Source: a virus. From it: DNA of 64,000 nucleotides. Shown in pieces: positions 1 through 64,000 of this stretch. Where the stretch lies: positions 1 through 64,000 of the IMG/VR virus record IMGVR_UViG_2617270923_000003. The stretch is one strand, 5' to 3'. Every line of letters starts with the position of its first letter. The stretch's first letter is position 1. The position numbers and the translations under genes are program-made. Below the pieces are notes generated by a model. It ran no database searches, was not told the origin of the DNA, and saw nothing but the letters and a program-made list of their open reading frames with translations.

Positions 1-564
1 TCATGCCGCAAGCCCCTTATCCACGCACTCTTTACGCAGGCGCGCAATCTGCTCGATGGTGAGGCGCCAGACGATCGGGTCAGCCTGGCGAAGGCATTCC
101 ATCGCTTCTGACTTCTCGCGCAGATACTGCAGCGCGAACTTCGGATCGAGTTCCACGATGTTGCGGGTGTTGTCGCGGATATCGAGAACCTTGACCGTCG
201 CTACCCAAGCCGGCGCTTGGCGCAGTCGCGCGCAATTGATCTGGTGACGGGCCGCCCGGTTGCCGGCTTCCTTGCCGACATTAGTCAGGAAGTAGAGGCC
301 GTCGTGGATGTCCTCGCCGAATTCCTGTTTGATCTGGTCGAGCGTAACGCCGGTGTCCTCGACGACATCGTGGAGCAAGGCCAGAACAACCTGCTGCCAG
401 GTATGCCCCGGAACAGCCTGGATCATGCCGGCGATCGTGCGCGGGTGTTGAATATAAGGCTCACCTGTGTATTTGCGCACCTGGCTCACAGCGGAGTGAG
501 CCGCGAACGCGAACAGATCGGCGCGGGCGATTTGGTTGTCGCCGTGAACTGAATAGCGGTTCAT
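1..564 (-). CDS. HD-domain hydrolase of RelA/SpoT type (small alarmone (p)ppGpp hydrolase-like); 3' end lies outside window
   Basis: The ORF runs to the window edge. It carries 'H..V..GEPYIQHP' plus 'ALLHDVVEDT', the hallmark metal-binding His/Asp motifs of the RelA/SpoT/Mesh1 HD family. Confidence 0.6.
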   Translation of the reverse strand: MNRYSVHGDNQIARADLFAFAAHSAVSQVRKYTGEPYIQHPRTIAGMIQAVPGHTWQQVVLALLHDVVEDTGVTLDQIKQEFGEDIHDGLYFLTNVGKEAGNRAARHQINCARLRQAPAWVATVKVLDIRDNTRNIVELDPKFALQYLREKSEAMECLRQADPIVWRLTIEQIARLRKECVDKGLAA

Positions 565-635
565 TCTGGTGTCTTTCTTCTTCGGTCGTTGCTGATATTC
601 GAATCTTAACGCTCTCGACTTCGGAGAGCGGCAGG

Positions 636-950
636 CTATGTGCGGTCGTTATTGTTGACCGCGATCAAACCAGTCGCCCGCGCCGCGCCCAATATGTCGC
701 GCTTGATATTCTTGGTGTCGCGGTGATCACCCGCCGTCGATGCGCAGAACACCTTGCGGGATCCATTCGGTCCTCGAATGGTGATTTGCAGGTGGTGTCC
801 GGAGTGCTCGATTGTTGCGGCGGGGCAGATTGCTTGAGCGAGCCGCAATAGCTCGCGCTTTCGTTTTTGGACGCTCATAGGGTTAGAACCTCGCATAGTC
901 GGGATGGTCACGATAGAAAGGCTCCCCGCCAAGGACGCCTTCCATTTCAT
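636..950 (-). CDS. hypothetical protein; true start probably at the internal MSVQKRK Met near 878
   Basis: ORF in the minus-strand gene array. The longest form overlaps the upstream gene by 68 nt, so a later start is likely. Confidence 0.35.
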   Translation of the reverse strand: MKWKASLAGSLSIVTIPTMRGSNPMSVQKRKRELLRLAQAICPAATIEHSGHHLQITIRGPNGSRKVFCASTAGDHRDTKNIKRDILGAARATGLIAVNNNDRT

Positions 951-1188
951 TCACGACGCTGATAGCTGCCACAGCCTGCTCAGCGGCACGTTTTTGTCGA
1001 AGCCCCTCTTGACCGGCGACCTGGGTGAATAGGTATTCGGCCATTTCGCGCGTTTGGGCAGGCTGTTTGGATAGGTATTCGTGGGTTCGGGGCCGATAGC
1101 GCACCACGAGCCAACCTGTTTTCGCAGGATCGGGATCGCGGATGATGGAAACCTCAACGTCGCCGACCTTGATCCTCTTTCCGCTCAT
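883..1188 (-). CDS. hypothetical protein ending ...DYARF (member of the C-terminal aromatic-tail family)
   Basis: 101-aa ORF translationally coupled to its neighbours. Confidence 0.45.
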   Translation of the reverse strand: MSGKRIKVGDVEVSIIRDPDPAKTGWLVVRYRPRTHEYLSKQPAQTREMAEYLFTQVAGQEGLRQKRAAEQAVAAISVVNEMEGVLGGEPFYRDHPDYARF

Positions 1189-1412
1189 GTTTCGTGAGCG
1201 TCCTTAACGAGCTCCGACACCTCATCTGCCGGGACGCGATCCATCTTCACGCGATAGGTCTCGCCATCATCGCCAAAAATTATGAGCTCCTGGGTCATCG
1301 AGCGACCGTGCGCGCCTTCGTGCCAGCGCTTGTAAATTTTGCCGGGAAAGTCTTCGCCGCACACGTTGGCGCAGTCTGTGAGGTGATCGAGCATGTTTTG
1401 CGGTGTCTGCAT
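1185..1412 (-). CDS. hypothetical protein (75 aa)
   Basis: ORF with AGGAG RBS directly downstream of a promoter/palindrome cassette at 1429-1456. Confidence 0.5.
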   Translation of the reverse strand: MQTPQNMLDHLTDCANVCGEDFPGKIYKRWHEGAHGRSMTQELIIFGDDGETYRVKMDRVPADEVSELVKDAHET

Positions 1413-1428
1413 GGCTTTGCTCCTGTTT

Positions 1429-1456
1429 TAAGTAAGTCATTACTTACGTTATAGCG
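1429..1456 (-). promoter_or_regulatory. promoter/operator cassette copy (TAAGTAAgtcaTTACTTA + TTATAGCG on the plus strand; CGCTATAA-palindrome-RBS in gene direction)
   Basis: The 7-bp inverted repeat lies 17 nt upstream of the ATG at 1412. The CTATAA -10-like box lies 2 nt upstream of the palindrome. A GC box (GCGC) lies ~17 bp further upstream. Confidence 0.5.
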
Positions 1457-1492
1457 CGAACTAAATCGGAGCGCGCAAGGTAGTGAGCGGAA

Positions 1493-1841
1493 TCAGTAGT
1501 CGTGCGCGTAGAACACCGAGAGAACCCGGATCGTTACGTTGGGATCCTCCGGGTGCTCCGACAGACTTTCCTCGTCCAGGGCGTAATAGTCGATCTTGAA
1601 CATGAACCGCTCACCTGCGGTCTCGAATGTCCCGCAATCGTGTTCGCCGTGCGGGTCGTTGTCCGGATTGAAGTTGTTGAAGCTCTGGAGCGCGGCGATA
1701 ACCAACGCCATTTTCAATCCATCATCGACTTCGTTCACCAGATCGCCAGTGATGATCACTTTACCATTCCGCGAACGGCCGGCGATCCTCAGCTCGTCGT
1801 TCAGGGCCGCGATGCGGGCCTTCTTTTTGTCGTCTGTCACC
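1493..1841 (-). CDS. hypothetical protein; likely GTG start (VTDDKKK...) overlapping the upstream stop, RBS GGAGGA
   Basis: The long ORF 1493..1981 overlaps ORF 1837..2142. A GTGA stop/start overlap with GGAGGA 8 nt upstream gives a consistent coupled start. Confidence 0.4.
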
Positions 1842-2142
1842 AGAGGTCCTCCGAATATAGCTGTGGCGTCGGCTTCGTCTCCTTGAGCTGGCCGGAGCCG
1901 ATGGCGAGGTAATAGGCTTCGACACGGTTCACGAATCGGCCGGTATCGGTCAGAAACCCCTGCGTCTGGGGTGTCGCCCAAGTGCCGTCGAGGTTCTGCA
2001 TTTCCAGATCCATCGTCTGGATGATGGTGTGATGCCGGGCGGGAGGAGGAAGCGAGATGATCGCTCCGAAGTTGATTGCCGCGGCGATGATGCGCTCAGG
2101 GGAAGAAGACACGAGCCAACCCCACTGCGATGAGTGCGCCAA
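1837..2142 (-). CDS. hypothetical protein (101 aa)
   Basis: ORF in a coupled array. Confidence 0.4.
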   Translation of the reverse strand: MAHSSQWGWLVSSSPERIIAAAINFGAIISLPPPARHHTIIQTMDLEMQNLDGTWATPQTQGFLTDTGRFVNRVEAYYLAIGSGQLKETKPTPQLYSEDLW

Positions 2143-2202
2143 CCGGTGCGCCGACGATATAGCCGACGAGGAAGAGGTCAGAATCCATATACCAAGGCAT
2201 CA

Positions 2203-2907
2203 TCAGAACCCTCCATAAGCAGGGAGCGCCCGTAGGTGTTCGCTGCTGCTGCGCGCTTCCTCGATCTGACGCTCCTCTTCCAGCCGGCGCTGGCGTTCCA
2301 GCTCGGTAAGAACCGCCTTTCGTTCGGCAACCAGGCGCTTGTGCATGATCTCTGCCTTAGCAAGCGCCGTGGTCTTGTTCTTGACCTGCTCCTTGAAACC
2401 CTTGCGGCTGACGTAGAAGCTGCGGCTGGTGCCAGCCAGCGGGTTCGGATTGCGCGGATCGCGCCTGTCGACTTTCATGAGCGAGGCGTAAACCGTGCAG
2501 TCCGGGTGATCTGGATCCTCGAACTTACCCAACAGGTCGCCCTCGAAAACAACAGGCGCCCTAACCGGATTTTCGGTCCATAAGTTGTTGAAGGGGCTTT
2601 CACCAATAGCGATCTCGTTGAGAAAGTAGAACAGGTCGCCCGAGGCTTCATGTGTCCCTCGCGTCTTGGTCGCGGTCATCTTGAGTTCGCGCGAGGGGCT
2701 GCTGCGTCCCAATGCCAGCATGAGCGTTTCCGTCAGCATCGACTTGTTGTAACCGCGGCTGGGTGACGCCATAACGATGCTCAGTTCGCCCGGTCTCCAT
2801 CCCTTAAGGCTTTCTGCAAGGTCCGCCAGGTAGTCAGGGGTCGGAAGCTTTACGTCTTGAGCTTCAAGCTTCAGGCCGTCGAACTCGACAATGTATTGGC
2901 CGCTCAT
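2203..2907 (-). CDS. hypothetical protein (234 aa) ending ...LPAYGGF
   Basis: Long ORF; C-terminal coiled-coil/charged region; member of the aromatic C-tail family. Confidence 0.55.
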   Translation of the reverse strand: MSGQYIVEFDGLKLEAQDVKLPTPDYLADLAESLKGWRPGELSIVMASPSRGYNKSMLTETLMLALGRSSPSRELKMTATKTRGTHEASGDLFYFLNEIAIGESPFNNLWTENPVRAPVVFEGDLLGKFEDPDHPDCTVYASLMKVDRRDPRNPNPLAGTSRSFYVSRKGFKEQVKNKTTALAKAEIMHKRLVAERKAVLTELERQRRLEEERQIEEARSSSEHLRALPAYGGF

Positions 2908-3137
2908 GCTGCATCCTCCCAGCGCGGCTGAATCGCCTCGATCGCTTCCATCGCAATCAGGGTGTGCCAGTCGCCGTCAGGCGCAACCACGCGGATGCCC
3001 AGCACGTTATTGGTGAAGTCGGCTTTGGTGATGACGCCGGTAAAGCTGCGGGTCTTGGTGTAGACACAGACCTCGCGCTTGTCGGGCTTCACAGTCTCGG
3101 CCTGCTCGCGGATAATCTTAACCAGACGGGCACTCAT
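2904..3137 (-). CDS. hypothetical protein (77 aa)
   Basis: ORF with ATGA overlap to its neighbour. Confidence 0.45.
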   Translation of the reverse strand: MSARLVKIIREQAETVKPDKREVCVYTKTRSFTGVITKADFTNNVLGIRVVAPDGDWHTLIAMEAIEAIQPRWEDAA

Positions 3138-3460
3138 GCTACACCGCCCTGGATGAGCTGGAGCTGCGGACGCTGGCGCTTGGGAACCGGCAGGGGCACC
3201 GGGGCGTCGGCAAGCACCTTCTCGGGCTCAGCCGGGGGTGCGGACTGCGTTCCGGCCGCACGCGCCTTTGCCTTCCACTCCGCGAAAGTAGCGGGATCGT
3301 CAGGCGTCCGGGACATCTGGTAGACGGCCTCATGGGTCAGCTTCGCCAAGACAACGGTCGCACCGAGCTTCCTGGTGACGAGCCGCACGTCGTTTGAGCC
3401 TTCCTCGATCTGGATCGCGCCAGACTTCAGCGCGGCATTGATAAGCATGGGCACAATCAT
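3134..3460 (-). CDS. hypothetical protein (108 aa)
   Basis: ORF downstream of the promoter cassette at 3475-3502. Confidence 0.5.
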   Translation of the reverse strand: MIVPMLINAALKSGAIQIEEGSNDVRLVTRKLGATVVLAKLTHEAVYQMSRTPDDPATFAEWKAKARAAGTQSAPPAEPEKVLADAPVPLPVPKRQRPQLQLIQGGVA

Positions 3461-3474
3461 TATTCGAGCCTCCT

Positions 3475-3502
3475 AAGTAATTGCTTACTTAATTTATAGC
3501 GC
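3475..3502 (-). promoter_or_regulatory. promoter/operator cassette copy (TAAGTAAttgcTTACTTA..TTATAGCG)
   Basis: Same architecture upstream of the 3134..3460 gene. Confidence 0.5.
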
Positions 3503-3521
3503 AAAAGTTTGAGGAAGCGCA

Positions 3522-3830
3522 TCAGGTTGCGCGCGAACCATCTTCTTCCCTCTTCGCAACCCAGGCTGCGAAGGCATTGTCGGTGTCCGGCCCTGCATAC
3601 TGCACTGCCTTCTGAACGCCGGCCATCAGCGCCGAGCGTTCATTCTCCGGGTAGTCGGACAGGTTCTTGACGGGGCAGGGATCCTCGGGGTGGAGCTTGG
3701 CCCACTGCTTGCGCATCTCGGCCAGGAAGCCAGCGGCTGCAAATTCGAGCCGCTGTCTGTTGGTCACGTTCACGGGACGGGTCACTTTCTTTTGATCAGT
3801 GCCGCACCTTGCTGGCCGTAAGGGTCGCAA
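3522..3830 (-). CDS. hypothetical protein (102 aa)
   Basis: ORF; overlaps the next ORF by 35 nt. Confidence 0.4.
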   Translation of the reverse strand: MRPLRPARCGTDQKKVTRPVNVTNRQRLEFAAAGFLAEMRKQWAKLHPEDPCPVKNLSDYPENERSALMAGVQKAVQYAGPDTDNAFAAWVAKREEDGSRAT

Positions 3831-4113
3831 AGTCGATCACATCAGGATCAGAGGCGATGTCGATGAGCGTCTGCATAAGCTGCGGATGACCGGCCGCGAA
3901 GGCGAGGGCGAATAACTTCTTACCCTGCTCAAGCATTGCCCGGTCCTCGTCGTTGAGGTGTTCATTGGGCTGCAGTAACCGATTGCGATCATAACCAAAC
4001 GTCAGCGCCTGCACGGCGCCGTTTTTCTTAAGGAGCAGCGCAACGTCTCCTTCTTCCACGATCTGCGTGCCCGTAATCTGTTCGGCAGCTAGAAAGTTGT
4101 TAGTATTAGACAT
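3796..4113 (-). CDS. hypothetical protein (105 aa)
   Basis: ORF; a partial TTATAGC motif lies upstream at about 4185. Confidence 0.45.
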   Translation of the reverse strand: MSNTNNFLAAEQITGTQIVEEGDVALLLKKNGAVQALTFGYDRNRLLQPNEHLNDEDRAMLEQGKKLFALAFAAGHPQLMQTLIDIASDPDVIDFATLTASKVRH

Positions 4114-4347
4114 AAGGTGCTCACTCCGTCAGATGCATTCTATTTCAACCAGAAACTGCGTGTTTCTTCTTTTAACTTATAGCTAAATCAACGAGGAAGC
4201 GCACTGATCCCTCGTTAACCGTCCGAACTTCTTGTCCATAAAGAAGTTGCAAACCGGCAGATATTCGGCTTAAAGCTGAGCCATAATCTCCACTTTGACG
4301 CGTTTCAAGGGCCAGGGCTGGTGATTGGGGTTGAACGGAGAAAACAG

Positions 4348-4551
4348 ATGCTAAGGAATGACTTTGACGCGAACGTAAACGAACTCAAGGCCGCGGTAGT
4401 CGGCGCAATGGAGACGCATTTCAAGGAGCGTCGGTTCACCTTCGACGTAGGGCGCTTTCTCGCGGAGACGCAGGTTGATCTGGACCTGTTTCTACGCGAA
4501 GCATATTTCCTCGGCGCCGAGGTATTTCCGATACAATCACCGCAGCAATAA
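4348..4551 (+). CDS. small hypothetical protein with C-terminal ...FLGAEVFP; paralog of the 5119..5324 gene
   Basis: ATG at 4348 with GGAGAAAACAG RBS; immediately followed by a strong intrinsic terminator. Confidence 0.4.
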   Translation: MLRNDFDANVNELKAAVVGAMETHFKERRFTFDVGRFLAETQVDLDLFLREAYFLGAEVFPIQSPQQ

Positions 4552-4555
4552 AGAA

Positions 4556-4586
4556 AAGGCCCGCTTGTGACGGGCCTTTTTGTTAT
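4556..4586. terminator. Rho-independent terminator, bidirectional (aaggcccgcttgtgacgggccttttt)
   Basis: GC-rich 7-bp stem with a T-tract on the plus strand and an A-tract on the other side. Sits between convergent genes. Confidence 0.65.
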
Positions 4587-4891
4587 TTCTGGAGTTTGTC
4601 GAGATCGCGCTGCAGGTCAGCGGGACTGACCGGTGTGCAGACGTAGGTCCGCGACAGGATCGGTCGACCCGTGGCAGCATCGACAGTCGCCGGCGGCTGG
4701 TCATTCAGCGTCGTAGCTCGAAAGTTGCATTCTTTCTGATCCACTATGCCTTGAACGACAACTTGGGTCTCGGGCGCTTTGCCACCGCCAAGGACCATCA
4801 CCAGAACTACCATCCATGCTGTGTTCATATACATGCCCTGCATTGTTCGTTTAGAAGCGATCTTGGTAACGAACTGGGGCGAAACAGACAA
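4583..4891 (-). CDS. small secreted/membrane protein (hydrophobic N-terminal segment MNTAWMVVLVMVLGGG)
   Basis: ORF with a signal-peptide-like N-terminus; the real start is probably one of the internal Met codons. Confidence 0.35.
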   Translation of the reverse strand: MSVSPQFVTKIASKRTMQGMYMNTAWMVVLVMVLGGGKAPETQVVVQGIVDQKECNFRATTLNDQPPATVDAATGRPILSRTYVCTPVSPADLQRDLDKLQK

Positions 4892-5118
4892 GACATTGCA
4901 ACCAAAAACCTTGCTCTAATATCGGCACCTGAAGGCGACGTAGCTTGACAGCTCCGTAGCGATCCCGGATCTCGCTTCTCGACGTGCTTAAATGTATCTC
5001 ACGACAGCGTGGATAGCGGTAGGCGATTCAAAATTCACAACATCACCGTGCATAAAGTGGTTGACTCTCGGCGCCGAGTGTAGGAATTTTGTCCTACGGA
5101 ACATAACAGGAACGGACG

Positions 5119-5324
5119 GAATGACCCACATGGAATTCTATCAGCATACCGAAGGTTTGCGACAGGCCATCACCGGAGCGATCACAGTATATTTGGCGAG
5201 GAATGATATCCCATTCTCCCAAGAAGCCTTCGTAGAACAATCCTCTACCGAGATCGAGGAACTTTCCAAAGGCGCGCTGTTTTACGGCGCCGAGGTCTTC
5301 CCGGACGCACCCGCGGCATCCTGA
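5119..5324 (+). CDS. small hypothetical protein with C-terminal ...FYGAEVFPDAP; paralog of 4348..4551
   Basis: Shares the C-terminal motif L..E.F.GAEVFP with the 4348..4551 product. The start is chosen at MTHMEF within the longer ORF 4992..5324. Confidence 0.35.
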
Positions 5325-5587
5325 CGCCACTGCTTTATCAGCTTCTCCTTCTGGCCCTGGACATAAGCGGCATCAAACTTTGGATGCCGCTCCCAGAACT
5401 TGAGCTTCCGCTCACAAATCAGGATCTCTTTCTCGACCGAGGCACGCTCTTCCCGCGTGCCCTTGACGGCTACGAAGTTGAGGAACAGATAATTGGAGTA
5501 GTGGCGCAGATAGGCTTCCGAGCCGTTCATCTTCCATACGTCGATGTCGGAATGGGCGCGCGGCGCAGTATCGCTGTAGAAATACAT
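5282..5587 (-). CDS. hypothetical protein (101 aa)
   Basis: ATG at 5587 preceded by GGAGATC RBS. Confidence 0.45.
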   Translation of the reverse strand: MYFYSDTAPRAHSDIDVWKMNGSEAYLRHYSNYLFLNFVAVKGTREERASVEKEILICERKLKFWERHPKFDAAYVQGQKEKLIKQWRQDAAGASGKTSAP

Positions 5588-5740
5588 TTGAGATCTCCGT
5601 CTCGTTGCTGACAGAGATAATTTCGCATGTTCGATCGTGGATATCGGGAGGTGCTTGACGGAAAGCGCCGGGCGACACATATTAGCGGAGTGGGCCAGGA
5701 GCGCTAACTCCTGACCCGTTTACCTTACGAGACGAATAAG

Positions 5741-5777
5741 ACCCGCACTCTCACTGTCCAGGTGGTGCGGGTTTTTC
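5741..5777. terminator. Rho-independent terminator (acccgcac...gtgcgggttttt)
   Basis: 7-bp GC stem followed by TTTTT on the plus strand. Confidence 0.5.
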
Positions 5778-5960
5778 GTATCTCAAAGGTGATACTCAAT
5801 GGCACAAGCCACATCATATCTCTCCTATCGTAGGCGAGGGCACTCGCTGGGTGCTGGTGCGGCCCATCCTCACCAGCGCGCGCCTGGACCTCGCGCACAC
5901 TGCTTTTCGCCTTCGATTCGATCACTTTAGCAGCATCTATAGCGGATGTCGGCAGGTTTA

Positions 5961-6150
5961 CTAGCGGGACCCGGCGCGGGGTGCGCATACGACCTTCGAA
6001 CCGGGCCTGAGCATATTCAACTCCTTTTTGACGACCGCGGCGACCAGCCGGCATTCGTCGCGGCTCGTAAACACAGCATTTGCGCGCTTGATATCGGGCT
6101 CTGGACCCGTGAAGTTGAAAATCAGCAGGATTGTGGTGATCTTGAGCATG
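5961..6150 (-). CDS. hypothetical small protein with hydrophobic N-terminus (62 aa)
   Basis: ATG at 6150 preceded by AAGGAGG RBS. Confidence 0.4.
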
Positions 6151-6218
6151 TTGTGCCTCCTTCTAACCAGAAAAGCCCGCACGAGGCGGGCTTCTCCAGT
6201 CGACTGCGGGATCCGCGG

Positions 6219-7118
6219 TTACTTGATCGCGTTGAAGAACGGGATCGCAGAGTTCGGCGTCATCGTGGTCGGCAGTTCGCCCTTCCACTGCAGAGCCTTC
6301 TGGTATTCGATCAGGTTCGGGTTGGCAGACAGAGCGTCGGACTTGGCCTTGATGGCAGCAGCGTCGGCTTCGCCGATAAGGCGATTACCTTCAGCGACAG
6401 CCTTGGAGTCAGCAAGCTTGCCGGCTGCGTTGGCTTCTGCGACCGCGAGCTGGCTATCAGCCTGGGCCTGCGCATTCGTCACCGCAATTTCAGCGTTGAT
6501 CTTCGCCTGCAGCGCCTTCTGTTCGAGCTTCTTGACCTCGACCTCCTGGGTCATCTTGGCTTCGATATTGTCCTCGTAGCTATCCGGCAGCGAGAAGTTT
6601 TCGATCTGCGCCGAGAGGATCTCGACAGGTCCATCGATGTTGCGGATGCGCTTGGTGAATTCGGCGCCAAGCTCGGCGCGCTTCTGGATCGCGGTGTCAG
6701 CGGTGAACTGTCCAAAGACCGTTTCGAGCGTTTCACCGACGCGACGCGTGACCATCTGGCTCACTGCCTGTTCGACAGTGCCGTAGCGGGTATAGATCTC
6801 CAGGACGGATTCATTTGCAGGCTTGGCGCGGTAGCCGATCGAAACGCGGTGAACGGTCGCGGTCTGACCATCGCGGGTGTAAGCCTTGATCTCGTCAAAG
6901 GTGATCATGCCGTCGCGAAGGGAAACTTCCTTCGTATCGTCGACCCAGGGTGCCTTCCAGTGGAAGCCGGCATCAGCCACACCGGTCACGGCGCCGTTGC
7001 GAAGGACGATCGCCTTCTCGCCTTCATCGACAGTGTAGAAGGAGCCGCCTACGACGCCGAGAGCGACGAACAGGGCGATACCGGCGATAATGCCAGAGAA
7101 AATCTTTGCGGGGCTCAT
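6219..7118 (-). CDS. SPFH/band-7 (prohibitin/HflC-like) membrane protein
   Basis: N-terminal TM helix, then an SPFH core (EKAIVLRNGAVTG...HWKAPW...RDG..ITFDEIKAYTRDGQTATV) and a long Ala/Gln/Lys-rich coiled-coil typical of the HflK/C and stomatin families. Confidence 0.8.
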   Translation of the reverse strand: MSPAKIFSGIIAGIALFVALGVVGGSFYTVDEGEKAIVLRNGAVTGVADAGFHWKAPWVDDTKEVSLRDGMITFDEIKAYTRDGQTATVHRVSIGYRAKPANESVLEIYTRYGTVEQAVSQMVTRRVGETLETVFGQFTADTAIQKRAELGAEFTKRIRNIDGPVEILSAQIENFSLPDSYEDNIEAKMTQEVEVKKLEQKALQAKINAEIAVTNAQAQADSQLAVAEANAAGKLADSKAVAEGNRLIGEADAAAIKAKSDALSANPNLIEYQKALQWKGELPTTMTPNSAIPFFNAIK

Positions 7119-7120
7119 GG

Positions 7121-7243
7121 TTATTCCTTGTCTCCTTTAGACTTGTCGGAACGATTGGTGAGAAACAGACTCGTGCGGTAGACGCCAATGGCGAACACGA
7201 CGAGAAGGACGGCAAAGCCGAGGAACATCGCGAGCTTTCCCAT
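7121..7243 (-). CDS. micro-ORF, single-TM peptide (40 aa: MGKLAMFLGFAVLLVVFAIGVYRTSLFLTNRSDKSKGDKE)
   Basis: Absent from the ORF track (<60 aa). TGATG-coupled to the upstream micro-ORF. Its stop is followed by AAAGGAGACAAGGAATAAcc-ATG of the SPFH gene. Confidence 0.45.
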   Translation of the reverse strand: MGKLAMFLGFAVLLVVFAIGVYRTSLFLTNRSDKSKGDKE

Positions 7244-7383
7244 CACAGGAGAGCCTTGATGCCTTCGACCAGGCCGGCGAGGGCGAGAGCGCCCGTGAAG
7301 ACGATGGCGACGATGACAGCACCGCGGTTACCGTTGTATGCCTTGCCGTCGTGGTTGATGGTGTTCATGTCTTCAGGGCGCAT
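7243..7383 (-). CDS. micro-ORF, single-TM peptide (46 aa: MRPEDMNTINHDGKAYNGNRGAVIVAIVFTGALALAGLVEGIKALL)
   Basis: Lies directly downstream of the promoter cassette at 7406-7432 and is first in the operon with the SPFH gene. Confidence 0.45.
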   Translation of the reverse strand: MRPEDMNTINHDGKAYNGNRGAVIVAIVFTGALALAGLVEGIKALL

Positions 7384-7405
7384 GTCGTTCTCGCTTTCTG
7401 TGAAC

Positions 7406-7432
7406 TAAGTAACGACTTACTTATATCGCTAC
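7406..7432 (-). promoter_or_regulatory. promoter/operator cassette copy (TAAGTAAcgacTTACTTA..TATCGCT variant)
   Basis: Upstream of the micro-ORF/SPFH operon; followed by the CAGGTAGTGAGCGG upstream box. Confidence 0.45.
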
Positions 7433-7463
7433 ACAGTTTGGAGTGCTGCAGGTAGTGAGCGGC

Positions 7464-8909
7464 TTATGCAGCCGCCTGCACCTCGGCGTTGACGCGCTGC
7501 ATGGTCGAAGCGACAAAGCCAACGAGCGACTTGTGGGCGCGATCGGTAATCTGCTCCCAGGACTGGGTCGTGATGAAATCGCCGTTGCGGAAGACGACCT
7601 GGAGCTGGTTGTCGATGCCCTCGGGCAGCGCGTCCTCGCGGATGGTTTCGAATTCGCCGTCATTCATGACCACGGCGACACGACCAGCCTTGGAAGACTT
7701 CGAGGGATCCGTCGCGGGCTTCTTCTGCACGTCCTGCCAGCCATTTCCGAAGTCGATGGCATTAGCCTTCATGGCGAAGCGCTGATCGTCGCGCTTGTGG
7801 GACTGCAAGAGCCCACCACCCATGCCAAAGGCGATATTGTCGATGGAGAAGCCTTCCATCAGCATCCGGGCAACCAGGGCAGCAACAGACTGCGGCGTCA
7901 TGCCGTCGCCCTGGATGACGCGCACATGCTTGTCGAGAACCTTGAACCCCTTCGAGTTCGTGGTCCCGCCGAAGATATCCCAAAGCTTCTTGATGACCGC
8001 AACGGGCGTTTCGACCGGATCGCCGGAGTCAGGACGGATAACGAGCGTGCCGTCGATATTGAGGATCTTCTCCTTGAGCTCGTCGCCGAAGATGTTCTCG
8101 ACCGCGTTGAACAGGTCGTAACTGTCGGAGACGACCGAGAACAGACCGTGACCGAAGTTGTCGATCATATTGGAGTAGGCATCCGCTTCGCGGTCCTGAC
8201 CCCAGCTCGTCATGGTCGAATGCTCCGACGCCGGAATGGAGAAGCCGGGCATCTCCTGAGCATCGTAGTAGTGCATCGCGCCCTGAATGGCTTCGAGGGT
8301 GTCGGTGCCCTTGAAATTGACCAGGTGAGCCATACCGCCCAGCATCGCGGATTCGCCAGACGAGACTCCACGGGCGCCGAAGTCATGCAGCTTGAACGGG
8401 ATCTGACCATCCGGATCGTCGGATGAGCGCTTCAGGCCGTCATAGATGATCGCCTTGGTGATGAAGGAGATCGTCGCGACAGAGGTCGGATACCAGATGG
8501 CGCGCAACAGCGCGGTTTCGACGAAGCTCGTAAGCCACGGAACCTTCGGGTCGGTGTTCTTGACCTGGATCATCGGCGTGCCGCGCGGAACGAACGAACC
8601 TTCCGGCAGAGCCTGAATCTCAATCGGCAGGTAGCCGTCATGATGTTCAAGGATATAGCGCCAGCCTTCCTCGTTGAACGGCAGGCCGTGCTTAAGGCAA
8701 AGCTCCTTGGCTTCCACGATGTCCGCTGCCTGAATCGGCATCGTCAGGTATTCCGACAGAAACGCCTGCAAACCGAAGAAGACGGAGAACTGCGGGCGAT
8801 CCGACTGCTTGCGCGCCTCGATGTAGGAGGAGATGAACTGCGCGCCGGGCGGATACTGGTTGAAATGGGACTGCTTATAGCTGTCCGTGGACAGGATGAT
8901 GTTCCTCAC
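7464..8909 (-). CDS. nadV: nicotinamide phosphoribosyltransferase (NAMPT/NadV)
   Basis: 481 aa; matches NAMPT along its whole length (STDSYK...HDFGARG...GTDT...SIPA.EHST...IRPDSGDP...QGDG). Confidence 0.85.
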   Translation of the reverse strand: MRNIILSTDSYKQSHFNQYPPGAQFISSYIEARKQSDRPQFSVFFGLQAFLSEYLTMPIQAADIVEAKELCLKHGLPFNEEGWRYILEHHDGYLPIEIQALPEGSFVPRGTPMIQVKNTDPKVPWLTSFVETALLRAIWYPTSVATISFITKAIIYDGLKRSSDDPDGQIPFKLHDFGARGVSSGESAMLGGMAHLVNFKGTDTLEAIQGAMHYYDAQEMPGFSIPASEHSTMTSWGQDREADAYSNMIDNFGHGLFSVVSDSYDLFNAVENIFGDELKEKILNIDGTLVIRPDSGDPVETPVAVIKKLWDIFGGTTNSKGFKVLDKHVRVIQGDGMTPQSVAALVARMLMEGFSIDNIAFGMGGGLLQSHKRDDQRFAMKANAIDFGNGWQDVQKKPATDPSKSSKAGRVAVVMNDGEFETIREDALPEGIDNQLQVVFRNGDFITTQSWEQITDRAHKSLVGFVASTMQRVNAEVQAAA

Positions 8910-9949
8910 AGGTAGTCTCCCTTGAGCAAGTTGGTGATGATGGAATGATGGTCTTCGTAGAACTCAGCGGTCGTGAGCGACGCGAAGTCATACCAATCGG
9001 CATGAGCCGCATCGTCACCCGCCTTGACGGCCGGGAGTTCCACGTCGGCGGGAATGGCGAACACGAAGGCCATCGACACGATGCGACCGCGGAGAGAGCG
9101 GTTCGGGTTGTCACACAGCCACTCGCCGGCGCAGTGTTCCTCAAGTGTCTCGCGATCGAGCCCGGTCTCTTCCATCGCTTCGCGTAGCGCGGCATCGAAG
9201 AAGCGTTCGCCCTTCTCGACGAACCCGCCCGGCATAGCCTTCTGACCACGACCGGCAGCCTTGCCGCGCGTGACGAGAAGGATCTTGCCGCGATGAAAGA
9301 CGAGAGCATCGGCAGCCAGGAACGGACCGTCGCCGTAGGTCTCCTTGTCCTTGGCGAGACCGTCTTTCCAGGCGACCAGATCCTTGAAGCGCGGCGTAAG
9401 AGCAAACTCCTTGAGCCAGGTGACGACCTGCGGCGAGCAAGCGTCATGCGGCAGGCGCGGGAGCCGGCGAAGGTAATCGTCGCGGATATCGGACGCGTTG
9501 AGCGTGCCGTGCTGAATGTCGATCTGAATATTGTCCCACTGGGGAAACATATTCAGATAGTAAGACGAGGCATCCTTGCCGAAGCCGGCGAGCGCGACCT
9601 TGAAGTCGTTTAACCCATGCAGGCGAATGCCACCCTTGTTGGCGTGATTGAGGATCGCATTCTCGACGCCACGGCGCAGGTTCTTCTCCCAATCGTAGTC
9701 GTGCTCGTAATCGTAGAGCGGGACCAGGATCAGACGGCCGGTTTCCAGCTCGTGATGGAAAACCCGTGTAAACATCGCTTCGCGATCAGCGAAGGTGAAA
9801 GGGTTCTTGGGCGTGGGCGCCATGTGGCTCGAACCAACAACGACGATCAGGGTTTCAACACGCTCAAGCGCGCCGCGAATGACGGCCTCGTGGCCCAGAT
9901 GAAGAGGCTGGAAACGGCCGATGAAGACGCCGTAGTGAAAGTCGCGCAT
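8906..9949 (-). CDS. natV: bifunctional NMN adenylyltransferase / Nudix ADP-ribose pyrophosphatase (NatV-like)
   Basis: N-terminal nucleotidyltransferase motif (GRFQPLHLGH) and a C-terminal Nudix box (GG.VE.GE....A.REA.EETG). ATGA-coupled to nadV. Confidence 0.8.
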   Translation of the reverse strand: MRDFHYGVFIGRFQPLHLGHEAVIRGALERVETLIVVVGSSHMAPTPKNPFTFADREAMFTRVFHHELETGRLILVPLYDYEHDYDWEKNLRRGVENAILNHANKGGIRLHGLNDFKVALAGFGKDASSYYLNMFPQWDNIQIDIQHGTLNASDIRDDYLRRLPRLPHDACSPQVVTWLKEFALTPRFKDLVAWKDGLAKDKETYGDGPFLAADALVFHRGKILLVTRGKAAGRGQKAMPGGFVEKGERFFDAALREAMEETGLDRETLEEHCAGEWLCDNPNRSLRGRIVSMAFVFAIPADVELPAVKAGDDAAHADWYDFASLTTAEFYEDHHSIITNLLKGDYL

Positions 9950-10152
9950 CAGTGGATGCTCCTCGAAAAGCGGAAGCTGCCCTCGGCAGTCCGGATGACA
10001 TCGCCGTCGATCTCCTGGATCGGTGCGGAATAGAAGGTTCGGCCATTGAGCGTGCCGCCCACGACCTGCTTGTTGGTGCCGATATCAAGGAAGCGCGCGT
10101 TGGTGATCAGACCAAGTTCTTCCTGAACAAGCTTGACTGCTGTTGGCGGCAT
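9949..10152 (-). CDS. hypothetical protein (67 aa)
   Basis: ORF directly downstream of the promoter cassette at 10163-10190. Confidence 0.4.
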   Translation of the reverse strand: MPPTAVKLVQEELGLITNARFLDIGTNKQVVGGTLNGRTFYSAPIQEIDGDVIRTAEGSFRFSRSIH

Positions 10153-10162
10153 TGTTCCTCAC

Positions 10163-10226
10163 TAAGTAATTGCTTACTTATGTTATAGCGTGAAGAAAAA
10201 GGGAGCGCTGCGGATGATGAGCGCTC
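10163..10226 (-). promoter_or_regulatory. promoter/operator cassette copy plus 9-bp inverted repeat GGGAGCGCT...AGCGCTCCC in the upstream box
   Basis: TAAGTAAttgcTTACTTAtgTTATAGCG at 10163-10190; perfect GC-rich inverted repeat at 10199-10226. Confidence 0.5.
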
Positions 10227-10237
10227 CCTTGTTGATG

Positions 10238-10660
10238 TTAGTAAGCCGCGACGATCTTGGGTGGCGCGATCTTGAAGCCGCGCTCCTTGACCAGGCAATA
10301 GACGGCCTTCGCCTTGTCGACGGACTTGTCACCGGTGGCAGCGCCGGCAGGTAGCTTGTAGCAATTCTTACGCACACCCCAGCCCGCCTTGACGGCCTTC
10401 ATCATATCCGGATCTTCGACGCGGATTTCGCTCGGGTAGCCGTTCTTCTTGAGGAACGGCAGCACCTTCTGCTGATACTCGACCTCGCGGCGCTCGTTCA
10501 CCTTCCAGTGCGGTTCGCAGCGGGTGGACTGTGCGCCGTAGTCGCGGCACGCAAAGTCCGAAAGGTCGCGATCGTCCAGGGCGAGCGCTTGATTGGAAGC
10601 GAAACCAGCAGCGACAATCAGGCCGGCGAGAAGGAGAGACTTGACGTTCATTTGAGACAT
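10238..10660 (-). CDS. secreted Cys-containing protein (signal peptide)
   Basis: N-terminus MSQMNVKSLLLAGLIVAAGFASNQALA looks like a Sec signal peptide; four Cys residues follow. Confidence 0.5.
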   Translation of the reverse strand: MSQMNVKSLLLAGLIVAAGFASNQALALDDRDLSDFACRDYGAQSTRCEPHWKVNERREVEYQQKVLPFLKKNGYPSEIRVEDPDMMKAVKAGWGVRKNCYKLPAGAATGDKSVDKAKAVYCLVKERGFKIAPPKIVAAY

Positions 10661-10731
10661 ACCTCGTTGTTTGCGTTTCGATAATTACTTATCGCGCATT
10701 CTGAGTTGGACTTCGGCAGGGGTCTTTCGGG

Positions 10732-12186
10732 TTACGCAGCCTCTGCGGGCTGCGTATCCTTCTTGGGCTTCTTGCCCTTGTGCCACTTCATTTCGCCGGC
10801 CATGATCGAGCCACGCGGAAGAATCCGGTCGGCAATCTTGGCGAGTTCGAACTTTTCAATCTGAGCTTGCACCTGGCTTGCGTTCTTGTAGGCGCTCGGC
10901 AGTTCGGATACGTCCGGATCACCGGTGTAGAAGCGGACATCAAGGCCGGCCGTTTCACGATCCATGATCGCCTTGATCGCATTCGGGCCCAGACCGCGCG
11001 TGTCGCCGAACTCTTCCATGAGGCGCTTGATATGCGCCGTGCGGGAGAGATTGCGCCCGGCACCATGCGGTGCGAACCCGAGAGCGTTCTCGTTGTTCTT
11101 GTGCTCGGCGATCAGGATGGGCTGTGCCATATTCATCGGGATCAGCGTCAGACCCTGGTCATCCTTTGAGAAGCCCTTGAAGGACGGCGTTGCGCCCTTG
11201 GCGTGGTAGAACAGCCCGTCGGAGCGCTGAAAGACAAAATTGTGCTCGTTCCAGAACTGCCCGATGATCTGATTACCGAGCCGCTTGGCGACCAGGTTGT
11301 GAATGGCGAAGTGGTTCATCTTCGTCCAAAGGCGCAGCGCCTGAAGAGCCTGCCAGTAATCCTGGCCCACCTGGCTATCCGCCTCGATCCAGGCATTGTG
11401 CAACGGGATCCTCGGGGCGACGATCCGCGTATGGCGCTCGGCTGCAGCCTTGCCCCGCTTGTAGAGCTGACCGCCCAGCCCACGAGAGCCATGATGAGTA
11501 ACGATCGCCATCTGACCGGTCGATTCCAGCTCGCCCACGTAGAAGAAGTGATTGCCGTCACCCTGGGTCATGAAGTGGTGGATGGCGTAATCCTCCAGCC
11601 CTTTCAAGAACGGGTTGGCTTCGAAACCGTTGACCAGGCTCACAAGATCCTTGTGCTGACGAACCTCAGACGCCGTGCGCTTGCCGACGCCGAAGTGGGT
11701 CGCCTTCATGGCGATATCAAGCACATAATCGACCGGCGTGTCGCGCTTGAAGACGGAGATCGCCATCGAGCAGCAGATGTCGGCCGAGTGGAAGCCCGGA
11801 TGGATCGCGTTCTTGGTCGCAACCACGCCACCAACAGGAATCGTGCCTATCGCAGAGCCTGACGGGCAAGCGTCAGGCATGACTGCGCCGCGCTCGATAG
11901 TCGGAACGCGCATTAGCGCATCCATGTGGGCGAGGACGCCGGCGACGTTCGCCTTCTCGTCGTCACCTTCCGGCTCGATGAACTGGCCGAACGGAATGTT
12001 GTTGGTTCGCAGCGGCACACCTTCCTCGACAGCCTTGGCTGCCTGGAGCGGAAACAGCGCCTGAATGATCTCCTTGTCGGTCTTGCCGTCCTCGCGGAGC
12101 TGGCGAGCCAACGGCAGCGCTTCCTTGAACCATGCGCCAGGCTGTAAGCCCCACGCGACGAGCGTCTTGCCCGAGATATTACTCAT
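10732..12186 (-). CDS. rtcB: RtcB-family RNA 3'-phosphate ligase
   Basis: 484 aa with the conserved RtcB motifs (QGDGNHF, THHGSRGLG, FAPHGAGR, His/Cys metal ligands). Confidence 0.85.
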   Translation of the reverse strand: MSNISGKTLVAWGLQPGAWFKEALPLARQLREDGKTDKEIIQALFPLQAAKAVEEGVPLRTNNIPFGQFIEPEGDDEKANVAGVLAHMDALMRVPTIERGAVMPDACPSGSAIGTIPVGGVVATKNAIHPGFHSADICCSMAISVFKRDTPVDYVLDIAMKATHFGVGKRTASEVRQHKDLVSLVNGFEANPFLKGLEDYAIHHFMTQGDGNHFFYVGELESTGQMAIVTHHGSRGLGGQLYKRGKAAAERHTRIVAPRIPLHNAWIEADSQVGQDYWQALQALRLWTKMNHFAIHNLVAKRLGNQIIGQFWNEHNFVFQRSDGLFYHAKGATPSFKGFSKDDQGLTLIPMNMAQPILIAEHKNNENALGFAPHGAGRNLSRTAHIKRLMEEFGDTRGLGPNAIKAIMDRETAGLDVRFYTGDPDVSELPSAYKNASQVQAQIEKFELAKIADRILPRGSIMAGEMKWHKGKKPKKDTQPAEAA

Positions 12187-12323
12187 TTCCTCTTTCCTTC
12201 CTTCTCACGGCGCATGGCTTCCTGGATCTTCTCCAGCACCAGCTTCCGGTGGTCGTAAAAATCATCCGAGTCGGTGCGAACTCGCCCGAGCTTAGGGTCG
12301 TATTGACCGATCTTCGGGAACAT
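12185..12323 (-). CDS. possible micro-ORF (46 aa, MFPKIGQYDPKLGRVRTDSDDFYDHRKLVLEKIQEAMRREKEGKRK) coupling into rtcB
   Basis: Not in the ORF track. Its start overlaps the upstream stop (TGATG) and its stop overlaps the rtcB ATG (ATGA). It supplies the GAAGGAAGG RBS for rtcB. Confidence 0.3.
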
Positions 12324-12709
12324 CAGCCTACGTGCTCGTCCCAAGTCTTGTTGAAGCGGCAGTTCGATGGCATACCGGCGAACATTGGCTCGATCTGCGA
12401 GCGCTTGAAGCCGGCGAGACCACAGCCGATTGGCGTGATGTCGAACGTGTGCTCCGGGTGGTCCTCGGCGAAGCGCAGGAATTCCTGCACGGACTTCTCG
12501 ATCTCGACCAGGCCACGGCTGCGGATGCGCTCGTCCTTGGTGGCGATGCCATAGGACTCGCCCTGCAAACCTTCACCTTGCAAGAGAATTGCGCCCTTGT
12601 TCTTGAGAGCATAGAGCGCGGCACCGGCGCCATGCCGGCCGGCGAGGTTCGAGCCAAATACGAAAATGTCGGCCATAAGACTTTCCTCAGATAGGGTTGA
12701 CGTGGGCAA
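12323..12709 (-). CDS. hypothetical protein, possibly Rossmann-like SLOG/DprA-like (DUF2493-like) fold
   Basis: 128 aa with a Gly-rich motif FVFGSNLAGRHGAGAALYAL. The family assignment is tentative. Confidence 0.45.
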   Translation of the reverse strand: MPTSTLSEESLMADIFVFGSNLAGRHGAGAALYALKNKGAILLQGEGLQGESYGIATKDERIRSRGLVEIEKSVQEFLRFAEDHPEHTFDITPIGCGLAGFKRSQIEPMFAGMPSNCRFNKTWDEHVG

Positions 12710-12968
12710 CGACGTTCACGCCGTCGGGCGTGTGCCATCTGATCGGACCCGCTAGATTGCTTTCCGGGACCAGGAAGATTCTCGCGTCCTCGCAGGTCGC
12801 GTCTTCGGGCGGTTCAGACGAAAGAACACCTTCGAAGCAGCAAGCCCAGCCAGAGCAGAAGTCAGTGGCTTTCCAGGCTTCAAAGGCCTCTGCGGGTGTC
12901 TCGGCGCGCACAAACAAATTCAGGCTCTCGCCGTCATTGTCGTGGGCGCAGATGAAATAGAGGTTCAT
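12687..12968 (-). CDS. hypothetical protein (93 aa)
   Basis: ORF in a coupled array. Confidence 0.4.
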   Translation of the reverse strand: MNLYFICAHDNDGESLNLFVRAETPAEAFEAWKATDFCSGWACCFEGVLSSEPPEDATCEDARIFLVPESNLAGPIRWHTPDGVNVVAHVNPI

Positions 12969-13264
12969 CGATACCTCCTCATGTCGCCGAGGATCAGCAC
13001 CAGGCGCGGGTTCTCAGTGATCTGTGGCTCCGAATAGGCGCTGTAGAAGCACTCCACGGCCTCTTCCGGACTGTCGAAAATTTCATAGAACTCCTCGCGA
13101 GGATCTTCGGTCGTGCGGTCGATACCCTCGTAGCTGTCGTAAATGACTGCGTAGAAAGGCAGGCCTTCGTGTCCGTGCTGGAAGGCCGCGATCGCCAGGC
13201 GCAACCGTGCGAAGAAGCGGTAGAGCGCCTTAGACATTGATCTTCTCCTCGATGAGAATATCAA
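12965..13264 (-). CDS. hypothetical protein (99 aa)
   Basis: ORF with ATGA coupling. Confidence 0.4.
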   Translation of the reverse strand: MIFSSRRRSMSKALYRFFARLRLAIAAFQHGHEGLPFYAVIYDSYEGIDRTTEDPREEFYEIFDSPEEAVECFYSAYSEPQITENPRLVLILGDMRRYR

Positions 13265-13586
13265 TTTCGTCGTCTGTCAGACCCTGGACGCGCCCATTGC
13301 AGGCGATCTCCACGAGCGCGGGCGGAATCATGGAATTGTCCTGCCACAACCGAAGCGCAGCGATGACTGTGTCACGCTCGGGGCCGGTAAGGGCGATCGT
13401 GTCGGTGGGCGTGATGCTGCGAAGACGACCCCTCTCAGCGAACAGGCGCTCTTTCTCCGCGTCCAAGCGCTTGATCAGGTCTGCAACAGCGGGATCATTC
13501 TCCGGACCTTCCTTCGCTTGGCATAAGCGGCAGATGACGGCTGATATCACCAGGTCCAGTTGCTCTTCGGTAAACTCGATCTGCAT
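13230..13586 (-). CDS. hypothetical protein (118 aa)
   Basis: ORF downstream of the promoter cassette at 13603-13631. Confidence 0.45.
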   Translation of the reverse strand: MQIEFTEEQLDLVISAVICRLCQAKEGPENDPAVADLIKRLDAEKERLFAERGRLRSITPTDTIALTGPERDTVIAALRLWQDNSMIPPALVEIACNGRVQGLTDDEIDILIEEKINV

Positions 13587-13602
13587 AGAAATCTCCCTTC
13601 GC

Positions 13603-13631
13603 TAAGTAATTACTTACTTAGCTTTATAGCG
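13603..13631 (-). promoter_or_regulatory. promoter/operator cassette copy (TAAGTAAttacTTACTTA..TTTATAGCG)
   Basis: Upstream of the 13230..13586 gene. A 9-bp hairpin at 13660-13690 upstream of it may terminate the preceding operon. Confidence 0.5.
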
Positions 13632-13714
13632 GTGGCATCGACGGGGTGCATCAAGTCGTGAGCGGACGGCGATAACAGGAAACTCGCCGTCCGTTACCTA
13701 CGCAGTTAGTCGGG

Positions 13715-14506
13715 TTAGCTTGCGGCAGGTGCCGGCACCAGGCTGCGCAGACGCTCGGCAATCTTGCTGTCCGAGCGGAGCGTAAGCGTCTGCCCGGAGC
13801 GATCAGCGATCTTGACCGTAGCGAAGAGGTTCATGATCTGACCTGACTGCGAGCGCGCGGTGCCTTCGCCAAGGCCGGAAGCCTTGTAGGCGCCGACGAC
13901 ATCAGCCGAAGTCATCGAGCCCTTGCTGTCGAGCAGCTTGAATGCCACCATCACGTAGACGGACGGCTCCTTGCCGACGGACAAAGCGGTGAACAGGTTG
14001 TCGAACTTCTCGGCGACCTTTACCTGAGCCGGCAGGAGCTTCATGGTCGTCTCACGGGCGGTCTTGAGGTCTTCGTCCGACATCGTGGACGGGTCGCCCG
14101 AGAGCACGAAGAACTCGTCGGCCACCTTGGAGATATCGCGAGGCGTGCGCGTCACGCCACTGGATGCTGCCTTACGCTCGCCCTTGGCCTTCGGCCGGAC
14201 GGCTGCAGTCGGCGCCGGCAATTCGGTCGTGGTAACGGAAGATGACTTCTGCTCCTCATAGATTTCGTTCTTGGCGAGCGCCAGGTCGAGATCGGCGAGC
14301 TCCTCGCTTTCGAGGACGGTCGGCGCGACCGCGGCTTCTTCCGCTGCTTCGAGTTCGGCTTCGTCTTCCGGCGTTGTCTCGTAGATCACGCCTTCTTCCT
14401 CACCCTCGGACTGAATGTCGAGGTCTGCGAGAACGGCGTCGAGTGCGTCGAGGTCTGCGGTATTCGGCATGGCGTTTTGCTGGATCGTTGCGAGTGCGGT
14501 GCTCAT
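13715..14506 (-). CDS. hypothetical protein with a strongly acidic N-terminal half (263 aa)
   Basis: Long ORF. The Asp/Glu-rich N-terminal segment could be a DNA mimic or scaffold; no family was recognised. Confidence 0.5.
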   Translation of the reverse strand: MSTALATIQQNAMPNTADLDALDAVLADLDIQSEGEEEGVIYETTPEDEAELEAAEEAAVAPTVLESEELADLDLALAKNEIYEEQKSSSVTTTELPAPTAAVRPKAKGERKAASSGVTRTPRDISKVADEFFVLSGDPSTMSDEDLKTARETTMKLLPAQVKVAEKFDNLFTALSVGKEPSVYVMVAFKLLDSKGSMTSADVVGAYKASGLGEGTARSQSGQIMNLFATVKIADRSGQTLTLRSDSKIAERLRSLVPAPAAS

Positions 14507-14520
14507 CGCTGCATTCCTTT

Positions 14521-14567
14521 CTAAGTGACTGCGTTACTTGATGAATTTGTTATAACGCAGTCACTAT
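14521..14567 (-). promoter_or_regulatory. variant cassette: 13-bp inverted repeat AGTGACTGCGTTA...TAACGCAGTCACT flanking a TTATAA box
   Basis: Upstream of the acidic-protein gene (start 14506). The palindrome sequence differs from the common TAAGTAA type. Confidence 0.4.
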
Positions 14568-14585
14568 TGGGATGCGGCAGGATCG

Positions 14586-15152
14586 TTACGCAGCGAGTGC
14601 GATCCCTTCCATCTGAGGCAGGGCGAAGAAGCCCCAATCGAGACCGCGGTAGAAGCAGTCCATCATGATATCCACGTCATAGGCCGCGGCATGTGCCCTG
14701 GTCGGGTCGTAGTCGACGCCGCAGGCAAAGGCGAGTTCGCCAAGGCGGGGCTTCTTGCCGTCGCTGCAAGCCCAGACGCCATCGACCATCGTGTCGATCC
14801 AGGGCTTCTCGGTCATGGTGAGACCGATGCGCTGCATTTCGCGTTCACCGAACGGCTTGTCGAAGTCATTGCCGTTGTGGGCGACGATGAAGTCGGCGCG
14901 CTGCAGGATCGCATTGATCGTGGGAGCCACCGCGTCCCAGGTGGGCTGTCCGATCAAGTCGGTCGCCGAGATCCCGTGAACGCGCTGGGCGTCGGCTGCA
15001 ATTGAGCGCTGCGGGTCAATGCGCTGCTCGAAGCTCCAAATCTTCTGTCCACCGCGATAGAGCCCAATGTAGGCTTCGATGATGCGGTGATCGGGCTCGT
15101 TCTTGCCCGTCGTCTCCCAATCGAGACCGGCGATAATTGGAACATAGGTCAT
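14586..15152 (-). CDS. DnaQ-like 3'-5' exonuclease (DEDDh family)
   Basis: Exo motifs I-III are present (LDWETTG; HNGNDFD; HAAAYDVD). Confidence 0.75.
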   Translation of the reverse strand: MTYVPIIAGLDWETTGKNEPDHRIIEAYIGLYRGGQKIWSFEQRIDPQRSIAADAQRVHGISATDLIGQPTWDAVAPTINAILQRADFIVAHNGNDFDKPFGEREMQRIGLTMTEKPWIDTMVDGVWACSDGKKPRLGELAFACGVDYDPTRAHAAAYDVDIMMDCFYRGLDWGFFALPQMEGIALAA

Positions 15153-15376
15153 GGTCGATGCCTCGGATTAGTCAGCGCCGCCTCAAGCATTTCGAGGGCG
15201 ATGGCGCGATTGATGTGTTGGCCGCGACCGTGGTGGTAACGTGCAACCGTGCCGGTCGGCAGATGCGTCACCTGGACGCCGGTGAGAGTGCGGGCAACAC
15301 GCATACCCTTGCTCGGATAGGCGTCGTAAACCTCGATCTTCAACTCGTCGTAGGGAATGATGGTCGCGTGGGTCAT
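15149..15376 (-). CDS. peptide chain release factor GGQ-domain homolog that lacks the GGQ motif (75 aa)
   Basis: [54 protein letters not shown] aligns with RF1 [54 protein letters not shown]. The GGQ position reads SKG here. ATG has a GGAAG RBS; ATGA-coupled to the HNH gene upstream and the DnaQ gene downstream. Confidence 0.6.
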   Translation of the reverse strand: [75 protein letters not shown]

Positions 15377-15916
15377 ACGTGCTTCCAGGTCTTGCCGTTG
15401 ATGATGTTGATGACCGTCGAGCGCGAGACGCCATAGGTCTTCGCCAGCTCTTCCGGAGTGTTATCGTTTGCGGCCGCGCGGATCTTCATCACCTGGTCAG
15501 CGGTGAGCTTGGCGTTCGAGTTCGCGGAGCCGCGTCCGGTCTTCAATCCCGTGCGATGGGCGTGTTTCTCGTTGTCCGAGCCCGTCGACCATTCGAGGTT
15601 CGAAGCCGCGTTATTCTCCTTGTTGCCGTCAATGTGATTGACCTGCGGCAAGTTGAGCGGGTTCGGATGGAAGCGCAGCGCGACCACCCGGTTGACCAGG
15701 ACCGACTTGGTGTAGCCGACATAGGTCATGTTGAAGTAAACCCGGCCGGACTTCTTGTGGACCTGCTGCGTGACGACAGAGTAGCCCTTCGACCGGTCGA
15801 CGACGCCCTTGTCGTCGGCCTTGTTGGCGCGACGAATGGTGCCGTCTTCCGAGACGATCAGATAGCCGCTCCGGATCGCGATCAGGATCCAGGTGTCCTT
15901 GGGGAACTTCTTGCTC
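15373..15916 (-). CDS. HNH homing-endonuclease-like protein (NUMOD-type N-terminus; probable TTG start)
   Basis: HNH motif NHIDGNKENNAASNLEW and a C-terminal DNA-binding tail. An N-terminal W..I.GY.VS.DG.I segment is also present. There is no ATG; a TTG overlaps the upstream stop. Confidence 0.65.
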
Positions 15917-16229
15917 AAAGATGCTGGTCCTTGTGAAGGCTGGAGAACAATTCGCCGTCCTTCGTCTGGACGGTCATGACGCCAAGACCGGCAGCCGGAT
16001 ACATCTTGGCGATCATGCGGGAGAGCCAGGACAGGATCGAGAGCTTCCACATCTGGCGTTTGGCGATACGGTAGTCCTCGGCCGTCAGCATATTGGACTG
16101 GCAGTCCGGGCATTCCTTACCGATCAGACCCTTGTGCAGGCGGTCCACATCTTCCATGTAGTGACAGGCGTCACACACCAGCCTTTGCAGCTTTTCGACG
16201 GGCCGCTTCATCACGTATTTCCTTTTCAA
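15915..16229 (-). CDS. hypothetical Zn-ribbon protein (CxxC...CxxC)
   Basis: 104 aa with two Cys pairs (CDACHY...CPDCQ). Confidence 0.45.
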   Translation of the reverse strand: MKRKYVMKRPVEKLQRLVCDACHYMEDVDRLHKGLIGKECPDCQSNMLTAEDYRIAKRQMWKLSILSWLSRMIAKMYPAAGLGVMTVQTKDGELFSSLHKDQHL

Positions 16230-16422
16230 TGTTTGCCAGCAAATCGCTGATGTCTCGCGGTGCGAGGCCGCTTGTGGAGTCGTAGAGCGAGACCACGATC
16301 AGGTAGTATTCCTTGATGGTGAGCCGCCCGGCGTCGTAGAGCTTGGTCCACTTTTCCAAGACCTCCGACATTTTGCGGCCGAGCTCGTCGGCGTAGCTCG
16401 GCCATTCATCCTTCTCGATCAT
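16171..16422 (-). CDS. hypothetical protein (83 aa)
   Basis: ORF downstream of the promoter cassette at 16438-16466. Confidence 0.45.
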   Translation of the reverse strand: MIEKDEWPSYADELGRKMSEVLEKWTKLYDAGRLTIKEYYLIVVSLYDSTSGLAPRDISDLLANIEKEIRDEAARRKAAKAGV

Positions 16423-16437
16423 GCCTACCTCGACGTA

Positions 16438-16466
16438 TTAAGTAAACGCTTACTTAACTTATAGAT
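16438..16466 (-). promoter_or_regulatory. promoter/operator cassette copy (TAAGTAAacgcTTACTTA..TTATAGAT)
   Basis: Upstream of the 16171..16422 gene. Confidence 0.45.
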
Positions 16467-17160
16467 CAAGCGAAGACGGAAGTGCGTGGAAATTCGACCG
16501 GCGACGAATGGCGTCTTCGTATTCCATCAAGAAGAATTCCTTCGCGGCGTAGGCGTCGAGCATCTGAATCTCATAGGGCGCGACGTGCTTGTCGTCGTGC
16601 ATCTTACCGGACTGCCATTCTTCATCAGGATGCTTCGGGACGATCTGCTCGGCCTCGGCTGCGCAAACGGCTTCGTCAGCCATCTTCACTTCTTTGGGCA
16701 GCGGAAAGATCAGGCCGAAGCGATCGGCGAACGCTTTCTCCCAGCTATCTTCCAGCGGCTTGATGACCGGGTGAATGCGCGGGTCGTGCTTGAGCGGGCG
16801 GATCATGTCGCCGGTCACGTATTCGGGACCGTCGTGCAGCAGCGCTTCCAGCTCCAGGTCAGGACGCTTGAGAACGTCGCGGATATAGCGGGCGCAGTAA
16901 ACGGAATGTTCCGCAACCGAGTAGCTGATCCGCGTCTTGAAACGCTTGTGCTGGGTGGCGCCATTCCAGCGATTGTTCGTCGCCAAGTGGTGCGCAACCA
17001 CGTTGATGTTGATCTCCTCTCCACGCGGGTCGAACGGGTAAATCTTCCGGCCGTTCGCGGAGTGCATATACTGACCGCGCACCGGCTGACCGTTAGTGAG
17101 GGCGGGAGCCGGCGTCGGGGTCATGATGTTGGTGTGGTGATGAACGATTGTCATGAACAA
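16459..17160 (-). CDS. HD-domain phosphohydrolase (YfbR/5'-nucleotidase-like)
   Basis: H...HS (VAEHS) and LLHD motifs, spaced as in HD phosphohydrolases. Confidence 0.6.
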   Translation of the reverse strand: MFMTIVHHHTNIMTPTPAPALTNGQPVRGQYMHSANGRKIYPFDPRGEEININVVAHHLATNNRWNGATQHKRFKTRISYSVAEHSVYCARYIRDVLKRPDLELEALLHDGPEYVTGDMIRPLKHDPRIHPVIKPLEDSWEKAFADRFGLIFPLPKEVKMADEAVCAAEAEQIVPKHPDEEWQSGKMHDDKHVAPYEIQMLDAYAAKEFFLMEYEDAIRRRSNFHALPSSLDL

Positions 17161-17172
17161 CCTTTTCAGGTG

Positions 17173-17203
17173 TGAGTAAGTAAGTTCTTACTGATTTTAT
17201 AGC
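17173..17203 (-). promoter_or_regulatory. promoter/operator cassette copy (GAGTAAGTAAgttcTTACTgat..TTTATAGCG)
   Basis: Upstream of the HD phosphohydrolase gene. Confidence 0.45.
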
Positions 17204-17253
17204 GCGCAATGCGACGGAGAACATCACATTGCGCACGGGTTATTCGAGTGGGA

Positions 17254-18822
17254 TCAGCCGTTCGGCTTCAAGCCACGAGCGTCGAACAGCTTCTTGAGGG
17301 TCTTGCGGCAAATATGCAGCTCAGCCTCGATCTGACGGTTCGACTTGCCTTCGGCGTGCAGCACCAGGGCGAGGGTATGCTTTTCGGGCAGTTCCTTCTC
17401 GGCCTTGGCCTTTTCGACGACCTTCTTCGACTTCTCGACCTTCTCAGGCGTCGGCTTGGCAGTTCCCTTGCCGATCTTTGACTCAGGGGAGCTCACAGGC
17501 TCGCTCGGAGCAGTCATTGCAGCGCTGATAGCGGCCGAGAGATCGCCGCTCGCAGCGGCCTTCTGAACGGCCTTGCTCGGCTTCTTCTGACGCGACAGTT
17601 CGACCTCATCCACGCGCTTGCGCAGATCGCGGATCGACACGTCGACCTTCTCCTCGATCACCTCGGGGCGATCATCGAGCGCCTTGGCAACGCCGGAGGT
17701 TCCGACATCGGCACGCGCCATCTTCTTCGCACCTTCGACCGGCGTGACGGTGACGTTTCCACCGTAGGCCGAGCCGATGTTGACGATCTCAAGGATCGAC
17801 GTGTGATTGCCCTTGATCACGTCCGCGAGCAGCTTGGATGCCTTCTCGTGTCCGGTCATCGGCTTGTTGCTGCGCAGCGTCGGGTGAACGTCAGCCGGCA
17901 GGACCGCGACGATGTGATAGCCCTTGGCGCGCATCTTGTTCGGCTCGCCGGGCGGCACAGCGATCACGTCTTCCGGCGCGACCTTGACCAGGGTGATGAT
18001 ATCGCCACTGAAGCCGGAGAGGTAGCCGCGCCGTGCGATATGCAAGCCCGTCGAGCATTCGTTGCGCCGGTTCGGGTCGACCAGCTTCTCGTCCATCTGC
18101 ACGAAGGAGCCGAGCTTCTGCGTCACCTTGCGCGAATGGCAATCGACGAAGCCGTTGGACGTGGACTGCAGCACCTTGTAGGCGACGATCGAGCCGTCAT
18201 CCGCGATCGGCAGGTCGCCCTTGCTCATGAAGTTGAGCAGCTCCTTGATAGTATGCGAGCGGCTGTCGATCACAGAGGCGATGCGCTCCATGAACTTCTG
18301 GAAGCCTGCGGCGTCCTCGCCGTGATTGATCGCATCCATGTAGGGCGTCAGCGCCTCGACACCAGGGATGACCTTGTTGTTGACGACGGCGTGCAGTTCT
18401 TCCGGCTCATATTCGACAGCCGGACCCTTGTCCTGCGGAACGTAGCGCGACGACACCGACGGCTTCGTCAGCTCCATGACCGGCGTGGGAGCCGGCGTCG
18501 GCTTGACGCTGCCCAGAACGACAGTCGTGGTCTTGGGCTCCGGCTCGCTCGGCGTGCCGCCCAGCAATGCCTTGAGCTGGGAGAAGCGGCCGCGCACGAA
18601 CCTCACGACGCCGTTGGTCTTCTCCTCGATAGTCTTCTCGATGGAGAAGGTCGCGAGGTCGATTTCCATGTGCTCGCCGCGCTTGAGAGCTTCGACCGTC
18701 TGATCGAGGATCTCCTTCGTGCGCTTGGTGTCCTTCTTGAGGTTTAGTTCCTCCCCGTTGTCGAGGAAGAGGGTAACGCCGGAATTAGATGCGATGGCGC
18801 TGAGGATCTTTACCTTGCTCAT
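17254..18822 (-). CDS. rIIB: rIIB-like protein with a C-terminal HTH-like segment
   Basis: Lies immediately downstream of the rIIA-like gene with an ATGA overlap. AAGGAGG RBS precedes the MSKVK start at 18822. Size and position match T4 rIIB. The C-terminus (LALVLHAEGKSNRQIEAELHICRKTLKK) resembles a LuxR/sigma-70 region-4 HTH. Confidence 0.55.
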   Translation of the reverse strand: MSKVKILSAIASNSGVTLFLDNGEELNLKKDTKRTKEILDQTVEALKRGEHMEIDLATFSIEKTIEEKTNGVVRFVRGRFSQLKALLGGTPSEPEPKTTTVVLGSVKPTPAPTPVMELTKPSVSSRYVPQDKGPAVEYEPEELHAVVNNKVIPGVEALTPYMDAINHGEDAAGFQKFMERIASVIDSRSHTIKELLNFMSKGDLPIADDGSIVAYKVLQSTSNGFVDCHSRKVTQKLGSFVQMDEKLVDPNRRNECSTGLHIARRGYLSGFSGDIITLVKVAPEDVIAVPPGEPNKMRAKGYHIVAVLPADVHPTLRSNKPMTGHEKASKLLADVIKGNHTSILEIVNIGSAYGGNVTVTPVEGAKKMARADVGTSGVAKALDDRPEVIEEKVDVSIRDLRKRVDEVELSRQKKPSKAVQKAAASGDLSAAISAAMTAPSEPVSSPESKIGKGTAKPTPEKVEKSKKVVEKAKAEKELPEKHTLALVLHAEGKSNRQIEAELHICRKTLKKLFDARGLKPNG

Positions 18823-21191
18823 GCTGCCTCCTTGAGGGCGGTGGTGTTGGTGTTGGCTGCGGACTTCTTGGCGGACTTCTGCTTGGCGCGGCGCTGCAGG
18901 AACTTGATCGTTTCGATCAGATCGTCGGTGAACTGATCGCCCCACTCGGACACCCGCTCATTGAGGAACCAGGCGCCGCAGATCGGATTGAGGTAGCGGA
19001 AGTGATCCTCGGCCTTGGAGATGCTCAGCGGCTTGAAGGTCTTGCCGCACGCCTTCTTGAGGCCGTCCTTAGCCTGGGTGACGATGGTCTTGGTCTCGTC
19101 CGACATGGACTCAGCGCTGGAGAGGAAGTCCCAGATCAGCTTTGCTTCCTGATGCAGCTCGCCGGGATTTGCCCGGTCGGGGAACAGGAGCTTGGCAATC
19201 CGGGGTTCCTTCTTAGCCAGCTTGAGCGCAGCCTCGACGGTCGAGGCGTGATAGGCGCTGCTACCATCGCGGATGAAACGGTCGTGCCGGATGGTCTCGC
19301 CGTAGACGACCTCGCGCTTCTTGGTGAGTTCGACCAGGCGGGCAGCCAAGACCTCGTGCAGGTTGCGGCAGCCGGCCTTCTTGAGCTTCTCCTCCTGGCC
19401 CTTCGTCGTGATGAGCGCGGTCTTCGGATAGAGCTTCATGATCTGGGCGCGGTATGCCTCGTTGAACGGCATCCGGGCGATCTCGTCGCGCTGCCAGGTC
19501 ATCATGTAGAAGGACGGATCCTCGCAGGACGCCGGATGGTCACGGTCGCGGCTCTTGTCGCTGATGTCTTCCAGGATGAAATACTTGTCGGCGCTGGTCT
19601 TGCGCACGGCAGGCTTGCGATTTGCCTTGGCCTCCTCGTAATCGAACAGCTCCAAGCTGATCTTGAAGTGGCCGCACAGTTCCTGCAGACGCTTGAGGTT
19701 CTTCTCGGTCCACTGGCGCATGACCATGCCGGGCACGTAGGTATTCTTGTCGTGGCCGTAGAACTCGCGACCCTTGAGCGCGAGCATCGGGCGCAAGTCG
19801 CGCATGTTGCGGGCAACGCACAGCACCGGATAGACGTGCCCCGAGCGTTCGTATTCGCCGATCCGCTTGGTCTTCGGTCCCGGATAGTCGTGGCGATGCC
19901 TGTAAATGTCGAACAGCATCAGCTCCTTGAGCAGGCCCATCTTCGACGCGATGCGCAGTGCCGCCGTAGAGGTGCGCTTGAAGTGCAGCTCCTTCGCATT
20001 GCCGAAGTTCTGCGGAGCGCGCCGGTAGAACCGGCGATCGTCGCGGAACATCTTCTGGGCGATCTTGTAGAGCTTGCGGCGCGTGTCGATGCCGATCCAA
20101 ACGTGGTGATGACCGTGCGTGGAGACCGCGTGGTCGGCGATCATATCGGGCGTCGACAGGATTCCTGCCGGGTAGTCGCTGCGCGGGCTGATATAGTCGT
20201 CCAACTGCAGACGGCTGCGGCTCTCAACGATCGAGGTGAGCAACCGCATGGTAGCGGGATCCAGCGCCCGCGTGATCGTCTTGATCGCCTTGTTGAGCAG
20301 GCGGTTCAACGTCTCGTCGGTGAGCGGCGAGAACGACAGCGCTTCACGCGACGGCGTGACGCCGATCGAGTTCGGAGGCGGGATCAGCACCAGGATCGAG
20401 TTCGTGCCACAAAGATTGATCGCCTCGACGGCGAGCCGGGTCATGGCGTCGTCAGTGTTGGTCAGCGGATACATGACCGTGCCGTAGAGGACGTAGACGC
20501 GGCCTTCGTTGAGCCCGATGTTCGGGATGACGCCGAACTCGTGCTTACGGGCCTCGGTGAAGTCGAAGCGCTCAAGCGGCACGCCGTTCAAGGTAGCAAG
20601 CATTCCGCCCTGCTTGACGACAGCGCGAATGTGGTTTTCGAACTCGTAGCGGTCCTTGGGCTGCTGGATCGGGATCGTGACCGTCAGACCGGTTTCGGTC
20701 GAAGCGGTGCGGAACATCTCGCGCATTTCCGGCTTGCCGTCGGTCGCGACACCACCACGGGAGATCGCATGGACGGTCTTGAGGCCGTCGTGCTGGTTGA
20801 CGATGGTGAAGTGGTCCGTCACGGCGAAAGGCGCCTTGGATCCGAGGCCGAAGCCGCCCGTCTGGTTCTCGTCCTTGACCTTGGTGGACTTGCCGTAGAT
20901 GCAATAGATCGGGTGCAGCAGCTCCAGCGGAATGCCAGGCCCGAAGTCGCGGATCTTGATCTCGGTTTCAGTGACCGTGATTTCGACCGGAACGTCGGTC
21001 TTGCCGACCATAATGTGTGCATCCCAGGCGTTGCAGATGGTCTCTCGCATCGCCGCGCGCTTCTTGTCGCGGTAAATCTTGTCGGAGAGGAGGGCATAGA
21101 GCTCAGCGGAGTCGTCCATGCCGAAGGCTTTGGCCTCGCCACCGCCGATGACGGCATGTGTGTCGAGTTCTGCGATCGTTGAAACCTGCAT
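18819..21191 (-). CDS. rIIA: rIIA-like protein (N-terminal GHKL/HATPase_c domain)
   Basis: 790 aa. N-terminal Bergerat ATPase motifs (E..NAWDA, DFGPGI, GGFGLGSKAPFAV), as in T4 rIIA. Confidence 0.7.
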   Translation of the reverse strand: MQVSTIAELDTHAVIGGGEAKAFGMDDSAELYALLSDKIYRDKKRAAMRETICNAWDAHIMVGKTDVPVEITVTETEIKIRDFGPGIPLELLHPIYCIYGKSTKVKDENQTGGFGLGSKAPFAVTDHFTIVNQHDGLKTVHAISRGGVATDGKPEMREMFRTASTETGLTVTIPIQQPKDRYEFENHIRAVVKQGGMLATLNGVPLERFDFTEARKHEFGVIPNIGLNEGRVYVLYGTVMYPLTNTDDAMTRLAVEAINLCGTNSILVLIPPPNSIGVTPSREALSFSPLTDETLNRLLNKAIKTITRALDPATMRLLTSIVESRSRLQLDDYISPRSDYPAGILSTPDMIADHAVSTHGHHHVWIGIDTRRKLYKIAQKMFRDDRRFYRRAPQNFGNAKELHFKRTSTAALRIASKMGLLKELMLFDIYRHRHDYPGPKTKRIGEYERSGHVYPVLCVARNMRDLRPMLALKGREFYGHDKNTYVPGMVMRQWTEKNLKRLQELCGHFKISLELFDYEEAKANRKPAVRKTSADKYFILEDISDKSRDRDHPASCEDPSFYMMTWQRDEIARMPFNEAYRAQIMKLYPKTALITTKGQEEKLKKAGCRNLHEVLAARLVELTKKREVVYGETIRHDRFIRDGSSAYHASTVEAALKLAKKEPRIAKLLFPDRANPGELHQEAKLIWDFLSSAESMSDETKTIVTQAKDGLKKACGKTFKPLSISKAEDHFRYLNPICGAWFLNERVSEWGDQFTDDLIETIKFLQRRAKQKSAKKSAANTNTTALKEAA

Positions 21192-21206
21192 TGTCGTCGT
21201 CTCTCC

Positions 21207-21237
21207 TATGTAATTGCTTACTTATCTCGTTATAGCG
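21207..21237 (-). promoter_or_regulatory. promoter/operator cassette copy (TATGTAAttgcTTACTTA...TTATAGCG)
   Basis: Upstream of rIIA and downstream of the tRNA island. Confidence 0.45.
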
Positions 21238-21277
21238 AATGACGCGTTGGAGTGCGTCAGGTGACGAGTGGATAATC

Positions 21278-21354
21278 TGGTTGGGGATTAGAGGAGTCGA
21301 ACCTCAACCTTGTCTGACTCGTCAGCCAGTTGCTCTGCCCTGAGCTAATCCCCA
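21278..21354 (-). tRNA. tRNA-like gene with a normal acceptor stem, D-arm and T-arm (GGTTCGACTCC) and encoded CCA, but an aberrant anticodon arm
   Basis: rc sequence TGGGGAT-TA-GCTC-AGGGCA-GAGC-A-ACTGGCTGACGAGTCAGAC-AAGG-TGAGG-TTCGACT-CCTCT-ATCCCCA-A-CCA. The anticodon region is the palindrome CTGAC-GA-GTCAG, so a 5-bp stem with a 7-nt loop cannot form. Confidence 0.4.
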
Positions 21355-21370
21355 ACATGGACACGATTTG

Positions 21371-21647
21371 ACGAAGGGTGCCTCTTAGTTCCGGGATCGA
21401 ACCGGCACACCCGTTTGTAACTGGCCTCGGACGGAGCAGGGAGCGCTGCTGTGGTCGCGATTGCTCTCGTCTAACCGCGCCGCCGAAGATGCACCAGCGT
21501 CCGATTATGCCTCGTCAATTCGAGGATTATTCCCCTAAGCCGGCCTTGTCGGCACTTGCGTAACTCCAACCCGTAAAGGTCTTGCGGAGAATGCGGGGAT
21601 GCCTGGGCTAAATCTACCTCCCAGGCTGAATCGGAGCACCCTTCGTC
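21371..21647 (-). ncRNA. ~277-nt structured RNA element closed by a 12-bp long-range helix, with a tRNA T-arm-like hairpin (CCGG-TTCGATC-CCGG) near its 3' end
   Basis: 21371-21382 (acgaagggtgc..) is the reverse complement of 21635-21646. Internal perfect hairpins include GCCTGGG/CCCAGGC, CCTCG-AATTGA-CGAGG and GAGCA...TGCTC. The element sits between two tRNA genes. Confidence 0.3.
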
Positions 21648-21654
21648 AAAAAGA

Positions 21655-21727
21655 TGGCCGGGAGGCAAGGAGTCGAACCTCGACCGCTGCCCTCCATAGG
21701 CAGTGCTCTGCCCTAAGCTACCTCCCG
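21655..21727 (-). tRNA. tRNA with anticodon UGG (Pro) and an unusual A33; encoded CCA
   Basis: rc sequence CGGGAGG-TA-GCTT-AGGGCA-GAGC-A-CTGCC-TATGGAG-GGCAG-CGGT-CGAGG-TTCGACT-CCTTG-CCTCCCG-G-CCA. Cloverleaf is clean; the anticodon loop is UAUGGAG. Confidence 0.55.
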
Positions 21728-21980
21728 GTATTTATGGTGGTGATGAGCTCCTATACCCCTCTGGCCGACTGCCAGTGATATCCGCGGTGTCAATCGCGGC
21801 CAGGGCTCCTAAGAGCTCATCACCGAAACGTTTCCCCGTTCATCCGGCCTATCAGATGGCTACTTTCGCAGCGTCCACGATCTACCCAGCGCTAGACTCA
21901 GGCGGTGGCGGGGCTTGCCTTGCGGAGCGGTGTTCAGACTCCACAAGTTCGGCGCACTTCGTTGCCCATTCGGGCGAAAC

Positions 21981-22068
21981 TGGAGATCCGGGTCGGATTC
22001 GAACCGACGAGTCCAAGAAAGGAACGGGATTTGCAGTCCCGCGCGTTCGACCACTTCGCTACCGGATC
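21981..22068 (-). tRNA. type-II (long variable arm) tRNA with anticodon GCA (Cys codons) and U73 discriminator; encoded CCA
   Basis: rc sequence GATCCGG-TA-GCG-AAGTGGTCGAA-CGC-G-CGGGA-CTGCAAA-TCCCG-TTCCTTTCTTGGACTC-GTCGG-TTCGAAT-CCGAC-CCGGATC-T-CCA. It has a 3-bp D-stem with an 11-nt D-loop and a 16-nt variable arm, as in Ser/Leu/Tyr tRNAs. The anticodon is that of Cys. Confidence 0.6.
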
Positions 22069-22298
22069 GGATGGGCTGGGACGCCAGCGACTAGGCACTG
22101 GTCTGGACCGCGGCTCCACCCTACTACCTGGGACGCTAACGCGCGCCAGGCCGTCCCAACTCGTTGAATTAACGTCCCTGGGAGTAGAAAGGACGAAACA
22201 CCTCCCAGGGACTCGCCGGGTCGCTACTCCGGTGAACAGGCGATAGGCGTGGGTTATGACGCCTCGTTTTAAGTCGCCGCTTGCGCGGCTTGATTAGC

Positions 22299-22367
22299 AT
22301 CGGGAGCGTGGAGTCGAACCACGACCGCGGATTTCAAGCCCGCCGCACTGCCCTGTGCTACTCCCGC
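22299..22367 (-). tRNA. short type-I tRNA with anticodon UGA (would read UCA Ser codons), G1-A72 mismatch, no encoded CCA
   Basis: rc sequence GCGGGAG-TA-GCAC-AGGGCA-GTGC-G-GCGGG-CTTGAAA-TCCGC-GGT-CGTGG-TTCGACT-CCACG-CTCCCGA-T. 69 nt with a 3-nt variable loop. Confidence 0.5.
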
Positions 22368-22528
22368 ATATCGACCCTAATCAGTTCTCGCTCTGCTGAT
22401 TACCCGATGCGTTCGGGACCGTCTGGGCAAAGGTGGAGCCCGATGCTGTCGAGGCGGCTTCAATGATCGGCCACACACCGGGCTCCTAGACGCCAACCCG
22501 ACGGCTGTCGGCGTCTATTCGTCAACCC

Positions 22529-23002
22529 TTACAGGCCGAAGCGAACTTCGCGGCCGCGAGGAACGATACCGCCCTGGTGAAAACGACCACCGCGGCCGGC
22601 GATCGCAGCAGCGAGAACGGAAGCGATGCCGGCAGCAGCAGCGAAGGCGTTCTCACCACCGACGTTGTAAGCTTCGTGGCCGCGCTTCAGCAGCGCCTTG
22701 AGATCGTCGTGATCGAGGTCTTCGTCATCGGCGATCGCAGCGAGGTCTTCGCGAAGGCCCTTCAGGAGCTTCTTCTGCGCCTTCACGGCCTTGTAGCGCT
22801 TGTCGATGTCGGCCTGCATGTTCAGGACTTCGCCGATAAGATGGCGCTTTTCGGCGACACGCTCGGCTTCGACGCGTTCGGCTTCGATGCGCGCGGCTTC
22901 TGCGGCAGCTTCTTCGCGTTCCTGCTTGATCGAGTTGAGCGTCGGGTCGATCTTGACGACGGTTGCGACAGCGGTATCAGCGGCCTGATTTTCGTAGGTC
23001 AT
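22529..23002 (-). CDS. hypothetical coiled-coil protein (~157 aa from MTYENQ)
   Basis: ATG at 23002 with AAGGAAC RBS. Central Glu/Ala/Arg-rich coiled coil; Gly/Ala-rich C-terminus. Confidence 0.5.
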   Translation of the reverse strand: MTYENQAADTAVATVVKIDPTLNSIKQEREEAAAEAARIEAERVEAERVAEKRHLIGEVLNMQADIDKRYKAVKAQKKLLKGLREDLAAIADDEDLDHDDLKALLKRGHEAYNVGGENAFAAAAGIASVLAAAIAGRGGRFHQGGIVPRGREVRFGL

Positions 23003-23128
23003 GGGTAGTTCCTTTCGGTTGCGGATCAGATCAAATTCAGCGTCAAGCACCCGACAAAGATGATGGAGGCAGCGCAGACGAGGTGTGCGAAACTAATGCT
23101 CATCTGCGCTGTCTTTCGTTCGTTGTCA

Positions 23129-23160
23129 GTATGTGCTTACTTACATTTCTACTTATAGCG
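23129..23160 (-). promoter_or_regulatory. promoter/operator cassette copy (ATGTGCTTACTTACAT...CTTATAGCG)
   Basis: Upstream of the 22529..23002 gene and a possible 25-aa hydrophobic micro-ORF. Confidence 0.4.
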
Positions 23161-23260
23161 ATGCGCTCATCGGAGCGCATCAGGTTGTGAGCGGAAAGTC
23201 GTTGCAAAGATAGAAAACAATAATATCGTAGACCGCATTCAGTAATTTTCGGGGGAAATC

Positions 23261-23794
23261 ATGGGCTGGATTAACGAGCGCTACTGCCGGTCAGGGAGCC
23301 CCCTGCCGCATCTCTTGATAGAGGATGTTGATCACTCCCAAGGTTGCAATAATGGTGGGCTTGAATATTTTTCGCGAAACGGATCATCGTGGCCGTATAC
23401 AGTCGCCCACGGTATCGTTGATGTAACTGATGTTTCGACAAAATATTACAAGACAACTATTGTTGGTGAGAGGGAGCGAAAAGTCATCTCTTGCACGAAG
23501 AACTCACAGGGGAATCTTGTTAATATTCGGCGGATTTGGGCTTACGGCGATACCAACTACGTTCCAGCAAACTACGACAATCCTTGGGATGTGATGCTCA
23601 TCCAGCTTCATCGAAATTCAACCTATCGGAATCTGTATAATCTTCACGCTCGCCAAATTTTGGTTGAGATCAGAAAGCCCAACGGCCGATACGAAAACCG
23701 GGTGCTTGGTCCGAAGTCGCGTTGGGGCGAGTCAATCCCATTTCCGCCCGGCTGGGAAATAACCCACGCGGAATGGGGCGCGCCGGGAACCTGA
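23261..23794 (+). CDS. hypothetical protein on the opposite strand in a low-GC island (moron-like, 177 aa)
   Basis: Plus-strand ORF with GGGGGAAATC RBS. The local GC content is much lower than the surrounding ~60% GC. It converges on the kinase gene. No family was recognised. Confidence 0.5.
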   Translation: MGWINERYCRSGSPLPHLLIEDVDHSQGCNNGGLEYFSRNGSSWPYTVAHGIVDVTDVSTKYYKTTIVGERERKVISCTKNSQGNLVNIRRIWAYGDTNYVPANYDNPWDVMLIQLHRNSTYRNLYNLHARQILVEIRKPNGRYENRVLGPKSRWGESIPFPPGWEITHAEWGAPGT

Positions 23795-23805
23795 CGCGCC
23801 CTGCC

Positions 23806-24426
23806 TTAGTGGATGTGAGCGGACGAGGACCGCTCACGCGAAATGTCGTCCATCCGCCTTACGATCGTGTCGTGGAGCGCCTCATGGCGATCCTCAAGAT
23901 CCTGGGAGCGGATGATCGTGTAGTTGATCCGGCCGTAGAGCCTAGACATACACCCCTGCATTATAAGCTGGGTGTGGGTCTGATAGGCCCGATTGTCGGC
24001 CGGACGGCTTTCCTTGATCTCGTAATGGTCGAGCTGGCCGAGGATGAAGATATAGTCGTAGAGCTTTGCCGTGGTTTCCAGGCAAAGATCCACATACTCC
24101 TCGGCAGCGACGATCTCCTCGGGGGTGGCGCGCATATGCGAGTGCATATCGAACTCACCCATGAGGTATGCGACCATATCGATCGGCGTGCGGTCCACGA
24201 TTAACGGACGATCTGCCTTCGTGACCATTTCCACATGGTCATTGAGCAAGTGCATCTGCAGTTCGAGGCGCGAACGAATGGACATCGGGGCTACGGGATC
24301 AAACCCATGCTTCTTGCCGCATTCGGTGATGGACGTGGGCATGTAAGTGATGCCCAGGTCTTCTGCCACCCGCTTTGCGAGGGTGGTCTTACCAGTGCCG
24401 GACGCGCCGGAGATGCCAAACAGCAT
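23806..24426 (-). CDS. P-loop nucleoside/nucleotide kinase (Nrk1/uridine-kinase-like; possible NR kinase or dNMP kinase)
   Basis: Start MLFGISGASGTGKTTLAKRV (Walker A) resembles Nrk1 IIGISGVTNSGKTTLAK. About 205 aa; coupled to the dut stop (TAAtATG). Confidence 0.55.
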   Translation of the reverse strand: MLFGISGASGTGKTTLAKRVAEDLGITYMPTSITECGKKHGFDPVAPMSIRSRLELQMHLLNDHVEMVTKADRPLIVDRTPIDMVAYLMGEFDMHSHMRATPEEIVAAEEYVDLCLETTAKLYDYIFILGQLDHYEIKESRPADNRAYQTHTQLIMQGCMSRLYGRINYTIIRSQDLEDRHEALHDTIVRRMDDISRERSSSAHIH

Positions 24427-24427
24427 A

Positions 24428-24886
24428 TTACTTGCCCGTCGAGCCGAAGCCGTTTGCGCCGCGGGCCGTGTCGTCGAGGGACTCGGCGACGGTGAACTCG
24501 GCACGAATGACAGGCGCGATCACCATCTGCGCGATACGGTCGCCGGTCTTGATCGCAAAGTCTTCCTTGCCCGTGTTGAGCAGAATTACCTTCACCTCGC
24601 CGCGATAATCGCTGTCGATCGTGCCCGGTGCGTTGACCACAGTAATGCCGTTCTTCGCAGCCAGACCGGAACGCGGGCGAACCTGGGCTTCCGTGCCAGT
24701 GCTCAGTTCGATGGCGATGCCGGTCGGAACGATGGCGCGCTCGCCAGGAGGGATTACCAATTCGCCATCGACGACCGCGTAAAGATCCGCGCCGGCCGCT
24801 TCATTCGAGCCGTAGGTCGGAACCTTGGCCTTGTCGTTCAAAAGCTGGACGCGAACGCCCGTGGTTTCGTAAAGTGATGCACCCAT
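24428..24886 (-). CDS. dut: dUTP diphosphatase (dUTPase)
   Basis: Start [11 protein letters not shown] with AAGGAGAA RBS. Carries the five dUTPase motifs (AAGADL; PTG; [10 protein letters not shown]; RIAQ; C-terminal GFGSTG). Confidence 0.85.
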
Positions 24887-24897
24887 TTGGTTCTCCT

Positions 24898-25089
24898 TTA
24901 TGCAACGCCGAGGGCGGATGCGACAGCCCTGGCTAGATGTTCTTCGCACGCCTTGACCGCAGCTTCTTCTGCGGCCCTGCGAGAGGGGTAGGGACTAGAC
25001 CAGGGCGCACTTTCGTCGCCGGCCGGGTGACGGAAGCACCAGCCGCCCTGGCGCTCTGCCACGTCGAAGCTCATGGTGATGGTGCTCAT
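24898..25089 (-). CDS. hypothetical protein (63 aa)
   Basis: ATGA-coupled to the upstream gene; GAAGGACG RBS. Confidence 0.4.
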
Positions 25090-26006
25090 GCCGCGTCCTT
25101 CACGTATTCGCCGGCAAGCGTCTTGCGGAACTGGATCCAACCAGGTCCAAAATTGCCGCCCAGGTCCGGGTTCTCGAAGATCATCTTACCATTGCCCAGG
25201 TAGAGCTTTGATCCGCGGTCGGGGGTTGCCTGGTGTTCGGTCGGCGAGGCGTGCAGCGGTGATGATCCGACAAGCAGATCATACCGTTCCAGTTCGCGCT
25301 CGATCGAGGCATCGCCATCGAACGGAGCGTAGGAGATGCGGGCCGAACGAGCGACCGACAGCTTCTGCAGGACATCGAGGCTGTGGAACTTCTTCTCCTG
25401 GCGCGTGACGTAAGGCAGATGCCAATCGCCATGCAGGAGGGTCTGGTATTGCGCACCAGCCAGAGCCTCGCGCACCATAATCGCGAGGTCATGGAAGTGC
25501 GGCTCAGCATCGTCGTGATCGCGCAGATGCAGGAAGTTCGCCCACGAGGTCGAGGTGATCAACGTGTGCTTCCAGGTGAAGGGCGCAATCAGACGGTTGG
25601 CGACCTGCTTATGATATCCGGCCTCGCCAAACGCTTCTGCGAAGCCTGCGGCCGTCCTCGCCGCGTGGCGCCAAGCTTCCTCGCGATCAAGGTCGTTACA
25701 TTCCAGCTCCATCGGAATGAAGTCGGTCGGAATGCGGGTATTACATTCTTCTAAAGCCTGCATGCCGCGCTGGTTCTTGCCCCAATGCCACGGCACGAAC
25801 GGATCGTTGCGAACTTCTTCGACCATCGTCTTGATCGGAACCGCGCGCATCGAACGGGCGTTGCGCGAGAAGACCCGGTGCGTCATCACTTCGCCGTGGA
25901 TGATATCCGGATAGTGCAGGTGCATCGTGATCAGCGGCAGAGCCGTGGTGTCGGCCGGGCGAGACGCAAGGACGATCTTTGCGAACATTCGATCAAGACC
26001 CGACAT
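25086..26006 (-). CDS. ThyX-like flavin-dependent thymidylate synthase (tentative)
   Basis: Start MSGLDRMF at 26006 with GGAGG RBS. Contains a THRVFSRNARSMRA segment resembling the ThyX RHR..S....S.RY motif. Adjacent to dut. Confidence 0.45.
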   Translation of the reverse strand: MSGLDRMFAKIVLASRPADTTALPLITMHLHYPDIIHGEVMTHRVFSRNARSMRAVPIKTMVEEVRNDPFVPWHWGKNQRGMQALEECNTRIPTDFIPMELECNDLDREEAWRHAARTAAGFAEAFGEAGYHKQVANRLIAPFTWKHTLITSTSWANFLHLRDHDDAEPHFHDLAIMVREALAGAQYQTLLHGDWHLPYVTRQEKKFHSLDVLQKLSVARSARISYAPFDGDASIERELERYDLLVGSSPLHASPTEHQATPDRGSKLYLGNGKMIFENPDLGGNFGPGWIQFRKTLAGEYVKDAA

Positions 26007-26196
26007 TGATCTGTGCCTCCAATTCAGCGATCCGACGGCGCTGGGCGCGGTTTTCTTCAAGCTGCTGGTTGTTATGGTTGAGAAGCTCGGCCACGCGCTT
26101 ATTGTGCGCCTCGACCAGAGTTTCGTCGGTGATTTCCACGACGGTCGTCTCATTGATGACGATCGTGGTCGGCTGGCGCCGGAACAGGCCAAACAT
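25993..26196 (-). CDS. hypothetical protein (67 aa)
   Basis: ATG at 26196 with GAAGGAGAAGCC RBS. Confidence 0.45.
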   Translation of the reverse strand: MFGLFRRQPTTIVINETTVVEITDETLVEAHNKRVAELLNHNNQQLEENRAQRRRIAELEAQINVGS

Positions 26197-26210
26197 GGCT
26201 TCTCCTTCTA

Positions 26211-26627
26211 TTAGAACTTTGCGAAATTCTCGGGCTGGTCCGATGCTTCGAGCGGATCGGGTTCGATGAAGACCTTGATCTTCACGCGGCTTGCGGCCTC
26301 GCCGATCGACTTTTCGAGCGCCACCTTGACGCCCTTCTCGGTCGCATCGAGAACCAGTTTCGGATAGTTGGTCCGGCTGCCATGCTTGTCGGCGAGGCGC
26401 TGGGCCAGGTTCTCCAGGAACTGATCGTCCTTGAGGAGCTGGTTGATGCGCTCGTCGGCGCGGGCGCGGACCTGGTAGCTCACGTCCTTCGAGCCACCGA
26501 TACCGTGCTCGTTGGCAAGAATGTTCTGGATCTGACCGGTCAGGAACCACTTGAGCGCGGCCTTGTCGTCCTGATGCAGCTTGTCGAAGAAAGCCTTTCC
26601 GCGCTTTTCGAGTTCGTCCGGAGTCAT
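26211..26627 (-). CDS. hypothetical protein (138 aa) ending ...NFAKF
   Basis: ORF downstream of the promoter cassette at 26638-26665. Confidence 0.5.
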   Translation of the reverse strand: MTPDELEKRGKAFFDKLHQDDKAALKWFLTGQIQNILANEHGIGGSKDVSYQVRARADERINQLLKDDQFLENLAQRLADKHGSRTNYPKLVLDATEKGVKVALEKSIGEAASRVKIKVFIEPDPLEASDQPENFAKF

Positions 26628-26637
26628 ATCTTCCTCT

Positions 26638-26665
26638 TGAGTAAGTGCTTACTTAACTTATAGCG
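26638..26665 (-). promoter_or_regulatory. promoter/operator cassette copy (TGAGTAAgtgcTTACTTAacTTATAGCG)
   Basis: Upstream of the 26211..26627 gene. Confidence 0.5.
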
Positions 26666-26716
26666 TGAACGAATTGGAACTGCGCATTTTGTTCTCGGCG
26701 GCAGTGTTTTTTTATT

Positions 26717-26753
26717 AGTGCTACGTCTTGTAAGACTCGCCAGTCATACCTAT
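26717..26753 (+). promoter_or_regulatory. direct repeat TTGTAAGACTCG x2 (25-bp pitch) in an AT-rich leader upstream of the PadR gene; candidate autoregulatory operator
   Basis: Two exact 12-mers at 26717-26728 and 26742-26753. A T-tract lies upstream. Confidence 0.4.
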
Positions 26754-26799
26754 TGTAAGACTCGTTGGTTCCTATGGTTTACGTTTGATTGGATTGATT

Positions 26800-27096
26800 A
26801 TGTTTGGTGCCACGGACTTGGAAATGGAGATCCTGCGGCTTTTGACTAGCGGACGCCGCCTCTATGGACTTGAGATGGTAAAGGAGTCGGAGAAATTGAA
26901 ACGGGGAACGATCTACGTCTACCTCGGCAGGATGGAAGACAAAGAGTGGATTAAATCGGAAGCCGAGAAGGAAGCTTCGGTTCCGGGACTGCCGCGCAGG
27001 CGCTATTGGATCACTGGTAAGGGCCAGCGGGTCTTCGACCGCGCCAATGAAATGCGGAGGCAGTATGACGCGTTTGGTGAAGGATACGCGGTATGA
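26800..27096 (+). CDS. PadR-family transcriptional regulator
   Basis: Winged-helix PadR signature (LEMEILRLL..G...YGLEM...G.......GT.Y..L.R.E..G.I). AT-rich; plus strand. Confidence 0.7.
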   Translation: MFGATDLEMEILRLLTSGRRLYGLEMVKESEKLKRGTIYVYLGRMEDKEWIKSEAEKEASVPGLPRRRYWITGKGQRVFDRANEMRRQYDAFGEGYAV

Positions 27097-27686
27097 GTGA
27101 CGACAATAAAAAAGAGAGATCATGTTACGATGTCATTTTTCACCGCGAGGGAATTCCTTCCTACATTCAGGTGAAAACCTACGGAAAAGGCACAAAGAAA
27201 ATTAGCCCTGCGAACGAGTGGAATCTCCAAACTCAAGAGCATTTTCTTGCGATCACGCGGGCTATTCGAGAGACTCATGTTAATCAAGTCAACATGTTAG
27301 TCTCGTTTGAGGACAATCAGGCCAAATCCAAGGCCGTATACATCGAGACCGAGCTTCTCCAAGCTGAAAAAATATTGGACAGTTGGAAGATTGAACCAGA
27401 AGTGCCCTTGGCGGCACCCGTCATCGAACGGCCACCTGGGCACCGCGTCATAGTGATACTTCAGACGGTTCTGCCAAAATCCGTCTTCGAACGGGTGTAT
27501 GGCCAGATGGTAGCCGATTCGCGCGAAGAGTATTACGAAGCCCTTCAGCAAGGCGACTGCGAGGAGGCGAAAAAGATCAAGTGGCAACTCAATTACCACC
27601 TGATCATGTCCGTTGTGGAATACTTTGCGAGCCTGCCGGCCCACTTGCTGACAAAACCTTTGAAGATGTTCGACAAAGGCGAATAA
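27093..27686 (+). CDS. hypothetical protein (197 aa) co-transcribed with PadR; AT-rich
   Basis: ATGA-coupled to padR; followed by an intrinsic terminator. No family was recognised. Confidence 0.55.
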   Translation: MSDDNKKERSCYDVIFHREGIPSYIQVKTYGKGTKKISPANEWNLQTQEHFLAITRAIRETHVNQVNMLVSFEDNQAKSKAVYIETELLQAEKILDSWKIEPEVPLAAPVIERPPGHRVIVILQTVLPKSVFERVYGQMVADSREEYYEALQQGDCEEAKKIKWQLNYHLIMSVVEYFASLPAHLLTKPLKMFDKGE

Positions 27687-27711
27687 GGTGGGGCCGAAGC
27701 CCCACCTTTCT
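27685..27711. terminator. Rho-independent terminator, bidirectional (ggtggggccgaagccccacctttct)
   Basis: 8-bp GC stem with T-tract; sits between convergent genes. Confidence 0.65.
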
Positions 27712-27928
27712 AAAATTCAAGATATTCGACAAGCTGGTCATACCCACCAATAAGCACCCCATCGTGGAAGACCTGCGGAAAGGTCGTGTAACCGGCGTCC
27801 TTAAACCGCTGGACCTTCTCCGGCGTGTCGTGGTCGGTTACGGTGAAGTGCTCCTTGTTGCTCTTGAGAAGAGCCTTCGCGCGGACGCAGTAGTTGCAGC
27901 CCGGCCTCGTCATGATGTGATATGCCAT
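27710..27928 (-). CDS. nrdH: NrdH-like glutaredoxin
   Basis: 72 aa with a CNYC redox motif near the N-terminus; thioredoxin-fold length; downstream of nrdA. Confidence 0.75.
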   Translation of the reverse strand: MAYHIMTRPGCNYCVRAKALLKSNKEHFTVTDHDTPEKVQRFKDAGYTTFPQVFHDGVLIGGYDQLVEYLEF

Positions 27929-27929
27929 C

Positions 27930-29612
27930 TTACGCCTCGCACGCTACGCACGAAGCGTTGGCACGGGCCAGCTCCTGTGCCTTGTTCATTCCCTTGCGGT
28001 AGTAGAGAGACTTTGAGCCGCCCTTCCATGCCGCGACGATGATGTCGATGTCGTCCTTCATGGTGGCTTCCGGCGGAAGCTGAACGTTGAAGGAGATGCC
28101 CTGGTCGACGAACGGCGTGCGGTCATTGTTCTGACGCACGAGCTCCATCTGGTCGATATCGACCCACGGCTTGTAGGTGTCCTTCTGGCGCTGGGTCAGG
28201 AAGTCCAGATGCTCGACACGGCCGCCTGCAGCCAGAATGGACTGCCAGACCGAGGTCGTGTTCATGCCCAGCCGGTCGAGCAGCTTGACGAACTGCGGAT
28301 TGTAGTTGGTGAACACACCCTTCGCGTTGTCGTTTTCGAAGACGACAGCTTCCCACGGCTCAATCGACTGCGAGACCTGGCCGCAGATGATCGAGGACGA
28401 GGTAGTCGGGGCGATCGCGTTGACCGTTAGGTTGCGATAACCAGTGCCCTTGAGACCTTCAGGCTCGCCCAGGATGATCGCCAGGTCGCGGGATGCGGCG
28501 TGGGACTCGTCATGGAGATACTTGTGGATCTCGATGTTGAGGTCGCGGGCTTCCTGCGTCTCGATCGGGATTTCACGCGACTGCAGGTAGGAGTGCCAGC
28601 CGAGCGTTCCGAGACCAAGCGCGCGCCAGCGAACGGCAAAGCGATGGGCGTCGGCGAGCAGCCGCTTTCCTTCGGTCTTGCGGATGTATTCCGACATGAC
28701 CGCGTCCAGGAAGAAGATCATCTCCTTGACGAAGGTCGTGCCCTTCCATTCCTCGTAGTAGAGGACGTTGACCGAGGACAGGTCGCAGACGAAGCTTTCG
28801 TCCGGCCCGGACGGCAGCATGATCTCGGTGCAGAGGTTCGAAGCGTAGATCAGCAGACCGAGCCGCTTGAGGACTTCCGGCCGGGCATTGTTGGCGTTGT
28901 CGCGGAACAGGATATAGGGGAAGCCGGTCTCGCGCCGCTTGTTGCGGATCTTCGCCATCATCCGGCGCTTCGGACCACCCTTCGGCTCCGCAAGCATTTC
29001 ATTCATCCAGTCGTCGCCAATGGTGACGCCGAAGGACAGATGCTGGATCGGATGATGAACGCCTTCGGTCGTGGAACGCATCTGCATCCAGCGATCGGCG
29101 TCCTGGTGCTCGATCGGCAGCCAGATGGCAGCATTACCGCGCCGGGTGTTGCCCTGCGAAACGACAGTCACCTGCTCCTGTGTCAGGCGGGCGAAATGGA
29201 CCGGGCCTTCGGACGTGCCACCGCCCGAGATAGGCGACCCGAACGGGCGCAGCGCGCCCATATAGAGCGAGGTGCCGGCACCTTCCTTAGTCATCGCACC
29301 GATTTCGGCGTTCTTGAACAGGATGGAGTCCATGTCGTCGTCAACGAAGGAACCGTTGCACGAGATGGGCAGACCGCGGTTGGTGCCGAAGTTCGACCAG
29401 ATCGGCGAGGCGGGCGATACCCAGCCGCGCTTCATGCCGTAGCGAACCATCGGCAATTCCATGCCGAGCTCCTTCTCGGCAGCATCAACAAGCGCGTTCG
29501 CACGCTTGATGGCCTCATCCTTGAGGTCTTCCTTCGCAATGCCTTCCCGCAGATATCCGCGAGAGAGGGTCTTCAACGAGATATCGTTGAAATGTTCCCA
29601 ATCAGGGCGCAT
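27930..29612 (-). CDS. nrdA: ribonucleotide reductase class I large subunit (no ATP-cone)
   Basis: 560 aa with the active-site SNLCTEI motif. Confidence 0.85.
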   Translation of the reverse strand: MRPDWEHFNDISLKTLSRGYLREGIAKEDLKDEAIKRANALVDAAEKELGMELPMVRYGMKRGWVSPASPIWSNFGTNRGLPISCNGSFVDDDMDSILFKNAEIGAMTKEGAGTSLYMGALRPFGSPISGGGTSEGPVHFARLTQEQVTVVSQGNTRRGNAAIWLPIEHQDADRWMQMRSTTEGVHHPIQHLSFGVTIGDDWMNEMLAEPKGGPKRRMMAKIRNKRRETGFPYILFRDNANNARPEVLKRLGLLIYASNLCTEIMLPSGPDESFVCDLSSVNVLYYEEWKGTTFVKEMIFFLDAVMSEYIRKTEGKRLLADAHRFAVRWRALGLGTLGWHSYLQSREIPIETQEARDLNIEIHKYLHDESHAASRDLAIILGEPEGLKGTGYRNLTVNAIAPTTSSSIICGQVSQSIEPWEAVVFENDNAKGVFTNYNPQFVKLLDRLGMNTTSVWQSILAAGGRVEHLDFLTQRQKDTYKPWVDIDQMELVRQNNDRTPFVDQGISFNVQLPPEATMKDDIDIIVAAWKGGSKSLYYRKGMNKAQELARANASCVACEA

Positions 29613-29629
29613 TCACGTTTCCTTTCGAT

Positions 29630-30598
29630 TTAGAAATTGTCGTCGTCGGCCTGATCCGCCTTCTGGTAGGCGGTCGGCTCGGAGTGGAAAAAGTCGACCT
29701 TGGCGGGCGCGAGCAGCCCTTCGGTCATCCAGAAGGTCTCGGCGCGCTCAGCCTCGGAGACCTCGAACATCGGCGTGTAGCCAATGCCTTCGAGCGACTC
29801 GTTGAGGCGCTGAGCGACGTAGGTCTTAAGGATCGAGGCGTTGAGCTTGGGCTGGTCGTAGTCGCCGAGCATCCAGTCGATCAGAGCGGCTTCAGCCTTG
29901 TAGGCTTCCTGGCACTCTTCCTTGATGCGGGCTTCCAGCTCGGCGTCGAACAGGTCCGGATATTCCACGCGCAGCGTATTGATGATCTTCATGCCGGCCT
30001 GGGCATGGAGCATCTCCTCGTTGCGGGTGTATTTCACCTGCTGGGCGGCGTCCTTGAAGCGGTTCTCGAAGCGGTTGAACCAGAGGACGATGTAGAACTG
30101 CGAGAAAAGGCTCACATTCTCCACGAACAGCGTGAACAGGATCAGGCTGTAGATGAACTGCTTCTTGTCGTCGTTGGCGAATGCCTTGTCCTTGTGCTTG
30201 GACAGGTAGCCGACACGGCCGGCGATTGCCGGCACGTTCATGTTTTCCTTAAACACGCCCTGCAGACCGAGCTTCTTGAGGAGCTTCTCATAGGCGTTAT
30301 TATGGATGACCTCGATGTAGCCCATCGTGATCCCGAGATCGGAGATAGAAGGATGAGGCAGAATGCGACCGAGTAGCGGCCAGAATTCCTTCACCTGAAT
30401 TTCGATCTGGGCGATCGCAGCGAGGCAGCGCTTGATGATTTCGCGCTCCTGGTCGGTCAGGCGGAGCTCGTAGTCGGTCACATCGCTGTCGAAGGTGAAC
30501 TTCTTGGCGGTCCAGAAGCCGTCCTGCATGGCTTCGATGAAGTCCTGAGCCCAAGGATAGAGGTCGGGGAGACGTTCGACCTGGCGTTCGAAAAGCAT
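29630..30598 (-). CDS. nrdB: ribonucleotide reductase class I small subunit
   Basis: 322 aa with the di-iron/tyrosyl radical helices (...EE..H...) and the C-terminal acidic-aromatic tail (DDDNF). Confidence 0.85.
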   Translation of the reverse strand: MLFERQVERLPDLYPWAQDFIEAMQDGFWTAKKFTFDSDVTDYELRLTDQEREIIKRCLAAIAQIEIQVKEFWPLLGRILPHPSISDLGITMGYIEVIHNNAYEKLLKKLGLQGVFKENMNVPAIAGRVGYLSKHKDKAFANDDKKQFIYSLILFTLFVENVSLFSQFYIVLWFNRFENRFKDAAQQVKYTRNEEMLHAQAGMKIINTLRVEYPDLFDAELEARIKEECQEAYKAEAALIDWMLGDYDQPKLNASILKTYVAQRLNESLEGIGYTPMFEVSEAERAETFWMTEGLLAPAKVDFFHSEPTAYQKADQADDDNF

Positions 30599-30654
30599 GG
30601 TTATTCTCGTCGGTTGGGAATGGTTGAACCCGACGCTAGGTCGGGCTCACATCA

Positions 30655-30700
30655 TAAGTAAGTAAGCCCTTACTTACTAGACTTGACAAATAAAAAGGTG
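30655..30700 (-). promoter_or_regulatory. palindrome copy (ATAAGTAAGTAAgcccTTACTTAC) followed by TTGACA...TAAAAA instead of the TTATAGCG box; upstream of nrdB
   Basis: Differs from the common cassette: a sigma-70-like -35 TTGACA lies beside the palindrome. Confidence 0.4.
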
Positions 30701-30703
30701 GTC

Positions 30704-31276
30704 TCAGGCTGCCTGCGGGACCGACCGGAGAATGGCAAGCGTCTGCTGGAAGGAAGGCGTCCTGATGCCCGCTTCCATGATCGCAACCGCGTCAGCCAGG
30801 TGCTCGTTCTTCTTGACCGGAACCATGATGCCGCCCCGCTTCGTCAGGAGCCACGGTGCCTTCGGATACTTGCCGAACGCCCATTCGATCATTTCATCCT
30901 TGGATGCGGTCTTCGTGCCGACGGCGCCAAGCTTGGTTTCCGCAGGGGATACCTCGATACCCGGAATGGGGATGCCGGCATAGGTGCCGATCACGATACC
31001 GAAGCCGAGAACGGCGTTATAGTCCTGGCCGCCCGACGGCACTTCGTAGAAGACGGTCGTAACGCCCTTGAGGGCTGCGTGAACGCCAATGCGTAGCTCG
31101 GTTGCACGGGCCAGATTGTCGGACGACGCGCGAATATTCTTGACCTTCGACTTCTCCGTCTCAACCAAGGTCAGATCCTTGACTTCAAGGGCGAGCGTGT
31201 CGAGGTCGAGCCAGGCAGTCGCAATGCCGAAGTTGCGCAGAGAGCCGTCGAGGCCCGCGATGAGAATCTTGCCCAT
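30704..31276 (-). CDS. RuvC-like Holliday junction resolvase (tentative)
   Basis: N-terminal ILIAGLDGSLRNFGIA and C-terminal HLADAVAIMEAG resemble the RuvC catalytic Asp motifs. Confidence 0.55.
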   Translation of the reverse strand: MGKILIAGLDGSLRNFGIATAWLDLDTLALEVKDLTLVETEKSKVKNIRASSDNLARATELRIGVHAALKGVTTVFYEVPSGGQDYNAVLGFGIVIGTYAGIPIPGIEVSPAETKLGAVGTKTASKDEMIEWAFGKYPKAPWLLTKRGGIMVPVKKNEHLADAVAIMEAGIRTPSFQQTLAILRSVPQAA

Positions 31277-31599
31277 TAAAAGGCTCCATAATTCGGATTG
31301 AAGTTGTTGATCCGGGTTTTCAGATCGGCAATCTCTTGTTCAATGTCGGTCAGGTCAGGTGCGGGAGGAGGAGGCGGCAAGGCGGCAAGCTTAGCCTGCA
31401 GGTCAAAGAGCTGGTTCTGGAGCCGGGCAATATCAGGGTTACTAGTCGGATATCGATTGCGCTGAACGACATCAGCGACAACATTCGGGTCCAGGGCCGA
31501 GCGCGCCTGCAGCGCCACGATCATGTTCCCGAGAAACGAGACCTCGTGCGGCTCAAGTTCATAGGAGATCGTGCCATCGGTGGCATAGACGCTCCGCAT
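31276..31599 (-). CDS. hypothetical protein (107 aa) ending ...NYGAF
   Basis: TAATG-coupled to the RuvC-like gene; poly-Pro stretch. Confidence 0.45.
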   Translation of the reverse strand: MRSVYATDGTISYELEPHEVSFLGNMIVALQARSALDPNVVADVVQRNRYPTSNPDIARLQNQLFDLQAKLAALPPPPPAPDLTDIEQEIADLKTRINNFNPNYGAF

Positions 31600-32069
31600 C
31601 AGAATGCCCCGAACAGCTCGTTATTCTGCAGAGCCATTTCCGTCTGCTTCTTCTCAAGCTCGGCTTCGTTCGCCTTGGCGTTGAGGCGCTCGGCGACGAC
31701 GGAGTTGACGATGGTGTTGAAGTTCTCGCCTTCGACGCCGAAATGCTTGGCAACAGCCGCACCAATCAGCGGAAAGGTGAAGTCGACCTCCTTCGGGTTA
31801 AGCTCGGCCCACTTGTATTCCTGGGCGTCTTCCGGCGTCATGCCAAGGATGAGCTTGCCCTGGGTGCCGACATAGGCGTATTCGACGGCGAACAGCCAGC
31901 CGGCCATCAGGGTCTTCTTCTTGAAATTCCCGGCTGCGTATTTCACCGTCGCCATCGGGGTTCCATCGACCTCGAAGAACTCACCCTTGAGAGCGGCAAC
32001 AATCTCGTTGCCGACCTGTTCGAGGATCTTCTTGGTTTCGGGATGCTGATCGGCCTTGACCTTCGGCAT
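31599..32069 (-). CDS. hypothetical protein (156 aa) ending ...QNNELFGAF
   Basis: ORF downstream of the promoter cassette at 32084-32110. Confidence 0.5.
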   Translation of the reverse strand: MPKVKADQHPETKKILEQVGNEIVAALKGEFFEVDGTPMATVKYAAGNFKKKTLMAGWLFAVEYAYVGTQGKLILGMTPEDAQEYKWAELNPKEVDFTFPLIGAAVAKHFGVEGENFNTIVNSVVAERLNAKANEAELEKKQTEMALQNNELFGAF

Positions 32070-32083
32070 CGCTTTCTCCTTCT

Positions 32084-32110
32084 AAGTAAGTGCTTACTTA
32101 ATATATAGCG
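32084..32110 (-). promoter_or_regulatory. promoter/operator cassette copy (TAAGTAAgtgcTTACTTAatatATAGCG)
   Basis: Upstream of the 31599..32069 gene. Confidence 0.5.
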
Positions 32111-32145
32111 CTTTCTTCTGGGGAACGCACAAAATATTGTGTTGG

Positions 32146-32598
32146 CTACATCGATGCGCCCGCTGCATCCTCGGCAGCGCTATCGAGCCTGTCCGTTACG
32201 TTTTCGCCAAGAGCCGCACGAAGGTCGTCGAACGCCTTCTGCTTCTTGGCGTCATACTCCTGCCAGGACCAATCCGAAGCGAAGCGCTCAGCGCCCGGCG
32301 CTTCCTTTCCGTCGGGTGTATCCCAGCAATCCTTCTCGGGCTCACCATTAACGGACTCGACGTAGGCGATCGCTGCCTTCTTGATTGCCCGAAGCTGCGC
32401 GAACTCGGTCTCGACTGCGTTACTCACGCGCTGGAAGGTCGAACGCGGCGCCGGAGAGCGCAGGTATTCTTCACAACGTTCGACTTCCGAGGGCCGCAAG
32501 AGGTGCGGCGACTTTCCACGCGACGCCGCCCAGGCGAACCTCAGCAGTTCAATCAGATCGCCAGGGTAGGGCGGTTCAAATACGATTTCTTCGGTCAT
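32146..32598 (-). CDS. hypothetical protein (150 aa)
   Basis: ATG at 32598 with GGAGAAATGGG RBS. Confidence 0.5.
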   Translation of the reverse strand: MTEEIVFEPPYPGDLIELLRFAWAASRGKSPHLLRPSEVERCEEYLRSPAPRSTFQRVSNAVETEFAQLRAIKKAAIAYVESVNGEPEKDCWDTPDGKEAPGAERFASDWSWQEYDAKKQKAFDDLRAALGENVTDRLDSAAEDAAGASM

Positions 32599-32807
32599 CC
32601 CATTTCTCCGATCTTCACGCCGAGCCAGACGGCTCCGCAGACTGCGCCGATGAGCCAGATCGCAATTCCGACGACCGGGACCAGGACGAAGGCTTCAAGC
32701 CCACCCTTGCGATTGAAGAACAACGTGAGCAGTCCGCCGATATAGCCAGCCAGAAAGACGCACACGATGTAGATTGCGGCTGCGCCGGTGAGTTCGAGCG
32801 GGGTCAT
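32595..32807 (-). CDS. small membrane protein (2 TM helices, 70 aa)
   Basis: Two hydrophobic spans; ATGA-coupled to the sbcC-like gene. Confidence 0.5.
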   Translation of the reverse strand: MTPLELTGAAAIYIVCVFLAGYIGGLLTLFFNRKGGLEAFVLVPVVGIAIWLIGAVCGAVWLGVKIGEMG

Positions 32808-34741
32808 GCTGCAAGCTCCGTGACGCGAGTGGTCTTGTTGGCGAGCTTCTCGACCAGGAGCACCTGCTTGATATGGTCGCGCAGCTCGTTATGGGAGACC
32901 ACGAAGACCGACCCACGTTCGCGTGCCTTTTCCTCCAGAATCTGCATGAGCCGTTCCAGGCCGGACGCATCGAGCGCGTCATCGATTTCGTCGCCGATGA
33001 AAAGGTCAATCGGCTTGGTCGCGCGGGTCGCCACAAGATCCTGCAGCGCGAGAGCTGTCGAGATCCTGACCTTGCGCTTTTCACCACCGGACAGACCCTT
33101 GAAGCTTTCACCGCCCGTCGCGTTGGTCACGTCGATGGTGAACTTCTCCTTTAAATTGCCCTTGGCGTCAGGCGTCAGGGTGTTCCAGGTCGCCTCAATA
33201 TTGCCGTCGGACAGGATCGCCAGGTATTTCGCCGTCTGCGAATTGAGGAACGGCGTCACGTCGTCAAGGATCGTGGCGCGTGCACCGGCAGGTCCGTAGA
33301 CCTTGACGGCCTCGGTTTCGAGCGCGACTTCCGCTTCCTCATCCTTGATCTTCGAGGCAAGCTCGTTGGTCTTGGCCTCAGCGTCGGCTAGCTCCTTGGT
33401 CAGACGGATGACGGTTGCCGCGTGCGGGTTCGCTTCCGCCTGAATTGCGACCAAGCGATCACGCCAAGTCTTGGCCGTGTTCGCAAGACTGACCTGCTTA
33501 CTCACCAGATCGTTGTAGGATGCAAGCTCACGTTCGAATGCAGAGCGCTGGGCAGCGACCGCGCTGATGTCAGTCATACCTGCTGCGAAAATGTCGCGAG
33601 CGGCCACAGCTTCGCTGTGAGCTTCTACCGCAGCCTCGTGATCAGCCTTCGCCTTCACGAGTTCCGCAGCCCTCTCATCGATACGAGCCTTCGCCGAATT
33701 GGTCGTGGCGCGCAGTTCATCTGCGGTCAGCGGGCGACCGCACTCCTTGCAGGGGCAGCCGAGCTGGTGCTGAATGCCGGCAAGTGCAGCTTCGGCCACC
33801 GAATGCTCGCGCGCAACCAAGTCGAACCTGTATGCGGTGTTGTTGACGGCCGTGTGAGCAGCGGCCACCTTGGCGTCATAGGTGCGTAATTCCGCCTGCT
33901 GCGTGCCCACGGCTGCGATCTTCGCATCGCAGTCGGCGATGGAAGCCTCGATCTTGCCCTTGTCGATCGCCTCGATCGATGCCTTGATCGTCTTGAGGTG
34001 CGGAATGATGGCCGCGATCTCATTCTTGGCCTCCGCCTCGCGGACCTTCATCTGGCCTTCCCAAGACCCAAGGGAACTCTTGGCGGAATGAAGCTGGGCA
34101 CGGAGAAAGCCTTCCTGGCTACTTGCCGTCATGTGCTCGGCGTTCGCCGCTTCAAGCTTCTTCTGGGCGGCGAGAAGACCCTTGCGGGCGATCTCATGTG
34201 CGCCTTCGAGCAGGGATGCGCCGGAAGCTTCCTCGATCAGAACCTTCAAGTTCTTGTCGGTCATGCCGGGGAGGTCGGGCATCTGTTCCTGCCCGGCGTA
34301 GATCGACGCCGCAAAAACTTCGAGGCTGGATCCGATAACCTTGTTGGCCTCAATCTGCGTCAGAGCGTCCTTGCCCTTCGTCAGGTCGGTTTCCTTGAAG
34401 CCGTCGAACTGCTTTAATGTGAAGGTGTTCTTGCCGGTCTTGTGCTTACGATAGCGCGTGGCCGTATAGGTCATCGTGCCGTCGATCACGACGGAGCGGA
34501 CGAAGCAGTCCTTCTTGGCATCGCGGTTGATCACGTCATCGCCGGAGACGCCGCGCGCGGTGGTGCCGAACCAGCACCAGCAAAGAGCATCGGGAATGGT
34601 CGACTTGCCGGCGCCATTGGAGTCAGCGGACGTGTCTGCCTGGTTGTCGCCCTGGATCAGGACGAGGCCGCGATCAGCCAGGTTCAGCTTGGCGTTGGTG
34701 ATGGCGAGGAAGTGCTGGATTTCGAGTTCGGGAAACTTCAC
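32804..34741 (-). CDS. SbcC/Rad50-like ATPase (T4 gp46-like)
   Basis: N-terminal Walker A (GAGKST), long coiled-coil with a CxxC hook (CPCKEC), C-terminal ABC signature (LSGGEKRKV) and Walker B/D-loop. Confidence 0.8.
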   Translation of the reverse strand: MKFPELEIQHFLAITNAKLNLADRGLVLIQGDNQADTSADSNGAGKSTIPDALCWCWFGTTARGVSGDDVINRDAKKDCFVRSVVIDGTMTYTATRYRKHKTGKNTFTLKQFDGFKETDLTKGKDALTQIEANKVIGSSLEVFAASIYAGQEQMPDLPGMTDKNLKVLIEEASGASLLEGAHEIARKGLLAAQKKLEAANAEHMTASSQEGFLRAQLHSAKSSLGSWEGQMKVREAEAKNEIAAIIPHLKTIKASIEAIDKGKIEASIADCDAKIAAVGTQQAELRTYDAKVAAAHTAVNNTAYRFDLVAREHSVAEAALAGIQHQLGCPCKECGRPLTADELRATTNSAKARIDERAAELVKAKADHEAAVEAHSEAVAARDIFAAGMTDISAVAAQRSAFERELASYNDLVSKQVSLANTAKTWRDRLVAIQAEANPHAATVIRLTKELADAEAKTNELASKIKDEEAEVALETEAVKVYGPAGARATILDDVTPFLNSQTAKYLAILSDGNIEATWNTLTPDAKGNLKEKFTIDVTNATGGESFKGLSGGEKRKVRISTALALQDLVATRATKPIDLFIGDEIDDALDASGLERLMQILEEKARERGSVFVVSHNELRDHIKQVLLVEKLANKTTRVTELAA

Positions 34742-35013
34742 GGGTCGCTCCTCGTGGTCTGCACCGCAATCGGCACCTGCTTGGTGCAGTTTTTACCGCA
34801 ACTCTCGGCGTGGAAGCCGGTCGTGGTGCCGGAGCAGTTGGAATAGTAGACGTATTCGCCGGCGTCCTTGAACCGATAGACCTTGCAGCCCTCGTATTCG
34901 AACATCTTGGAGACCGGCACGTTCGGATTGTCGCTCTGCCCCGTGGAGACGGGATCCTTGCCACATGCGGCGAGAAGGATCGCGGCGGAAAAGAGTGCGA
35001 GGATTTTCTTCAC
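34738..35013 (-). CDS. lipoprotein (lipobox LAAC; Cys-rich, 91 aa)
   Basis: Signal peptide MKKILALFSAAILLAAC. Located between the sbcD-like and sbcC-like genes. Confidence 0.5.
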   Translation of the reverse strand: MKKILALFSAAILLAACGKDPVSTGQSDNPNVPVSKMFEYEGCKVYRFKDAGEYVYYSNCSGTTTGFHAESCGKNCTKQVPIAVQTTRSDP

Positions 35014-35369
35014 GAACGCGCTCCCGCATTGATCGCGGCTGCCAGATTGCCGGATGCAGCAGCGCTCTGCGCGGCCGCCTTCCCGCTCGGTGCGCTCGTT
35101 GTCGCCAACGGCTTATTCTTCCCGCTCGGGACGGCGCCGCGGAACTCGGTCTTGGCCTTCTTGGCGCCGTGCGAACGCTGAGCTTCGGTCATGTAGTAGG
35201 GCTCGATGCGCCAGTTACCGAACTTCTTGTAGCTCTGGGCCGTCGAAAGCGGCAGGGCGTGCAGCGTCTGCGGATAGTCCATCTCGTATTCGCCGGTCTT
35301 TCGACCCTTTTCATCGAACTTGGACACGACCTGCTTGGTCGTGAAATGCACCGTGTAGAGCTGGGTCAT
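35010..35369 (-). CDS. hypothetical protein (119 aa) with C-terminal ...AAASGNLAAAINAGARS tail
   Basis: The tail is shared, at nucleotide level too, with the 55804..56385 product. Confidence 0.5.
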   Translation of the reverse strand: MTQLYTVHFTTKQVVSKFDEKGRKTGEYEMDYPQTLHALPLSTAQSYKKFGNWRIEPYYMTEAQRSHGAKKAKTEFRGAVPSGKNKPLATTSAPSGKAAAQSAAASGNLAAAINAGARS

Positions 35370-35433
35370 GATGTCGTTTCCTGTATCAAATCAATGCTTT
35401 GATATGTTTTGACATATCAGCGAATGGAGTTCG

Positions 35434-36528
35434 TCAGGCTTCTTCGAAGATCGAGCGGCTTTCATCCAGGATCGCCTGGCACCGCTTCTTGAGCTTCTCC
35501 TTGTCGATCGATGCCGGGATCGCCTTGGCCGTGTCGATGAAGTTCGCGACCGACTGGTCGATCGTCAGCCCCTTGGATGCAGCAGCCGACGGACGAGTGG
35601 CGACCGTGGTCTTCGGAACCTCGATCGAGACACCGAGAGCACCCCACTTGCGGAACTGGTCGCGGAGCTCGTTGATTTCGGCCTGGGTCATGGTCGGGCC
35701 GCGGAAGCGGACGTAATTGCCGCGGCACTCGATCTCCATGTCCGTCTCGTCGAGACCGGTCAGATCGGTGAACTTCGGTGCGCGGGTATCGTGGAACGAC
35801 ACCGCGTCGCTATCGGTATCGACCATCAAGAAGCCGGCACGAGTGCCAACATCGCCCCAATTGTGATGAGTGGTCGCGCCGATCGACACGACTGCGCCGT
35901 CTTCGAAGATGACGTGGTTATGGTAGTGGCCGGCATAAATGCGCTTGAAGCCAAACTTAGCCAAGTCGGCTGAGGTCAGACCGTGCGCCGGCATACCAGA
36001 CAGAACACCGTCGATACCTGCATGGATAAAGACGTGCATATCTGCGTGGGCGGGATGCGCCGACAGGTCGCCCAGATCTTCGAGAAGATCCTTGAGTGCC
36101 GCGCGCCACGGCACGAAGCCGAACCACTGGCCTTCGACCTGGAAGGACGTGACCTGATTGTAGCAGCGGAACATGCCGCCCGCGATCGAGATCTGGGCAA
36201 GGTTCTCGATCTGCGAGGACAGCGCACGACTATCCTTCGACTTCAAATCGTGGTTGCCGGGAATCGCGTGAATATCGATTCCCATGTTGAGAATTTCTTC
36301 GACGGTCGCGCGCAGCGGGTTCAGCACTTCCGGATCAATCGATCCGCGCGTGTGGAAGATGTCACCGGCGATGAACATGCTCTTGCCGCCCTGCGCCTGC
36401 AGGGTCAGCGCCGCGCGCTGCAGCTCGGAGAGGATGAGCGACAGACGGGTGTTGATACCGTCCACTCCAGTCGAGGAGTAAACGGTCGAGCCATAGGCGT
36501 GAATGTCAGCGAGGACAGCGAAGTGCAT
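35434..36528 (-). CDS. SbcD/Mre11-like nuclease (T4 gp47-like)
   Basis: Calcineurin-like phosphoesterase motifs (DIH; GDIFH; GNHD; ...H.H). Confidence 0.8.
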   Translation of the reverse strand: MHFAVLADIHAYGSTVYSSTGVDGINTRLSLILSELQRAALTLQAQGGKSMFIAGDIFHTRGSIDPEVLNPLRATVEEILNMGIDIHAIPGNHDLKSKDSRALSSQIENLAQISIAGGMFRCYNQVTSFQVEGQWFGFVPWRAALKDLLEDLGDLSAHPAHADMHVFIHAGIDGVLSGMPAHGLTSADLAKFGFKRIYAGHYHNHVIFEDGAVVSIGATTHHNWGDVGTRAGFLMVDTDSDAVSFHDTRAPKFTDLTGLDETDMEIECRGNYVRFRGPTMTQAEINELRDQFRKWGALGVSIEVPKTTVATRPSAAASKGLTIDQSVANFIDTAKAIPASIDKEKLKKRCQAILDESRSIFEEA

Positions 36529-36540
36529 TGCGATACCTTT

Positions 36541-36574
36541 CTAAGTAATTACTTACTTACTTATTCACTTATAG
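36541..36574 (-). promoter_or_regulatory. promoter/operator cassette copy (TAAGTAAttacTTACTTACTTA..CTTATAGCG)
   Basis: Upstream of the sbcD-like gene. Confidence 0.5.
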
Positions 36575-36613
36575 CGAAACGCGCGTGGGAGTGCGTCAGG
36601 TATAGAGCGGGAC

Positions 36614-37066
36614 TTAAAAGGTCGTCTTGCCGGCAAGCTTGATGAAGTGCTTGTGGTTGACGTAGTGCTGCATGGCGCCGCCCCGCTTCTCGTAGTTGCG
36701 GAACGTGAACTTGGTCGGATCCATGCAGGTTTCGAGCGTCGTGATATAGATCATGCCGCCTCGTTCGCGCTCGATGACGCCAACGTATTTCACCTTTTTG
36801 AGCCGAAACTCCAGCAGGTGATCGTGATCAAAGGCCCATTCTTCCTTGTTGAGGGCCATTGCTGCGGAGATGTTTGGCTCTCCGCAGCAGAAAATTTCGC
36901 CACGCCAGCGCCGAGCCAGGTAGCAGAGATCGCCGTTAGACAACTCGTAAACCGCTCCAATAGTGCGGGAGCTGCGCTTCACGACCCATTTCACGTTCGC
37001 CTTCGAGAACCGGCGCTGCGGCGGGCGTGGAAACTTCCGTTTCGCTGCCATTCGGGAGGACTCCAT
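36614..37066 (-). CDS. hypothetical protein (start uncertain; the longest ORF overlaps the upstream gene)
   Basis: 150-aa ORF with a 130-nt out-of-frame overlap with ORF 36936..37517. Confidence 0.35.
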   Translation of the reverse strand: MESSRMAAKRKFPRPPQRRFSKANVKWVVKRSSRTIGAVYELSNGDLCYLARRWRGEIFCCGEPNISAAMALNKEEWAFDHDHLLEFRLKKVKYVGVIERERGGMIYITTLETCMDPTKFTFRNYEKRGGAMQHYVNHKHFIKLAGKTTF

Positions 37067-37481
37067 TCCAATCGTAGATGCCCTGGGCGCCGCGGATCGG
37101 GATCGGATGCTCCAACGTCATCAGGTTCGCCAAGCGCCAGGCAAAGTTCCCGCGCTCCCAATGACCGTATGCCTTCTCCTCGTCAGACACTTCCTCCATG
37201 AACTCTTCCGTCATGAGGCAGCATTCTTCGATCATCACCGTGCCAAGTAGATAGCCGCAGGGCAGGGTGTCGAGAGGAGGCATTCCGGTCGTCGCATAGT
37301 AATGAGCGAACCGTTCGTCCTCGAAATAGGCGCGCTGCGCTGGCTTCAAACCCTTGGTGGAGGCAATACCGATAGTTTGACCAATGATGGAAGCCGGCGC
37401 AGGCCAGGTGCGTGTTTCAAAAGTCTTGAAGCCCTTCACCGCTAACGAGGCGAAGGGCTGCCAGATGGATATTACTTTCAT
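36936..37481 (-). CDS. ASCH/PUA-like domain protein (tentative)
   Basis: Start MKVISIWQPFASLAVKGFKTFETR resembles the ASCH beta-barrel N-terminus. Confidence 0.45.
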   Translation of the reverse strand: MKVISIWQPFASLAVKGFKTFETRTWPAPASIIGQTIGIASTKGLKPAQRAYFEDERFAHYYATTGMPPLDTLPCGYLLGTVMIEECCLMTEEFMEEVSDEEKAYGHWERGNFAWRLANLMTLEHPIPIRGAQGIYDWNGVLPNGSETEVSTPAAAPVLEGEREMGREAQLPHYWSGLRVV

Positions 37482-37548
37482 GCTCTGCCCGACTTGCTGT
37501 TCGTGTTTACAGATCACTTATAGCAAGTCGGGCGAGGGAGTGCAGGGA

Positions 37549-38667
37549 TTAGGCAGCTTCCTTCGTCTCTTCCGAGACGAGAGCTGCGAGTTCGACATCC
37601 GCAACAACAGGCGGCTTGTAGGCGGCCGGCAGCAGTGCGCGCAGCTTGGCAAAGCCAGTCGGACCTTCTGCTTCGATCTGACGAGCCAGATTCTCGCGGG
37701 CGATCTCCTTGCCTTCCCAAAAGACAAAGCCCTTCCGAACTTCCTTGCCATCCGGCTTGGTGGTCGGGAACAGCTTCTCTTCGTTCAGGAACTCGATCAG
37801 GCTGCGTTCTACGTCAAAGCGACCAGTGCCATCGGGCTGGAACATGAAGCGCCACTTGGCCTTGGCGAAGGGCCGAGCGACCTTGTTCTTTACGAACATG
37901 CCCGACACTTCCATACCGAGAACGTCACCGTTAGGGCCCTTGATCTGGGCGGCCGACAGCCACAGGCGCTGCGAGAAATAGAACTCAGGCGCGTCGCCGC
38001 CCGTAGTCTTGCGGGGATCACCGAACACGACGCCGATCTTCTTGCGCATCTGGTTCAAGAAGATGACCAGAACGTCATACTTTTCGGCAATCATCGCAAT
38101 AGCCGGGAAGTGGGCTGACGTTGCACGAGCCAGCGCCGTGTTGTCGTTCATGTTGCGCTCAGCCGCCTCACGAGCATTGCCCTTGGCGTCCTGCAGGACC
38201 GACTGCGGAACCATAGCAGCCAGACTGTCGAAGACCCACACAATAGGAGCGTCCTTGGCGATCAACTTCTTATCGCGGATCAAGGCGACGGTCTTATGGA
38301 AGGTATCGACAGACTGTTCGAAGGTTTCCGGCTTCTTATAGATGAAGATGCCGGGCGTGGTATCGAGACCGATCTTTTTCGCGACCGACGACATAAACGA
38401 GCGCTCATGATCCATAAACGCTGCGATGCCGCCTGCCTTCTGCGCTGCGGTCATCAATGCAGTCGCGATTGCAGTCTTGCCGGACGACGGCGGACCGGCG
38501 ATTTCGATCACGCGGCCGACAGGGCCACCGTTGTCCCAATTGGCGCTCGATGCGTTGTTGAGGGGCGGAAAGCCAGTATCGAGGAAGTGCTTAACGCTTG
38601 CCTCCGGGTCATTCGCGCCAATGACGCCAGCCAGCGCCTTCATGATATCTTCGGGCTTGCTCATGTT
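37549..38667 (-). CDS. uvsX: RecA-like recombinase (UvsX-like)
   Basis: Start MSKPEDIMKAL with AAGGAGAA RBS. Walker A GPPSSGKT, Walker B and L1/L2-like loops. Confidence 0.8.
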   Translation of the reverse strand, partial: NMSKPEDIMKALAGVIGANDPEASVKHFLDTGFPPLNNASSANWDNGGPVGRVIEIAGPPSSGKTAIATALMTAAQKAGGIAAFMDHERSFMSSVAKKIGLDTTPGIFIYKKPETFEQSVDTFHKTVALIRDKKLIAKDAPIVWVFDSLAAMVPQSVLQDAKGNAREAAERNMNDNTALARATSAHFPAIAMIAEKYDVLVIFLNQMRKKIGVVFGDPRKTTGGDAPEFYFSQRLWLSAAQIKGPNGDVLGMEVSGMFVKNKVARPFAKAKWRFMFQPDGTGRFDVERSLIEFLNEEKLFPTTKPDGKEVRKGFVFWEGKEIARENLARQIEAEGPTGFAKLRALLPAAYKPPVVADVELAALVSEETKEAA

Positions 38668-38683
38668 TTCTCCTTCGTAAAAT

Positions 38684-39634
38684 CTAAGCGGCAAGCGCCT
38701 GACGAGGCGCTCGGAATGCAGGAAAGACGGAGATCCAGTCGTCGAAGTCCTTGAGGATCGACTTGAAAAGCAGGATCTCGCAGAACTGACGAAACTTGTC
38801 GGCGTCGGGCGTGCCTTTATCGACCTCAAGCGCCTGGGGCGCGGGACGCGCCGTGGTGCGCAGATCCACAAGATCGATGTTGCGGGAGAAGGTGATCGCC
38901 TTGTTCTCGTCTTCGACCAGGTTGCGATACTTCTTCGGCACGCCCTTAAGATCGATAGACTTGTCGAGGATCACGCCATTGGTGAAGTTGGCGACGGAGC
39001 CATACTGCTTGATGAACTCGATCGCGCCCTTCTCGCCGATGCCACCCACGCCGGCCACGTTGTCGCCCTGGTCGCCGCACAGCGCCTTAACCTCGACGAA
39101 CTGACGCACGGTCTCGACACCGGTGAAATCCTGAAAGGTCTTCTGCGTGACGAGCCGGTCGTTGGCGAAATCCTTCCAGACGACACCAGGCCCGACGAGC
39201 TGAAGCCAGTCCTTGTCGCCTGTGAGCAGGATGATACGGCTGCCGGTCTTCGTGTAGCGGTCGGTCAGGATCGCCCCGAGGTCGTCAGCTTCCATGTTGA
39301 GCGACCAGACCTGGGGAATGCCGAGAAACCGGAGAGCCTTCTTGATATAGGGCACCTGCTTCTTGTAGGCGTCCTTCATCTCCTGCATCCGGATCTCGTT
39401 CTTCGTCTCCTTCCGGTCCCGGTTCTCCTTGTATTCGGCGAACATCAGCTTGCGCCAGGACACGCCGTCCCACAGAACGACCGGCTGGTAATCCTGAAAA
39501 CTTGCAACGTGCGACCGGACCCCCTTCAACAGATGATAGATCGCCTGGACCTGGGTCTCTCCGATCGAGAGCGGCTTGGAATTGTTGTAATAGTGACCGA
39601 GCGAGTTGCCGTCGATCAACGTGTAATTGGTCAT
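38684..39634 (-). CDS. rnh: 5'-3' exonuclease / flap endonuclease (T4 RNase H-like)
   Basis: PIN-like N-terminus (LIDGNSL; EADD; TGDKDWLQLV) and H3TH (LCGDQGDNVAGVGGIGEKGA). Confidence 0.8.
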   Translation of the reverse strand: MTNYTLIDGNSLGHYYNNSKPLSIGETQVQAIYHLLKGVRSHVASFQDYQPVVLWDGVSWRKLMFAEYKENRDRKETKNEIRMQEMKDAYKKQVPYIKKALRFLGIPQVWSLNMEADDLGAILTDRYTKTGSRIILLTGDKDWLQLVGPGVVWKDFANDRLVTQKTFQDFTGVETVRQFVEVKALCGDQGDNVAGVGGIGEKGAIEFIKQYGSVANFTNGVILDKSIDLKGVPKKYRNLVEDENKAITFSRNIDLVDLRTTARPAPQALEVDKGTPDADKFRQFCEILLFKSILKDFDDWISVFPAFRAPRQALAA

Positions 39635-39751
39635 TGAAACCTCGCAAGAGAAAGGCGACGACGCCGGGAGGAAAGGCGTCGTCGCAAAGCCTCATCCGCG
39701 ACGATGAGGCGGCCAGAGCGGGGAGGGGACGACCCGCTCGGCAGATGCTGA

Positions 39752-40786
39752 TCACACGAGGTTATCGAGCTCAGCGAGGATCGCGTCCTGTTCGGAGACA
39801 GGCAGCGAGGAGATGCCGGACGCGGGAGCCGCGGTCTCGGCCGGAGCAGGCGCCGGCGTTTCAAGCGCGGCGAGCTCGGCGGCTGCTTCCTGCTGGCGAC
39901 GCAGGATTTCGGCCTTGCGGGCTTCGATCGCCGGATCGACTACAGGTGCGGCTGCGGTCTCGACCGGAGCGGCAGCAGTCTGTGCAGCGGCGGGTGCCGA
40001 TGCGGTAGAAGCGTCGGCGACGGCAGCAGCCGACGAAGACAGAGCGGCAGTCGGCGTGCGGACACCGGCAGCAGTTGCAGGACCGGTCAGAGCCGGAACG
40101 GCGACGCCTGCAATCTGGGCGATGCAGTTGAGCGCCTTCTGTTCCTCACCGCGGAAGAAGTTCTGCGCGATGAATTCGTGCAGGTCCGTCGTGCGGCCGA
40201 GAACGTCCGGAGCAACCGGCTTCGGCGGAGCAGGATCGACCATCACTTCATACTTGGTGTTGAGCCCCTTGCCGGTCTTGGTGATGATAATATCAACACC
40301 GGACAACGGGTCGGTGATGTCCTTACCAGCGTCGTCGTAGACGTTGATCAGATCCATAACCTTACCGAAGGTCGTGCTGGTCAGTTCGAGAACGACCGGA
40401 TCCTCACCGGAAGAGCGGTCGACAACATTGAGAAGGACCGACTTCTTGGCCTTCCACTCGTTGTAGAGCTCCTTGGATTCCTCATCCATTGCCGAGTTGA
40501 TCGCCATCTCGATAGCGGTGTTCAGGACGGAGGGCTGCTGGTAAACGGTGTCGCAGTCGCCAACGACGGCGAGCGGCTTGCCGTTCTTGTCAGCCTTGAT
40601 CCAGTGAACGCCGAGATCGGCCCAATACTGGCCGGAAGGAGGGACCCAGGATGCCTGGGCAGAAGTCGGTGCGAGAACGCGATATGCGTTACGACCATCC
40701 TTCGGCTTGACGGTCTTCTGGTTGTTGGAAGAATACTTGTTCTTCGCGCTGGAGACCATCTTCTTCAATTCGGGGCTAAGTGCCAT
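39752..40786 (-). CDS. gp32-like single-stranded DNA-binding protein (tentative)
   Basis: 344 aa. The N-terminal region resembles the T4 gp32 core (..GRNAYRVLAP..). There is a long Ala/Pro-rich linker and an acidic C-terminus (EQDAILAELDNLV). Position matches T4: next to rnh/uvsX. Confidence 0.55.
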   Translation of the reverse strand: MALSPELKKMVSSAKNKYSSNNQKTVKPKDGRNAYRVLAPTSAQASWVPPSGQYWADLGVHWIKADKNGKPLAVVGDCDTVYQQPSVLNTAIEMAINSAMDEESKELYNEWKAKKSVLLNVVDRSSGEDPVVLELTSTTFGKVMDLINVYDDAGKDITDPLSGVDIIITKTGKGLNTKYEVMVDPAPPKPVAPDVLGRTTDLHEFIAQNFFRGEEQKALNCIAQIAGVAVPALTGPATAAGVRTPTAALSSSAAAVADASTASAPAAAQTAAAPVETAAAPVVDPAIEARKAEILRRQQEAAAELAALETPAPAPAETAAPASGISSLPVSEQDAILAELDNLV

Positions 40787-40905
40787 ATGCGTAGTTCCTT
40801 ACTGCTTTGTGCTTTGGTGCTTTCGACTTGCCTCGACAGCTATTTAGCTATCTAGCTGTTTACTTATAGCGACGTGTCGATGGGATCGCTCAAGTTCCCG
40901 ACGGA

Positions 40906-41169
40906 TCAGGCTGCCTTGCGGGCAGGGCGGATCAGTCCAGAATTCTTCCAATTGTTCGACAGTTCGGCTGCATCAGCCGCTTCGAGACGTGCGGCTTCTG
41001 CCTTCTCGGCTGCCGCCTTGGCACGCTTGTCGGCCTTTTCAGCCCTTGCCGTGTGGAGCTTTTCGAGCGTATCGAGGTCGCGGACGACCTTGCTCTGACG
41101 GCTTACAACGCGGTCGATGGTCAGTTCGAGACCAAGAACCTTGCGCAGGTATGCGATAAACTGTTCCAT
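40906..41169 (-). CDS. hypothetical protein (87 aa)
   Basis: ORF downstream of the promoter cassette at 41197-41225. Confidence 0.45.
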   Translation of the reverse strand: MEQFIAYLRKVLGLELTIDRVVSRQSKVVRDLDTLEKLHTARAEKADKRAKAAAEKAEAARLEAADAAELSNNWKNSGLIRPARKAA

Positions 41170-41196
41170 GAGGATCTTCCTTTGGAGGGCGTCACA

Positions 41197-41225
41197 CTAA
41201 GTAAGTGCTTACTTACTTTATAGCG
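41197..41225 (-). promoter_or_regulatory. promoter/operator cassette copy (TAAGTAAgtgcTTACTTACTTTATAGCG)
   Basis: Upstream of the 40906..41169 gene. Confidence 0.5.
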
Positions 41226-41245
41226 TAAATGACGACGGATTGCAC

Positions 41246-41821
41246 TTAATTCTGAGAATTTTCTGCGGCTGCGTTTCCGGCATTCCGACGCGCCAGGCGG
41301 TCGAGGGCAATGATCTTGGACGCTTCAAGAGCATCCTCGCGGGCCGAGCGTTCGCGGATCGACAGCTCGCCCTTCATCTCCTCACGGGAGATCAGCCCCT
41401 GCTGCACGAGCATGTCACGACGATGGCGGAAAGCCTCAACTGCGGTCTTGCCAATGGACTCGATCCGCTTGGCCTCGTTGAGCGCCTTCTTCATGGAGAT
41501 GACGCGAGGATGGCGCGCGACCTTGGCCGCGATCGCGGACTCGGTGATCTTCTCGCTGGCAGCCGCAAGTTCGTTGCGAATGATCTGCTGGACGGCAGCC
41601 TCGGTATTCTCGACCAGCATCTTCACAACGTCGGTCTGCTTGGCAGCTTCCGCAGCCAGGACGCCGTAATGTGAGAACATGGATGCCTGCTGCATCATGG
41701 CGTCGGTCAGGTTGTTAGGAGAGTAGGCGAGATCGCGCCTCAATTCTGCGGCGTCAATGAAGTCGCGGACCTGGTAAACAGTCAGCTCCTTCCCTGCATC
41801 GCCAGTCGTGGGCTTGGTCAT
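41246..41821 (-). CDS. hypothetical protein (191 aa)
   Basis: ORF; helical; no family recognised. Confidence 0.5.
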   Translation of the reverse strand: MTKPTTGDAGKELTVYQVRDFIDAAELRRDLAYSPNNLTDAMMQQASMFSHYGVLAAEAAKQTDVVKMLVENTEAAVQQIIRNELAAASEKITESAIAAKVARHPRVISMKKALNEAKRIESIGKTAVEAFRHRRDMLVQQGLISREEMKGELSIRERSAREDALEASKIIALDRLARRNAGNAAAENSQN

Positions 41822-41878
41822 GTCTGGTTTCCTTCTTTGATGCTAGAATTATAGCGATCTGACGATCGGAGCGCGCAT

Positions 41879-42511
41879 TTAGAAAGCGCCGAAAATCTCG
41901 TTCTGCTGGTAGTGCTGTTCGCGCACCTCAGCCTCGGCCAGTTCTTTTTCGAGCTTGCGCTTGTGGTTCTCCATCTGGAAAGCAAGCTCGCGCACGTGGC
42001 GCATCTTCTCTTCACGCTGGAGTTCCCTCTCGGCCGCGATATCTGCCGGCGAGACGGCGATGCCATGCGAGGCCAGCCCGAGCTTCTTCTGCCATTCATC
42101 GATCGCGGCCAGACGTTCGCTTTCCTGCATGTCGTTCCACTCCTCGATCTCAAACTGTTCGAGCACCTTGTCGCCGTCGTTCATGACGGACCGCAGCATC
42201 GGGTGCCTACCCTTCGGCTGCCACCAGTCCGGTGCGGGCTGGTAGTAATACTGCGTCGGCGTCAGGGGCATTCCGCGCCATGTCATGAACGTGCCTAAGA
42301 CCCTGGCGTTTTCGTTAGGCAACCTCATCTTGCCGTAGGTCATAGGAACGGGCGTGGGATCAGCCGTGGGCTTGCTCTCGACCGGCTCTTCGCCCACAGC
42401 GGACAACGACTCCAAGATCCGCTGAAGGAAGCCCTTCTTGGGCTTCTCCAACGCGGTCAGGCTTGCAACATAAGTCGGACGCATGATCTCAATCCCTCCG
42501 TTCCAAATCAT
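41879..42511 (-). CDS. hypothetical protein (210 aa) ending ...QQNEIFGAF; ATGA-coupled downstream of dnaE
   Basis: ORF with a Trp-rich central region and a C-terminal coiled-coil. Confidence 0.5.
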   Translation of the reverse strand: MIWNGGIEIMRPTYVASLTALEKPKKGFLQRILESLSAVGEEPVESKPTADPTPVPMTYGKMRLPNENARVLGTFMTWRGMPLTPTQYYYQPAPDWWQPKGRHPMLRSVMNDGDKVLEQFEIEEWNDMQESERLAAIDEWQKKLGLASHGIAVSPADIAAERELQREEKMRHVRELAFQMENHKRKLEKELAEAEVREQHYQQNEIFGAF

Positions 42512-45500
42512 GACAGGCAGTCCGCGACGGCTGCGAACACCTGATTCATGTTTTCCTGCTTGTCCGGGTCGTGATAGATTTCACCCGGAGAGAAGCCGAT
42601 GATGATGTTGGCGTCATACTTCTTGGAGTAGATGACCTTGCCGGCCTGCTCTGACGCCTTACCCTTGAAGTCCGGGAAGAAGTGACGCACGGTCGTCGAG
42701 CCGAGGAGCACGATGACGGGCGGCTGCAACAATTCGATCTCCCGCTCCAGGTAGGGCTCGTAGGTCTTGATCTCGTCGGGCGTGACCTGCTTGCCGCGCT
42801 TCGGACGCTTGATGAGCGCCGTCCAATAGGCGTTGTGTCTATCGAGGGACGCCGTTTCGATCGCTTCGACCACTGCGTTATTCGAGATCGAGAAGCCCAT
42901 GATCCCGCCCGTGTCCTCCTCGTTGCCGGGGGCATCGGAGATGATCATGAAGTCGGCGCTCTTGCCGAAGAACGGCTTGACCGGATATCCGTCTGCAGTC
43001 GTGGCCTTGGGCCCATGCGCTGCGCGGTATTCGTCCACGAGCTCGCCAAGGGCTGCCTTCGTGTCCTTATCCTTGTTCAAGTCGTGGTCGACCGGCACAT
43101 GCGCGGCGATCAGGCCCGGCAGGAGTTCGATCTGGTCCTTGATGCGGCTCGGGTCGTTAGCAGGCGCCTGACCAGACTCAATGCGAGAGAAAGCACCCAC
43201 CAGGTCGAGCGCCTCCTGGACCCGCTTGTTACAGACGCGCTTCTCCACCCGAGACAGGAAATCGTTCTTATCGACAAACGGGCCGGCCTTGCGGGCTGCG
43301 AGGATCGCGTTCGTTGCCTTCTCGCTCAGACCCTTGATGCGCTGGAGCGGCATGACGAGGCGGACAGACGTTGCCATCTCGAAGCGGTTGGTCGAGATAT
43401 TGATGTCAGGCATCGAGACCTCGATCCCGAGCGCCTTTGCATCCCGGATGATACCCGTCAGCTTCTCTTCCTTCTGCACGGTCAGGGCTGCGGCGTAGAA
43501 CTCGGCCGGATAGTAGGTCTTGAGATACATCGACTGATAGGAGATCAGCGTGTATTCGACCGAGTGCGACTTGTTGAAGCCGTAGCCGGCGAAGCCTTCG
43601 ATCTTGTCGAACAGAGCGCCTGCCCAATCCTCGGTGCAGCCGATCGTGGCGACACAGCCGTCGCAGAACTTCTTCCGCTCCTTCTTCATTTCCTCCGGCA
43701 GCTTCTTGCCCATGATCTTGCGGAGCTTGTCAGCAGCGGCGCCGGAGTAGCCGGCGATCACCTGGGAGATCTTCATGACCTGCTCCTGGTAGACGATGAC
43801 GCCGAAGGTTTCTTCGAGCACCGGCTCCATCAGCGGGTGATCATATTCGATCTCCTCATTGCCCTGCTTGCGCAGATAGAAGCTATCCATCATCCCGGAC
43901 TCGATCGGGCCAGGACGATAGAGCGCGGTGCAAGCCGTGATATCTTCGAAGGTGATGACGCCAGTCGAGCCGAGCTCCTTCAAGAGCCGGCGCATACCTC
44001 CGGACTCGAACTGGAAGATGGCAGTCGTGTTCGCCTTGGCGAAGTTCGCCAGCACCTTCTCGTCATCGAGAGGAATGCGGTTCAAGTCGATGCGCTTGCC
44101 CGTGTTCTCGCGGATATATTCGAGCGCCAGGGTCATATGGTCGAGCGTGTTCAGGCCGAGCACGTCCATCTTGACCAGGCCCTGGTCCTCGACGATGCGC
44201 TTGTCCCAGCACACGACGTTGCCTTCCTTGCGCCGTTCCACGACCGCGCGATCCACAATGTCTACACCGGCGACAATGACACCGCCTGCGTGCTGACCGA
44301 AGTTGCGGATCGTTCCTTCCAGGCGCTCCATCATCGGATAGTGCGTCGGATAGTTGTTGGCGAAGTCGTCGATCTCCTTGACCTGCTTGCGAGCCTCGGG
44401 GAGGGGAACGTTCTGCCCGTGCAGCTTCGGCACGAACTTGGAGACGGAGAAGTCCTTTTCGGGGATGAGCGTCACGCGGCCGACATCGCGGATCGCGGAT
44501 GCGGAGCCGAGCGTGCCATAGTTATTGACGCCTGCGACACGCGCTGCGCCATACTTCTTGGTCAGATATTCGAAGACCTCGTGCCGGCGCTCGGACATAA
44601 AATCGAGGTCGGCGTCGGGCAAGTCGATACGTTCGGGATTGATGAAGCGTTCGAACAGGAGCCCGAAGCGGATCGGGTCGCACTCGGTAATGCCCATCAG
44701 ATACGCGACGAGGGATCCGCCCACGGAACCACGACCAGGGCCAACCATGATGCCGGACTTCTTGGCAAACTGCACCACGTCCTGCACGAGCAGGAAGTAA
44801 CCCGAGAAATTGAGGCGCTTGAGGGTTTCGAGTTCATAGGCGAGGCGAGGCTTATAAACCTCGACCAGCTCCTTTGCGCCCGGCTGATGACCGAAGATCG
44901 GCGCGTCGAAGCGCTCCTTCCAGCCCTTCTTGCACTCCTCGACCACGGCGGCGAACTCGTTCGGCGCCATAACCGGCAGTGACACGTCTGCCTTCTTCCA
45001 TTCATATTCGACCAGGTCGACTAGCTCAGCCGTATTGAGCAGCCCCTGCTTGAAGCAATCAGCGACATACGAAGCAGCCATGCCGCGCTTGACCAGGTGG
45101 GCTACCGCCTTCTTCATTTCGCCGACGAGCTCGCCCGAGCCCATGATGTGCATATCGCGGTTGAAACGCGACTTGAACCAGCCATCGGTGATCTTGTTGT
45201 TGTCGGAGATCGCCGTCATAATTTCCTGGGTGTCGGCTTCGCCCTGGCCGTAGAAGGCCGGACGCACGACGATCGGCTTGATGTTCTGCCGGGCGAACTC
45301 GCCAAGCGCGATCTGATTAAGCCGACCGTAATAGGGCGTGCTAACCGGGATCAGCGGCGCATACAGATGCGTCACGCGGGTTTCCAGCTCATCCACGATC
45401 TTCGTGTATTCGGGGTGCTCCAGGATGCTGTGAGCGTCACCGAGGACGATAGCGAGGTCATCCGGCGCGATCTTCGCCAGCTCCTTGTAAAGATCCTCGA

Positions 45501-45873
45501 AGCCGAGCTTGGCCTCGTAGTAGAAGCGGTCGTCCGAGTTGGCGAGCGTCAAGAGACGGAAGATCGCCTTCATGCCAACTTCCTTGAGCGCGTAGACGGT
45601 CAGGAAGTAGGAGCGCGGCATATCCTTCTTTTTCTCACCATCGCCCGGACGCCAGGTCGGATCATCGGACAGGCGCAGCCGGCAACCAATCACAGGCTTC
45701 AGACCCTCGGCCTTGGCCTTATTCGTAAAGTCGATCATGCCAGTAATCGACATGGTGTCGGTCATCGCGACGGCCTTGGCTCCGGCGTCGACGGCGTTCT
45801 TAATCAGACGCTTGGTTGTGAGGATGCTTTCGCCGACTGAGAAATCAGTCCGCGCTGCAAGGATCGAGTGCAT
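42508..45873 (-). CDS. dnaE: DNA polymerase III alpha subunit (DnaE-type C-family polymerase with N-terminal PHP domain)
   Basis: 1121 aa, full-length similarity to bacterial DnaE: PHP His/Asp motifs, palm catalytic Asp region (GPGRGS), fingers, and OB-fold. Confidence 0.9.
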   Translation of the reverse strand: MHSILAARTDFSVGESILTTKRLIKNAVDAGAKAVAMTDTMSITGMIDFTNKAKAEGLKPVIGCRLRLSDDPTWRPGDGEKKKDMPRSYFLTVYALKEVGMKAIFRLLTLANSDDRFYYEAKLGFEDLYKELAKIAPDDLAIVLGDAHSILEHPEYTKIVDELETRVTHLYAPLIPVSTPYYGRLNQIALGEFARQNIKPIVVRPAFYGQGEADTQEIMTAISDNNKITDGWFKSRFNRDMHIMGSGELVGEMKKAVAHLVKRGMAASYVADCFKQGLLNTAELVDLVEYEWKKADVSLPVMAPNEFAAVVEECKKGWKERFDAPIFGHQPGAKELVEVYKPRLAYELETLKRLNFSGYFLLVQDVVQFAKKSGIMVGPGRGSVGGSLVAYLMGITECDPIRFGLLFERFINPERIDLPDADLDFMSERRHEVFEYLTKKYGAARVAGVNNYGTLGSASAIRDVGRVTLIPEKDFSVSKFVPKLHGQNVPLPEARKQVKEIDDFANNYPTHYPMMERLEGTIRNFGQHAGGVIVAGVDIVDRAVVERRKEGNVVCWDKRIVEDQGLVKMDVLGLNTLDHMTLALEYIRENTGKRIDLNRIPLDDEKVLANFAKANTTAIFQFESGGMRRLLKELGSTGVITFEDITACTALYRPGPIESGMMDSFYLRKQGNEEIEYDHPLMEPVLEETFGVIVYQEQVMKISQVIAGYSGAAADKLRKIMGKKLPEEMKKERKKFCDGCVATIGCTEDWAGALFDKIEGFAGYGFNKSHSVEYTLISYQSMYLKTYYPAEFYAAALTVQKEEKLTGIIRDAKALGIEVSMPDINISTNRFEMATSVRLVMPLQRIKGLSEKATNAILAARKAGPFVDKNDFLSRVEKRVCNKRVQEALDLVGAFSRIESGQAPANDPSRIKDQIELLPGLIAAHVPVDHDLNKDKDTKAALGELVDEYRAAHGPKATTADGYPVKPFFGKSADFMIISDAPGNEEDTGGIMGFSISNNAVVEAIETASLDRHNAYWTALIKRPKRGKQVTPDEIKTYEPYLEREIELLQPPVIVLLGSTTVRHFFPDFKGKASEQAGKVIYSKKYDANIIIGFSPGEIYHDPDKQENMNQVFAAVADCLS

Positions 45874-45879
45874 GGCGAA

Positions 45880-46113
45880 TTACCCCTTAATAGGCTGGAA
45901 ATCGTAGACGAAGACGGATGGCTCGTCCTTTGGGAGCAAGCATCCCTGGGCAAGCGCCTGCGCCACGATGTTGCGGGAGATCTGGTCTTCGACGGAACGC
46001 AGCACGCCTTCGTTGAGCGAACCCGGTCCTACGTCCGAGACGCGCTTATGAATGCGGCCGGCGATGACGAAACTGTAAAAGAGCCGCGTTCTGGACTTCT
46101 GTTGCGTCGTCAT
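45880..46113 (-). CDS. hypothetical protein (77 aa)
   Basis: ORF immediately upstream of dnaE. Confidence 0.4.
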   Translation of the reverse strand: MTTQQKSRTRLFYSFVIAGRIHKRVSDVGPGSLNEGVLRSVEDQISRNIVAQALAQGCLLPKDEPSVFVYDFQPIKG

Positions 46114-46116
46114 GGG

Positions 46117-46665
46117 TTAACTCCTGAGAGAAATGATGCCGTCCTGATTGCAGATGGCGCCAATGTGTTCGAGGGCTTGAATTGCCATGCGGGCGTGAGC
46201 GTCTGCCGTGCCCTGCTGCCAATCCAGCTTCTTGACGAAGGCGGTTGCGATGAGCGCCCGGTCGATCCGCGTGTTCTTAAGATTGAGGAGCAGATGACCG
46301 ACGATCTGCATGAACTTCATGGATGCGCCGAACGGGTTCTCGCCACGCGAGAACTTGCCCTTAACGTCGTAGTTTCCACGGTCGAGCCGGTCGATCAGCT
46401 CCTGTGTCTTCTTCGGCAGCACCAGCATGTCAGCCGGGCGATTGGCTTCACGCTCGGCACGTTCCTCTGCGAGCCTGCGGTCACGCTCTGCGTAGACCTG
46501 AGCGGATGTCTTGATACCGTAGCGCTCTCGCAAAACAGCCTGAGCTTCCAGGTGTGCGGGTTCGCACATGCTTGCGAACTTGCATCCACGGCATACGGTG
46601 TCGTCCTTTTTGAAAGCGACTGCGGAGCCGTAGCAACCAGGCGCATACTGAGGAATGGTCGTCAT
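46117..46665 (-). CDS. hypothetical Zn-finger protein (CxxC...CxxC)
   Basis: Start MTTIPQYAPGCYGS at 46665 (TAGGACG RBS); CRGCKFASMC motif. Confidence 0.45.
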   Translation of the reverse strand: MTTIPQYAPGCYGSAVAFKKDDTVCRGCKFASMCEPAHLEAQAVLRERYGIKTSAQVYAERDRRLAEERAEREANRPADMLVLPKKTQELIDRLDRGNYDVKGKFSRGENPFGASMKFMQIVGHLLLNLKNTRIDRALIATAFVKKLDWQQGTADAHARMAIQALEHIGAICNQDGIISLRS

Positions 46666-46672
46666 GATCGTC

Positions 46673-47317
46673 CTAATTCGAAATGAGCCGCCCGATCTGG
46701 GTGACTTCATCCATGATCTGCTTGCGCTCGGCCCGGCTTGCGCCCATGAAATCAAAGATCATTGCGCTGGTGATGCGGCCGGGCATTGCGTAACAAGCGC
46801 CAATTTCCTTGGCGTAGGCGGATTTCGCTTCGAGATCCTTCATACGTTCCATCAGCTCCGGCGGATTGTCCTTGAGGAAGGTCAGAAACATCTGCGACCG
46901 GGGCGACAGGCGCGTCAGAGCGTAAGCGAAGCAATCCTCACGCTGATAGGTTTCGTCCTGACGCTCGTGCGGGTCAGGAACAACGTCGCCAAGCGAGGTT
47001 GCGCCCGTATAATCTGCGTCGTCTCCCCGCAGCTTCATGTCGAGGGACGCGGCGATGGTCTCGCCATGAAAGCGCTCGAAGTTCTTCTCGACCCAGCGAT
47101 TGATGTGGTTGCGCAGACCAGCATAGAGAAAGGTCTTAAACGCGGCACCGCCGTTGTCGTCATACTTTTCGCAGGCCAGGCACCACGCTACCCAGAGCTC
47201 GCTTTCAACATCTTCGAGGGTCTGGGTCTTGGCCCCAAGCGCATGAACGCGCTTGAGCACCTTGTAAGCAAATGCCTTGATCTGCTGGCGATCGAGCTTC
47301 GGGTCACGCTTGATCAT
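46673..47317 (-). CDS. sigma-70 family (ECF-like) sigma factor
   Basis: Region-2-like segment (AFAYKVLKR...ELWVAWCLACEKYD...FKTFLYAGLRNHINRW) and a C-terminal region-4-like HTH. Confidence 0.55.
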   Translation of the reverse strand: MIKRDPKLDRQQIKAFAYKVLKRVHALGAKTQTLEDVESELWVAWCLACEKYDDNGGAAFKTFLYAGLRNHINRWVEKNFERFHGETIAASLDMKLRGDDADYTGATSLGDVVPDPHERQDETYQREDCFAYALTRLSPRSQMFLTFLKDNPPELMERMKDLEAKSAYAKEIGACYAMPGRITSAMIFDFMGASRAERKQIMDEVTQIGRLISN

Positions 47318-48618
47318 GCGCCGAACACCCGCTGCATATATTCCTGCACGACCTTCTTATCGACACGCGACAGACGGTTGGCGAAGGCAAGCTCCATTCC
47401 GAGCGTCCAGTTACCACCGTATGCGATGCCGAGGGATGCGCAGCGGATCAGCTCGCGCGGCGAGACCGTCATAGTGATCTTGCCGTCGCGGAACAGCTTG
47501 CGCACCTCGTTCGCCATCTTGACGATCTTGTTGGCGCTGGCACTGTCGATACCGGTCTTCGACTGCAGGATCGCGGTCTCGATCTTTGCGTCCATGTATT
47601 CGACCTCTTCCGTGATGGCGAAGCGCGAATAGTTGGCTGCGTTCTGGACGAGAGTGCCCTGGTAGAGGCCGGTTTCGTCGCCGACGCCGTTCGTGTTGCC
47701 GGTCGCAACGAAGCGGAAGTTCGGATGCGGGATGATCTTGCGGAAGTGCGGAGGCGCGTCCTTGATCAGGAGCGGCTGCCCTTCGAGAACCGGCTGATAG
47801 ACCGCGGTCACGGACGGCATCGCGAAGTCGTATTCATCGGCACAATAAACCCAGCCGTTGATCATCGCCATCGGCAGCGGCCCGAGCTGGAACTCGGTGA
47901 CGGACTGCTGCTTCATCACCTTATGCTTGACGCCAGCACCATCGAGCTCCTCGACTTCAACCGGCTTCGAGCGCACGGTCCACTGACCAAGAACGTCCGA
48001 CTCCTGCATGTTGATCGTATGCTGGACACGAATGAACGGCCGGCGAGTGCGCGCGGCTGCCTGCTGCAGAATCGTGGTCTTGCCAGTGCCGTGAAAGCCC
48101 CAGAGGTAGGTCGGCATGTTCAGCTCAAAGCCGATGATGACCTTCTTCAACAGGTCGATGTTGAAAACGTAGGACTTGTCGATATCAGCAAGGAAGTCGG
48201 CCGAGATCGGATCATGACCTTCGAGGATCTTGATCGGAATCGGCTGACCCTTGGCAGACAGAGCGGCCGGCGCAGTGCCAAGCTCGAACAGCTCGTGGAA
48301 GAGAGCCTGCTTGACGACGATCTTGGAAGGCGAACCAACACCGGCTTCGACCAGCATGTTTGCCTGGATCGAGTGAGCGTCACCACCGGCAGGGGTCTGG
48401 GCTTCCTTCTCTGCCTTCTTCTTGGCGATGATATCTAGTGCGGTCTGGGAGAACAGCGGCTCGCCGGGAAACTTCTCCTGGTATTTCTCGACCGTCCAGT
48501 CCTTGTGGTTATTCTTGATGTGGGCCTGGATCGAGTGAACGCGAACGTTATCGATATGGCACAAAATCTTATCGTCAGGCGCAGCGACAGCTACGCCAGC
48601 TTCATCAGCCTGGCTCAT
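47314..48618 (-). CDS. CobS-like / MoxR-type AAA+ ATPase
   Basis: Walker A LWGFHGTGKTT, Walker B and sensor motifs of the AAA_5 (CobS/MoxR) type. Paired with a downstream vWA protein. Confidence 0.75.
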   Translation of the reverse strand: MSQADEAGVAVAAPDDKILCHIDNVRVHSIQAHIKNNHKDWTVEKYQEKFPGEPLFSQTALDIIAKKKAEKEAQTPAGGDAHSIQANMLVEAGVGSPSKIVVKQALFHELFELGTAPAALSAKGQPIPIKILEGHDPISADFLADIDKSYVFNIDLLKKVIIGFELNMPTYLWGFHGTGKTTILQQAAARTRRPFIRVQHTINMQESDVLGQWTVRSKPVEVEELDGAGVKHKVMKQQSVTEFQLGPLPMAMINGWVYCADEYDFAMPSVTAVYQPVLEGQPLLIKDAPPHFRKIIPHPNFRFVATGNTNGVGDETGLYQGTLVQNAANYSRFAITEEVEYMDAKIETAILQSKTGIDSASANKIVKMANEVRKLFRDGKITMTVSPRELIRCASLGIAYGGNWTLGMELAFANRLSRVDKKVVQEYMQRVFGA

Positions 48619-48654
48619 GACTTCCCTCTTGTGTGATTAAGCGCTTTCGCGTTG

Positions 48655-48728
48655 CGCTATAAGTAATGACTTACTTATTTTTCAGATGGAGAGCAAGCGG
48701 GAAAATAAGCTCCCGCTTACTTTTTTTA
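48655..48728. promoter_or_regulatory. inverted cassette copy (CGCTATAAGTAATGACTTACTTA on the plus strand) followed by a plus-strand intrinsic-terminator-like hairpin (AAGCGGGAaaataagcTCCCGCTT + T7) between cobT-like and cobS-like genes
   Basis: Orientation is opposite to the other copies; GC stem plus T-tract at 48695-48728. Confidence 0.35.
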
Positions 48729-51086
48729 CATGCCGGTGAGAATCTTCTTGATCTCCGTCATCACCTGACCGGGGAGATCCTCGGCCTTATGGAGAACCGT
48801 CGACTTCGGGTAATACTTGGTCACAGACGAGTCCATGATACCGATCCCGATGCACTCAACGCCCAACTTGCCAAGGCTTTGCACGACACCAGAGAGGTGA
48901 GGGCCGCACTTGGCGCCGCCTGCAGGCTGCCCATCGGACAGAACCAGCATGACCTTGCGCTTTTCAGAGCGTTTAAGCAGCCGCTCGGCTGCATATTCCA
49001 GGGACTCGCCGTCGATGTTGCCATTGAGACCTGCCTGGGCATTCCTCATAAACGCGAAACGACTTTTCACGGTCGCGGTCAGGCGTTCGTCGAAGGTCTT
49101 GTAGATCGGCATAACGATCGGGATCACACGATCCCAATTGATACGCGCCTTTTTCGCATCTTCGGCCATCGCCTCGCGCAGCGACTGCGGCATTCCGTAG
49201 TAGCCACCCGTAGTGAAGCCGATAACCTCATGGGAAATCTTGACGCGGTCGAGGGTCGAGCAGAGCGCATAGCCGGCCGTCATGGCGAGCTTCATCTTCG
49301 GGCCGCCCATCGAGCCGGAGTTGTCGATGACGACCGATACGGCCGTATCCTTCGACACATGCTCCTGCTTCTGGGTGAACACGCGCGGATCGCCGCCCGG
49401 AACACGGAACAGCGATGGCGCATGAAGCTTGCCGGTGCGATGACCAGGAGTGCGGATGACGTGGGACTGAGAGGCCATCATGCGCTCGATGTCCTTCTGC
49501 ATCTTTGAGGTCATCTGCCGAGTCTCGTCTTCCATTTCCGGAACCCACTTGGAGTTCATGTTATCCGGAACCTGCACGGGCTTGATCTCGTCCATCTCGC
49601 GGGTGAAGACGAGATACTGGCGAGGGTCCATTGCCGCGACCGCCGCATCGGAAATCTTGATCGCGATCTGCGAGGACATATCGACGGCTTCGAAATCGCC
49701 GTCCTCGTAGTCGAACAGAGACTTGGCTGCAGCGTTTCCGACGCCTCCTCCTCCGCCCTGGTGCTCCTCCTCGCTGCCGTCGCCTACCTCGCCGATGCCA
49801 CCACCTTCGTCGCCGGAGGTAATGACAGACGATACCTCGTTGCGGCGACCGCCTTCGTCATCGTCACCGTCATCGCCATTGTTCGAGGATTCATCAGCGG
49901 ATGAATTGTCTTCTTCATCAGGGCCGTCCTCAGCGCCTTCGTTCCCGCTTTCGTCTCCTTCGTCCTGTGGATCTTCATCTGCGCCAGGAGCGTCATCCTC
50001 CTCTTCGCTGTCGCCCACCTCGCTCTCAGGATCAGCATCTGCGTCACCGTCGTCGCCGGCGTCATCATCGGAATCCTCTTCGCTGCCATCAGACGGATCG
50101 CCGTCGTCATCGGCGCCAGCTTCTTCCTCAGCGTCGTCTTCCTTATCCTTCTTCTCATTCTTGCCGCCCTTCGAACTATCGGGCTTGGACTTTTCATCGC
50201 CGGCTTCATCACCGTCGCCTTCGCCCTTATCGTCCTTTTTCTTCTGCTTGCCCTTGCCGGACTTGCCTTCGTTCGGCTCCGACTTCGAGTGATCGCGCTC
50301 GCCATCACCGTCACCTTCGCCAGCCTCCTTTTCGGGCTTGTCCACAGACTTGCCCTTGGATTCAGACTTATCCTTCGTCTTTGAAGGCTGGGGCGGGGGA
50401 GGCGGCAGGATCTTGCCCATCAGAATGTCATGGACCTCTTCGGCGACGACGAGCGTCTCCTTGGTGGTCGTTGCCTTCTTGAGGAGCTCAAGAGTGGCCG
50501 GCTTCATGGTCGCGAGCATTTCCTCTACAAGCGGATGCTTCCAGTAGCCGTGCTTGTCCATCCAATCCTGCATTTCTTCGTGCCCGCCAAGAGCGCGCAT
50601 CATCGGGACCATGATGTAGCGGAACTGCTCCTTGGGATCCTTGACGCCCTTGAGCGCCGCATCAGTGATCTTTTCGAGAAACCACTTGCGCGTAACCGAC
50701 AGGTTGCGAGCTGCGCCAGGGAAGGTCTTGACCTGCTCCCGTTCGATCATCACGTCTTCGATAATGTTGTGGGTGTTCATGAACGCACGACGCCTGGGAT
50801 CACGCAGGTCTCGTTCGCTCATACCGCCCTTGCCACCGTAGTAGTGCCAGTCGGTATGAAGGACGTGAGCGACCTCGTGGTCGATAAAGCCGGAAATAGC
50901 CGCGATGAACTCCGAATTTGCATTGTCCGGGATGTTCGGGATATTGACCAGAACCGGCTGCTTGGTCTTGGCATCAGTCTGGACGTAAGCCTGCGAACCG
51001 CGCTGCGTAACCATCAGGCCCTTGCCAGACAGAAGCGGCACGAGCTTGGTAATCACCTCGCGCAGTTCGATGATATCGCGGTTCAT
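48726..51086 (-). CDS. CobT-like vWA-domain protein with a ~200-aa poly-acidic tract
   Basis: vWA MIDAS motif (VIDNSGSMGG) in the C-terminal half. Central Asp/Glu/Gly/Ser low-complexity region. N-terminal CobT-like region. Confidence 0.75.
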   Translation of the reverse strand: MNRDIIELREVITKLVPLLSGKGLMVTQRGSQAYVQTDAKTKQPVLVNIPNIPDNANSEFIAAISGFIDHEVAHVLHTDWHYYGGKGGMSERDLRDPRRRAFMNTHNIIEDVMIEREQVKTFPGAARNLSVTRKWFLEKITDAALKGVKDPKEQFRYIMVPMMRALGGHEEMQDWMDKHGYWKHPLVEEMLATMKPATLELLKKATTTKETLVVAEEVHDILMGKILPPPPPQPSKTKDKSESKGKSVDKPEKEAGEGDGDGERDHSKSEPNEGKSGKGKQKKKDDKGEGDGDEAGDEKSKPDSSKGGKNEKKDKEDDAEEEAGADDDGDPSDGSEEDSDDDAGDDGDADADPESEVGDSEEEDDAPGADEDPQDEGDESGNEGAEDGPDEEDNSSADESSNNGDDGDDDEGGRRNEVSSVITSGDEGGGIGEVGDGSEEEHQGGGGGVGNAAAKSLFDYEDGDFEAVDMSSQIAIKISDAAVAAMDPRQYLVFTREMDEIKPVQVPDNMNSKWVPEMEDETRQMTSKMQKDIERMMASQSHVIRTPGHRTGKLHAPSLFRVPGGDPRVFTQKQEHVSKDTAVSVVIDNSGSMGGPKMKLAMTAGYALCSTLDRVKISHEVIGFTTGGYYGMPQSLREAMAEDAKKARINWDRVIPIVMPIYKTFDERLTATVKSRFAFMRNAQAGLNGNIDGESLEYAAERLLKRSEKRKVMLVLSDGQPAGGAKCGPHLSGVVQSLGKLGVECIGIGIMDSSVTKYYPKSTVLHKAEDLPGQVMTEIKKILTGM

Positions 51087-51132
51087 GTCGCGTCTCTCCT
51101 TGAGATAAGTATTTGATTACTTATGTTTATGC

Positions 51133-51414
51133 TCAAAATGAACGGAGCACTACAGGCTTCACTTCGAACGACAAAAGCCCCTTTGCATCGCCAATGGCTG
51201 GAATGACAACGTGAATGTTGCCGTGGATCGGATGCTTTCCGGAGTAGACGGTGCAACCGTTCATCTCCTCGACCTCGCGATTTTCGAGCTCCATAGCGAC
51301 CTCGTTGGCCTGTTCGTTCGTGAAAGACAGATTGCGGAGGAAAGGTGACTTCTCGCTCATGATGACCTCGTGTTTGGACGGTGTAAGTATGCGATTACTT
51401 ATATTCGCGGACAA
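51133..51414 (-). CDS. hypothetical protein (93 aa or shorter)
   Basis: ORF downstream of a palindrome/promoter cassette at 51392-51450. Confidence 0.4.
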   Translation of the reverse strand: MSANISNRILTPSKHEVIMSEKSPFLRNLSFTNEQANEVAMELENREVEEMNGCTVYSGKHPIHGNIHVVIPAIGDAKGLLSFEVKPVVLRSF

Positions 51415-51473
51415 AAAGAATGCTTGCCATGGTTATAGCAAGCATCCAATTGAACCGCTGCAGGTCAGGAGCG

Positions 51474-51875
51474 TTACGCGTCGGGCGCGAACAGCTTCCG
51501 TAGGGCCTCTTCACGCTCCTTCGTCAAGGCGGGCGGCGTATCGCCCGCCGCTTCTCTGACGGTATTCAGTATGGCGCGCTCTTCCTTGGAGACCCCGGTC
51601 TCCATAAGCTCGGTCAGCATTCTAACCGAGGCGTCGTCGTAAAATTGGGTGAGCGCCAGTTTGAACATATCCACCGGGTCGACACCAAGGGCCTTAGACA
51701 TCGCTGGAACGCGGTCGAGAGCGAGCTTCACATGCCCAAGTTTGAGCATGGTGATCATGTTCTGGTTCTTGAAGCCGACGGCCTCCGCTATCTCTCTTTG
51801 AGACTTCGAAGACTCCATGAGCAGCTTCATAATGTAGTTGGAAAACCTCGTAGGTGTTCCTGCTTCCTTAGCCAT
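51474..51875 (-). CDS. XRE-family HTH transcriptional regulator (Cro/CI-like)
   Basis: HTH SQREIAEAVGFKNQNMITMLKLGH; AGGGGATTTGAA RBS. Diverges from the RHH-RepC operon. Confidence 0.65.
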   Translation of the reverse strand: MAKEAGTPTRFSNYIMKLLMESSKSQREIAEAVGFKNQNMITMLKLGHVKLALDRVPAMSKALGVDPVDMFKLALTQFYDDASVRMLTELMETGVSKEERAILNTVREAAGDTPPALTKEREEALRKLFAPDA

Positions 51876-51912
51876 TTCAAATCCCCTGACAGGCGGTTCG
51901 TTTTCAATTTCA

Positions 51913-51951
51913 GTGTCTCTCGCTTTCGACAGTTCATTTATAGCGAGACAC
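51913..51951. promoter_or_regulatory. 10-bp inverted repeat GTGTCTCGCT...AGCGAGACAC enclosing a TTATAGCG box, in the XRE / RHH divergent control region
   Basis: Perfect 10-bp arms separated by 17 bp; candidate operator. Confidence 0.4.
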
Positions 51952-52177
51952 TGATGGGATCGTTGCGGAAGTCGTTAGACCATACGAAAAAAATATGTCA
52001 ACACTTACTTATTTTCTGGACTCGGCTTGTCATCAATTCGAGTCCTCTATAAGGGCATTTCCCTGGGGCAAAAGGATCGCTGAGTTCCATAATTAAACTT
52101 ATGCGATCAATTGTGGATTCGCTGCTACTGTTGATTGTCTGGAACTTTTGGGGTTCACAAATCGAGAGAATCGGGCA

Positions 52178-52199
52178 ATCACTAGCGATGTAGTGATTT
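52178..52199. promoter_or_regulatory. palindromic operator AATCACTAgcgatgTAGTGATT immediately upstream of the RHH gene
   Basis: 8-bp perfect arms 15-20 bp before the RHH start; typical RHH autorepression site. Confidence 0.45.
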
Positions 52200-52220
52200 G
52201 AATGAGTCGGAAGTTTGAGC

Positions 52221-52418
52221 ATGGGCATCCAAGCAGAGATAACACCGTCAGAACGTTATAGGGTCAAGCGCGAGGCGCGGGGCGAAAAACAGGTTCTTTT
52301 GTGGATAGAGAACCGTCTGACGGCGCAACTGGATGATCTAGTCAAAACGGGTGAGTTCCGCAATCGGTCTGAGGCCGTTGCGGTTGCCCTTAACAAGTTG
52401 ATCGAGGAACGAAACTAA
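52221..52418 (+). CDS. ribbon-helix-helix (CopG/ParD-like) DNA-binding protein
   Basis: 65 aa with EFRNRSEAVAVALNKLI, a typical RHH second helix. GGAAG RBS. Confidence 0.6.
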   Translation: MGIQAEITPSERYRVKREARGEKQVLLWIENRLTAQLDDLVKTGEFRNRSEAVAVALNKLIEERN

Positions 52419-52586
52419 GGGCTTAAACGGCTGAAGGCTCCAGGACGGCAATCCCAGAGCCTTCGAATTAGATAGTGACCGTCGGGACACCAGAGCCATT
52501 TAGCAACTCTGTTATCCCGAATCACCGCTGATTTGTCAACGACCTTTTGGGGTCGATGGCGAAGCTTTGCCCGGAAACGAGGGATT

Positions 52587-53714
52587 ATGAGAAGCGCACA
52601 GTCATCCGGCTGGCGCGCTCTAAAGCCGACAAAGCCGTCGGCCGCGGAGCCTGATACAGCGGATAAACAAGTCCTCTATGAGGCGGCCAGAGCGGCAGCT
52701 CAGGTCTTGAGATTGCCGTCGTCATGCCGGTTCGTTCTGGATCAGCTTGTCGGCGTCTATGGTGGAGAGCTCATCGAAAACCGTATGCTCGTCTGGCCGT
52801 CCAACGAATTTCTGGTCGAACGAACGGGAATCCCGGAGCGGTCTGTTCGCTACGCCTTGTCGCGACTGCTCGCAGAGGGCGTCATCGGCGCAAAGGATTC
52901 GCCAAACGGCAAGCGATATGCGCAGCGATCGCCCCGTGGGCAGATCATCAAGGCGTATGGTTTCGACCTCTCCCCTCTCCTCGCTATGCTCCCCGAGTTA
53001 CGCGATCGGCTGCAGGCAATCAGAGACGCCGAGCGTGAGCGCTTGGCTGTATTCGATGATCTCACTATACACCGAAGAGCGGCTCAGGAAGCGCTGAGGA
53101 CGCTTGCTGAGGTCTATCCGGACATCGACATAGTTGACCTCGGCTCGCGGGCCCTTGAGCTTGCACGAGTTACACCACGCAGATCCGTAACGGGATCGGC
53201 CGATAGTGCCCGAGATGCATGGCAGGCGATCAGGATCGAAGCAGAAAGCAGATATTATGCCGCCTCTGCCGGCAATTCTTGCCGTCACAAAGACAACAAC
53301 AAATATGCCCCTGACCAGTCTTGTAACAACGGCAAAGAGAATGGTGAGGAGGCGAAGCCGAGGGTAACCGCGACGGCTGAGGATGTGATGAAGGCGTGCC
53401 CGGACGCAATGGAGTTTATCGGGCCTGCCAGAAGCGACCGTGAATTTGTGGCGTGCGTCGGTCGCGCCCGCGGCATGTTTGGTGTTTCACCGTCAGCCTG
53501 GGAGGAAGCAGTGCGCGAAATCGGGGCGCTGGGCGCGGCCGTGACGCTGACTTATGTGGTTCAACTCCAGCAGAGGCCCGCGCCGGGGTCGGAGACTATC
53601 AAAAACGCGGGCGGCTATTTCCGAGCGCTGGTGAGGCTCATCAAGAATGGATCCGTCGATATCGAAGCCGAGATTATGAAGCTGAAAAGGTCGGGTCGAC
53701 CACGATCTGATTAA
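52587..53714 (+). CDS. repC: RepC-like plasmid replication initiator (repABC-family type)
   Basis: N-terminal winged-helix segment (VLDQLVGVYGGE..WPSNEFLVERTGIPERSVRYALSRLLAEGVIGAKDSPNGKRYA) closely resembles alphaproteobacterial RepC. A central AT-rich low-complexity stretch (53230-53350) sits where repC genes carry their internal origin. Confidence 0.6.
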   Translation: MRSAQSSGWRALKPTKPSAAEPDTADKQVLYEAARAAAQVLRLPSSCRFVLDQLVGVYGGELIENRMLVWPSNEFLVERTGIPERSVRYALSRLLAEGVIGAKDSPNGKRYAQRSPRGQIIKAYGFDLSPLLAMLPELRDRLQAIRDAERERLAVFDDLTIHRRAAQEALRTLAEVYPDIDIVDLGSRALELARVTPRRSVTGSADSARDAWQAIRIEAESRYYAASAGNSCRHKDNNKYAPDQSCNNGKENGEEAKPRVTATAEDVMKACPDAMEFIGPARSDREFVACVGRARGMFGVSPSAWEEAVREIGALGAAVTLTYVVQLQQRPAPGSETIKNAGGYFRALVRLIKNGSVDIEAEIMKLKRSGRPRSD

Positions 53715-54168
53715 CGTCATCGAGCTTGGCCCAGAATTTTCGGCGAGCCGGACGGTAAGTGCCGCCTTGGCTGATTGGGGTTAGCTTTGGAGAGGGAGAC
53801 GAGCATATGAGAAAGGAGACCACTGGATTGGTCGAACCCTTCTTAACGTCAATCTTGTCGACGGTGAGGATTGTGCCGGCATCGAGAGTAATATGGGCGC
53901 CCAAGAACACCTGCCCACGGCGGATGCGATAGATTTCGGTTATTCTCTCGTCCTGCTGAAGGGTTCGTCGCCGCGAATTAATCAACTCCAGGGAGGCTAG
54001 TTCCTGATCGATATCGCCGGCCTTTATGAGTTCGTCGCGGTAGTCGGCGCTGTTGGAAAGATCAAGACCATTCCAGAGATCGGCGTTCTGGTGATCGTTG
54101 TATAACTTAAACGTCCATGGCTGAAGCAATTCAACCTTTTGCCCCACCCTAGGTATAAATATGCGCAT
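53674..54168 (-). CDS. hypothetical protein (164 aa)
   Basis: Minus-strand ORF converging on repC with a 40-nt overlap. Confidence 0.45.
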   Translation of the reverse strand: MRIFIPRVGQKVELLQPWTFKLYNDHQNADLWNGLDLSNSADYRDELIKAGDIDQELASLELINSRRRTLQQDERITEIYRIRRGQVFLGAHITLDAGTILTVDKIDVKKGSTNPVVSFLICSSPSPKLTPISQGGTYRPARRKFWAKLDDVNQIVVDPTFSAS

Positions 54169-54267
54169 TATCCTGCCTCAATTCTCGACATGCGTGCATA
54201 TTCCGTCCAATAGCCGACGCAACTGCAAAAAGTAAAGGGCTGCTTTCGCAACCCTTTCTTTAATTTG

Positions 54268-55794
54268 TCACGCGGCCTCCTTGATCTCCACTTCGCCGTC
54301 CTTATCGTCGCGGAAGCGAATGGCGCGGGGATGACGAAGCGAGCCGTCGGGCGTAACTTCCATGAACTCGGTTTCGAGAAGCCGGGTCATCAGGTTCGTG
54401 GCGCCAACCTCCTTGAGATCATCGTATGCGAATGACTTGCCCTTGAAGCCAACCGAGGGATCGATGCCGAGGATCTTGGCGTCCATTTCCCAGAGCTGCC
54501 AGAGTTCCTCGCGATCGGGATCGGAGAAGCCACCGCCTACGCGAACGTTGACGCCATCGTGGTCGACGATGACGCCGCCCAGGATATTCTCATACTTGGA
54601 ATGCTCCTGACCGTTGTAGATACCGACAATCGGCAGATCGAGAGTTTCCTCGGCCTTGACCTTCAACCAGGCAGAGGACTTCTTCTTCTCGTAAAGCGCC
54701 TCTAGATCCTTGACGACGATGCCTTCGAGGACTGCGGGCTTACCGGTCTTCGGGTTGATCGTGGTCTTGAGAAGCGCCTCCTCCTTCGCCTTGTTACCGC
54801 GAGCCAGGTAGGAGGCGAGCGTCATGTCGCGTGCGCGCAGGAACAGCTCCTGGACCTCGGCGTCATTGTTGACGAAGAACTGCGGCACGATCTGGATCGT
54901 TTCGGGCGAGGACGTGCCCTTGAGTGCGATCTTGGCGAGATCCTGGAACTCTTCGACCCACTTGCGACGAACAGACAGCGGCTGACCGACAGCCCCAACG
55001 GCATTGAAGTCATCGTAGGACATCATGTCGTAGAGGTGCAACTCGGCGCCAACAGCGTCTTCTTCCTGACGACGAAATGCGCCGGTCTCCTCGAAGACCG
55101 TCATCATGGCTTCACCGTCGAGCATAAAATTAAGCTTGTCCTCACCGTCGCGCATCATAACCCTGCGCAGCTCGGGACTCGCCGCTGACACCACATAGGA
55201 TGCCGCCTGCATGACCGGCTCTACCAGGAAGTCGAGTGCCGCCACACGGTTGCCAGTGCGCGTAAAGAAGCCGGCGTTGTTGTCCTTGCACAGGAAGGTG
55301 TTGCGGTTCCCGTCCAGCTTGAACTCGGCCTTATAGACCTTGCCCTTCTTGAGCTTCTTGGGCTCGTAGTGAACCGCGCGCTGCACGGAGAAGACCGGAA
55401 TGAGGCCAGGCACCGCGACGTTGATCGTCTGCGCCCCAATGCCGCACTTCAAATCCTTCGAGAGGATTAGAAACAGCAGACGTGCGCCGTCTTCATCGAG
55501 CGCGCCCATAACCTCACCCACCTCGCGCTCAGCAGCAAGGCCGGTAAGCTCACGCGAAGCCAGCTTCTTCAACAGCGGCTCGATCAGGTTCTGCTTAAAC
55601 TCCATCTTGAAGCGACCAGCATTTTCGGTGAGCGCCGGCGTCAGATAGAACTTGATGTAGGGGTTATACGCCCAGGAAAGAACGAACTTGCCCAGATCGG
55701 AAGCGCCAAGCTCCATCGTCAGGCGTTCCTTTTCCGTGCGTGATGATGTCGCCCCAATGTCATCGATCAGGGACTTGACGGCATAAGCGTCCAT
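54268..55794 (-). CDS. ATP-dependent DNA ligase
   Basis: Adenylation motif I (AEFKLDGNR), motifs III-V and OB domain; 508 aa. Confidence 0.85.
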   Translation of the reverse strand: MDAYAVKSLIDDIGATSSRTEKERLTMELGASDLGKFVLSWAYNPYIKFYLTPALTENAGRFKMEFKQNLIEPLLKKLASRELTGLAAEREVGEVMGALDEDGARLLFLILSKDLKCGIGAQTINVAVPGLIPVFSVQRAVHYEPKKLKKGKVYKAEFKLDGNRNTFLCKDNNAGFFTRTGNRVAALDFLVEPVMQAASYVVSAASPELRRVMMRDGEDKLNFMLDGEAMMTVFEETGAFRRQEEDAVGAELHLYDMMSYDDFNAVGAVGQPLSVRRKWVEEFQDLAKIALKGTSSPETIQIVPQFFVNNDAEVQELFLRARDMTLASYLARGNKAKEEALLKTTINPKTGKPAVLEGIVVKDLEALYEKKKSSAWLKVKAEETLDLPIVGIYNGQEHSKYENILGGVIVDHDGVNVRVGGGFSDPDREELWQLWEMDAKILGIDPSVGFKGKSFAYDDLKEVGATNLMTRLLETEFMEVTPDGSLRHPRAIRFRDDKDGEVEIKEAA

Positions 55795-55803
55795 TGCTGC
55801 TCC

Positions 55804-56385
55804 TTACGCTGCATTAATCGCCGCTGCGAGATTGCCGGATGCGGCAGCATCGCCAACGGAGTTGGTCTGGGTGTTGGTGTTGTCGGCCTTCGGAGCAGCC
55901 TTGCGCGACTTGCGCGGCGTCGGGCTCTCGGTGAAGTTGCGGGAATAAGAAGGGCCGTCGTCGCTCGGAAGCGGTGCAGCACCAATAGCCTTTCCGATGC
56001 GCTCGGAAGCGGTCTCGATCTTGAGCCGTTCTGCATCCGAGACGCCCGGAAACTCTCGATAGTAGGACTCGACGACCATCGGGCGGTGGATGCGTTCCAG
56101 AACGTCCTTACGCAGCTTGCCCACGACCGGCGTGTCGGATGCGTAGTCATCCTGCCAGCTTCGACCGTTGGTGCGGATCTTGTTGACGATCGCCGCGGCC
56201 GCGCACTTGCCGGCCCGCATGCAAACCTGGCAGCCCTTGCGGACCTCGGGACGCTCGCCGCGCCAGAACATCTCCCGCAGCTTGAAGCACTGCGAAATCT
56301 TGGTCGTGGTCTCAAATACCGGGCAAACAAACGCGAACTGATTGCGCGGGTCGTCCAGTTTCACGTATTCGTTCTTGGTAGACAT
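55804..56385 (-). CDS. Cys-rich hypothetical protein (possible Zn-binding DNA-end sensor) with C-terminal ...AAASGNLAAAINAA tail
   Basis: N-terminal C..C....C...C cluster (CPVF...CFK...CQVCMRAGKC), a Lys/Pro/Thr-rich linker, and a tail shared with the 35010..35369 product. Confidence 0.5.
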   Translation of the reverse strand: MSTKNEYVKLDDPRNQFAFVCPVFETTTKISQCFKLREMFWRGERPEVRKGCQVCMRAGKCAAAAIVNKIRTNGRSWQDDYASDTPVVGKLRKDVLERIHRPMVVESYYREFPGVSDAERLKIETASERIGKAIGAAPLPSDDGPSYSRNFTESPTPRKSRKAAPKADNTNTQTNSVGDAAASGNLAAAINAA

Positions 56386-56906
56386 CAGAACCTCCCGTAG
56401 AGATCGTTTTCGGAGTAAGCCTTTTCAGCCGCTTCCTTTTCGGCTGCGAGCTGCGCGGCGCGAACGGCTGCGGGGTCGACCTTGCGCGAGGAGTCGAGCT
56501 TGTTGCCGTCTTCATCCCACTGCGGGCTATCCAGTTCACGCATACCGCTCGTATCGAAGCCGGGATCGAGGTGCTGGACTGCTGTCGCGCCCATCTTGTT
56601 GAAGTAGACATTGCCCACGGCCTTCACGATTTCCGAGGGGTCTTTCGCACTTGCCTCGCGCGCCGGCCCGTTCTGGCGATAGCCCTTACGGGTCTTCTCG
56701 GTCTCCTTCTTGTCGAAGGCACGCTGCGCCTTGACCGGGCTGTCGAACATTTCGATCTTCATTTCACCGATCGCGCCGGTCTTGCCCCAGCGGTTAATGA
56801 CGACGCAGTTCCCGTTCGCAGCCTGGATCAGGTGCAGATGATAGGACTTCGTGCCGCCCTGGTGATCGTAGGAGATGGTCTTCGATGTAATCGGGTAGAC
56901 GGACAT
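56385..56906 (-). CDS. WGR-domain protein (ending ...DLYGRF)
   Basis: Start MSVYPITSK with AGAGGAAAGCT RBS. KSYHLHLIQ...VINRWGKTGAIGEMKIEMFDSPVKAQRAFDKKETEKTRKGY matches the PARP-associated WGR consensus (kfY.l.l...rWGRiG.........A...F..k...Kt.kGY). Confidence 0.7.
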   Translation of the reverse strand: MSVYPITSKTISYDHQGGTKSYHLHLIQAANGNCVVINRWGKTGAIGEMKIEMFDSPVKAQRAFDKKETEKTRKGYRQNGPAREASAKDPSEIVKAVGNVYFNKMGATAVQHLDPGFDTSGMRELDSPQWDEDGNKLDSSRKVDPAAVRAAQLAAEKEAAEKAYSENDLYGRF

Positions 56907-57028
56907 AGCTTTCCTCTGCGCGACAATCGGTCTGCGACCAGTGATGCGCGTTTCTTCGTTCATGTTTGAGTTATAGCGAGATCGTCATTGGGACGCGGCA
57001 GGAAATAAGTATGTGATTACTTATCCCG

Positions 57029-58171
57029 TCAGGCAGCAGTTCGCGCCCTCGCCTCCTCGGCAAGCTTTTTCTTTTCAGCAGCCGCGTAGGGGTTCTTGAG
57101 ACGCCAGCGAATATCAAGCTTAGGGGTCCAAAGTTCGGCCGCGTAGAAAGCACGACGCACCACGTCACCGGTGACTTCGTTCGGATCCTTCTCAAACGGC
57201 AGAAGAGCAACACGGACCTTGAGCCCGATCCCCGTAAGAATCTTGGCAGCATCGAGAGCGGCAAGAAGCGCTTTAACCTCGCCGTCCCACATGATCGTGA
57301 CAGTCGTAACTCCCCTCGCCTTCAACTGAATGAACCGGCCAAGCTGGTCATCGCCATCCGACGCGCCATAGGACAAGTGCTTGCCGAACGATCCAACCGG
57401 CACGATATGGCGAAGGTCGGGATCGGCGTCGAAAGCTACCTTGATGGCCGCAACGTCGAAAGCGCCCTCGCCCATCACCACATGATCCGTCGCCACCGCA
57501 TTGTGGCCGTTGAGCAGATATCGCCCCGTTCCCGGCAGCTCCATCGGGAATAGATACTTCTTATTCGAGGTGCCGGTTAGATCGCGGCCCTGGAACGTCT
57601 TCAAGCTTCCGTCGAGATCAAAGACCGGAATGATGATCCGATTGCCGAAATTCTGCGTCTGCGTGACGCCGTCGGCGTCCTTGAACTTCCACCAGCCGAA
57701 CTGGCACCAACGAAGCTCGAAATACTTCGCGATCTCGCCGTCAAAGCCGCGTTGCTCCAGATATGCCAGGTTCGAACCGTCGGCGAGAGGCAGCGGATCA
57801 GAAACCGGCAGAGTGACCTGACTATGGTCGACGGCTACCATAGCCTTTCTCTTGGGCTTGTAGCCCTGGTCACGCAGGATTTCCTCGCACGTTTCGAACG
57901 TGGCGCGCCAGTTGTCGCCATGATCGAACTGGTAGTTCACATACTGGAGCTTGTTGAAGGAGTTGCCGCAGACGAAGCAGTTACCCTTGCCATTATCGAT
58001 CCCGAAATAGGTGCGCCAGCGCTCGTCACGACAACTTGGATGTGGACACGTCTTGATGTTAAGCTGAATGCCTGACGTGCCGCGCGTCTCGCGATAGGAA
58101 ATGCTTTCGCGATCCAGCAGAAACTCCATGTCGAGCTCCTCCTGGATCTGGTCGTATTCTACCCGTGCCAT
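57029..58171 (-). CDS. DnaG-like DNA primase (T4 gp61-like)
   Basis: Zinc-ribbon (CPHPSCRDE...CFVCGN) and TOPRIM (VVMGEGAFDVAA...DGD). Confidence 0.8.
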   Translation of the reverse strand: MARVEYDQIQEELDMEFLLDRESISYRETRGTSGIQLNIKTCPHPSCRDERWRTYFGIDNGKGNCFVCGNSFNKLQYVNYQFDHGDNWRATFETCEEILRDQGYKPKRKAMVAVDHSQVTLPVSDPLPLADGSNLAYLEQRGFDGEIAKYFELRWCQFGWWKFKDADGVTQTQNFGNRIIIPVFDLDGSLKTFQGRDLTGTSNKKYLFPMELPGTGRYLLNGHNAVATDHVVMGEGAFDVAAIKVAFDADPDLRHIVPVGSFGKHLSYGASDGDDQLGRFIQLKARGVTTVTIMWDGEVKALLAALDAAKILTGIGLKVRVALLPFEKDPNEVTGDVVRRAFYAAELWTPKLDIRWRLKNPYAAAEKKKLAEEARARTAA

Positions 58172-58172
58172 A

Positions 58173-59504
58173 TTATTCCTTCCCGAGAACCTTGGTCAGA
58201 AACTGCATCTTCTGGCGATCCTGCTTAATACGCAGGGAGAAGCCGTCTTCGGTGTTACGCGACAGCAGCCACGACAGACGGGCCTCGCCTGCGGCCTTCT
58301 CGGCCTCGGTGGCGTTGATGCCGATCATAATGTCGACCGTTCGCGCCTTGTTCCAGTCGTCGCCAACGTCTGTAGCATCGGCCTTGGCCTTCTTGGCGCC
58401 GTCACGGTTGGTCTGGGTGGCCGTCAGAAACGCGCAGTTGAGTTCATGGGCAAGAGCGCGGAGATCGACGTAGATCGTGCGCAGGTTTTCCTGCAGCGAG
58501 TCCGAGCGATACTCCGCAGCCATGATGTCGGCGTAGTCGACGATCACCAGGTCGAACATGATGCCGTCGGCCCGGTAGTTCTCAATCAGGCGATGCAGCG
58601 CAGACGGCTTCAACGTGCCGGAGGCGTGATCGCGGAGCTCGAAGCGGCCTGACTTGGCGTGGATGGCCTTGATCGCGGCCTCAATCTTGTCCGGATCCTT
58701 GTGCAGTTCGCGCATCAACGTGTCGGACATGGCCGCGTCGATACGATCGGCAATGATCTCCTTCGAAACTTCAAGGCTGTCGTAGAGGACGTTGTAGCCG
58801 GCCATCGCGGCGTTCTTGCCAAAGTCACCGAGAGACATGGACTTGCCGGCCTTGGCAGCGCCCATCATGCACGACAGTTCCTTGCGGCCCCATCCGCAGT
58901 GGTAAAGGTAGGCGTCCATTGCCGGATAACCGGTCGTGATCCCGTTCCTCACAACCTTCCCAGCCTTGAGATCGTGGCGCATCTTGGTGCGGTTCGCGAT
59001 CTCCTCGAAATAGTTGTATCCACCACCGTCGACATTGGCGCCGATCGCGGTTGCCTCCTTCATGAGCTGACCGATCTTGCCCCAATCCTTCTTGTCGATC
59101 AGGCCGTTGACGCACTTCTCCATCACATCGATGACCGCCTGCGTCTTTGCGAAATCAACGACCTTGTCCTGGACGAATTGAGGGTTGGACAGATCGGTCG
59201 TGAGGATCGACTTCACCATCTGCTTAACGGGATCCACCATGTCAGGACGGATCCGCTTGGCCGCGATTTCGTCTTTCAAGATCGTCGGCAGGATCTTCAT
59301 GTCCGGGACCGCTCGATAGGTCTTCACATGCTCGTGGACGATGCGAACGAGGGTGCCGGCGGCATCTTCCGTGAAATACTCGGGCTTGATCAGGTCCTTC
59401 GTGTTCATTGCGAAGGTGGTGTCGCGCATCACGAGGGCGGCGACCTTCGTCTGGAACGACTGGTCGAACTCGAACTGTGCCTCTTCGGTCACAACTGACT
59501 CCAT
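58173..59504 (-). CDS. DnaB-family replicative helicase (T4 gp41-like)
   Basis: Walker A GAAKAGKS, Walker B DYADIM, RecA-like C-domain and N-terminal helical domain. Confidence 0.85.
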   Translation of the reverse strand: MESVVTEEAQFEFDQSFQTKVAALVMRDTTFAMNTKDLIKPEYFTEDAAGTLVRIVHEHVKTYRAVPDMKILPTILKDEIAAKRIRPDMVDPVKQMVKSILTTDLSNPQFVQDKVVDFAKTQAVIDVMEKCVNGLIDKKDWGKIGQLMKEATAIGANVDGGGYNYFEEIANRTKMRHDLKAGKVVRNGITTGYPAMDAYLYHCGWGRKELSCMMGAAKAGKSMSLGDFGKNAAMAGYNVLYDSLEVSKEIIADRIDAAMSDTLMRELHKDPDKIEAAIKAIHAKSGRFELRDHASGTLKPSALHRLIENYRADGIMFDLVIVDYADIMAAEYRSDSLQENLRTIYVDLRALAHELNCAFLTATQTNRDGAKKAKADATDVGDDWNKARTVDIMIGINATEAEKAAGEARLSWLLSRNTEDGFSLRIKQDRQKMQFLTKVLGKE

Positions 59505-59505
59505 T

Positions 59506-59575
59506 TCCTAAGTAAGTGCTTACTTATATTATAAGACGCAGAGCGTCGTGTTTCGACTTATAGCGAAACGTTGAT
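59506..59575 (-). promoter_or_regulatory. tandem cassette: palindrome TAAGTAAgtgcTTACTTA + TATTATAAG, then a second CTTATAGCG box; between the 59579..60337 gene and helicase
   Basis: Two -10-like boxes 35 bp apart. Confidence 0.4.
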
Positions 59576-59578
59576 GGG

Positions 59579-60337
59579 CTACTGCAGATAGCGTTCGATC
59601 AATTCCAACGGCGGCAGGTCGGGATCCTTGCGAGACTTCACCTTGTCCAAGGGAAGCATGTTTTCCTCAACGAACCGGCCGATAAACTCTGCGGGGTTTG
59701 ACCGGAGCTTGGCCTGCTTGAAAAGCCATTCATGATAATGGTTCTGCTGAGGTAGATCCTGATAGTTCTGCACCAGGTAGCAGGAATGCTCGGCAAGAAA
59801 GAGCCGCGATGCCTGGAGCTCCTCCCACCGTTCCGCAATCTTCTCGACCACGTAATCGCCATAGAGCTGCTGCGGCTGCGGCATGTTGTTCTGCTGCCAG
59901 TGGTTCATCCGGTAGGTGAAAGCGAGGTCAATATAGACATCGTAGGGCATGGTCAGCATGTCGGCGATCTGACGGCCGCGCCAGCAGCCGATAAGCTGCT
60001 TCTTTGCCTTTGTCACCTTCTTCGGGTCAGCCTGACCGCCCGGACGAAGTGCAGCGAGAATATTGTCGACATGCAGAGGATTGATATGCTCGGCCCTCTC
60101 GCGATCATAGACACGGGCATAGATGCGCTTGTAGACAATTGCGTAAGCTTCCATGTAGGCCACGGTTGCCTGCAGCAGTGTCATGTGCCGATAGTCGAAC
60201 CACTTCTTCTCCCATCCCATACGATCAAAGCCCTGCCACTCATCCTTGATGTAGTTGGAGATGATGTAGTCGTTTTCGAAAGTAGGGCAGCGCTCGGCTT
60301 CAAGCTCGGTCGTATAGGCGGTAATGATATGCGGCAT
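59579..60337 (-). CDS. hypothetical protein (252 aa)
   Basis: ORF; Trp/Tyr-rich; no family recognised. Sits between helicase and PhoH; a helicase-loader role is possible but not shown. Confidence 0.45.
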   Translation of the reverse strand: MPHIITAYTTELEAERCPTFENDYIISNYIKDEWQGFDRMGWEKKWFDYRHMTLLQATVAYMEAYAIVYKRIYARVYDRERAEHINPLHVDNILAALRPGGQADPKKVTKAKKQLIGCWRGRQIADMLTMPYDVYIDLAFTYRMNHWQQNNMPQPQQLYGDYVVEKIAERWEELQASRLFLAEHSCYLVQNYQDLPQQNHYHEWLFKQAKLRSNPAEFIGRFVEENMLPLDKVKSRKDPDLPPLELIERYLQ

Positions 60338-60429
60338 AGCTGGTCTTTCACTGTATCTGCTAAGACTTATAGCGAGACGCGCATGGAAGCGCAGAGAAAG
60401 CGAGCGCGGGATTTCCGCGCTCTTGGTTG

Positions 60430-61182
60430 TCAGCTTTCGTAGGCTTCCACGATGTCCTGGCAGAGACCCGAACGGACGATCTCGGAACGCAAGAAGTTGA
60501 CGACCGTGACCTGGCTGTGATTGCCAATCCGGTTGACCGCGTCGCTAAGACCCGAATTGCGCCCAATCTTTTCATCGGTCTGCGTCACATCGCCATTGAT
60601 AACGAACTTGGCGTTCTCGCCGATCCGGGTCAGGAACGCCTGGAATTCGGCCTTGGTCGCGTTCTGCATTTCGTCGGCAATCACCCAGGCATCTCTCAAG
60701 GTGCGACCACGGATAAACGCCAGCGGCACAGGCTCAATGACGCCGGCCTTCAGGCAATATTCGTAATAGCCAAAGCCTAGCGCCTCGACGAAGGCTTCCT
60801 TGACCGGAACCAGGTAAGGGGCAAACTTCTCGTGCAATTCGCCCGGAAGAAAGCCCATGCCCTCGCCTACTTCGATTGCCGGGCGAGTGACATAAATCTT
60901 CTTGATGTCACCACGCTTGAGCGCTTCCGCCGCACGCTGGATTGCGAACCAGGTCTTGCCAGTGCCGGCCGGCCCAAGGCCGAAAACGATACTGGACTGC
61001 TTAAACCCGGCGTCATAACGCTTCTGACCAGCAGTGAGCGGCTTTACCGGCTCCTTGCGAGCGGCAGTGGGTGCGGCAGGGATCGACCGATCCGCGGATG
61101 CGATCAGCTTGGAGTCATTGCGCATACGGGCGCGTTCGTCGCGACGGGTCTGACGGGCGACGGACTTACGAGGCTTGGACAT
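60430..61182 (-). CDS. phoH: PhoH-like ATPase
   Basis: Walker A GPAGTGKTW and PhoH-family conserved blocks (YVTRP..E.GE.MGFLPG...K..P). Confidence 0.85.
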   Translation of the reverse strand: MSKPRKSVARQTRRDERARMRNDSKLIASADRSIPAAPTAARKEPVKPLTAGQKRYDAGFKQSSIVFGLGPAGTGKTWFAIQRAAEALKRGDIKKIYVTRPAIEVGEGMGFLPGELHEKFAPYLVPVKEAFVEALGFGYYEYCLKAGVIEPVPLAFIRGRTLRDAWVIADEMQNATKAEFQAFLTRIGENAKFVINGDVTQTDEKIGRNSGLSDAVNRIGNHSQVTVVNFLRSEIVRSGLCQDIVEAYES

Positions 61183-61280
61183 TTCAGGGGACTCCAGTGG
61201 AATATTAACGGTCCCACTGTAGCGAAATTCTGAGAAATAAGTAAGTAATTACTTACATAGGCGATCAGAATTTCATGCCG

Positions 61281-61679
61281 TCAGCCGTTGCGCCGATAGA
61301 TCGCAAAACCGGAAATCTCGCCGTTGTCGTCCGACATATCCTGTCTGTAATCGCCCCTGTAATACGTCCAGCCACCGCCTGACCAAGAGGTAGCGTTATA
61401 GTCGATCCGCGCTACCTCGCCACCGCCCCAGACCAACTGAGCATAAGTCCCCAAAAAGGCGTGATTGACGCGCGTCCAGCCGTAGTTGCTGTCATATGCC
61501 GGGCCTTCCTGAACAACCGAGCTCTTGCCGTGCAGGTCGCCCATCGAAATCCATCCAGACGAGCGACCTGCAAGATTTCGCACGTTTCCGTCATTCAGAT
61601 AAATCGGAGCGTTCCAGGCTTTACCAAGTTCCTGATTAACCTGGCTCATCAAGATATGTCCGGAAGATGGAAGAGTCAT
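61281..61679 (-). CDS. hypothetical protein, Gly/Trp/Tyr-rich; ATGA-coupled to the tail fibre gene (possible fibre-associated/adhesin component)
   Basis: 132-aa ORF overlapping the tail-fibre stop. Confidence 0.4.
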   Translation of the reverse strand: MTLPSSGHILMSQVNQELGKAWNAPIYLNDGNVRNLAGRSSGWISMGDLHGKSSVVQEGPAYDSNYGWTRVNHAFLGTYAQLVWGGGEVARIDYNATSWSGGGWTYYRGDYRQDMSDDNGEISGFAIYRRNG

Positions 61680-64000
61680 CCGCTTGCTCCCGCCTTGAGC
61701 GCCGTCACTTCAGCGCGCAACTCCTTGATCGCCTGGATTAGAACAGGAGTGAGCTTGTCATAAGCGACCACGCGCCACTGTTCGCCATCATTCTGTTCGT
61801 CGGGAATGGAGAGACTGACGATCTCCGGCAGAACAGCTTCAACCTCGTCAGCCAGAACACCGATGTCACGCTCGCCGGGGCGGCCGATAAGCTTGGTCTT
61901 GCCATTCCAGGTGAAGCGAACACCGCGGAGCTGTTGCACGATGTCGAGCGCATTATCAATTTCGGCTACATCATCCTTCAGACGAGGATCCGAATACGCG
62001 CCGACGTTACCAGCGGAAACCATGTCGCCACTCGGGGACGTATACCAAGACCAGGCAGGCCGAGACCAACCACCGAGACCGAAATAACCATCTGCGCGCA
62101 GATGCATCTTGATGCCATACTGACCCTGGCACAAGAATGTCATCGCGGCTACAGCACTGTCGCCGGTGCCAGATGCGTTCTGAATACGAAGATTGCCACC
62201 ATCGTCATTCTGGTTGGCATTTTGATTGATAGGGCGGGTCAACAAACTGCCGACCATCTGCTGATCAATATCGCGACGCAGCCAGTTTGCCGCGACTACG
62301 CCGCCCAACTGATCGGCCGTCGTCGCAGAGGCAGCCTTGCCGCTGGTGGAGAGCTTTCCGTCCAACGTCGTCTGCAGGTTGGTGATCTTGCTAATAGCCA
62401 ACGAAGGGATGCGTGCGTCAGCCAAGGTGCCGGACGAGATGTTCGAGGCGTTAAGCGAGGTCAGTGACGCGCCGGAGCCAGAGAATGAAACAGCGGTAAC
62501 AGCTCCCGTATATGTCGCGGTGGCGCAGGTAAAGCTCAGCGAGCCACCACCTGCGGTCCCGCTTCCGCCGCTTGCGATGATGCGGGCGTCGTAGTCGGTC
62601 GCGGTCGCGCCAGAATGGAAGTCGAGAACCGGCGTGCTCGCGGTTCCATCGGTGCGGCCGATCTCGATGGCAACACTGCCCGGTCCGTTGAGGGACAGGG
62701 TGTTGCCTGCGAGCGTCATCCGGTTACTTCCACCAGTGGTGAATCCGATTGAATCTGCGCCAGGGAACCACAAGCCCGTGTTCAGGTCGGCCGCGTTCGT
62801 GAAAGAAGGCGCGGCCGCTGAGTCCGAGTTGGTGCCATAGAAGCGGGCAAAGTCGGCGACGCCCGAGCCGGTAACATTACCAGCAAAGGAAGCACCCGAG
62901 GAGAAGGTCGCGGTTCCGGTGGTCGAGAAGGCGCCGGCAACGCTCAAACCGTTTCCAATCGCGACAGCGCCAGTCGTCGCACTCACCCGCAACGGACGAA
63001 GCGAATTGTATGCGCCGTTCTGATCACCCGAATCGGTCAGCATCAGATACCAGTTCGAACCGTCGAACCGTTGAAAGATACCGTAGTCGCCAGAGACGAA
63101 GCGATAGCTGTTCTGACTAGTCGAACGGAATTCCGCGCTATTGGTCAAGACGCCGCCGAGCGAGCCACCGGTCAGATTGAGCTTAGCATCCAAAGCTGCC
63201 TGCAGACTCGTAACATCCGAGATCGCGTGCGTGTGAACCGTGTCGGCCTTGCCGGACGTGCCGTTCTGAACTGCCGTCGTGACGAATGCGGTCGTGGCGA
63301 TACGCGTGGAATTATTGCCAACTGCCTGAGTAGGCGCCGTCGGCGTGCCGGTCAGAGCAGGAGACGCCAGCGGGGCCTTGGCGTTCAGGAGCGCGGCGAG
63401 ATCGGTAATATCCGCCGCTACGTGCGTGTGAGATGACGCGGCCTTAGCATCCAGAGCGGCCTGTAAGCCGGTCACATCAGCGATAACATGCTGATGGCCC
63501 GTTGCTGCGAGACCGGATGCCGCGATCGCCAGCTTAACGTGCGCGGTCGTGGCAAGCTGGGTGTTATTGGTCGCAGCCGCAGCGGTCGGAGCGGTCGGCG
63601 TTCCAGTGAGGGCCGGAGACGCCTTCGGTGCGAGGCCGTTGATTGCTGCCACCAGTCCCGTGATGTCAGCCATAGCATGAGTATGGCCGGCATCGGCCTT
63701 GCCGGCCAACGCCTGCGTCATCGTCGCCGCAAAGTTTGGATCGTCACCGAGGGCGTCTGCGATCTCCTGCAGCGTGTCGAGAGTGCCAGGCGCCGCACCG
63801 ATCATCTCATCCAACGCCTGTCGAACGTATTCGGTGTTGGCAATCGCGAGCGAGCGATCACTAGGGGCCTTAGTAGGGACAGTCGGGGTGCCGGTAAACG
63901 CCGGGGAGGCAATAAACGCGTCTAGCTGAGCTTGAAGGCCATTGATTTCCGCGATTTCATGCGCGTGGGTCTTGGTTGCAGCGTAGGCCGCAATCGCCTG
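61676..64000 (-). CDS. tail fibre protein with repeated H-x-H...DITGL motifs and a C-terminal intramolecular-chaperone (S74-like) domain; 5' end outside window
   Basis: Repeats GHTHAMADITGL / GHQHVIADVTGL / SHTHVAADITDL / HTHAISDVTSL / THAHEIAEINGL. The frame stays open to the window edge. C-terminal DPRLKDDV...RFTWNGK...YDKLTPVLIQAIKELRAEVTALK is typical of auto-cleaving fibre chaperone domains. Confidence 0.75.
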   Translation of the reverse strand, partial: QAIAAYAATKTHAHEIAEINGLQAQLDAFIASPAFTGTPTVPTKAPSDRSLAIANTEYVRQALDEMIGAAPGTLDTLQEIADALGDDPNFAATMTQALAGKADAGHTHAMADITGLVAAINGLAPKASPALTGTPTAPTAAAATNNTQLATTAHVKLAIAASGLAATGHQHVIADVTGLQAALDAKAASSHTHVAADITDLAALLNAKAPLASPALTGTPTAPTQAVGNNSTRIATTAFVTTAVQNGTSGKADTVHTHAISDVTSLQAALDAKLNLTGGSLGGVLTNSAEFRSTSQNSYRFVSGDYGIFQRFDGSNWYLMLTDSGDQNGAYNSLRPLRVSATTGAVAIGNGLSVAGAFSTTGTATFSSGASFAGNVTGSGVADFARFYGTNSDSAAAPSFTNAADLNTGLWFPGADSIGFTTGGSNRMTLAGNTLSLNGPGSVAIEIGRTDGTASTPVLDFHSGATATDYDARIIASGGSGTAGGGSLSFTCATATYTGAVTAVSFSGSGASLTSLNASNISSGTLADARIPSLAISKITNLQTTLDGKLSTSGKAASATTADQLGGVVAANWLRRDIDQQMVGSLLTRPINQNANQNDDGGNLRIQNASGTGDSAVAAMTFLCQGQYGIKMHLRADGYFGLGGWSRPAWSWYTSPSGDMVSAGNVGAYSDPRLKDDVAEIDNALDIVQQLRGVRFTWNGKTKLIGRPGERDIGVLADEVEAVLPEIVSLSIPDEQNDGEQWRVVAYDKLTPVLIQAIKELRAEVTALKAGASG

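Follow-up and report, generated by a model that had tools for sequence, protein, structure and literature searches.

What is a PadR-type repressor gene doing, together with a small gene of no obvious family, inside a nucleotide-metabolism array that runs in the opposite direction, and is the second gene cargo under the control of the repressor or a part of the regulatory system itself? We addressed this question for a unit at positions 26718-27708 of the window, by which we mean the whole 64,000-nt stretch of DNA that was analysed. On balance, we favour the reading that this cassette is a mobile, self-contained two-gene regulatory unit of ~1 kb, located in a plasticity spot of a ~120-kb Rhizobium phage-plasmid, and that it encodes an autorepressed PadR-partner dyad that would work like HAAS-PadR systems.

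Layout of the cassette

The unit lies on the plus strand and consists of two boxes, the PadR gene, the partner gene and a hairpin. The array around it is on the minus strand and encodes dUTPase, a ThyX-like protein, a 138-aa product, glutaredoxin, and RNR alpha and beta. GC content drops from ~0.60 to 0.43-0.55 over positions 26500-27700, giving 0.492 for the module versus 0.590 for 6 kb of flanks, and the module was lower in GC than its flanks in 11 of 12 cassette contexts. A sequence-only reading of this DNA had described an AT-rich accessory unit of opposite orientation with its own operator and hairpin, and we recovered all of these elements at or near the positions it had given. In order, the region comprises:

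26690-26716, no strand assigned: left junction, with what is left of the phage's native intergenic hairpin and T-run in degenerate form (TGTTCTCGGCGGCAGTGTTTTTTTATTAG), from alignment with B1VFA and V1VFA-S
26718-26736, plus strand: predicted PadR box 1, GTGCTACG-TCT-TGTAAGAC, a degenerate palindrome matching the consensus at 5/8 positions in the left arm and 8/8 in the right arm
26728-26756, plus strand: candidate sigma-70-type promoter, TTGTAA-N17-TATTGT, proposed from the sequence and overlapping both boxes
26743-26761, plus strand: predicted PadR box 2, GTCATACC-TAT-TGTAAGAC, left arm 6/8, right arm 8/8, its centre 25 bp from that of box 1
26800-27096, plus strand: PadR-family winged-helix repressor of the short PadR type, 98 aa, from Pfam, NCBIfam and solved relatives
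27093-27416, plus strand: variable N-terminal part of the partner, residues 1-108, without a family and homologous only to P0002-P0005 and P0011
27417-27686, plus strand: conserved C-terminal domain of the partner, residues 109-197 and stop, from profile search, AlphaFold and column conservation
27685-27708, no strand assigned: GC-rich, terminator-like hairpin with a 10-bp stem directly 3' of the partner stop codon, from folding and conservation

The two genes overlap by ATGA, the PadR gene ending at 27096 and the 197-aa ORF starting at 27093. In B1VFA and V1VFA-S, the hairpin and T-run that are degenerate at the left junction here separate a 136-aa gene from glutaredoxin. Homology to these empty sites extends up to about position 26686 and begins again at the end of glutaredoxin.

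The hairpin on the right (AAGGTGGGGC/GCCCCACCTT) borders on the 3' end of the glutaredoxin gene (minus strand, 27710-27928) as well. Its folding energy was -19.8 kcal/mol on the plus strand (z -3.4) and -20.9 kcal/mol on the minus strand (z -3.6). However, the T-tract that follows is weak (TTTCT on the plus strand, TTATTC on the minus strand), and a consensus terminator scan did not call the hairpin at 27685-27708. The strong bidirectional terminator proposed earlier is thus a good hairpin, stable on both strands, for which "strong" was an overstatement. A homologous hairpin, TGGGGCC-NNA-GCCCCA, was found 3' of the partner gene in a second phage contig (L010), in L004 and in an island of R. 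skierniewicense (L007); the hairpin travels with the cassette.

Two palindromic boxes over a candidate promoter

Two exact copies of the 12-mer TTGTAAGACTCG are located at 26728-26739 and 26753-26764, spaced by 25 bp. Under a first-order Markov model, 0.4 pairs of 12-mers within 60 bp would be expected in 64 kb, and four loci were found in the window, which makes such a pair only mildly unusual on its own. We took the repeats to be an operator because homologous cassettes elsewhere are preceded by them too, a conservation that was decisive, and not because of their rarity in the window. The comparison indicates that each repeat represents the right half, the conserved one, of a palindromic PadR box with the consensus GTCTTACA-N3-TGTAAGAC, the right arm of box 1 being the first copy of the 12-mer. 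What had been described as a direct-repeat operator therefore stands as far as the two exact 12-mers 25 bp apart are concerned, but it is better described as two palindromic boxes than as a direct repeat.

The box sequence is conserved throughout the family, and the palindrome was present upstream of PadR in 11 of the 12 cassettes examined. The two-box layout recurs in L010, L004 and L007 (23-bp spacing) and in L022 (25 bp), and two boxes were also found in L017 and L018. A perfect or almost perfect palindrome stands in L012, L014, L015, L017, L018 and L026; L012, L015 and L026 have single perfect palindromes. Beyond the promoter of the cassette itself, neither the window nor the flanking DNA of the loci compared showed another such palindrome, and the TGTAAGAC half-site occurs in the 64-kb window only at the two boxes, giving no further PadR targets. 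Scanning IMG/VR for the box returned 12 exact matches, only one of which (L026) came with a cassette; the others are probably due to chance, as we roughly estimate that about a dozen would be expected for a collection of this size.

The candidate promoter overlapping the boxes scored 8/12, under the scan threshold of 9/12, and is absent from the scan list. The boxes of L012 and L015 contain a TAAGAC that is preceded, at a distance of 17 nt, by a TTGACT or TTGAAA hexamer. The weak prediction of the cassette promoter counts against an autorepressed dyad.

An accessory unit shared by different kinds of replicon

The closest relatives of the phage-plasmid, B1VFA, V1VFA-S and pLM21S1, do not contain the cassette: their 136-aa gene is directly followed by glutaredoxin. 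X66, pRlX6 and RHEph10 carry other genes at this spot. Comparing presence and absence across relatives thus bears out the accessory status claimed earlier, as the module is not core and is missing from the closest relatives.

Elsewhere, the cassette was found in the second phage contig, and at the same spot in P. qamdonense p5 and an S. zoogloeoides plasmid. It is also present in the R. skierniewicense island, which is ICE-like and carries a resolvase, umuDC, ArdC and ParB; in the conjugative A. tumefaciens plasmid pAt2, next to a TIR protein; in the prophage-like elements L035-L037; in a 105-kb IMG/VR contig (L026); and on an Agrobacterium chromosome. More distant members with a coupled PadR are L011, L012/13 and L015. 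When related loci were searched for with an alignment of close members, nothing was found in IMG/VR, and R. skierniewicense was the only hit among species representatives. Phage-plasmids, conjugative plasmids, islands and chromosomes thus exchange one and the same cassette. The cassette resembles a phage moron in its deviant GC content, opposite orientation, own signals and terminator-like hairpin, a presence that varies between close relatives, and its position in a plasticity spot. In contrast to a moron, it is not phage-specific.

Among the relatives of the phage, the module was detected in 4/6 resident plasmids or assembly contigs versus 0/9 virion isolates (Fisher p = 0.011), a comparison of few and phylogenetically non-independent samples. 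Such a distribution would be expected if PadR, with or without its partner, acted as a lysogeny or plasmid-maintenance switch that silences lytic genes, so that carriers are found as resident plasmids and non-carriers as plaque-forming phages. RepC-like replication and partition systems are present in the group, which lacks an integrase (PMC4447125), in keeping with such a switch. However, the window offers no further half-site, and a different, phage-wide palindrome is the better candidate for a global operator. Furthermore, the resident plasmids pLM21S1 and pRlX6 do without the module, while conjugative plasmids, islands and plain chromosomal sites carry it with no phage around. We therefore regard a switch of this kind as very improbable.

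A short PadR repressor

Identification of the first gene product as a PadR-family regulator was confirmed by a match to Pfam PF03551 above the curated cutoff (E 2.1e-9; 37.7 bits versus a cutoff of 27), covering profile positions 1-74 of 75. The ORF called mechanically begins with a TTG at 26785; the conserved start is the ATG at 26800, which yields 98 aa as in all homologues. The best NCBIfam match was TIGR03433 padR_acidobact (1.4e-5), and the closest solved chains were 5dym (1.5e-4) and 3hhh.

In common with canonical PadR autorepressors such as these two, the protein belongs to the winged-helix family and has a palindromic predicted operator overlapping its own candidate promoter. It differs from them in its box, GTCTTACA-N3-TGTAAGAC, which is specific to the subfamily, and in having two tandem boxes with conserved right arms and degenerate left arms. 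Moreover, no efflux or detoxification gene is adjacent, and the partner is predicted to be the only co-transcribed gene.

A partner with a constant C-terminal domain and a variable N-terminal part

The 197-aa protein and its relatives matched no curated family in Pfam, PHROGs, NCBIfam or PADLOC. A PDB sequence search with the family profile gave only chance matches (E at least 2), and a Foldseek search of the full-length model (pLDDT 50) against the PDB returned nothing at E 0.001 or better. Against PADLOC-DB 2.0, both proteins gave chance-level matches only, in unrelated regions and to CARF and PtuB models (E at least 0.001), and the searches revealed no housekeeping fold.

The C-terminal domain nevertheless defines an uncurated family. 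A profile search recovered 252 representatives of this ~85-aa domain among 1.84 billion, and it was C-terminal in 150/150 among the matches listed. The window protein reads PPG...PK.xFERVYGQMVADSREEYYEAL.QG...A, and the family-wide motif is PPG...PK.xFERxF.Q.IAD.REEY.EAL..G....A.WI. An AlphaFold2 model built from an 86-sequence alignment (pLDDT 86) comprises three helices, at 11-20, 23-47 and 50-88 of the 91-aa construct, the last being long and hydrophobic. Family members are typically 120-230 aa long and have at most one hydrophobic helix.

The N-terminal part behaves differently. Its AlphaFold pLDDT was below 50, and 147 N-terminal parts fell into 135 similarity clusters, so that hypervariable sequence makes up over half of the protein. 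DNA similarity to other cassettes ends at the end of the PadR gene and resumes at 27424-27457, and these breakpoints match the domain border. In some members, the N-terminal part is a DNA-binding domain (GcrA, DnaA domain IV-like or RecD2 HHH; solid matches). We rejected the idea of a decoy of host proteins: the matches to ribosomal S19 (P0067, 43 residues) and to a sugar transferase (P0051, 26 residues) are short terminal fragments, perhaps gene-calling or assembly artefacts.

A PadR gene precedes the gene for the C-terminal domain in 12/12 distinct contexts, usually with a stop/start overlap; in L014, the PadR ORF had not been called but is present and overlaps its partner by 4 bp. Given that the domain is coupled to this PadR subfamily in all 12 contexts, the 197-aa protein is better read as the cognate partner of PadR than as arbitrary cargo. 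The earlier description as cargo without a recognisable family accordingly holds for the lack of a curated family, but not for free cargo, as the protein belongs to an uncurated family tied to the PadR subfamily.

This bears on the model first put forward for the locus, in which the cargo gene under PadR repression is independent and encodes a protein for superinfection exclusion or anti-defence that makes no direct contact with PadR. The moron-like anatomy and accessory status would fit such cargo, and hypervariable N-termini are typical of arms-race proteins. The conjugative-element surroundings are rich in anti-restriction and establishment genes (ArdC-N, ParB-N, LPD7), a 1669-aa ORF nearby reads by eye as a methylase-helicase fusion, and the pAt2 neighbour is the TIR protein. 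Nevertheless, it is the PadR-linked part that is conserved, whereas the N-terminal part presumed to be functional is freely swapped, and neither PADLOC nor PHROGs gave a match. Independent cargo would have no need of a constant domain co-inherited with the repressor in twelve contexts. We consider this model distinctly unlikely.

Alternatively, the pair may be an addiction or abortive-infection system akin to toxin-antitoxin modules, in which the partner attacks membranes as a toxin by means of its hydrophobic C-terminal helix and PadR is the autorepressing antidote or a brake on transcription, so that loss of the phage-plasmid, or infection-triggered loss of PadR, frees the toxin. Two small, co-directional, overlapping genes with a DNA-binding autoregulator first, distributed patchily on low-copy plasmids, phage-plasmids, integrative elements and chromosomes, are what type II toxin-antitoxin loci look like, and the 4/6 versus 0/9 split noted above would agree with addiction. 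The best 19-residue Kyte-Doolittle value of the C-terminal segment has a median of 1.56 and is at least 1.6 in 68/155 members. However, the tail of the window protein is only weakly hydrophobic (1.12) and contains E and H residues. There is no recognisable toxin fold, no toxin, antitoxin or defence model matched and, to our knowledge, PadR is not a usual antitoxin fold. Toxins are normally conserved over their full length, while over half of this protein is hypervariable, and the DNA-binding N-terminal parts of some members suit a regulator better. A toxin thus appears rather unlikely.

Comparison with HAAS-PadR dyads

Two-component dyads of HAAS-PadR-like wHTH proteins (HAAS PF22564, DUF1700, DUF1129, DUF1048) have been described (PMC11237479). 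The autorepressed PadR-partner dyad that we favour resembles them in several respects. Both have a standalone short PadR-type wHTH gene beside a small protein with a three-helix domain, and the AlphaFold2 model of the cassette domain likewise has three consecutive alpha-helices. HAAS domains are fused to variable sensor or membrane modules, as the C-terminal domain is here to a variable N-terminal part. The best NCBIfam match of the cassette PadR is the acidobacterial PadR type, which pairs with permeases carrying a HAAS-like prefix. In the logic proposed for HAAS-PadR systems, the partner alters DNA binding by PadR upon a signal; the layout of the cassette would fit this.

However, there are differences. 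HAAS domains are typically N-terminal to transmembrane or sensor domains, whereas the cassette domain is C-terminal and the variable part N-terminal; the conserved motif differs; and the membrane domains of HAAS proteins are multi-pass, compared with at most one hydrophobic helix in the cassette family. Where HAAS has the GxP of its kinked helix 3, the close subfamily has (A/G)-L-P and the window protein S-L-P; across the whole family, GxP is not conserved, a proline occupying this column in only 21%.

Eighty-six C-terminal domains searched against the Pfam HAAS, DUF1700, DUF1129 and DUF1048 models and the NCBIfam HAAS-type models gave no match at E up to 10, except for weak matches to perm_prefix_2. 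The latter was the only NCBIfam family matched more than once (2/86 members; best E 0.0054, not significant after multiple testing). In hhalign, the alignment of the domain to ten PF22564 proteins was not significant, with P 0.006-0.06 and a probability <7%, falling to <1% at P = 0.06; this HAAS set, the ten close relatives of one PF22564 protein, is narrow (Neff 1.9), and a remote kinship may exist. Membership of HAAS thus failed the sequence tests, and the partner domain is not demonstrably HAAS.

Proposed mechanism and implications

On the basis of the predicted sites, PadR dimers would bind both boxes over the promoter of the cassette and repress the operon, an autoregulation. Translational coupling at the ATGA overlap could supply the two proteins in a fixed proportion. 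The partner may then bind PadR via its three-helix C-terminal domain and alter the hold of PadR on DNA, as an anti-repressor or a co-repressor, the trigger being whatever the exchangeable N-terminal part senses. The last helix, which is hydrophobic, might bring the complex to the membrane or promote oligomerisation. A PadR that controls nothing but its own operon would leave the dyad with no visible output gene, a point against this model, and the effector would then have to be either the partner or a target in the host. A host-type promoter would drive the cassette in the phage-plasmid; as the element belongs to a group of plasmid-like prophages (PMC4447125, PMC7969092), expression during plasmid carriage is plausible. 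The pay-off for the carrier could lie in competition with other mobile elements, in addiction or in sensing.

A more far-reaching possibility, which we deem unlikely at present, is that the partner family represents a modular sensor on a constant stalk that serves in mobile-element conflicts. Its N-terminal parts would be interchangeable recognition modules, recombined exactly at the domain border, each for a different invader or host cue, and would switch PadR or act at the membrane. Some of the modules would be DNA-binding domains borrowed from host regulators, as in the GcrA, DnaA domain IV-like and RecD2 HHH cases. The association with resident rather than virion-isolated genomes would fit a role during carriage.

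Should the pair prove to be no more than an autoregulated stability module, what remains is an ordinary pair of accessory genes whose annotation has been corrected. Partner control of PadR-type repressors is an idea that has so far come mainly from comparative genomics, and the cassette, with a single predicted operator, two small proteins and domain swaps that occur naturally, offers a concrete and cheap system in which to test it. Rhizobiaceae phage-plasmids and conjugative elements share a tiny portable regulatory cassette, the second component of which comes from an uncurated protein family with a clear signature, a defined predicted operator sequence and extreme modularity. Should the N-terminal parts be recognition modules, this would be a new minimal architecture for inter-element conflict or for reading the state of the host, and, if the partner is indeed a modular sensor, a new, very small and diversifying system by which plasmids and phage-plasmids exercise immunity or exclusion.

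Layout of the cassette

The unit at 26700-27712 is embedded in a minus-strand gene array, in which the interval between a conserved 138-aa gene and a glutaredoxin gene is occupied by two plus-strand ORFs:

24428-24949, minus strand: dUTPase
same array, minus strand: ThyX-like gene
26211-26627, minus strand: conserved 138-aa gene
26800-27096, plus strand: PadR-family protein, 98 aa
27093-27686, plus strand: partner protein, 197 aa, overlapping the PadR ORF at ATGA
27685-27708, foldable on both strands: 10-bp GC-rich hairpin
27710-27928, minus strand: glutaredoxin
27930-30598, minus strand: ribonucleotide reductase alpha and beta

For PadR, the ORF finder chose TTG 26785 as the start; every homologue, however, keeps ATG 26800 and the sequence downstream of it. 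The regulator is an ordinary PadR. The GC content of the unit is 0.49, compared with 0.59 in 6 kb of flanks, and the exact 12-mer TTGTAAGACTCG occurs twice, at 26728 and 26753. All layout elements described in the sequence-only reading (an AT-rich unit oriented against its array, a PadR gene in first place, the overlap of the two genes and two exact 12-mers 25 bp apart) were found in place, and its observation is therefore confirmed. The proposed strong bidirectional terminator was upheld in part: for each of the two strands the hairpin has a folding energy of about -20 kcal/mol (z about -3.5); the U-tract after it is weak, however, and the hairpin is absent from the terminator list of the consensus scan, so that "strong" was an overstatement.

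The same scan placed minus-strand terminator-like sites inside the partner gene, at 27575-27605 and 27191-27212; with 1.9 expected in shuffles, these two are probably due to chance. Other exact direct repeats of at least 12 nt, spaced 30-39 bp, lie at 14417/14447, 35079/35118 and 55962/56000 in the window, where a first-order model predicts about 0.4 such pairs all told.

An accessory insertion in a Rhizobium phage-plasmid

The region matches the Rhizobium phages B1VFA, V1VFA-S, RHph_X66 and the RHEph10 group at 75-86% nucleotide identity, as well as circular "plasmids" of 115-120 kb (pLM21S1, R. beringeri pRlX6, P. qamdonense p5 and S. zoogloeoides unnamed3). Of these, pLM21S1 and RHEph10 have been described as plasmid-like prophages that carry RepC-type replication and partition genes and lack an integrase (PMC4447125; PMC7969092). 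Rhizobium sp. AN5 encodes, on a contig of 120,504 bp, a protein with 100% identity to the 197-aa partner. The window therefore most likely derives from such a phage-plasmid, which would have been sequenced along with its host.

A 16-bp palindrome, AAGTAAG-NN-CTTACTT, recurs at about 22 sites over the whole window (e.g., 1431, 3476, 7408, 10165, 13605, 16441, 17179, 26640, 30661, 32085, 36544, 41200, 48662, 59511 and 61240), with 39 strand-matches at up to three mismatches against 0.4 expected. The copy at 26640, which lies 13 nt upstream of the start of the 138-aa gene and is preceded by a TATAAG, is also kept in B1VFA, V1VFA-S and the second phage contig (L010). The motif probably serves the phage-plasmid itself as a promoter or global operator; its half-site is similar to that of PadR, but in everted order.

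In line with the sequence-only reading, the cassette is not core among relatives. In B1VFA, V1VFA-S and pLM21S1, where it is absent, the 138-aa-gene homologue is followed by ~92 bp with one hairpin and then by glutaredoxin. The same spot holds a plus-strand 166-aa ORF with a signal-peptide-like N-terminus in RHph_X66 (L002 4460-4960), a plus-strand 123-aa ORF in pRlX6 (L020 2645-3016), and a tRNA-Cys as well as small ORFs in RHEph10 (L021 2821-2892). This group of phage-plasmids has a plasticity zone in the thyX-glutaredoxin interval. At the left junction, homology to the empty site stops near 26686, and 26690-26716 holds a degenerate version of the hairpin plus T-run native to the phage; on the right, homology restarts at the end of glutaredoxin. 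The cassette is a real, well-delimited accessory unit.

This type of cassette is found, identically placed and oriented, in L010 (a 119-kb contig from a different assembly), P. qamdonense p5 and the Shinella plasmid. It was found in 4/6 relatives recovered as plasmids or bacterial-assembly contigs and in 0/9 virion-derived genomes (Fisher p = 0.011), a distribution that would suit a role in a lysogeny or maintenance switch; however, the samples are few, related and not phylogenetically independent, and two resident plasmids are without the cassette, and we regard such a role as very unlikely.

Mobility of the whole cassette

Homologous PadR-partner pairs turn up in a range of unrelated replicons and sites: an R. 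skierniewicense island that carries resolvase, umuDC, ArdC-N and ParB-N genes (L007), the A. tumefaciens conjugative plasmid pAt2 of 50 kb (L022), prophage-like elements (L035-L037) whose N-terminal type is that of the window, and ordinary chromosomal sites in distant bacteria. On a 105-kb IMG/VR contig (L026) the cassette adjoins a 1669-aa ORF that on visual inspection looks like a methylase-helicase fusion. In pAt2 (L022 3156-4172), a TIR-domain gene lies divergently beside the cassette and an LPD7-domain gene on the opposite side. The chromosome of Agrobacterium sp. CNPSo 3708 (contig JBQEPP010000002.1, L004 7264-9119) holds a phage-plasmid fragment of ~1.9 kb beside gltB, comprising a remnant of a 137-aa gene, PadR, partner, glutaredoxin and the start of the ribonucleotide reductase region, 74-89% identical to L010.

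The hairpin after the stop codon, TGGGGCC-NNA-GCCCCA, is homologous in the window, L010, L004 and the R. skierniewicense island, and DNA similarity between the window and the island starts at 26710, just before box 1. The mobile unit therefore spans about 26710-27708, signals included. Its GC content is below that of the surroundings in 11/12 contexts.

A conserved C-domain with exchangeable N-terminal parts

The 197-aa protein matched no family in any curated library searched, and a word-indexed search of 5.8 billion proteins returned only nine relatives. Their alignment separated a variable N-terminal part of 108 residues from 89 conserved C-terminal residues. With the C-terminal profile, 252 proteins were found at E 0.001 or better among 1.84 billion representatives; each of the 150 matches listed is a small protein (56-311 aa) in which the domain is C-terminal. 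Residues conserved family-wide (window numbering) are P115, G116, K129, F/Y132, E/D133, Q138, D142, R144, E146, Y147, A150, L151, G154 and A159. An AlphaFold2 model of the C-domain from 86 sequences confidently predicts three helices (pLDDT 86), the last of ~39 residues, with confidence dropping towards its tail. This tail is moderately hydrophobic (best 19-residue window: family median 1.56, window protein 1.12), and membrane anchoring through it is possible.

Diversity among the N-terminal parts is extreme: blastp sorted 147 of them into 135 clusters. Several are recognisable DNA-binding domains, namely the GcrA N-terminal domain (P0146 and P0073), a DnaA domain IV-like part (P0026 and P0084), a RecD2 HHH (P0079) and HTH_23 (two members); others carry transmembrane-like segments. 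When the window is compared with L010, L004 and L007, DNA similarity ends at the PadR stop codon and returns with the opening residues of the C-domain. Since this break coincides with the N-terminal part, that module is exchanged as a block. Structure searches gave no informative match, and no defence-system model matches. A toxin-antitoxin-like addiction or abortive-infection module seems unlikely.

Strict coupling to PadR and comparison with HAAS-PadR dyads

In every context examined (the window, L010, L004-6, L007-9, L022, L026, L035-37 and the further loci L011, L012/13, L014, L015, L017 and L018), the gene directly upstream of the partner encodes a PadR of the same subfamily, with the motif YGLEMV...LKRGTIYV.L.R(M/L)E(E/D)K.(W/F)..S...G(L/M)PRR.Y. 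In L014 this ORF is uncalled in the source annotation, yet present. In most contexts the PadR stop and partner start codons overlap. Because PadR is upstream in all of these contexts, we read the 197-aa protein as its cognate partner. The sequence-only reading had proposed independent, regulated cargo without a family, with exclusion, abortive infection or anti-defence as candidate functions. The lack of a curated match holds, but the C-domain defines a PadR-coupled family, and we consider the cargo model quite improbable.

Of the arrangements described so far, the nearest is the HAAS-PadR dyad, in which a three-helix domain, fused to sensor or membrane domains, always stands beside a standalone PadR-like wHTH and is proposed to relay a signal to it (PMC11237479). 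The PadR-adjacent context and the helix count are the same for the partner C-domain. However, domain order is reversed in the partner family and the GxP kink motif is confined to the close subfamily. No HAAS-type Pfam or NCBIfam match to the C-domains was found at E up to 10, and a comparison by hhalign with ten genuine PF22564 proteins gave no significant match; the best local alignment pairs LP...AD.REEY.EAL..G of the C-domain with LP...LQDYEDHF..GLEEG of HAAS. The only curated family matched more than once, perm_prefix_2 (2/86 members, best E 0.0054), loses significance after correction. As context and helices match and the sequence does not, the cassette is best said to work like a HAAS-PadR dyad, with the partner domain as a new family. 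P0165, a protein of 105 aa, is a natural fusion of PadR and canonical HAAS in one polypeptide (PF03551 + PF22564), which is consistent with direct PadR-HAAS contact in canonical systems.

Putative operator boxes and autoregulatory circuit

Comparison of the 140 nt upstream of PadR in eleven cassettes revealed perfect or near-perfect inverted repeats in distant cassettes. In the close Rhizobiaceae family, including the window, there are two tandem boxes with intact right arms (TGTAAGAC) and degenerate left arms. The boxes of the window and of the distant cassettes are as follows:

26718-26736, window: box 1, left arm 5/8
26743-26761, window: box 2, left arm 6/8
L012: AGTCTTACA-ATC-TGTAAGACT
L015: GAGTCTTACA-TCG-TGTAAGACTC
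L014: CTTACA-ACT-TGTAAG
L017 and L018: two boxes each
L026: perfect box

The centre-to-centre distance is 25 bp in the window and pAt2, and 23 bp in L010, L004 and L007. Given the palindromic boxes of the distant cassettes, the repeats noted earlier as a direct-repeat operator are present but represent the conserved half of two putative dimer-type sites. A TTGACT or TTGAAA hexamer precedes the TAAGAC of the box by 17 nt in L012 and L015, and TTGTAA-N17-TATTGT spans both boxes in the window; we infer that these are the promoters of the three cassettes. The PadR half-site has no copy elsewhere in the 64-kb window, and in all fetched loci the core palindrome lies solely at the promoter of the cassette itself. 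PadR thus has no visible target other than its own operon.

We favour, with somewhat better than even confidence, a PadR-partner dyad as a whole, and hold its anti-repressor detail less firmly. The two boxes would let PadR repress its own operon; the partner would be co-translated with PadR, its C-domain binding the repressor, and the variable N-terminal part would supply the input. The partner family and its strict coupling to PadR, an operator kept throughout the family, and the swapping of N-terminal parts as blocks go beyond what is described in the libraries and papers searched.

Follow-up and report, generated by a model that had tools for sequence, protein, structure and literature searches.

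Seven mutually unrelated proteins encoded in the window, the stretch of 64,000 nucleotides (64 kb) of a Rhizobium phage-plasmid that was analysed here, end in a similar aromatic C-terminal tail. Our analyses show that these tails represent one portable, strictly C-terminal short linear motif, and that purifying selection on the peptide maintains it in about 25 unrelated protein families. Judging from the sequence data, the tail is very probably a recognition or docking tag for a single common receptor.

The preliminary description of this DNA had listed seven C-termini of the form [Y/F]-[G/A]-x-F, and all seven were found as described, each at the end of an ORF on the minus strand. In the window gene model of 80 genes, seven C-termini match [FYW][GA]xF, as opposed to 0.041 expected from the internal 4-mers (9 matches in 17,504; binomial P = 3e-14). 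Both the enrichment over chance (7 versus 0.04, P≈3e-14) and the mutual unrelatedness of the carriers were thus borne out, the tail-less bodies giving a best E-value of 0.27 in an all-versus-all BLASTP comparison. The four-residue form was confirmed, but it turned out to be part of a longer motif that also involves Y at −9, N or H at −6, and P, D or E at −5. The extended consensus reads Y(-9)-x-x-[N/H](-6)-[P/D/E](-5)-x-[F/Y/W](-3)-G(-2)-x-[F/W](0)-COOH, with R, A, G, S, T or M at the penultimate position, and AEKAYSENDLYGRF-COOH and KAYETNPNFGRF-COOH are tail peptides of the tag written out. This extended motif was found 21 times at a terminus and never internally in 186,569 amino acids. Among about 3,100 ORFs from all six frames of the window and four relatives, the matches are confined to real genes, in the coding orientation and with high GC3, and the spurious ORFs contain none. 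The tails show the general properties of short linear motifs: they are short, predicted to be disordered, more conserved than their flanks, position-specific and convergently present on unrelated proteins. A PDB search with the tail peptides gave no matches, and no description of the motif strings or of the concept was found in the literature searched.

Two of the seven carriers, all orphans except one, are encoded in the early-gene region. The first, of 101 residues (883..1188, minus strand), ends in ...FYRDHPDYARF (encoded at 886-915), and its orthologs (54% identity) end in HYHDHPFFARF. The second, of 234 residues (2203..2907, minus strand), ends in ...LRALPAYGGF (2206-2235), whose codons GGA GGG double as the Shine-Dalgarno sequence for the next gene, which overlaps; orthologs in the relatives X66 and B1VFA are just 33% identical overall and still end in AHPAFGGF. 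A 138-residue protein encoded between the glutaredoxin and ThyX genes (26211..26627, minus strand) ends in ...QPENFAKF (26214-26243), its B1VFA ortholog (62% identity) in APDFGKF, and here the next gene has its Shine-Dalgarno sequence beyond the stop codon, outside the tail. Two carriers are encoded in tandem on the minus strand. The 107-residue protein (31276..31599) is specific to this phage, with no ortholog among the relatives compared, and its tail ...NNFNPNYGAF (31279-31308) fits the extended consensus (N-P-N-Y-G-A-F). The 156-residue protein (31599..32069), encoded upstream of a RuvC-like gene, ends in ...LQNNELFGAF (31602-31631). The X66 and B1VFA orthologs of the latter have an identical tail despite four synonymous codon changes (TTC GGG GCA TTC versus TTT GGA GCC TTT), those of RHEph10 and Y2_11 (31% identity) end in TNPNFGRF, and in Methylobacterium the protein at the equivalent position ends in ADNDDWGTW. 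The same protein gave a marginal CBM65_1 match (25.1 bits at a cut-off of 25). A 210-residue protein (41879..42511, minus strand) is translationally coupled to the end of dnaE and has no coupled gene downstream of it; it has no match in Pfam or PHROG and ends in ...HYQQNEIFGAF (41882-41911), and its orthologs (44-46% identity) end in IPNFGAF or NPTFGAF, specified by other Gly, Ala and Phe codons.

The seventh carrier, a WGR-domain protein of 173 residues (56385..56906, minus strand; Pfam PF05406, E=1.9e-13), is encoded between the primase gene and the genes for a protein with four cysteines (Cys4) and a DNA ligase. Positions 56388-56417 (minus strand) encode its tail, ...AYSENDLYGRF, and the stop codon (56385-56387) overlaps the ATG of the next gene. 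The tail is kept in 13 of 13 database homologs (50-98% identity) and in the orthologs of X66, B1VFA, RHEph10, Y2_11, Shinella and Methylobacterium, with the variants NDLYGRF, NPRFGMF, NPKFGRF and NENWGTW. In the AlphaFold model of this carrier the domain (residues 1-115) is folded, residues 145-166 form a helix, and the final 7 residues have pLDDT values below 50. Modelling thus shows the tail as a predicted disordered tip that follows a charged, exposed helix or linker. Beyond WGR and Resolvase, annotation of the carriers with Pfam and PHROGs gave nothing.

While the family of seven was confirmed, the tag spreads far beyond these proteins. In total, 153 carriers fall into 27 BLAST-unrelated clusters (about 25 unrelated families). 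The tag occurs throughout a widespread group of alphaproteobacterial DnaE/CobST/RepC phage-plasmids of about 110-120 kb with GC contents of 42-67%, and among their genes it is found on non-virion proteins only; none of the 14 tails counted in two complete genomes falls within the virion or lysis modules. The aromatic type differs between lineages, being F/Y...F in the elements of Rhizobiaceae and Rhodobacterales and W...W in the Methylobacterium element, where all three tails (plasmid NZ_CP090351) read W-G-x-W. The range of the tag appears to be restricted to Alphaproteobacteria. It is, however, not limited to phage or replication proteins, as it is also present on a subfamily of serine recombinases from bacterial defence islands of many genera. 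Members of this subfamily (P0014-P0081, about 249 residues, 41-100% identity) nearly always end in the tail, whereas their nearest relatives, of about 223 residues, lack the appendix of about 25 residues. No downstream gene is coupled to the recombinase genes, and in 5 of 9 cases their Gly codons are the ordinary GGC/GGT. Their islands adjoin tRNA-Gln, vary in content (BREX, type III CRISPR, DarTG, GmrSD) and have no protein in common with the phage. In the host loci examined only tRNA-Gln was found, and no tmRNA. A tailed GlyQ was considered as a sign of a cellular origin of the tag and dismissed: none of its 120 closest orthologs is tailed, and this singleton is possibly due to chance.

The tail peptide is under selection as a peptide. 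Orthologs with 31-60% identity keep the tail, which answers the conservation check proposed in the preliminary description. In comparisons of codon pairs between orthologs, 23% of the tail codons differ synonymously and 31% non-synonymously, against 15% and 59% in the adjacent 20-codon linker (tail versus linker, Fisher P=3e-7). Synonymous codons in the tails vary freely (TTC/TTT, TAT/TAC, AAC/AAT, CCN) while the residues are conserved. This bears on the possibility that the tails are a by-product at the nucleotide level, namely of the Shine-Dalgarno and spacer sequence of a coupled downstream gene (GGAGG-TTC-TGATG), or of a recombination or boundary sequence, whose translation happens to give G-[AGR]-F. 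Several features would agree with such an origin: ATG or GTG overlaps the stop codon in 21 of 31 distinct phage tails, a Shine-Dalgarno-like 4-mer lies within 15 of these 31, Gly(-2) is encoded by GGA or GGG in 23 of 27 cases as compared to 16% in bulk genes, and tailed genes are often arranged in tandem. Nevertheless, 10 of the 31 phage tails have no coupled start, and the recombinase tails keep the motif although they are uncoupled and have normal Gly codons. Moreover, a Shine-Dalgarno sequence is unable to encode Y(-9), N/H(-6), P(-5), the aromatic residue at −3 or F(0), and the non-coding frames contain no motif matches. A ribosome-binding site as the sole cause is refuted by the uncoupled and recombinase tails, the positions outside the Shine-Dalgarno sequence and the synonymous variation amid conserved residues, and we regard a by-product of this kind as extremely improbable. 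In about two thirds of the phage tail genes the Gly-x codons do double as the Shine-Dalgarno sequence of the coupled next gene, but this is a secondary overlay that shapes codon choice and does not explain the peptide. Only marginally better are the prospects for a nascent C-terminal peptide that acts in the ribosome and tunes termination or re-initiation for the next gene. The excess of stop/start overlaps behind the tails and the strictly C-terminal position of a motif of about 10 residues, roughly the length of an exit-tunnel sensor, would suit this explanation, but a coupled downstream gene is lacking behind all recombinase tails and a third of the phage tails, all three stop codons are used after the tails, and a concerted switch from F to W suits a protein pocket better than a conserved ribosome tunnel.

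The core idea of the preliminary description, a shared C-terminal docking peptide on diverse proteins, is strongly supported by the conservation in orthologs of 31-60% identity with an excess of synonymous change, by strict terminality and a disordered, exposed tip, by portability across about 25 families and by the concerted F-to-W switch. That all three Methylobacterium tails changed together argues for one co-adapted receptor, the pocket of which would differ by host lineage (F/Y...F versus W...W). We lean slightly towards a host-encoded receptor because the tag is found in the recombinase islands, which have no gene in common with the phage and lack a conserved neighbour. A receptor encoded in the recombinase islands themselves was rejected in view of this lack of a conserved neighbour and of homology to phage proteins.

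A hub encoded by the phage and conserved throughout the phage-plasmid family is a rather unlikely alternative, for which the candidates would be the Cys4 protein of 193 residues (55804-56385) and/or the adjacent DNA ligase, the MoxR-AAA+/VWA pair CobS/CobT, the gp32-like SSB, and the helicase/primase. In every lineage examined, the slot from the primase to the Cys4/ligase genes is filled by one to three tailed genes with non-homologous bodies, and position −1 and the aromatic type tend towards uniformity within one genome, as expected if the tails co-evolve with an element-encoded partner. This uniformity is loose, however, the WGR tail keeping GRF while most other tails of the same genome have GAF, and further tailed genes, in the early region and close to the RuvC-like gene, are far away from the slot. 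CobS/CobT form a remodeller pair of the CbbQ/CbbO type, but the conserved unknown proteins showed no sign of a clamp-like or peptide-binding domain, and remote homology searches with the Cys4 protein found nothing in PDB or Pfam. A phage "HslV-family peptidase" was discarded as a receptor: Pfam does not support it, it occurs on many conjugative Rhizobium plasmids, and the Methylobacterium plasmids contain no match to it. A phage hub has a precedent in T4, where the C-terminal tails of gp43, gp33 and gp55 all bind the phage clamp. T7 gp2.5 and gp4 dock on gp5 with acidic, Phe-terminated tails. Like the tag, these tails for T4 gp45 and T7 gp5 bring a hydrophobic or aromatic C-terminus of unrelated phage proteins to one hub, and their terminal aromatic residue is critical. 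The tag differs from them in having neither an acidic run nor an L/F-rich clamp motif, no phage clamp is detectable, and it appears to be restricted to Alphaproteobacteria. The tag is also found on recombinases in bacterial islands of many genera that have no protein in common with the phage; under a phage hub, these would respond only upon such an infection, in a satellite- or sensor-like manner.

Among the candidates in the preliminary description, the protease or chaperone is now considered the most likely receptor class. Our best guess, although a tentative one, is that the receptor would be the host AAA+ unfoldase/protease machinery, the most specific candidate, in the same tentative sense, being an SspB-type ClpXP adaptor or the N-domain of ClpX or ClpA. 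We propose this because of the likeness of the tail core to the half of alphaproteobacterial ssrA tags that binds the adaptor, and because AA-COOH ends are found on about 19% of the non-structural proteins. Tail positions −8 to −2 (A-[A/D]-N-[P/D]-[N/L]-[F/Y]-[G/A]) would imitate the first half of ssrA, AANDN[Y/F]A, and some tails indeed read AANDLYG. The ssrA tag is (A)ANDNYAEARLAA in S. meliloti (PMC10117765 supplement) and AANDNFAEEFAVAA in Caulobacter (PMC9393093). When scored with a family-weighted PSSM of the tails in the register −8 to −2, the heptamers of both species rank in the top 2.4e-4 of proteome 7-mers, a similarity that was found post hoc, extends over about 5 of 7 positions and owes most to N(-6) and the aromatic residue at −3. 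All other registers score negative, and the E. coli ssrA tag does not match the tail PSSM. The proteins ending in AA-COOH (15 of 80 in the window versus about 1 expected) form a set distinct from those with aromatic tails; orthologs keep these ends, which are nearly missing from about 65 structural genes and occur in only 2 of 57 host-island genes. By analogy, AA-COOH would be the ClpX-binding half of ssrA-type tags, and in E. coli ssrA-like ...AA tags are a uniquely potent class of C-terminal degrons (PMC10862746). The tag would then tether its carrier to an unfoldase. The carrier would either be turned over with the help of the adaptor or be remodelled, as for MuA, lambda O and P1 RepA, or else the unfoldase would receive a target bound by the carrier's variable body domain. 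Proteins of site-specific recombination and phage replication are classic unfoldase clients with C-terminal tags (MuA-ClpX, lambda O-ClpXP, P1 RepA-ClpA).

The tag and the ssrA/SspB/ClpXP system, to which SspB's own C-terminal XB tether and the engineered SspB-dependent "DAS"-type tags also belong, are alike in that both tags are strictly C-terminal and portable, and the arrangement of body, flexible stalk and terminal peptide also resembles an adaptor tether. They differ in that the aromatic tail is genetically encoded on native proteins, whereas ssrA is added by trans-translation, and in that the tail ends in G-x-F-COOH rather than LAA-COOH and has an additional conserved Tyr(-9). Ending in F or W, the aromatic tails lack the ssrA-like ClpX degron (C-motif 1, ...[L/V/A]-A-A-COOH), and to our knowledge a terminal Phe is not a ClpX pore degron. 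Several further points count against SspB-type recognition. The commonest residue is Pro rather than Asp at −5 and Gly rather than Ala at −2, and it is not obvious why binding of the SspB type should depend on a free C-terminus, on Tyr(-9) or on an invariant Phe at the end. The putative adaptor site is followed by just three residues, which in E. coli is too short for the adaptor and the pore to bind at the same time, and proteolytic tagging of replication-associated proteins is not obviously advantageous. Finally, tail-bearing genes always fill the slot beside the conserved phage Cys4 protein and ligase, a constancy that would fit a phage-encoded partner. A more far-reaching form of the ssrA reading, conceivable although we consider it unlikely, is that the non-virion proteome is wired to the host ssrA machinery by a "split" mimicry of the tag. 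About 5% of the proteins would then carry the adaptor-binding half and about 15-20% the ClpX-binding half. The aromatic-tailed orphans would be modular PROTAC-like adaptors or adaptor-dependent substrates, the variable body binding a target while the common tail plugs into SspB-ClpXP.

Recruitment of the carriers to a host hub for replication and repair, such as the beta clamp used with the phage DnaE, SSB or RecA, seems improbable to us. Such a hub would bring accessory factors and recombinases to replicating DNA. Hubs built around the clamp or SSB are classic readers of short peptides at protein ends, and clamp binding is also a property of some transposases. The genes of several carriers neighbour dnaE, primase, ligase and RuvC-like genes, a WGR domain of the nick-sensing type is present in one carrier, and recombinases act on DNA; many carriers, however, belong to the early "host-takeover" gene cluster. 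The tails resemble beta-clamp motifs and the PCNA PIP box as short, often terminal hub-binding peptides of replication and repair proteins, but they either lack the Q and the neighbouring hydrophobic pair that define these motifs or do not conserve them. The preliminary description had noted Q-x-x-[LI]-F in two proteins, suggestive of clamp binding. It is present in 41879-42511 (QNEIF), whereas 31599-32069 has Q-x-x-x-L-F, and neither Q is conserved in orthologs, which have IPNF, NPTF or NPNF instead; the likeness to clamp ligands was therefore not upheld. The sequence logo contains no Q and has Gly between the aromatic residues, so that it matches neither QL[SD]LF nor QLxLxL. DnaE itself, which is not in the tag family, contains a canonical clamp-binding-like pentapeptide at the expected position, Q-I-E-L-L (residues 914-918, encoded at 43120..43134 on the minus strand), which is conserved as Q[IL]ELL, QRELI or LIELI in five orthologs. 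This Q-[IL]-E-L-L looks nothing like the tails and presumably shows what form a clamp ligand takes in this system. A universal hub would, in addition, leave both the restriction to Alphaproteobacteria and the F-to-W switch unexplained.

The tip of SSB (DDDIPF-COOH) is similar to the tag in consisting of a short peptide on a disordered linker, its terminal Phe and carboxylate being read by a pocket. Unlike SSB tips, the tails are not acidic and often have Arg or Ala at −1, and SSB is one carrier with many readers whereas the aromatic tag has many carriers and presumably one reader. A protein ending in ...DDDNF that was considered as an SSB hub is in fact the beta subunit of RNR, and the gp32-like protein, which is the true SSB, ends in another conserved tail. 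In Alphaproteobacteria, a C-terminal GWW peptide of RNase E binds PNPase, where it is buried in a hydrophobic surface pocket (PMC3376730). This peptide is likewise aromatic, C-terminal and specific to Alphaproteobacteria, with Gly beside the aromatic residues, but it has adjacent Trp residues followed by RR, lies away from the extreme end, is confined to a single protein and lacks Y...N-P. We rejected the analogy since the sequence logic of the tails, aromatic-G-x-aromatic at the extreme end, is different. The tails also differ from the HbYX tails that activate the proteasome or HslV, which have a penultimate Tyr rather than an aromatic residue at −3, and from ligands of the PDZ and OMP beta-signal class (aromatic residue at −2 and Phe at 0), since they have the aromatic residue at −3 and an invariant Gly at −2. 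Furthermore, the carriers are cytoplasmic-type proteins (WGR, recombinase), as opposed to the exported proteins of this class.

Shared terminal docking peptides organise many clients of replisomes, proteases and chaperones, and a new tag of this kind defines both a list of clients and a missing receptor. The present tag marks about 25 otherwise unannotatable orphan families as well as recombinases that move defence islands, and the identity of the receptor would give a functional context to many unknown proteins at once. A tag of about 10 residues that is portable may also serve engineering in Rhizobium, Agrobacterium or Caulobacter. If the split mimicry of ssrA were true, host proteolysis could remodel, time or silence the element and the defence-island recombinases, and the element could turn host proteolysis against host proteins. 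More generally, the receptor could reveal a route of host takeover or regulated proteolysis that is specific to Alphaproteobacteria.

The seven tailed ORFs of the window, all on the minus strand, lie at 883-1188, 2203-2907, 26211-26627, 31276-31599, 31599-32069, 41879-42511 and 56385-56906 (the WGR protein), and the C-termini reported for them in the preliminary description match the sequence exactly. In an 80-gene model of the window, the pattern [FYW][GA]xF closes seven proteins, compared to an expectation of 0.041 derived from its internal frequency (9 of 17,504 4-mers; P=3e-14). Once the tails are removed the seven proteins are indeed unrelated (best E=0.27), WGR being the only recognisable domain among them. 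A six-frame scan of about 3,100 ORFs from the window and four relatives placed all motif matches in real coding-strand genes and none in spurious ORFs. The tail is retained in orthologs although the rest of the protein has diverged: LPAYGGF of 2203-2907 corresponds to AHPAFGGF (33% identity), NDLYGRF of the WGR protein to NPRFGMF (31-34%), NELFGAF of 31599-32069 to NPNFGRF (31%), and NEIFGAF of 41879-42511 to IPNFGAF and NPTFGAF (44-46%). Each of the 13 homologs that the database holds for the WGR protein terminates in Y-x-x-N-x-x-[YF]-G-R-F, the linker before the tail being variable.

The logo of 60 non-redundant tails reads Y(-9) x x [N/H](-6) [P/D/E](-5) [N/L](-4) [F/Y/W](-3) G(-2) [R/A/...](-1) F(0), with the highest family-weighted information content at -9, -6, -5, -3, -2 and 0, and an E/K/A-rich, helix-like stretch usually precedes it. 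The extended motif is strictly terminal: over 186,569 aa it stands 21 times at a C-terminus and never internally. An AlphaFold model of the WGR carrier, built from a 13-sequence alignment, predicts the WGR fold with confidence (residues 1-115), followed by an exposed helix (145-166) that ends at the conserved Tyr, and a disordered final heptapeptide (pLDDT<50). A conserved, terminal and disordered tip behind an exposed helix is how short linear docking motifs are built, in agreement with the shared docking peptide proposed earlier.

The window (58% GC, nearly all genes on the minus strand) shares ~79% DNA identity with the Rhizobium phages RHph_X66, B1VFA and V1VFA-S, and RHEph10, RHph_Y2_11 and N1_15 are more distant kin. 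The genomes of these relatives measure ~115-122 kb and encode DnaE, a DnaB-like helicase, primase, ligase, a gp32-like SSB, RecA-like and SbcCD-like proteins, RNR, ThyX, CobS/CobT, a sigma factor, rIIA/B, RepC and ParAB. Since the same family also includes circular plasmids of ~116-119 kb, from Sinorhizobium (pLM21S1), Rhizobium, Pararhizobium, Shinella and Methylobacterium, it is a phage-plasmid family. Its members have RepC and ParA/ParB (relatives NZ_KM659098, NZ_CP140813, NZ_CP132310 and NZ_CP090351) and are found in virion form and, in several genera of Hyphomicrobiales, as non-mobilizable plasmids of ~117 kb. The GC content is 42-64% in syntenic IMG/VR contigs and 67% in the Methylobacterium plasmid. 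Given where it lies and its reversed orientation, the window ORF on the plus strand (52533-53714) probably encodes the RepC homolog. The phage DnaE (42508-45873, minus strand) is a fusion: its PHP, polymerase, finger and HhH domains lead into a clamp-binding-like Q-I-E-L-L and then into a C-terminal domain of the uracil-DNA-glycosylase superfamily (Pfam UDG, residues 969-1104), and it lacks the usual OB/tau-binding end.

The tail, expressed as degenerate DNA patterns, was looked for in IMG/VR, in GTDB species genomes and in JGI metagenomes. The ORF-terminal matches form four groups. The first consists of members of the phage-plasmid family, in Rhizobiaceae, Phyllobacterium and syntenic contigs with 42-64% GC; the second, of Rhodobacteraceae contigs, such as a Loktanella MAG in which three tailed ORFs lie inside 2 kb; the third is a subfamily of small serine recombinases; and the fourth comprises single matches that are probably due to chance. 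None of the low-GC matches was ORF-terminal, consistent with the expected handful of chance matches. The strict motif has 153 carriers in 27 BLAST-unrelated clusters, of which ~25 are credible. Tailed genes number 7 of 148 in the complete X66 genome and 7 of 162 in that of RHEph10, all outside the virion and lysis modules, and tailed genes are frequently arranged in tandem. Every lineage has one to three tailed genes in the slot that separates primase from the Cys4 protein (a conserved 193-aa protein) plus ligase. Their bodies are not homologous: the Rhizobium, Shinella and Methylobacterium types have WGR there, and the comparison loci L012, L108 and L109 have other proteins. A metagenomic glycyl-tRNA synthetase alpha subunit from a normal glyQ-glyS operon (L063:1748-2749) carries a ~25-aa extension ending in YYKNNPDFGRF; because none of its 120 closest orthologs is tailed, this singleton is either a chance case or a one-off acquisition.

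The tailed recombinases contain the Pfam Resolvase domain. In a large protein database, this ~249-aa subfamily (41-100% identity; Rhizobium, Sinorhizobium, Neorhizobium, Mesorhizobium, Pleomorphomonas, Ancylobacter) nearly always ends in Y-x-x-[HN]-P-x-[FY]-G-x-F, and the closest ~223-aa relatives lack the ~25-residue appendix. Found at L028:4897-5646, L074:10001-10750, L077:8001-8753, L078:8001-8762 and L079:8001-8750, they are the mobility genes of highly variable defence islands that contain BREX, type III CRISPR with a prophage, DarTG/GmrSD, or SNF2/methylase systems. A tRNA-Gln adjoins the island in L028 and L079, and a DUF3102 protein precedes it in two loci. No neighbour gene is conserved from island to island, and none of the island proteins is shared with the phage.

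Because several window tails contain Shine-Dalgarno-like strings before TGATG (GGAGG, GGGAGG or GGAG, then TTC), we tested whether the tail is merely a translated ribosome-binding signal. The overlay itself is real: the start codon of the next gene overlaps the stop in 21 of 31 distinct phage tails, and Gly(-2) is encoded by GGA or GGG in 23 of 27 cases compared to 16% in bulk genes, a bias that follows from tail codons doubling as Shine-Dalgarno sequence and that is absent from recombinase tails. Such dual coding, with the Gly-x codons serving the next overlapping gene (GGAGG/GGGAGG + TTC + TGATG), is seen at 886-915, 2206-2235, 31279-31308, 31602-31631 and 56388-56417. However, ten phage tails have no coupled start, and Y, N/H, P, the aromatic residue and the terminal F are not encoded by the signal, and synonymous codons vary freely at these positions. 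Orthologous tails can differ at every codon and yet keep their residues (TTC GGG GCA TTC versus TTT GGA GCC TTT); across ortholog pairs, 23% of tail codon pairs show a synonymous difference and 31% a non-synonymous one, compared to 15% and 59% in the adjacent linker (Fisher P=3e-7, codon pairs not being fully independent). Recombinase tails, moreover, keep the motif without a downstream coupled gene and use ordinary GGC/GGT in 5 of 9 cases. This rules out the overlay as the cause of the tail, and a pure ribosome-binding artefact is the least credible explanation considered here. An effect of the nascent peptide is also highly improbable.

All three tails of the Methylobacterium plasmid NZ_CP090351 end in W-G-x-W (HNENWGTW, ADNDDWGTW, DGFAWGSW); those of Rhizobiaceae and Rhodobacterales elements end in [F/Y]-G-x-F. 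If the tails had co-adapted to a single receptor, such a concerted aromatic switch on unrelated proteins of the same genome would be expected. As the islands of the tagged recombinases share nothing with the phage, a host-encoded receptor is the simplest reading, and one we slightly favour. That tailed genes always fill the slot beside the Cys4 protein and ligase would suit a phage-encoded hub, with island recombinases then responding to an infecting phage, but we consider this unlikely. A host replisome or repair hub is more doubtful still. The resemblance to beta-clamp-binding pentapeptides did not hold up: Q-x-x-[LI]-F is not conserved, the tails lack the defining Q and adjacent hydrophobic pair, and the phage DnaE has its own conserved Q[IL]ELL (residues 914-918, ahead of the UDG-like domain), so that the clamp is not a likely receptor. 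The tails are not acidic, as an SSB-tip-like peptide would be, and fit neither HbYX nor PDZ-type logic, nor the RNase E GWW logic (PMC3376730). The phage 'HslV-family peptidase' was rejected as receptor, having no Pfam support and no match in Methylobacterium plasmids. In X66 this so-called HslV-family/S14 peptidase gene, homologs of which are common on conjugative Rhizobium plasmids, adjoins a gene for an Acb2/Tad1 hairpin-domain protein (L081:8996-9463; Pfam E=2e-10), a family of anti-CBASS/anti-Thoeris sponges.

The host ssrA system is the most specific receptor lead. E. coli SspB reads AAND..Y of the ssrA tag. The first seven residues of the S. meliloti ((A)ANDNYAEARLAA; PMC10117765 supplement) and Caulobacter (AANDNFAEEFAVAA; PMC9393093) tags, their adaptor-binding half, align to tail positions -8 to -2 as A-[A/D]-N-[P/D]-[N/L]-[F/Y]-[G/A], with AANDLYG as the reading in some tails. 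Scored with a family-weighted tail PSSM, these heptamers rank in the top 2.4e-4 of proteome 7-mers, a partial likeness found post hoc, and all other registers score negatively. The E. coli tag, with a different Tyr spacing, does not match. The tags have Asp and Ala where the tail mostly has Pro and Gly. The free carboxylate, terminal Phe and Tyr(-9) of the tail would not obviously be needed for SspB binding.

The other half of ssrA-type tags, the ClpX-binding AA-COOH, independently closes 15 of 80 window proteins compared to ~1 expected (P about 1e-12), for example 1-564, 2904-3137, 7464-8909, 10732-12186, 14586-15152, 18819-21191, 25086-26006, 30704-31276, 32804-34741, 37549-38664, 38684-39634, 40906-41169, 54268-55794, 55804-56385 and 57029-58129. 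They include rIIA, ligase, the RecA-like protein, 5'-3' exonuclease, SbcC-like and RuvC-like proteins, epsilon-exonuclease, ThyX and NadV, and their ends resemble ssrA/CtrA-type ClpX degrons. Even distant orthologs keep them (rIIA KEAA; ligase KEAA/REAA; SbcC-like ELAA/EMAA/EVAA; 5'-3' exonuclease ALAA/ELAA; others), and non-coding spacers often adjoin these genes. The share is 19% in X66, 14% in RHEph10 and 20% in a 50-kb stretch of the Methylobacterium plasmid (76 annotated genes), compared to 1 of ~65 virion and lysis genes of X66 and RHEph10 combined and 2 of 57 host-island genes. One reservation is that many host GlyQ orthologs end in AA as well. GCA-TGA stop/start overlaps partly account for 5 of the 15 ends and not for the rest. 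Recombination and phage replication proteins are classic clients of tag-directed unfoldases (MuA-ClpX, lambda O-ClpXP, P1 RepA-ClpA). In E. coli, ssrA-like AA ends are the uniquely potent class of C-terminal degron (PMC10862746). Because of these features and the ssrA likeness, we tentatively propose, as a serious candidate short of a probable one, that the carriers would be tethered by the tail to host SspB/ClpXP-type AAA+ machinery, or that the tail would act as an adaptor-dependent tag.

The window has a second C-terminal peptide in common between unrelated proteins. AA-x-[ST]-G-[DN]-[LM]-[AS]-A-A-[IL]-N ('TGDLAAAIN') ends two conserved minus-strand proteins without Pfam or PDB homologs: the Cys4 protein (55804-56385; 193 aa, four invariant cysteines, zinc-ribbon-like), always located between tailed genes and ligase, and a 119-aa protein (35010-35369) whose gene has the SbcD-like gene on one side and the SbcC-like gene on the other. 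RNR beta (29630-30598, minus; ...DDDNF, ADDEF in RHEph10) and the adjoining glutaredoxin (27710-27928, minus; ...EYLEF, ...GDDDF/EDDDF in the RHEph10 group) share an acidic, Phe-terminated tail style, which suggests that both may dock on RNR alpha. The C-terminus of the gp32-like SSB (Pfam gp32; 39752-40786, minus) differs from the aromatic tag: it is amphipathic, acidic and conserved, reading L-A-E-L-D-N-L-V here and VLADLDSI or LAELDGLIV in relatives.

C-terminal peptides shared for docking or recognition are already familiar from T4 clamp tails, the SSB tip and degrons. The motif had no matches among the PDB chains, Pfam families, PHROG families or literature searched, and the motif, its carrier set, its receptor and its restriction to alphaproteobacterial mobile elements appear to be undescribed. 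In B1VFA, the tailed post-DnaE gene is followed by a 52-aa ORF (L003:31576-31734) that is barely more than linker and tail (...DPYADNPAFGAF). It looks like a duplication or insertion of the tail, and hints at how tails may pass between genes.
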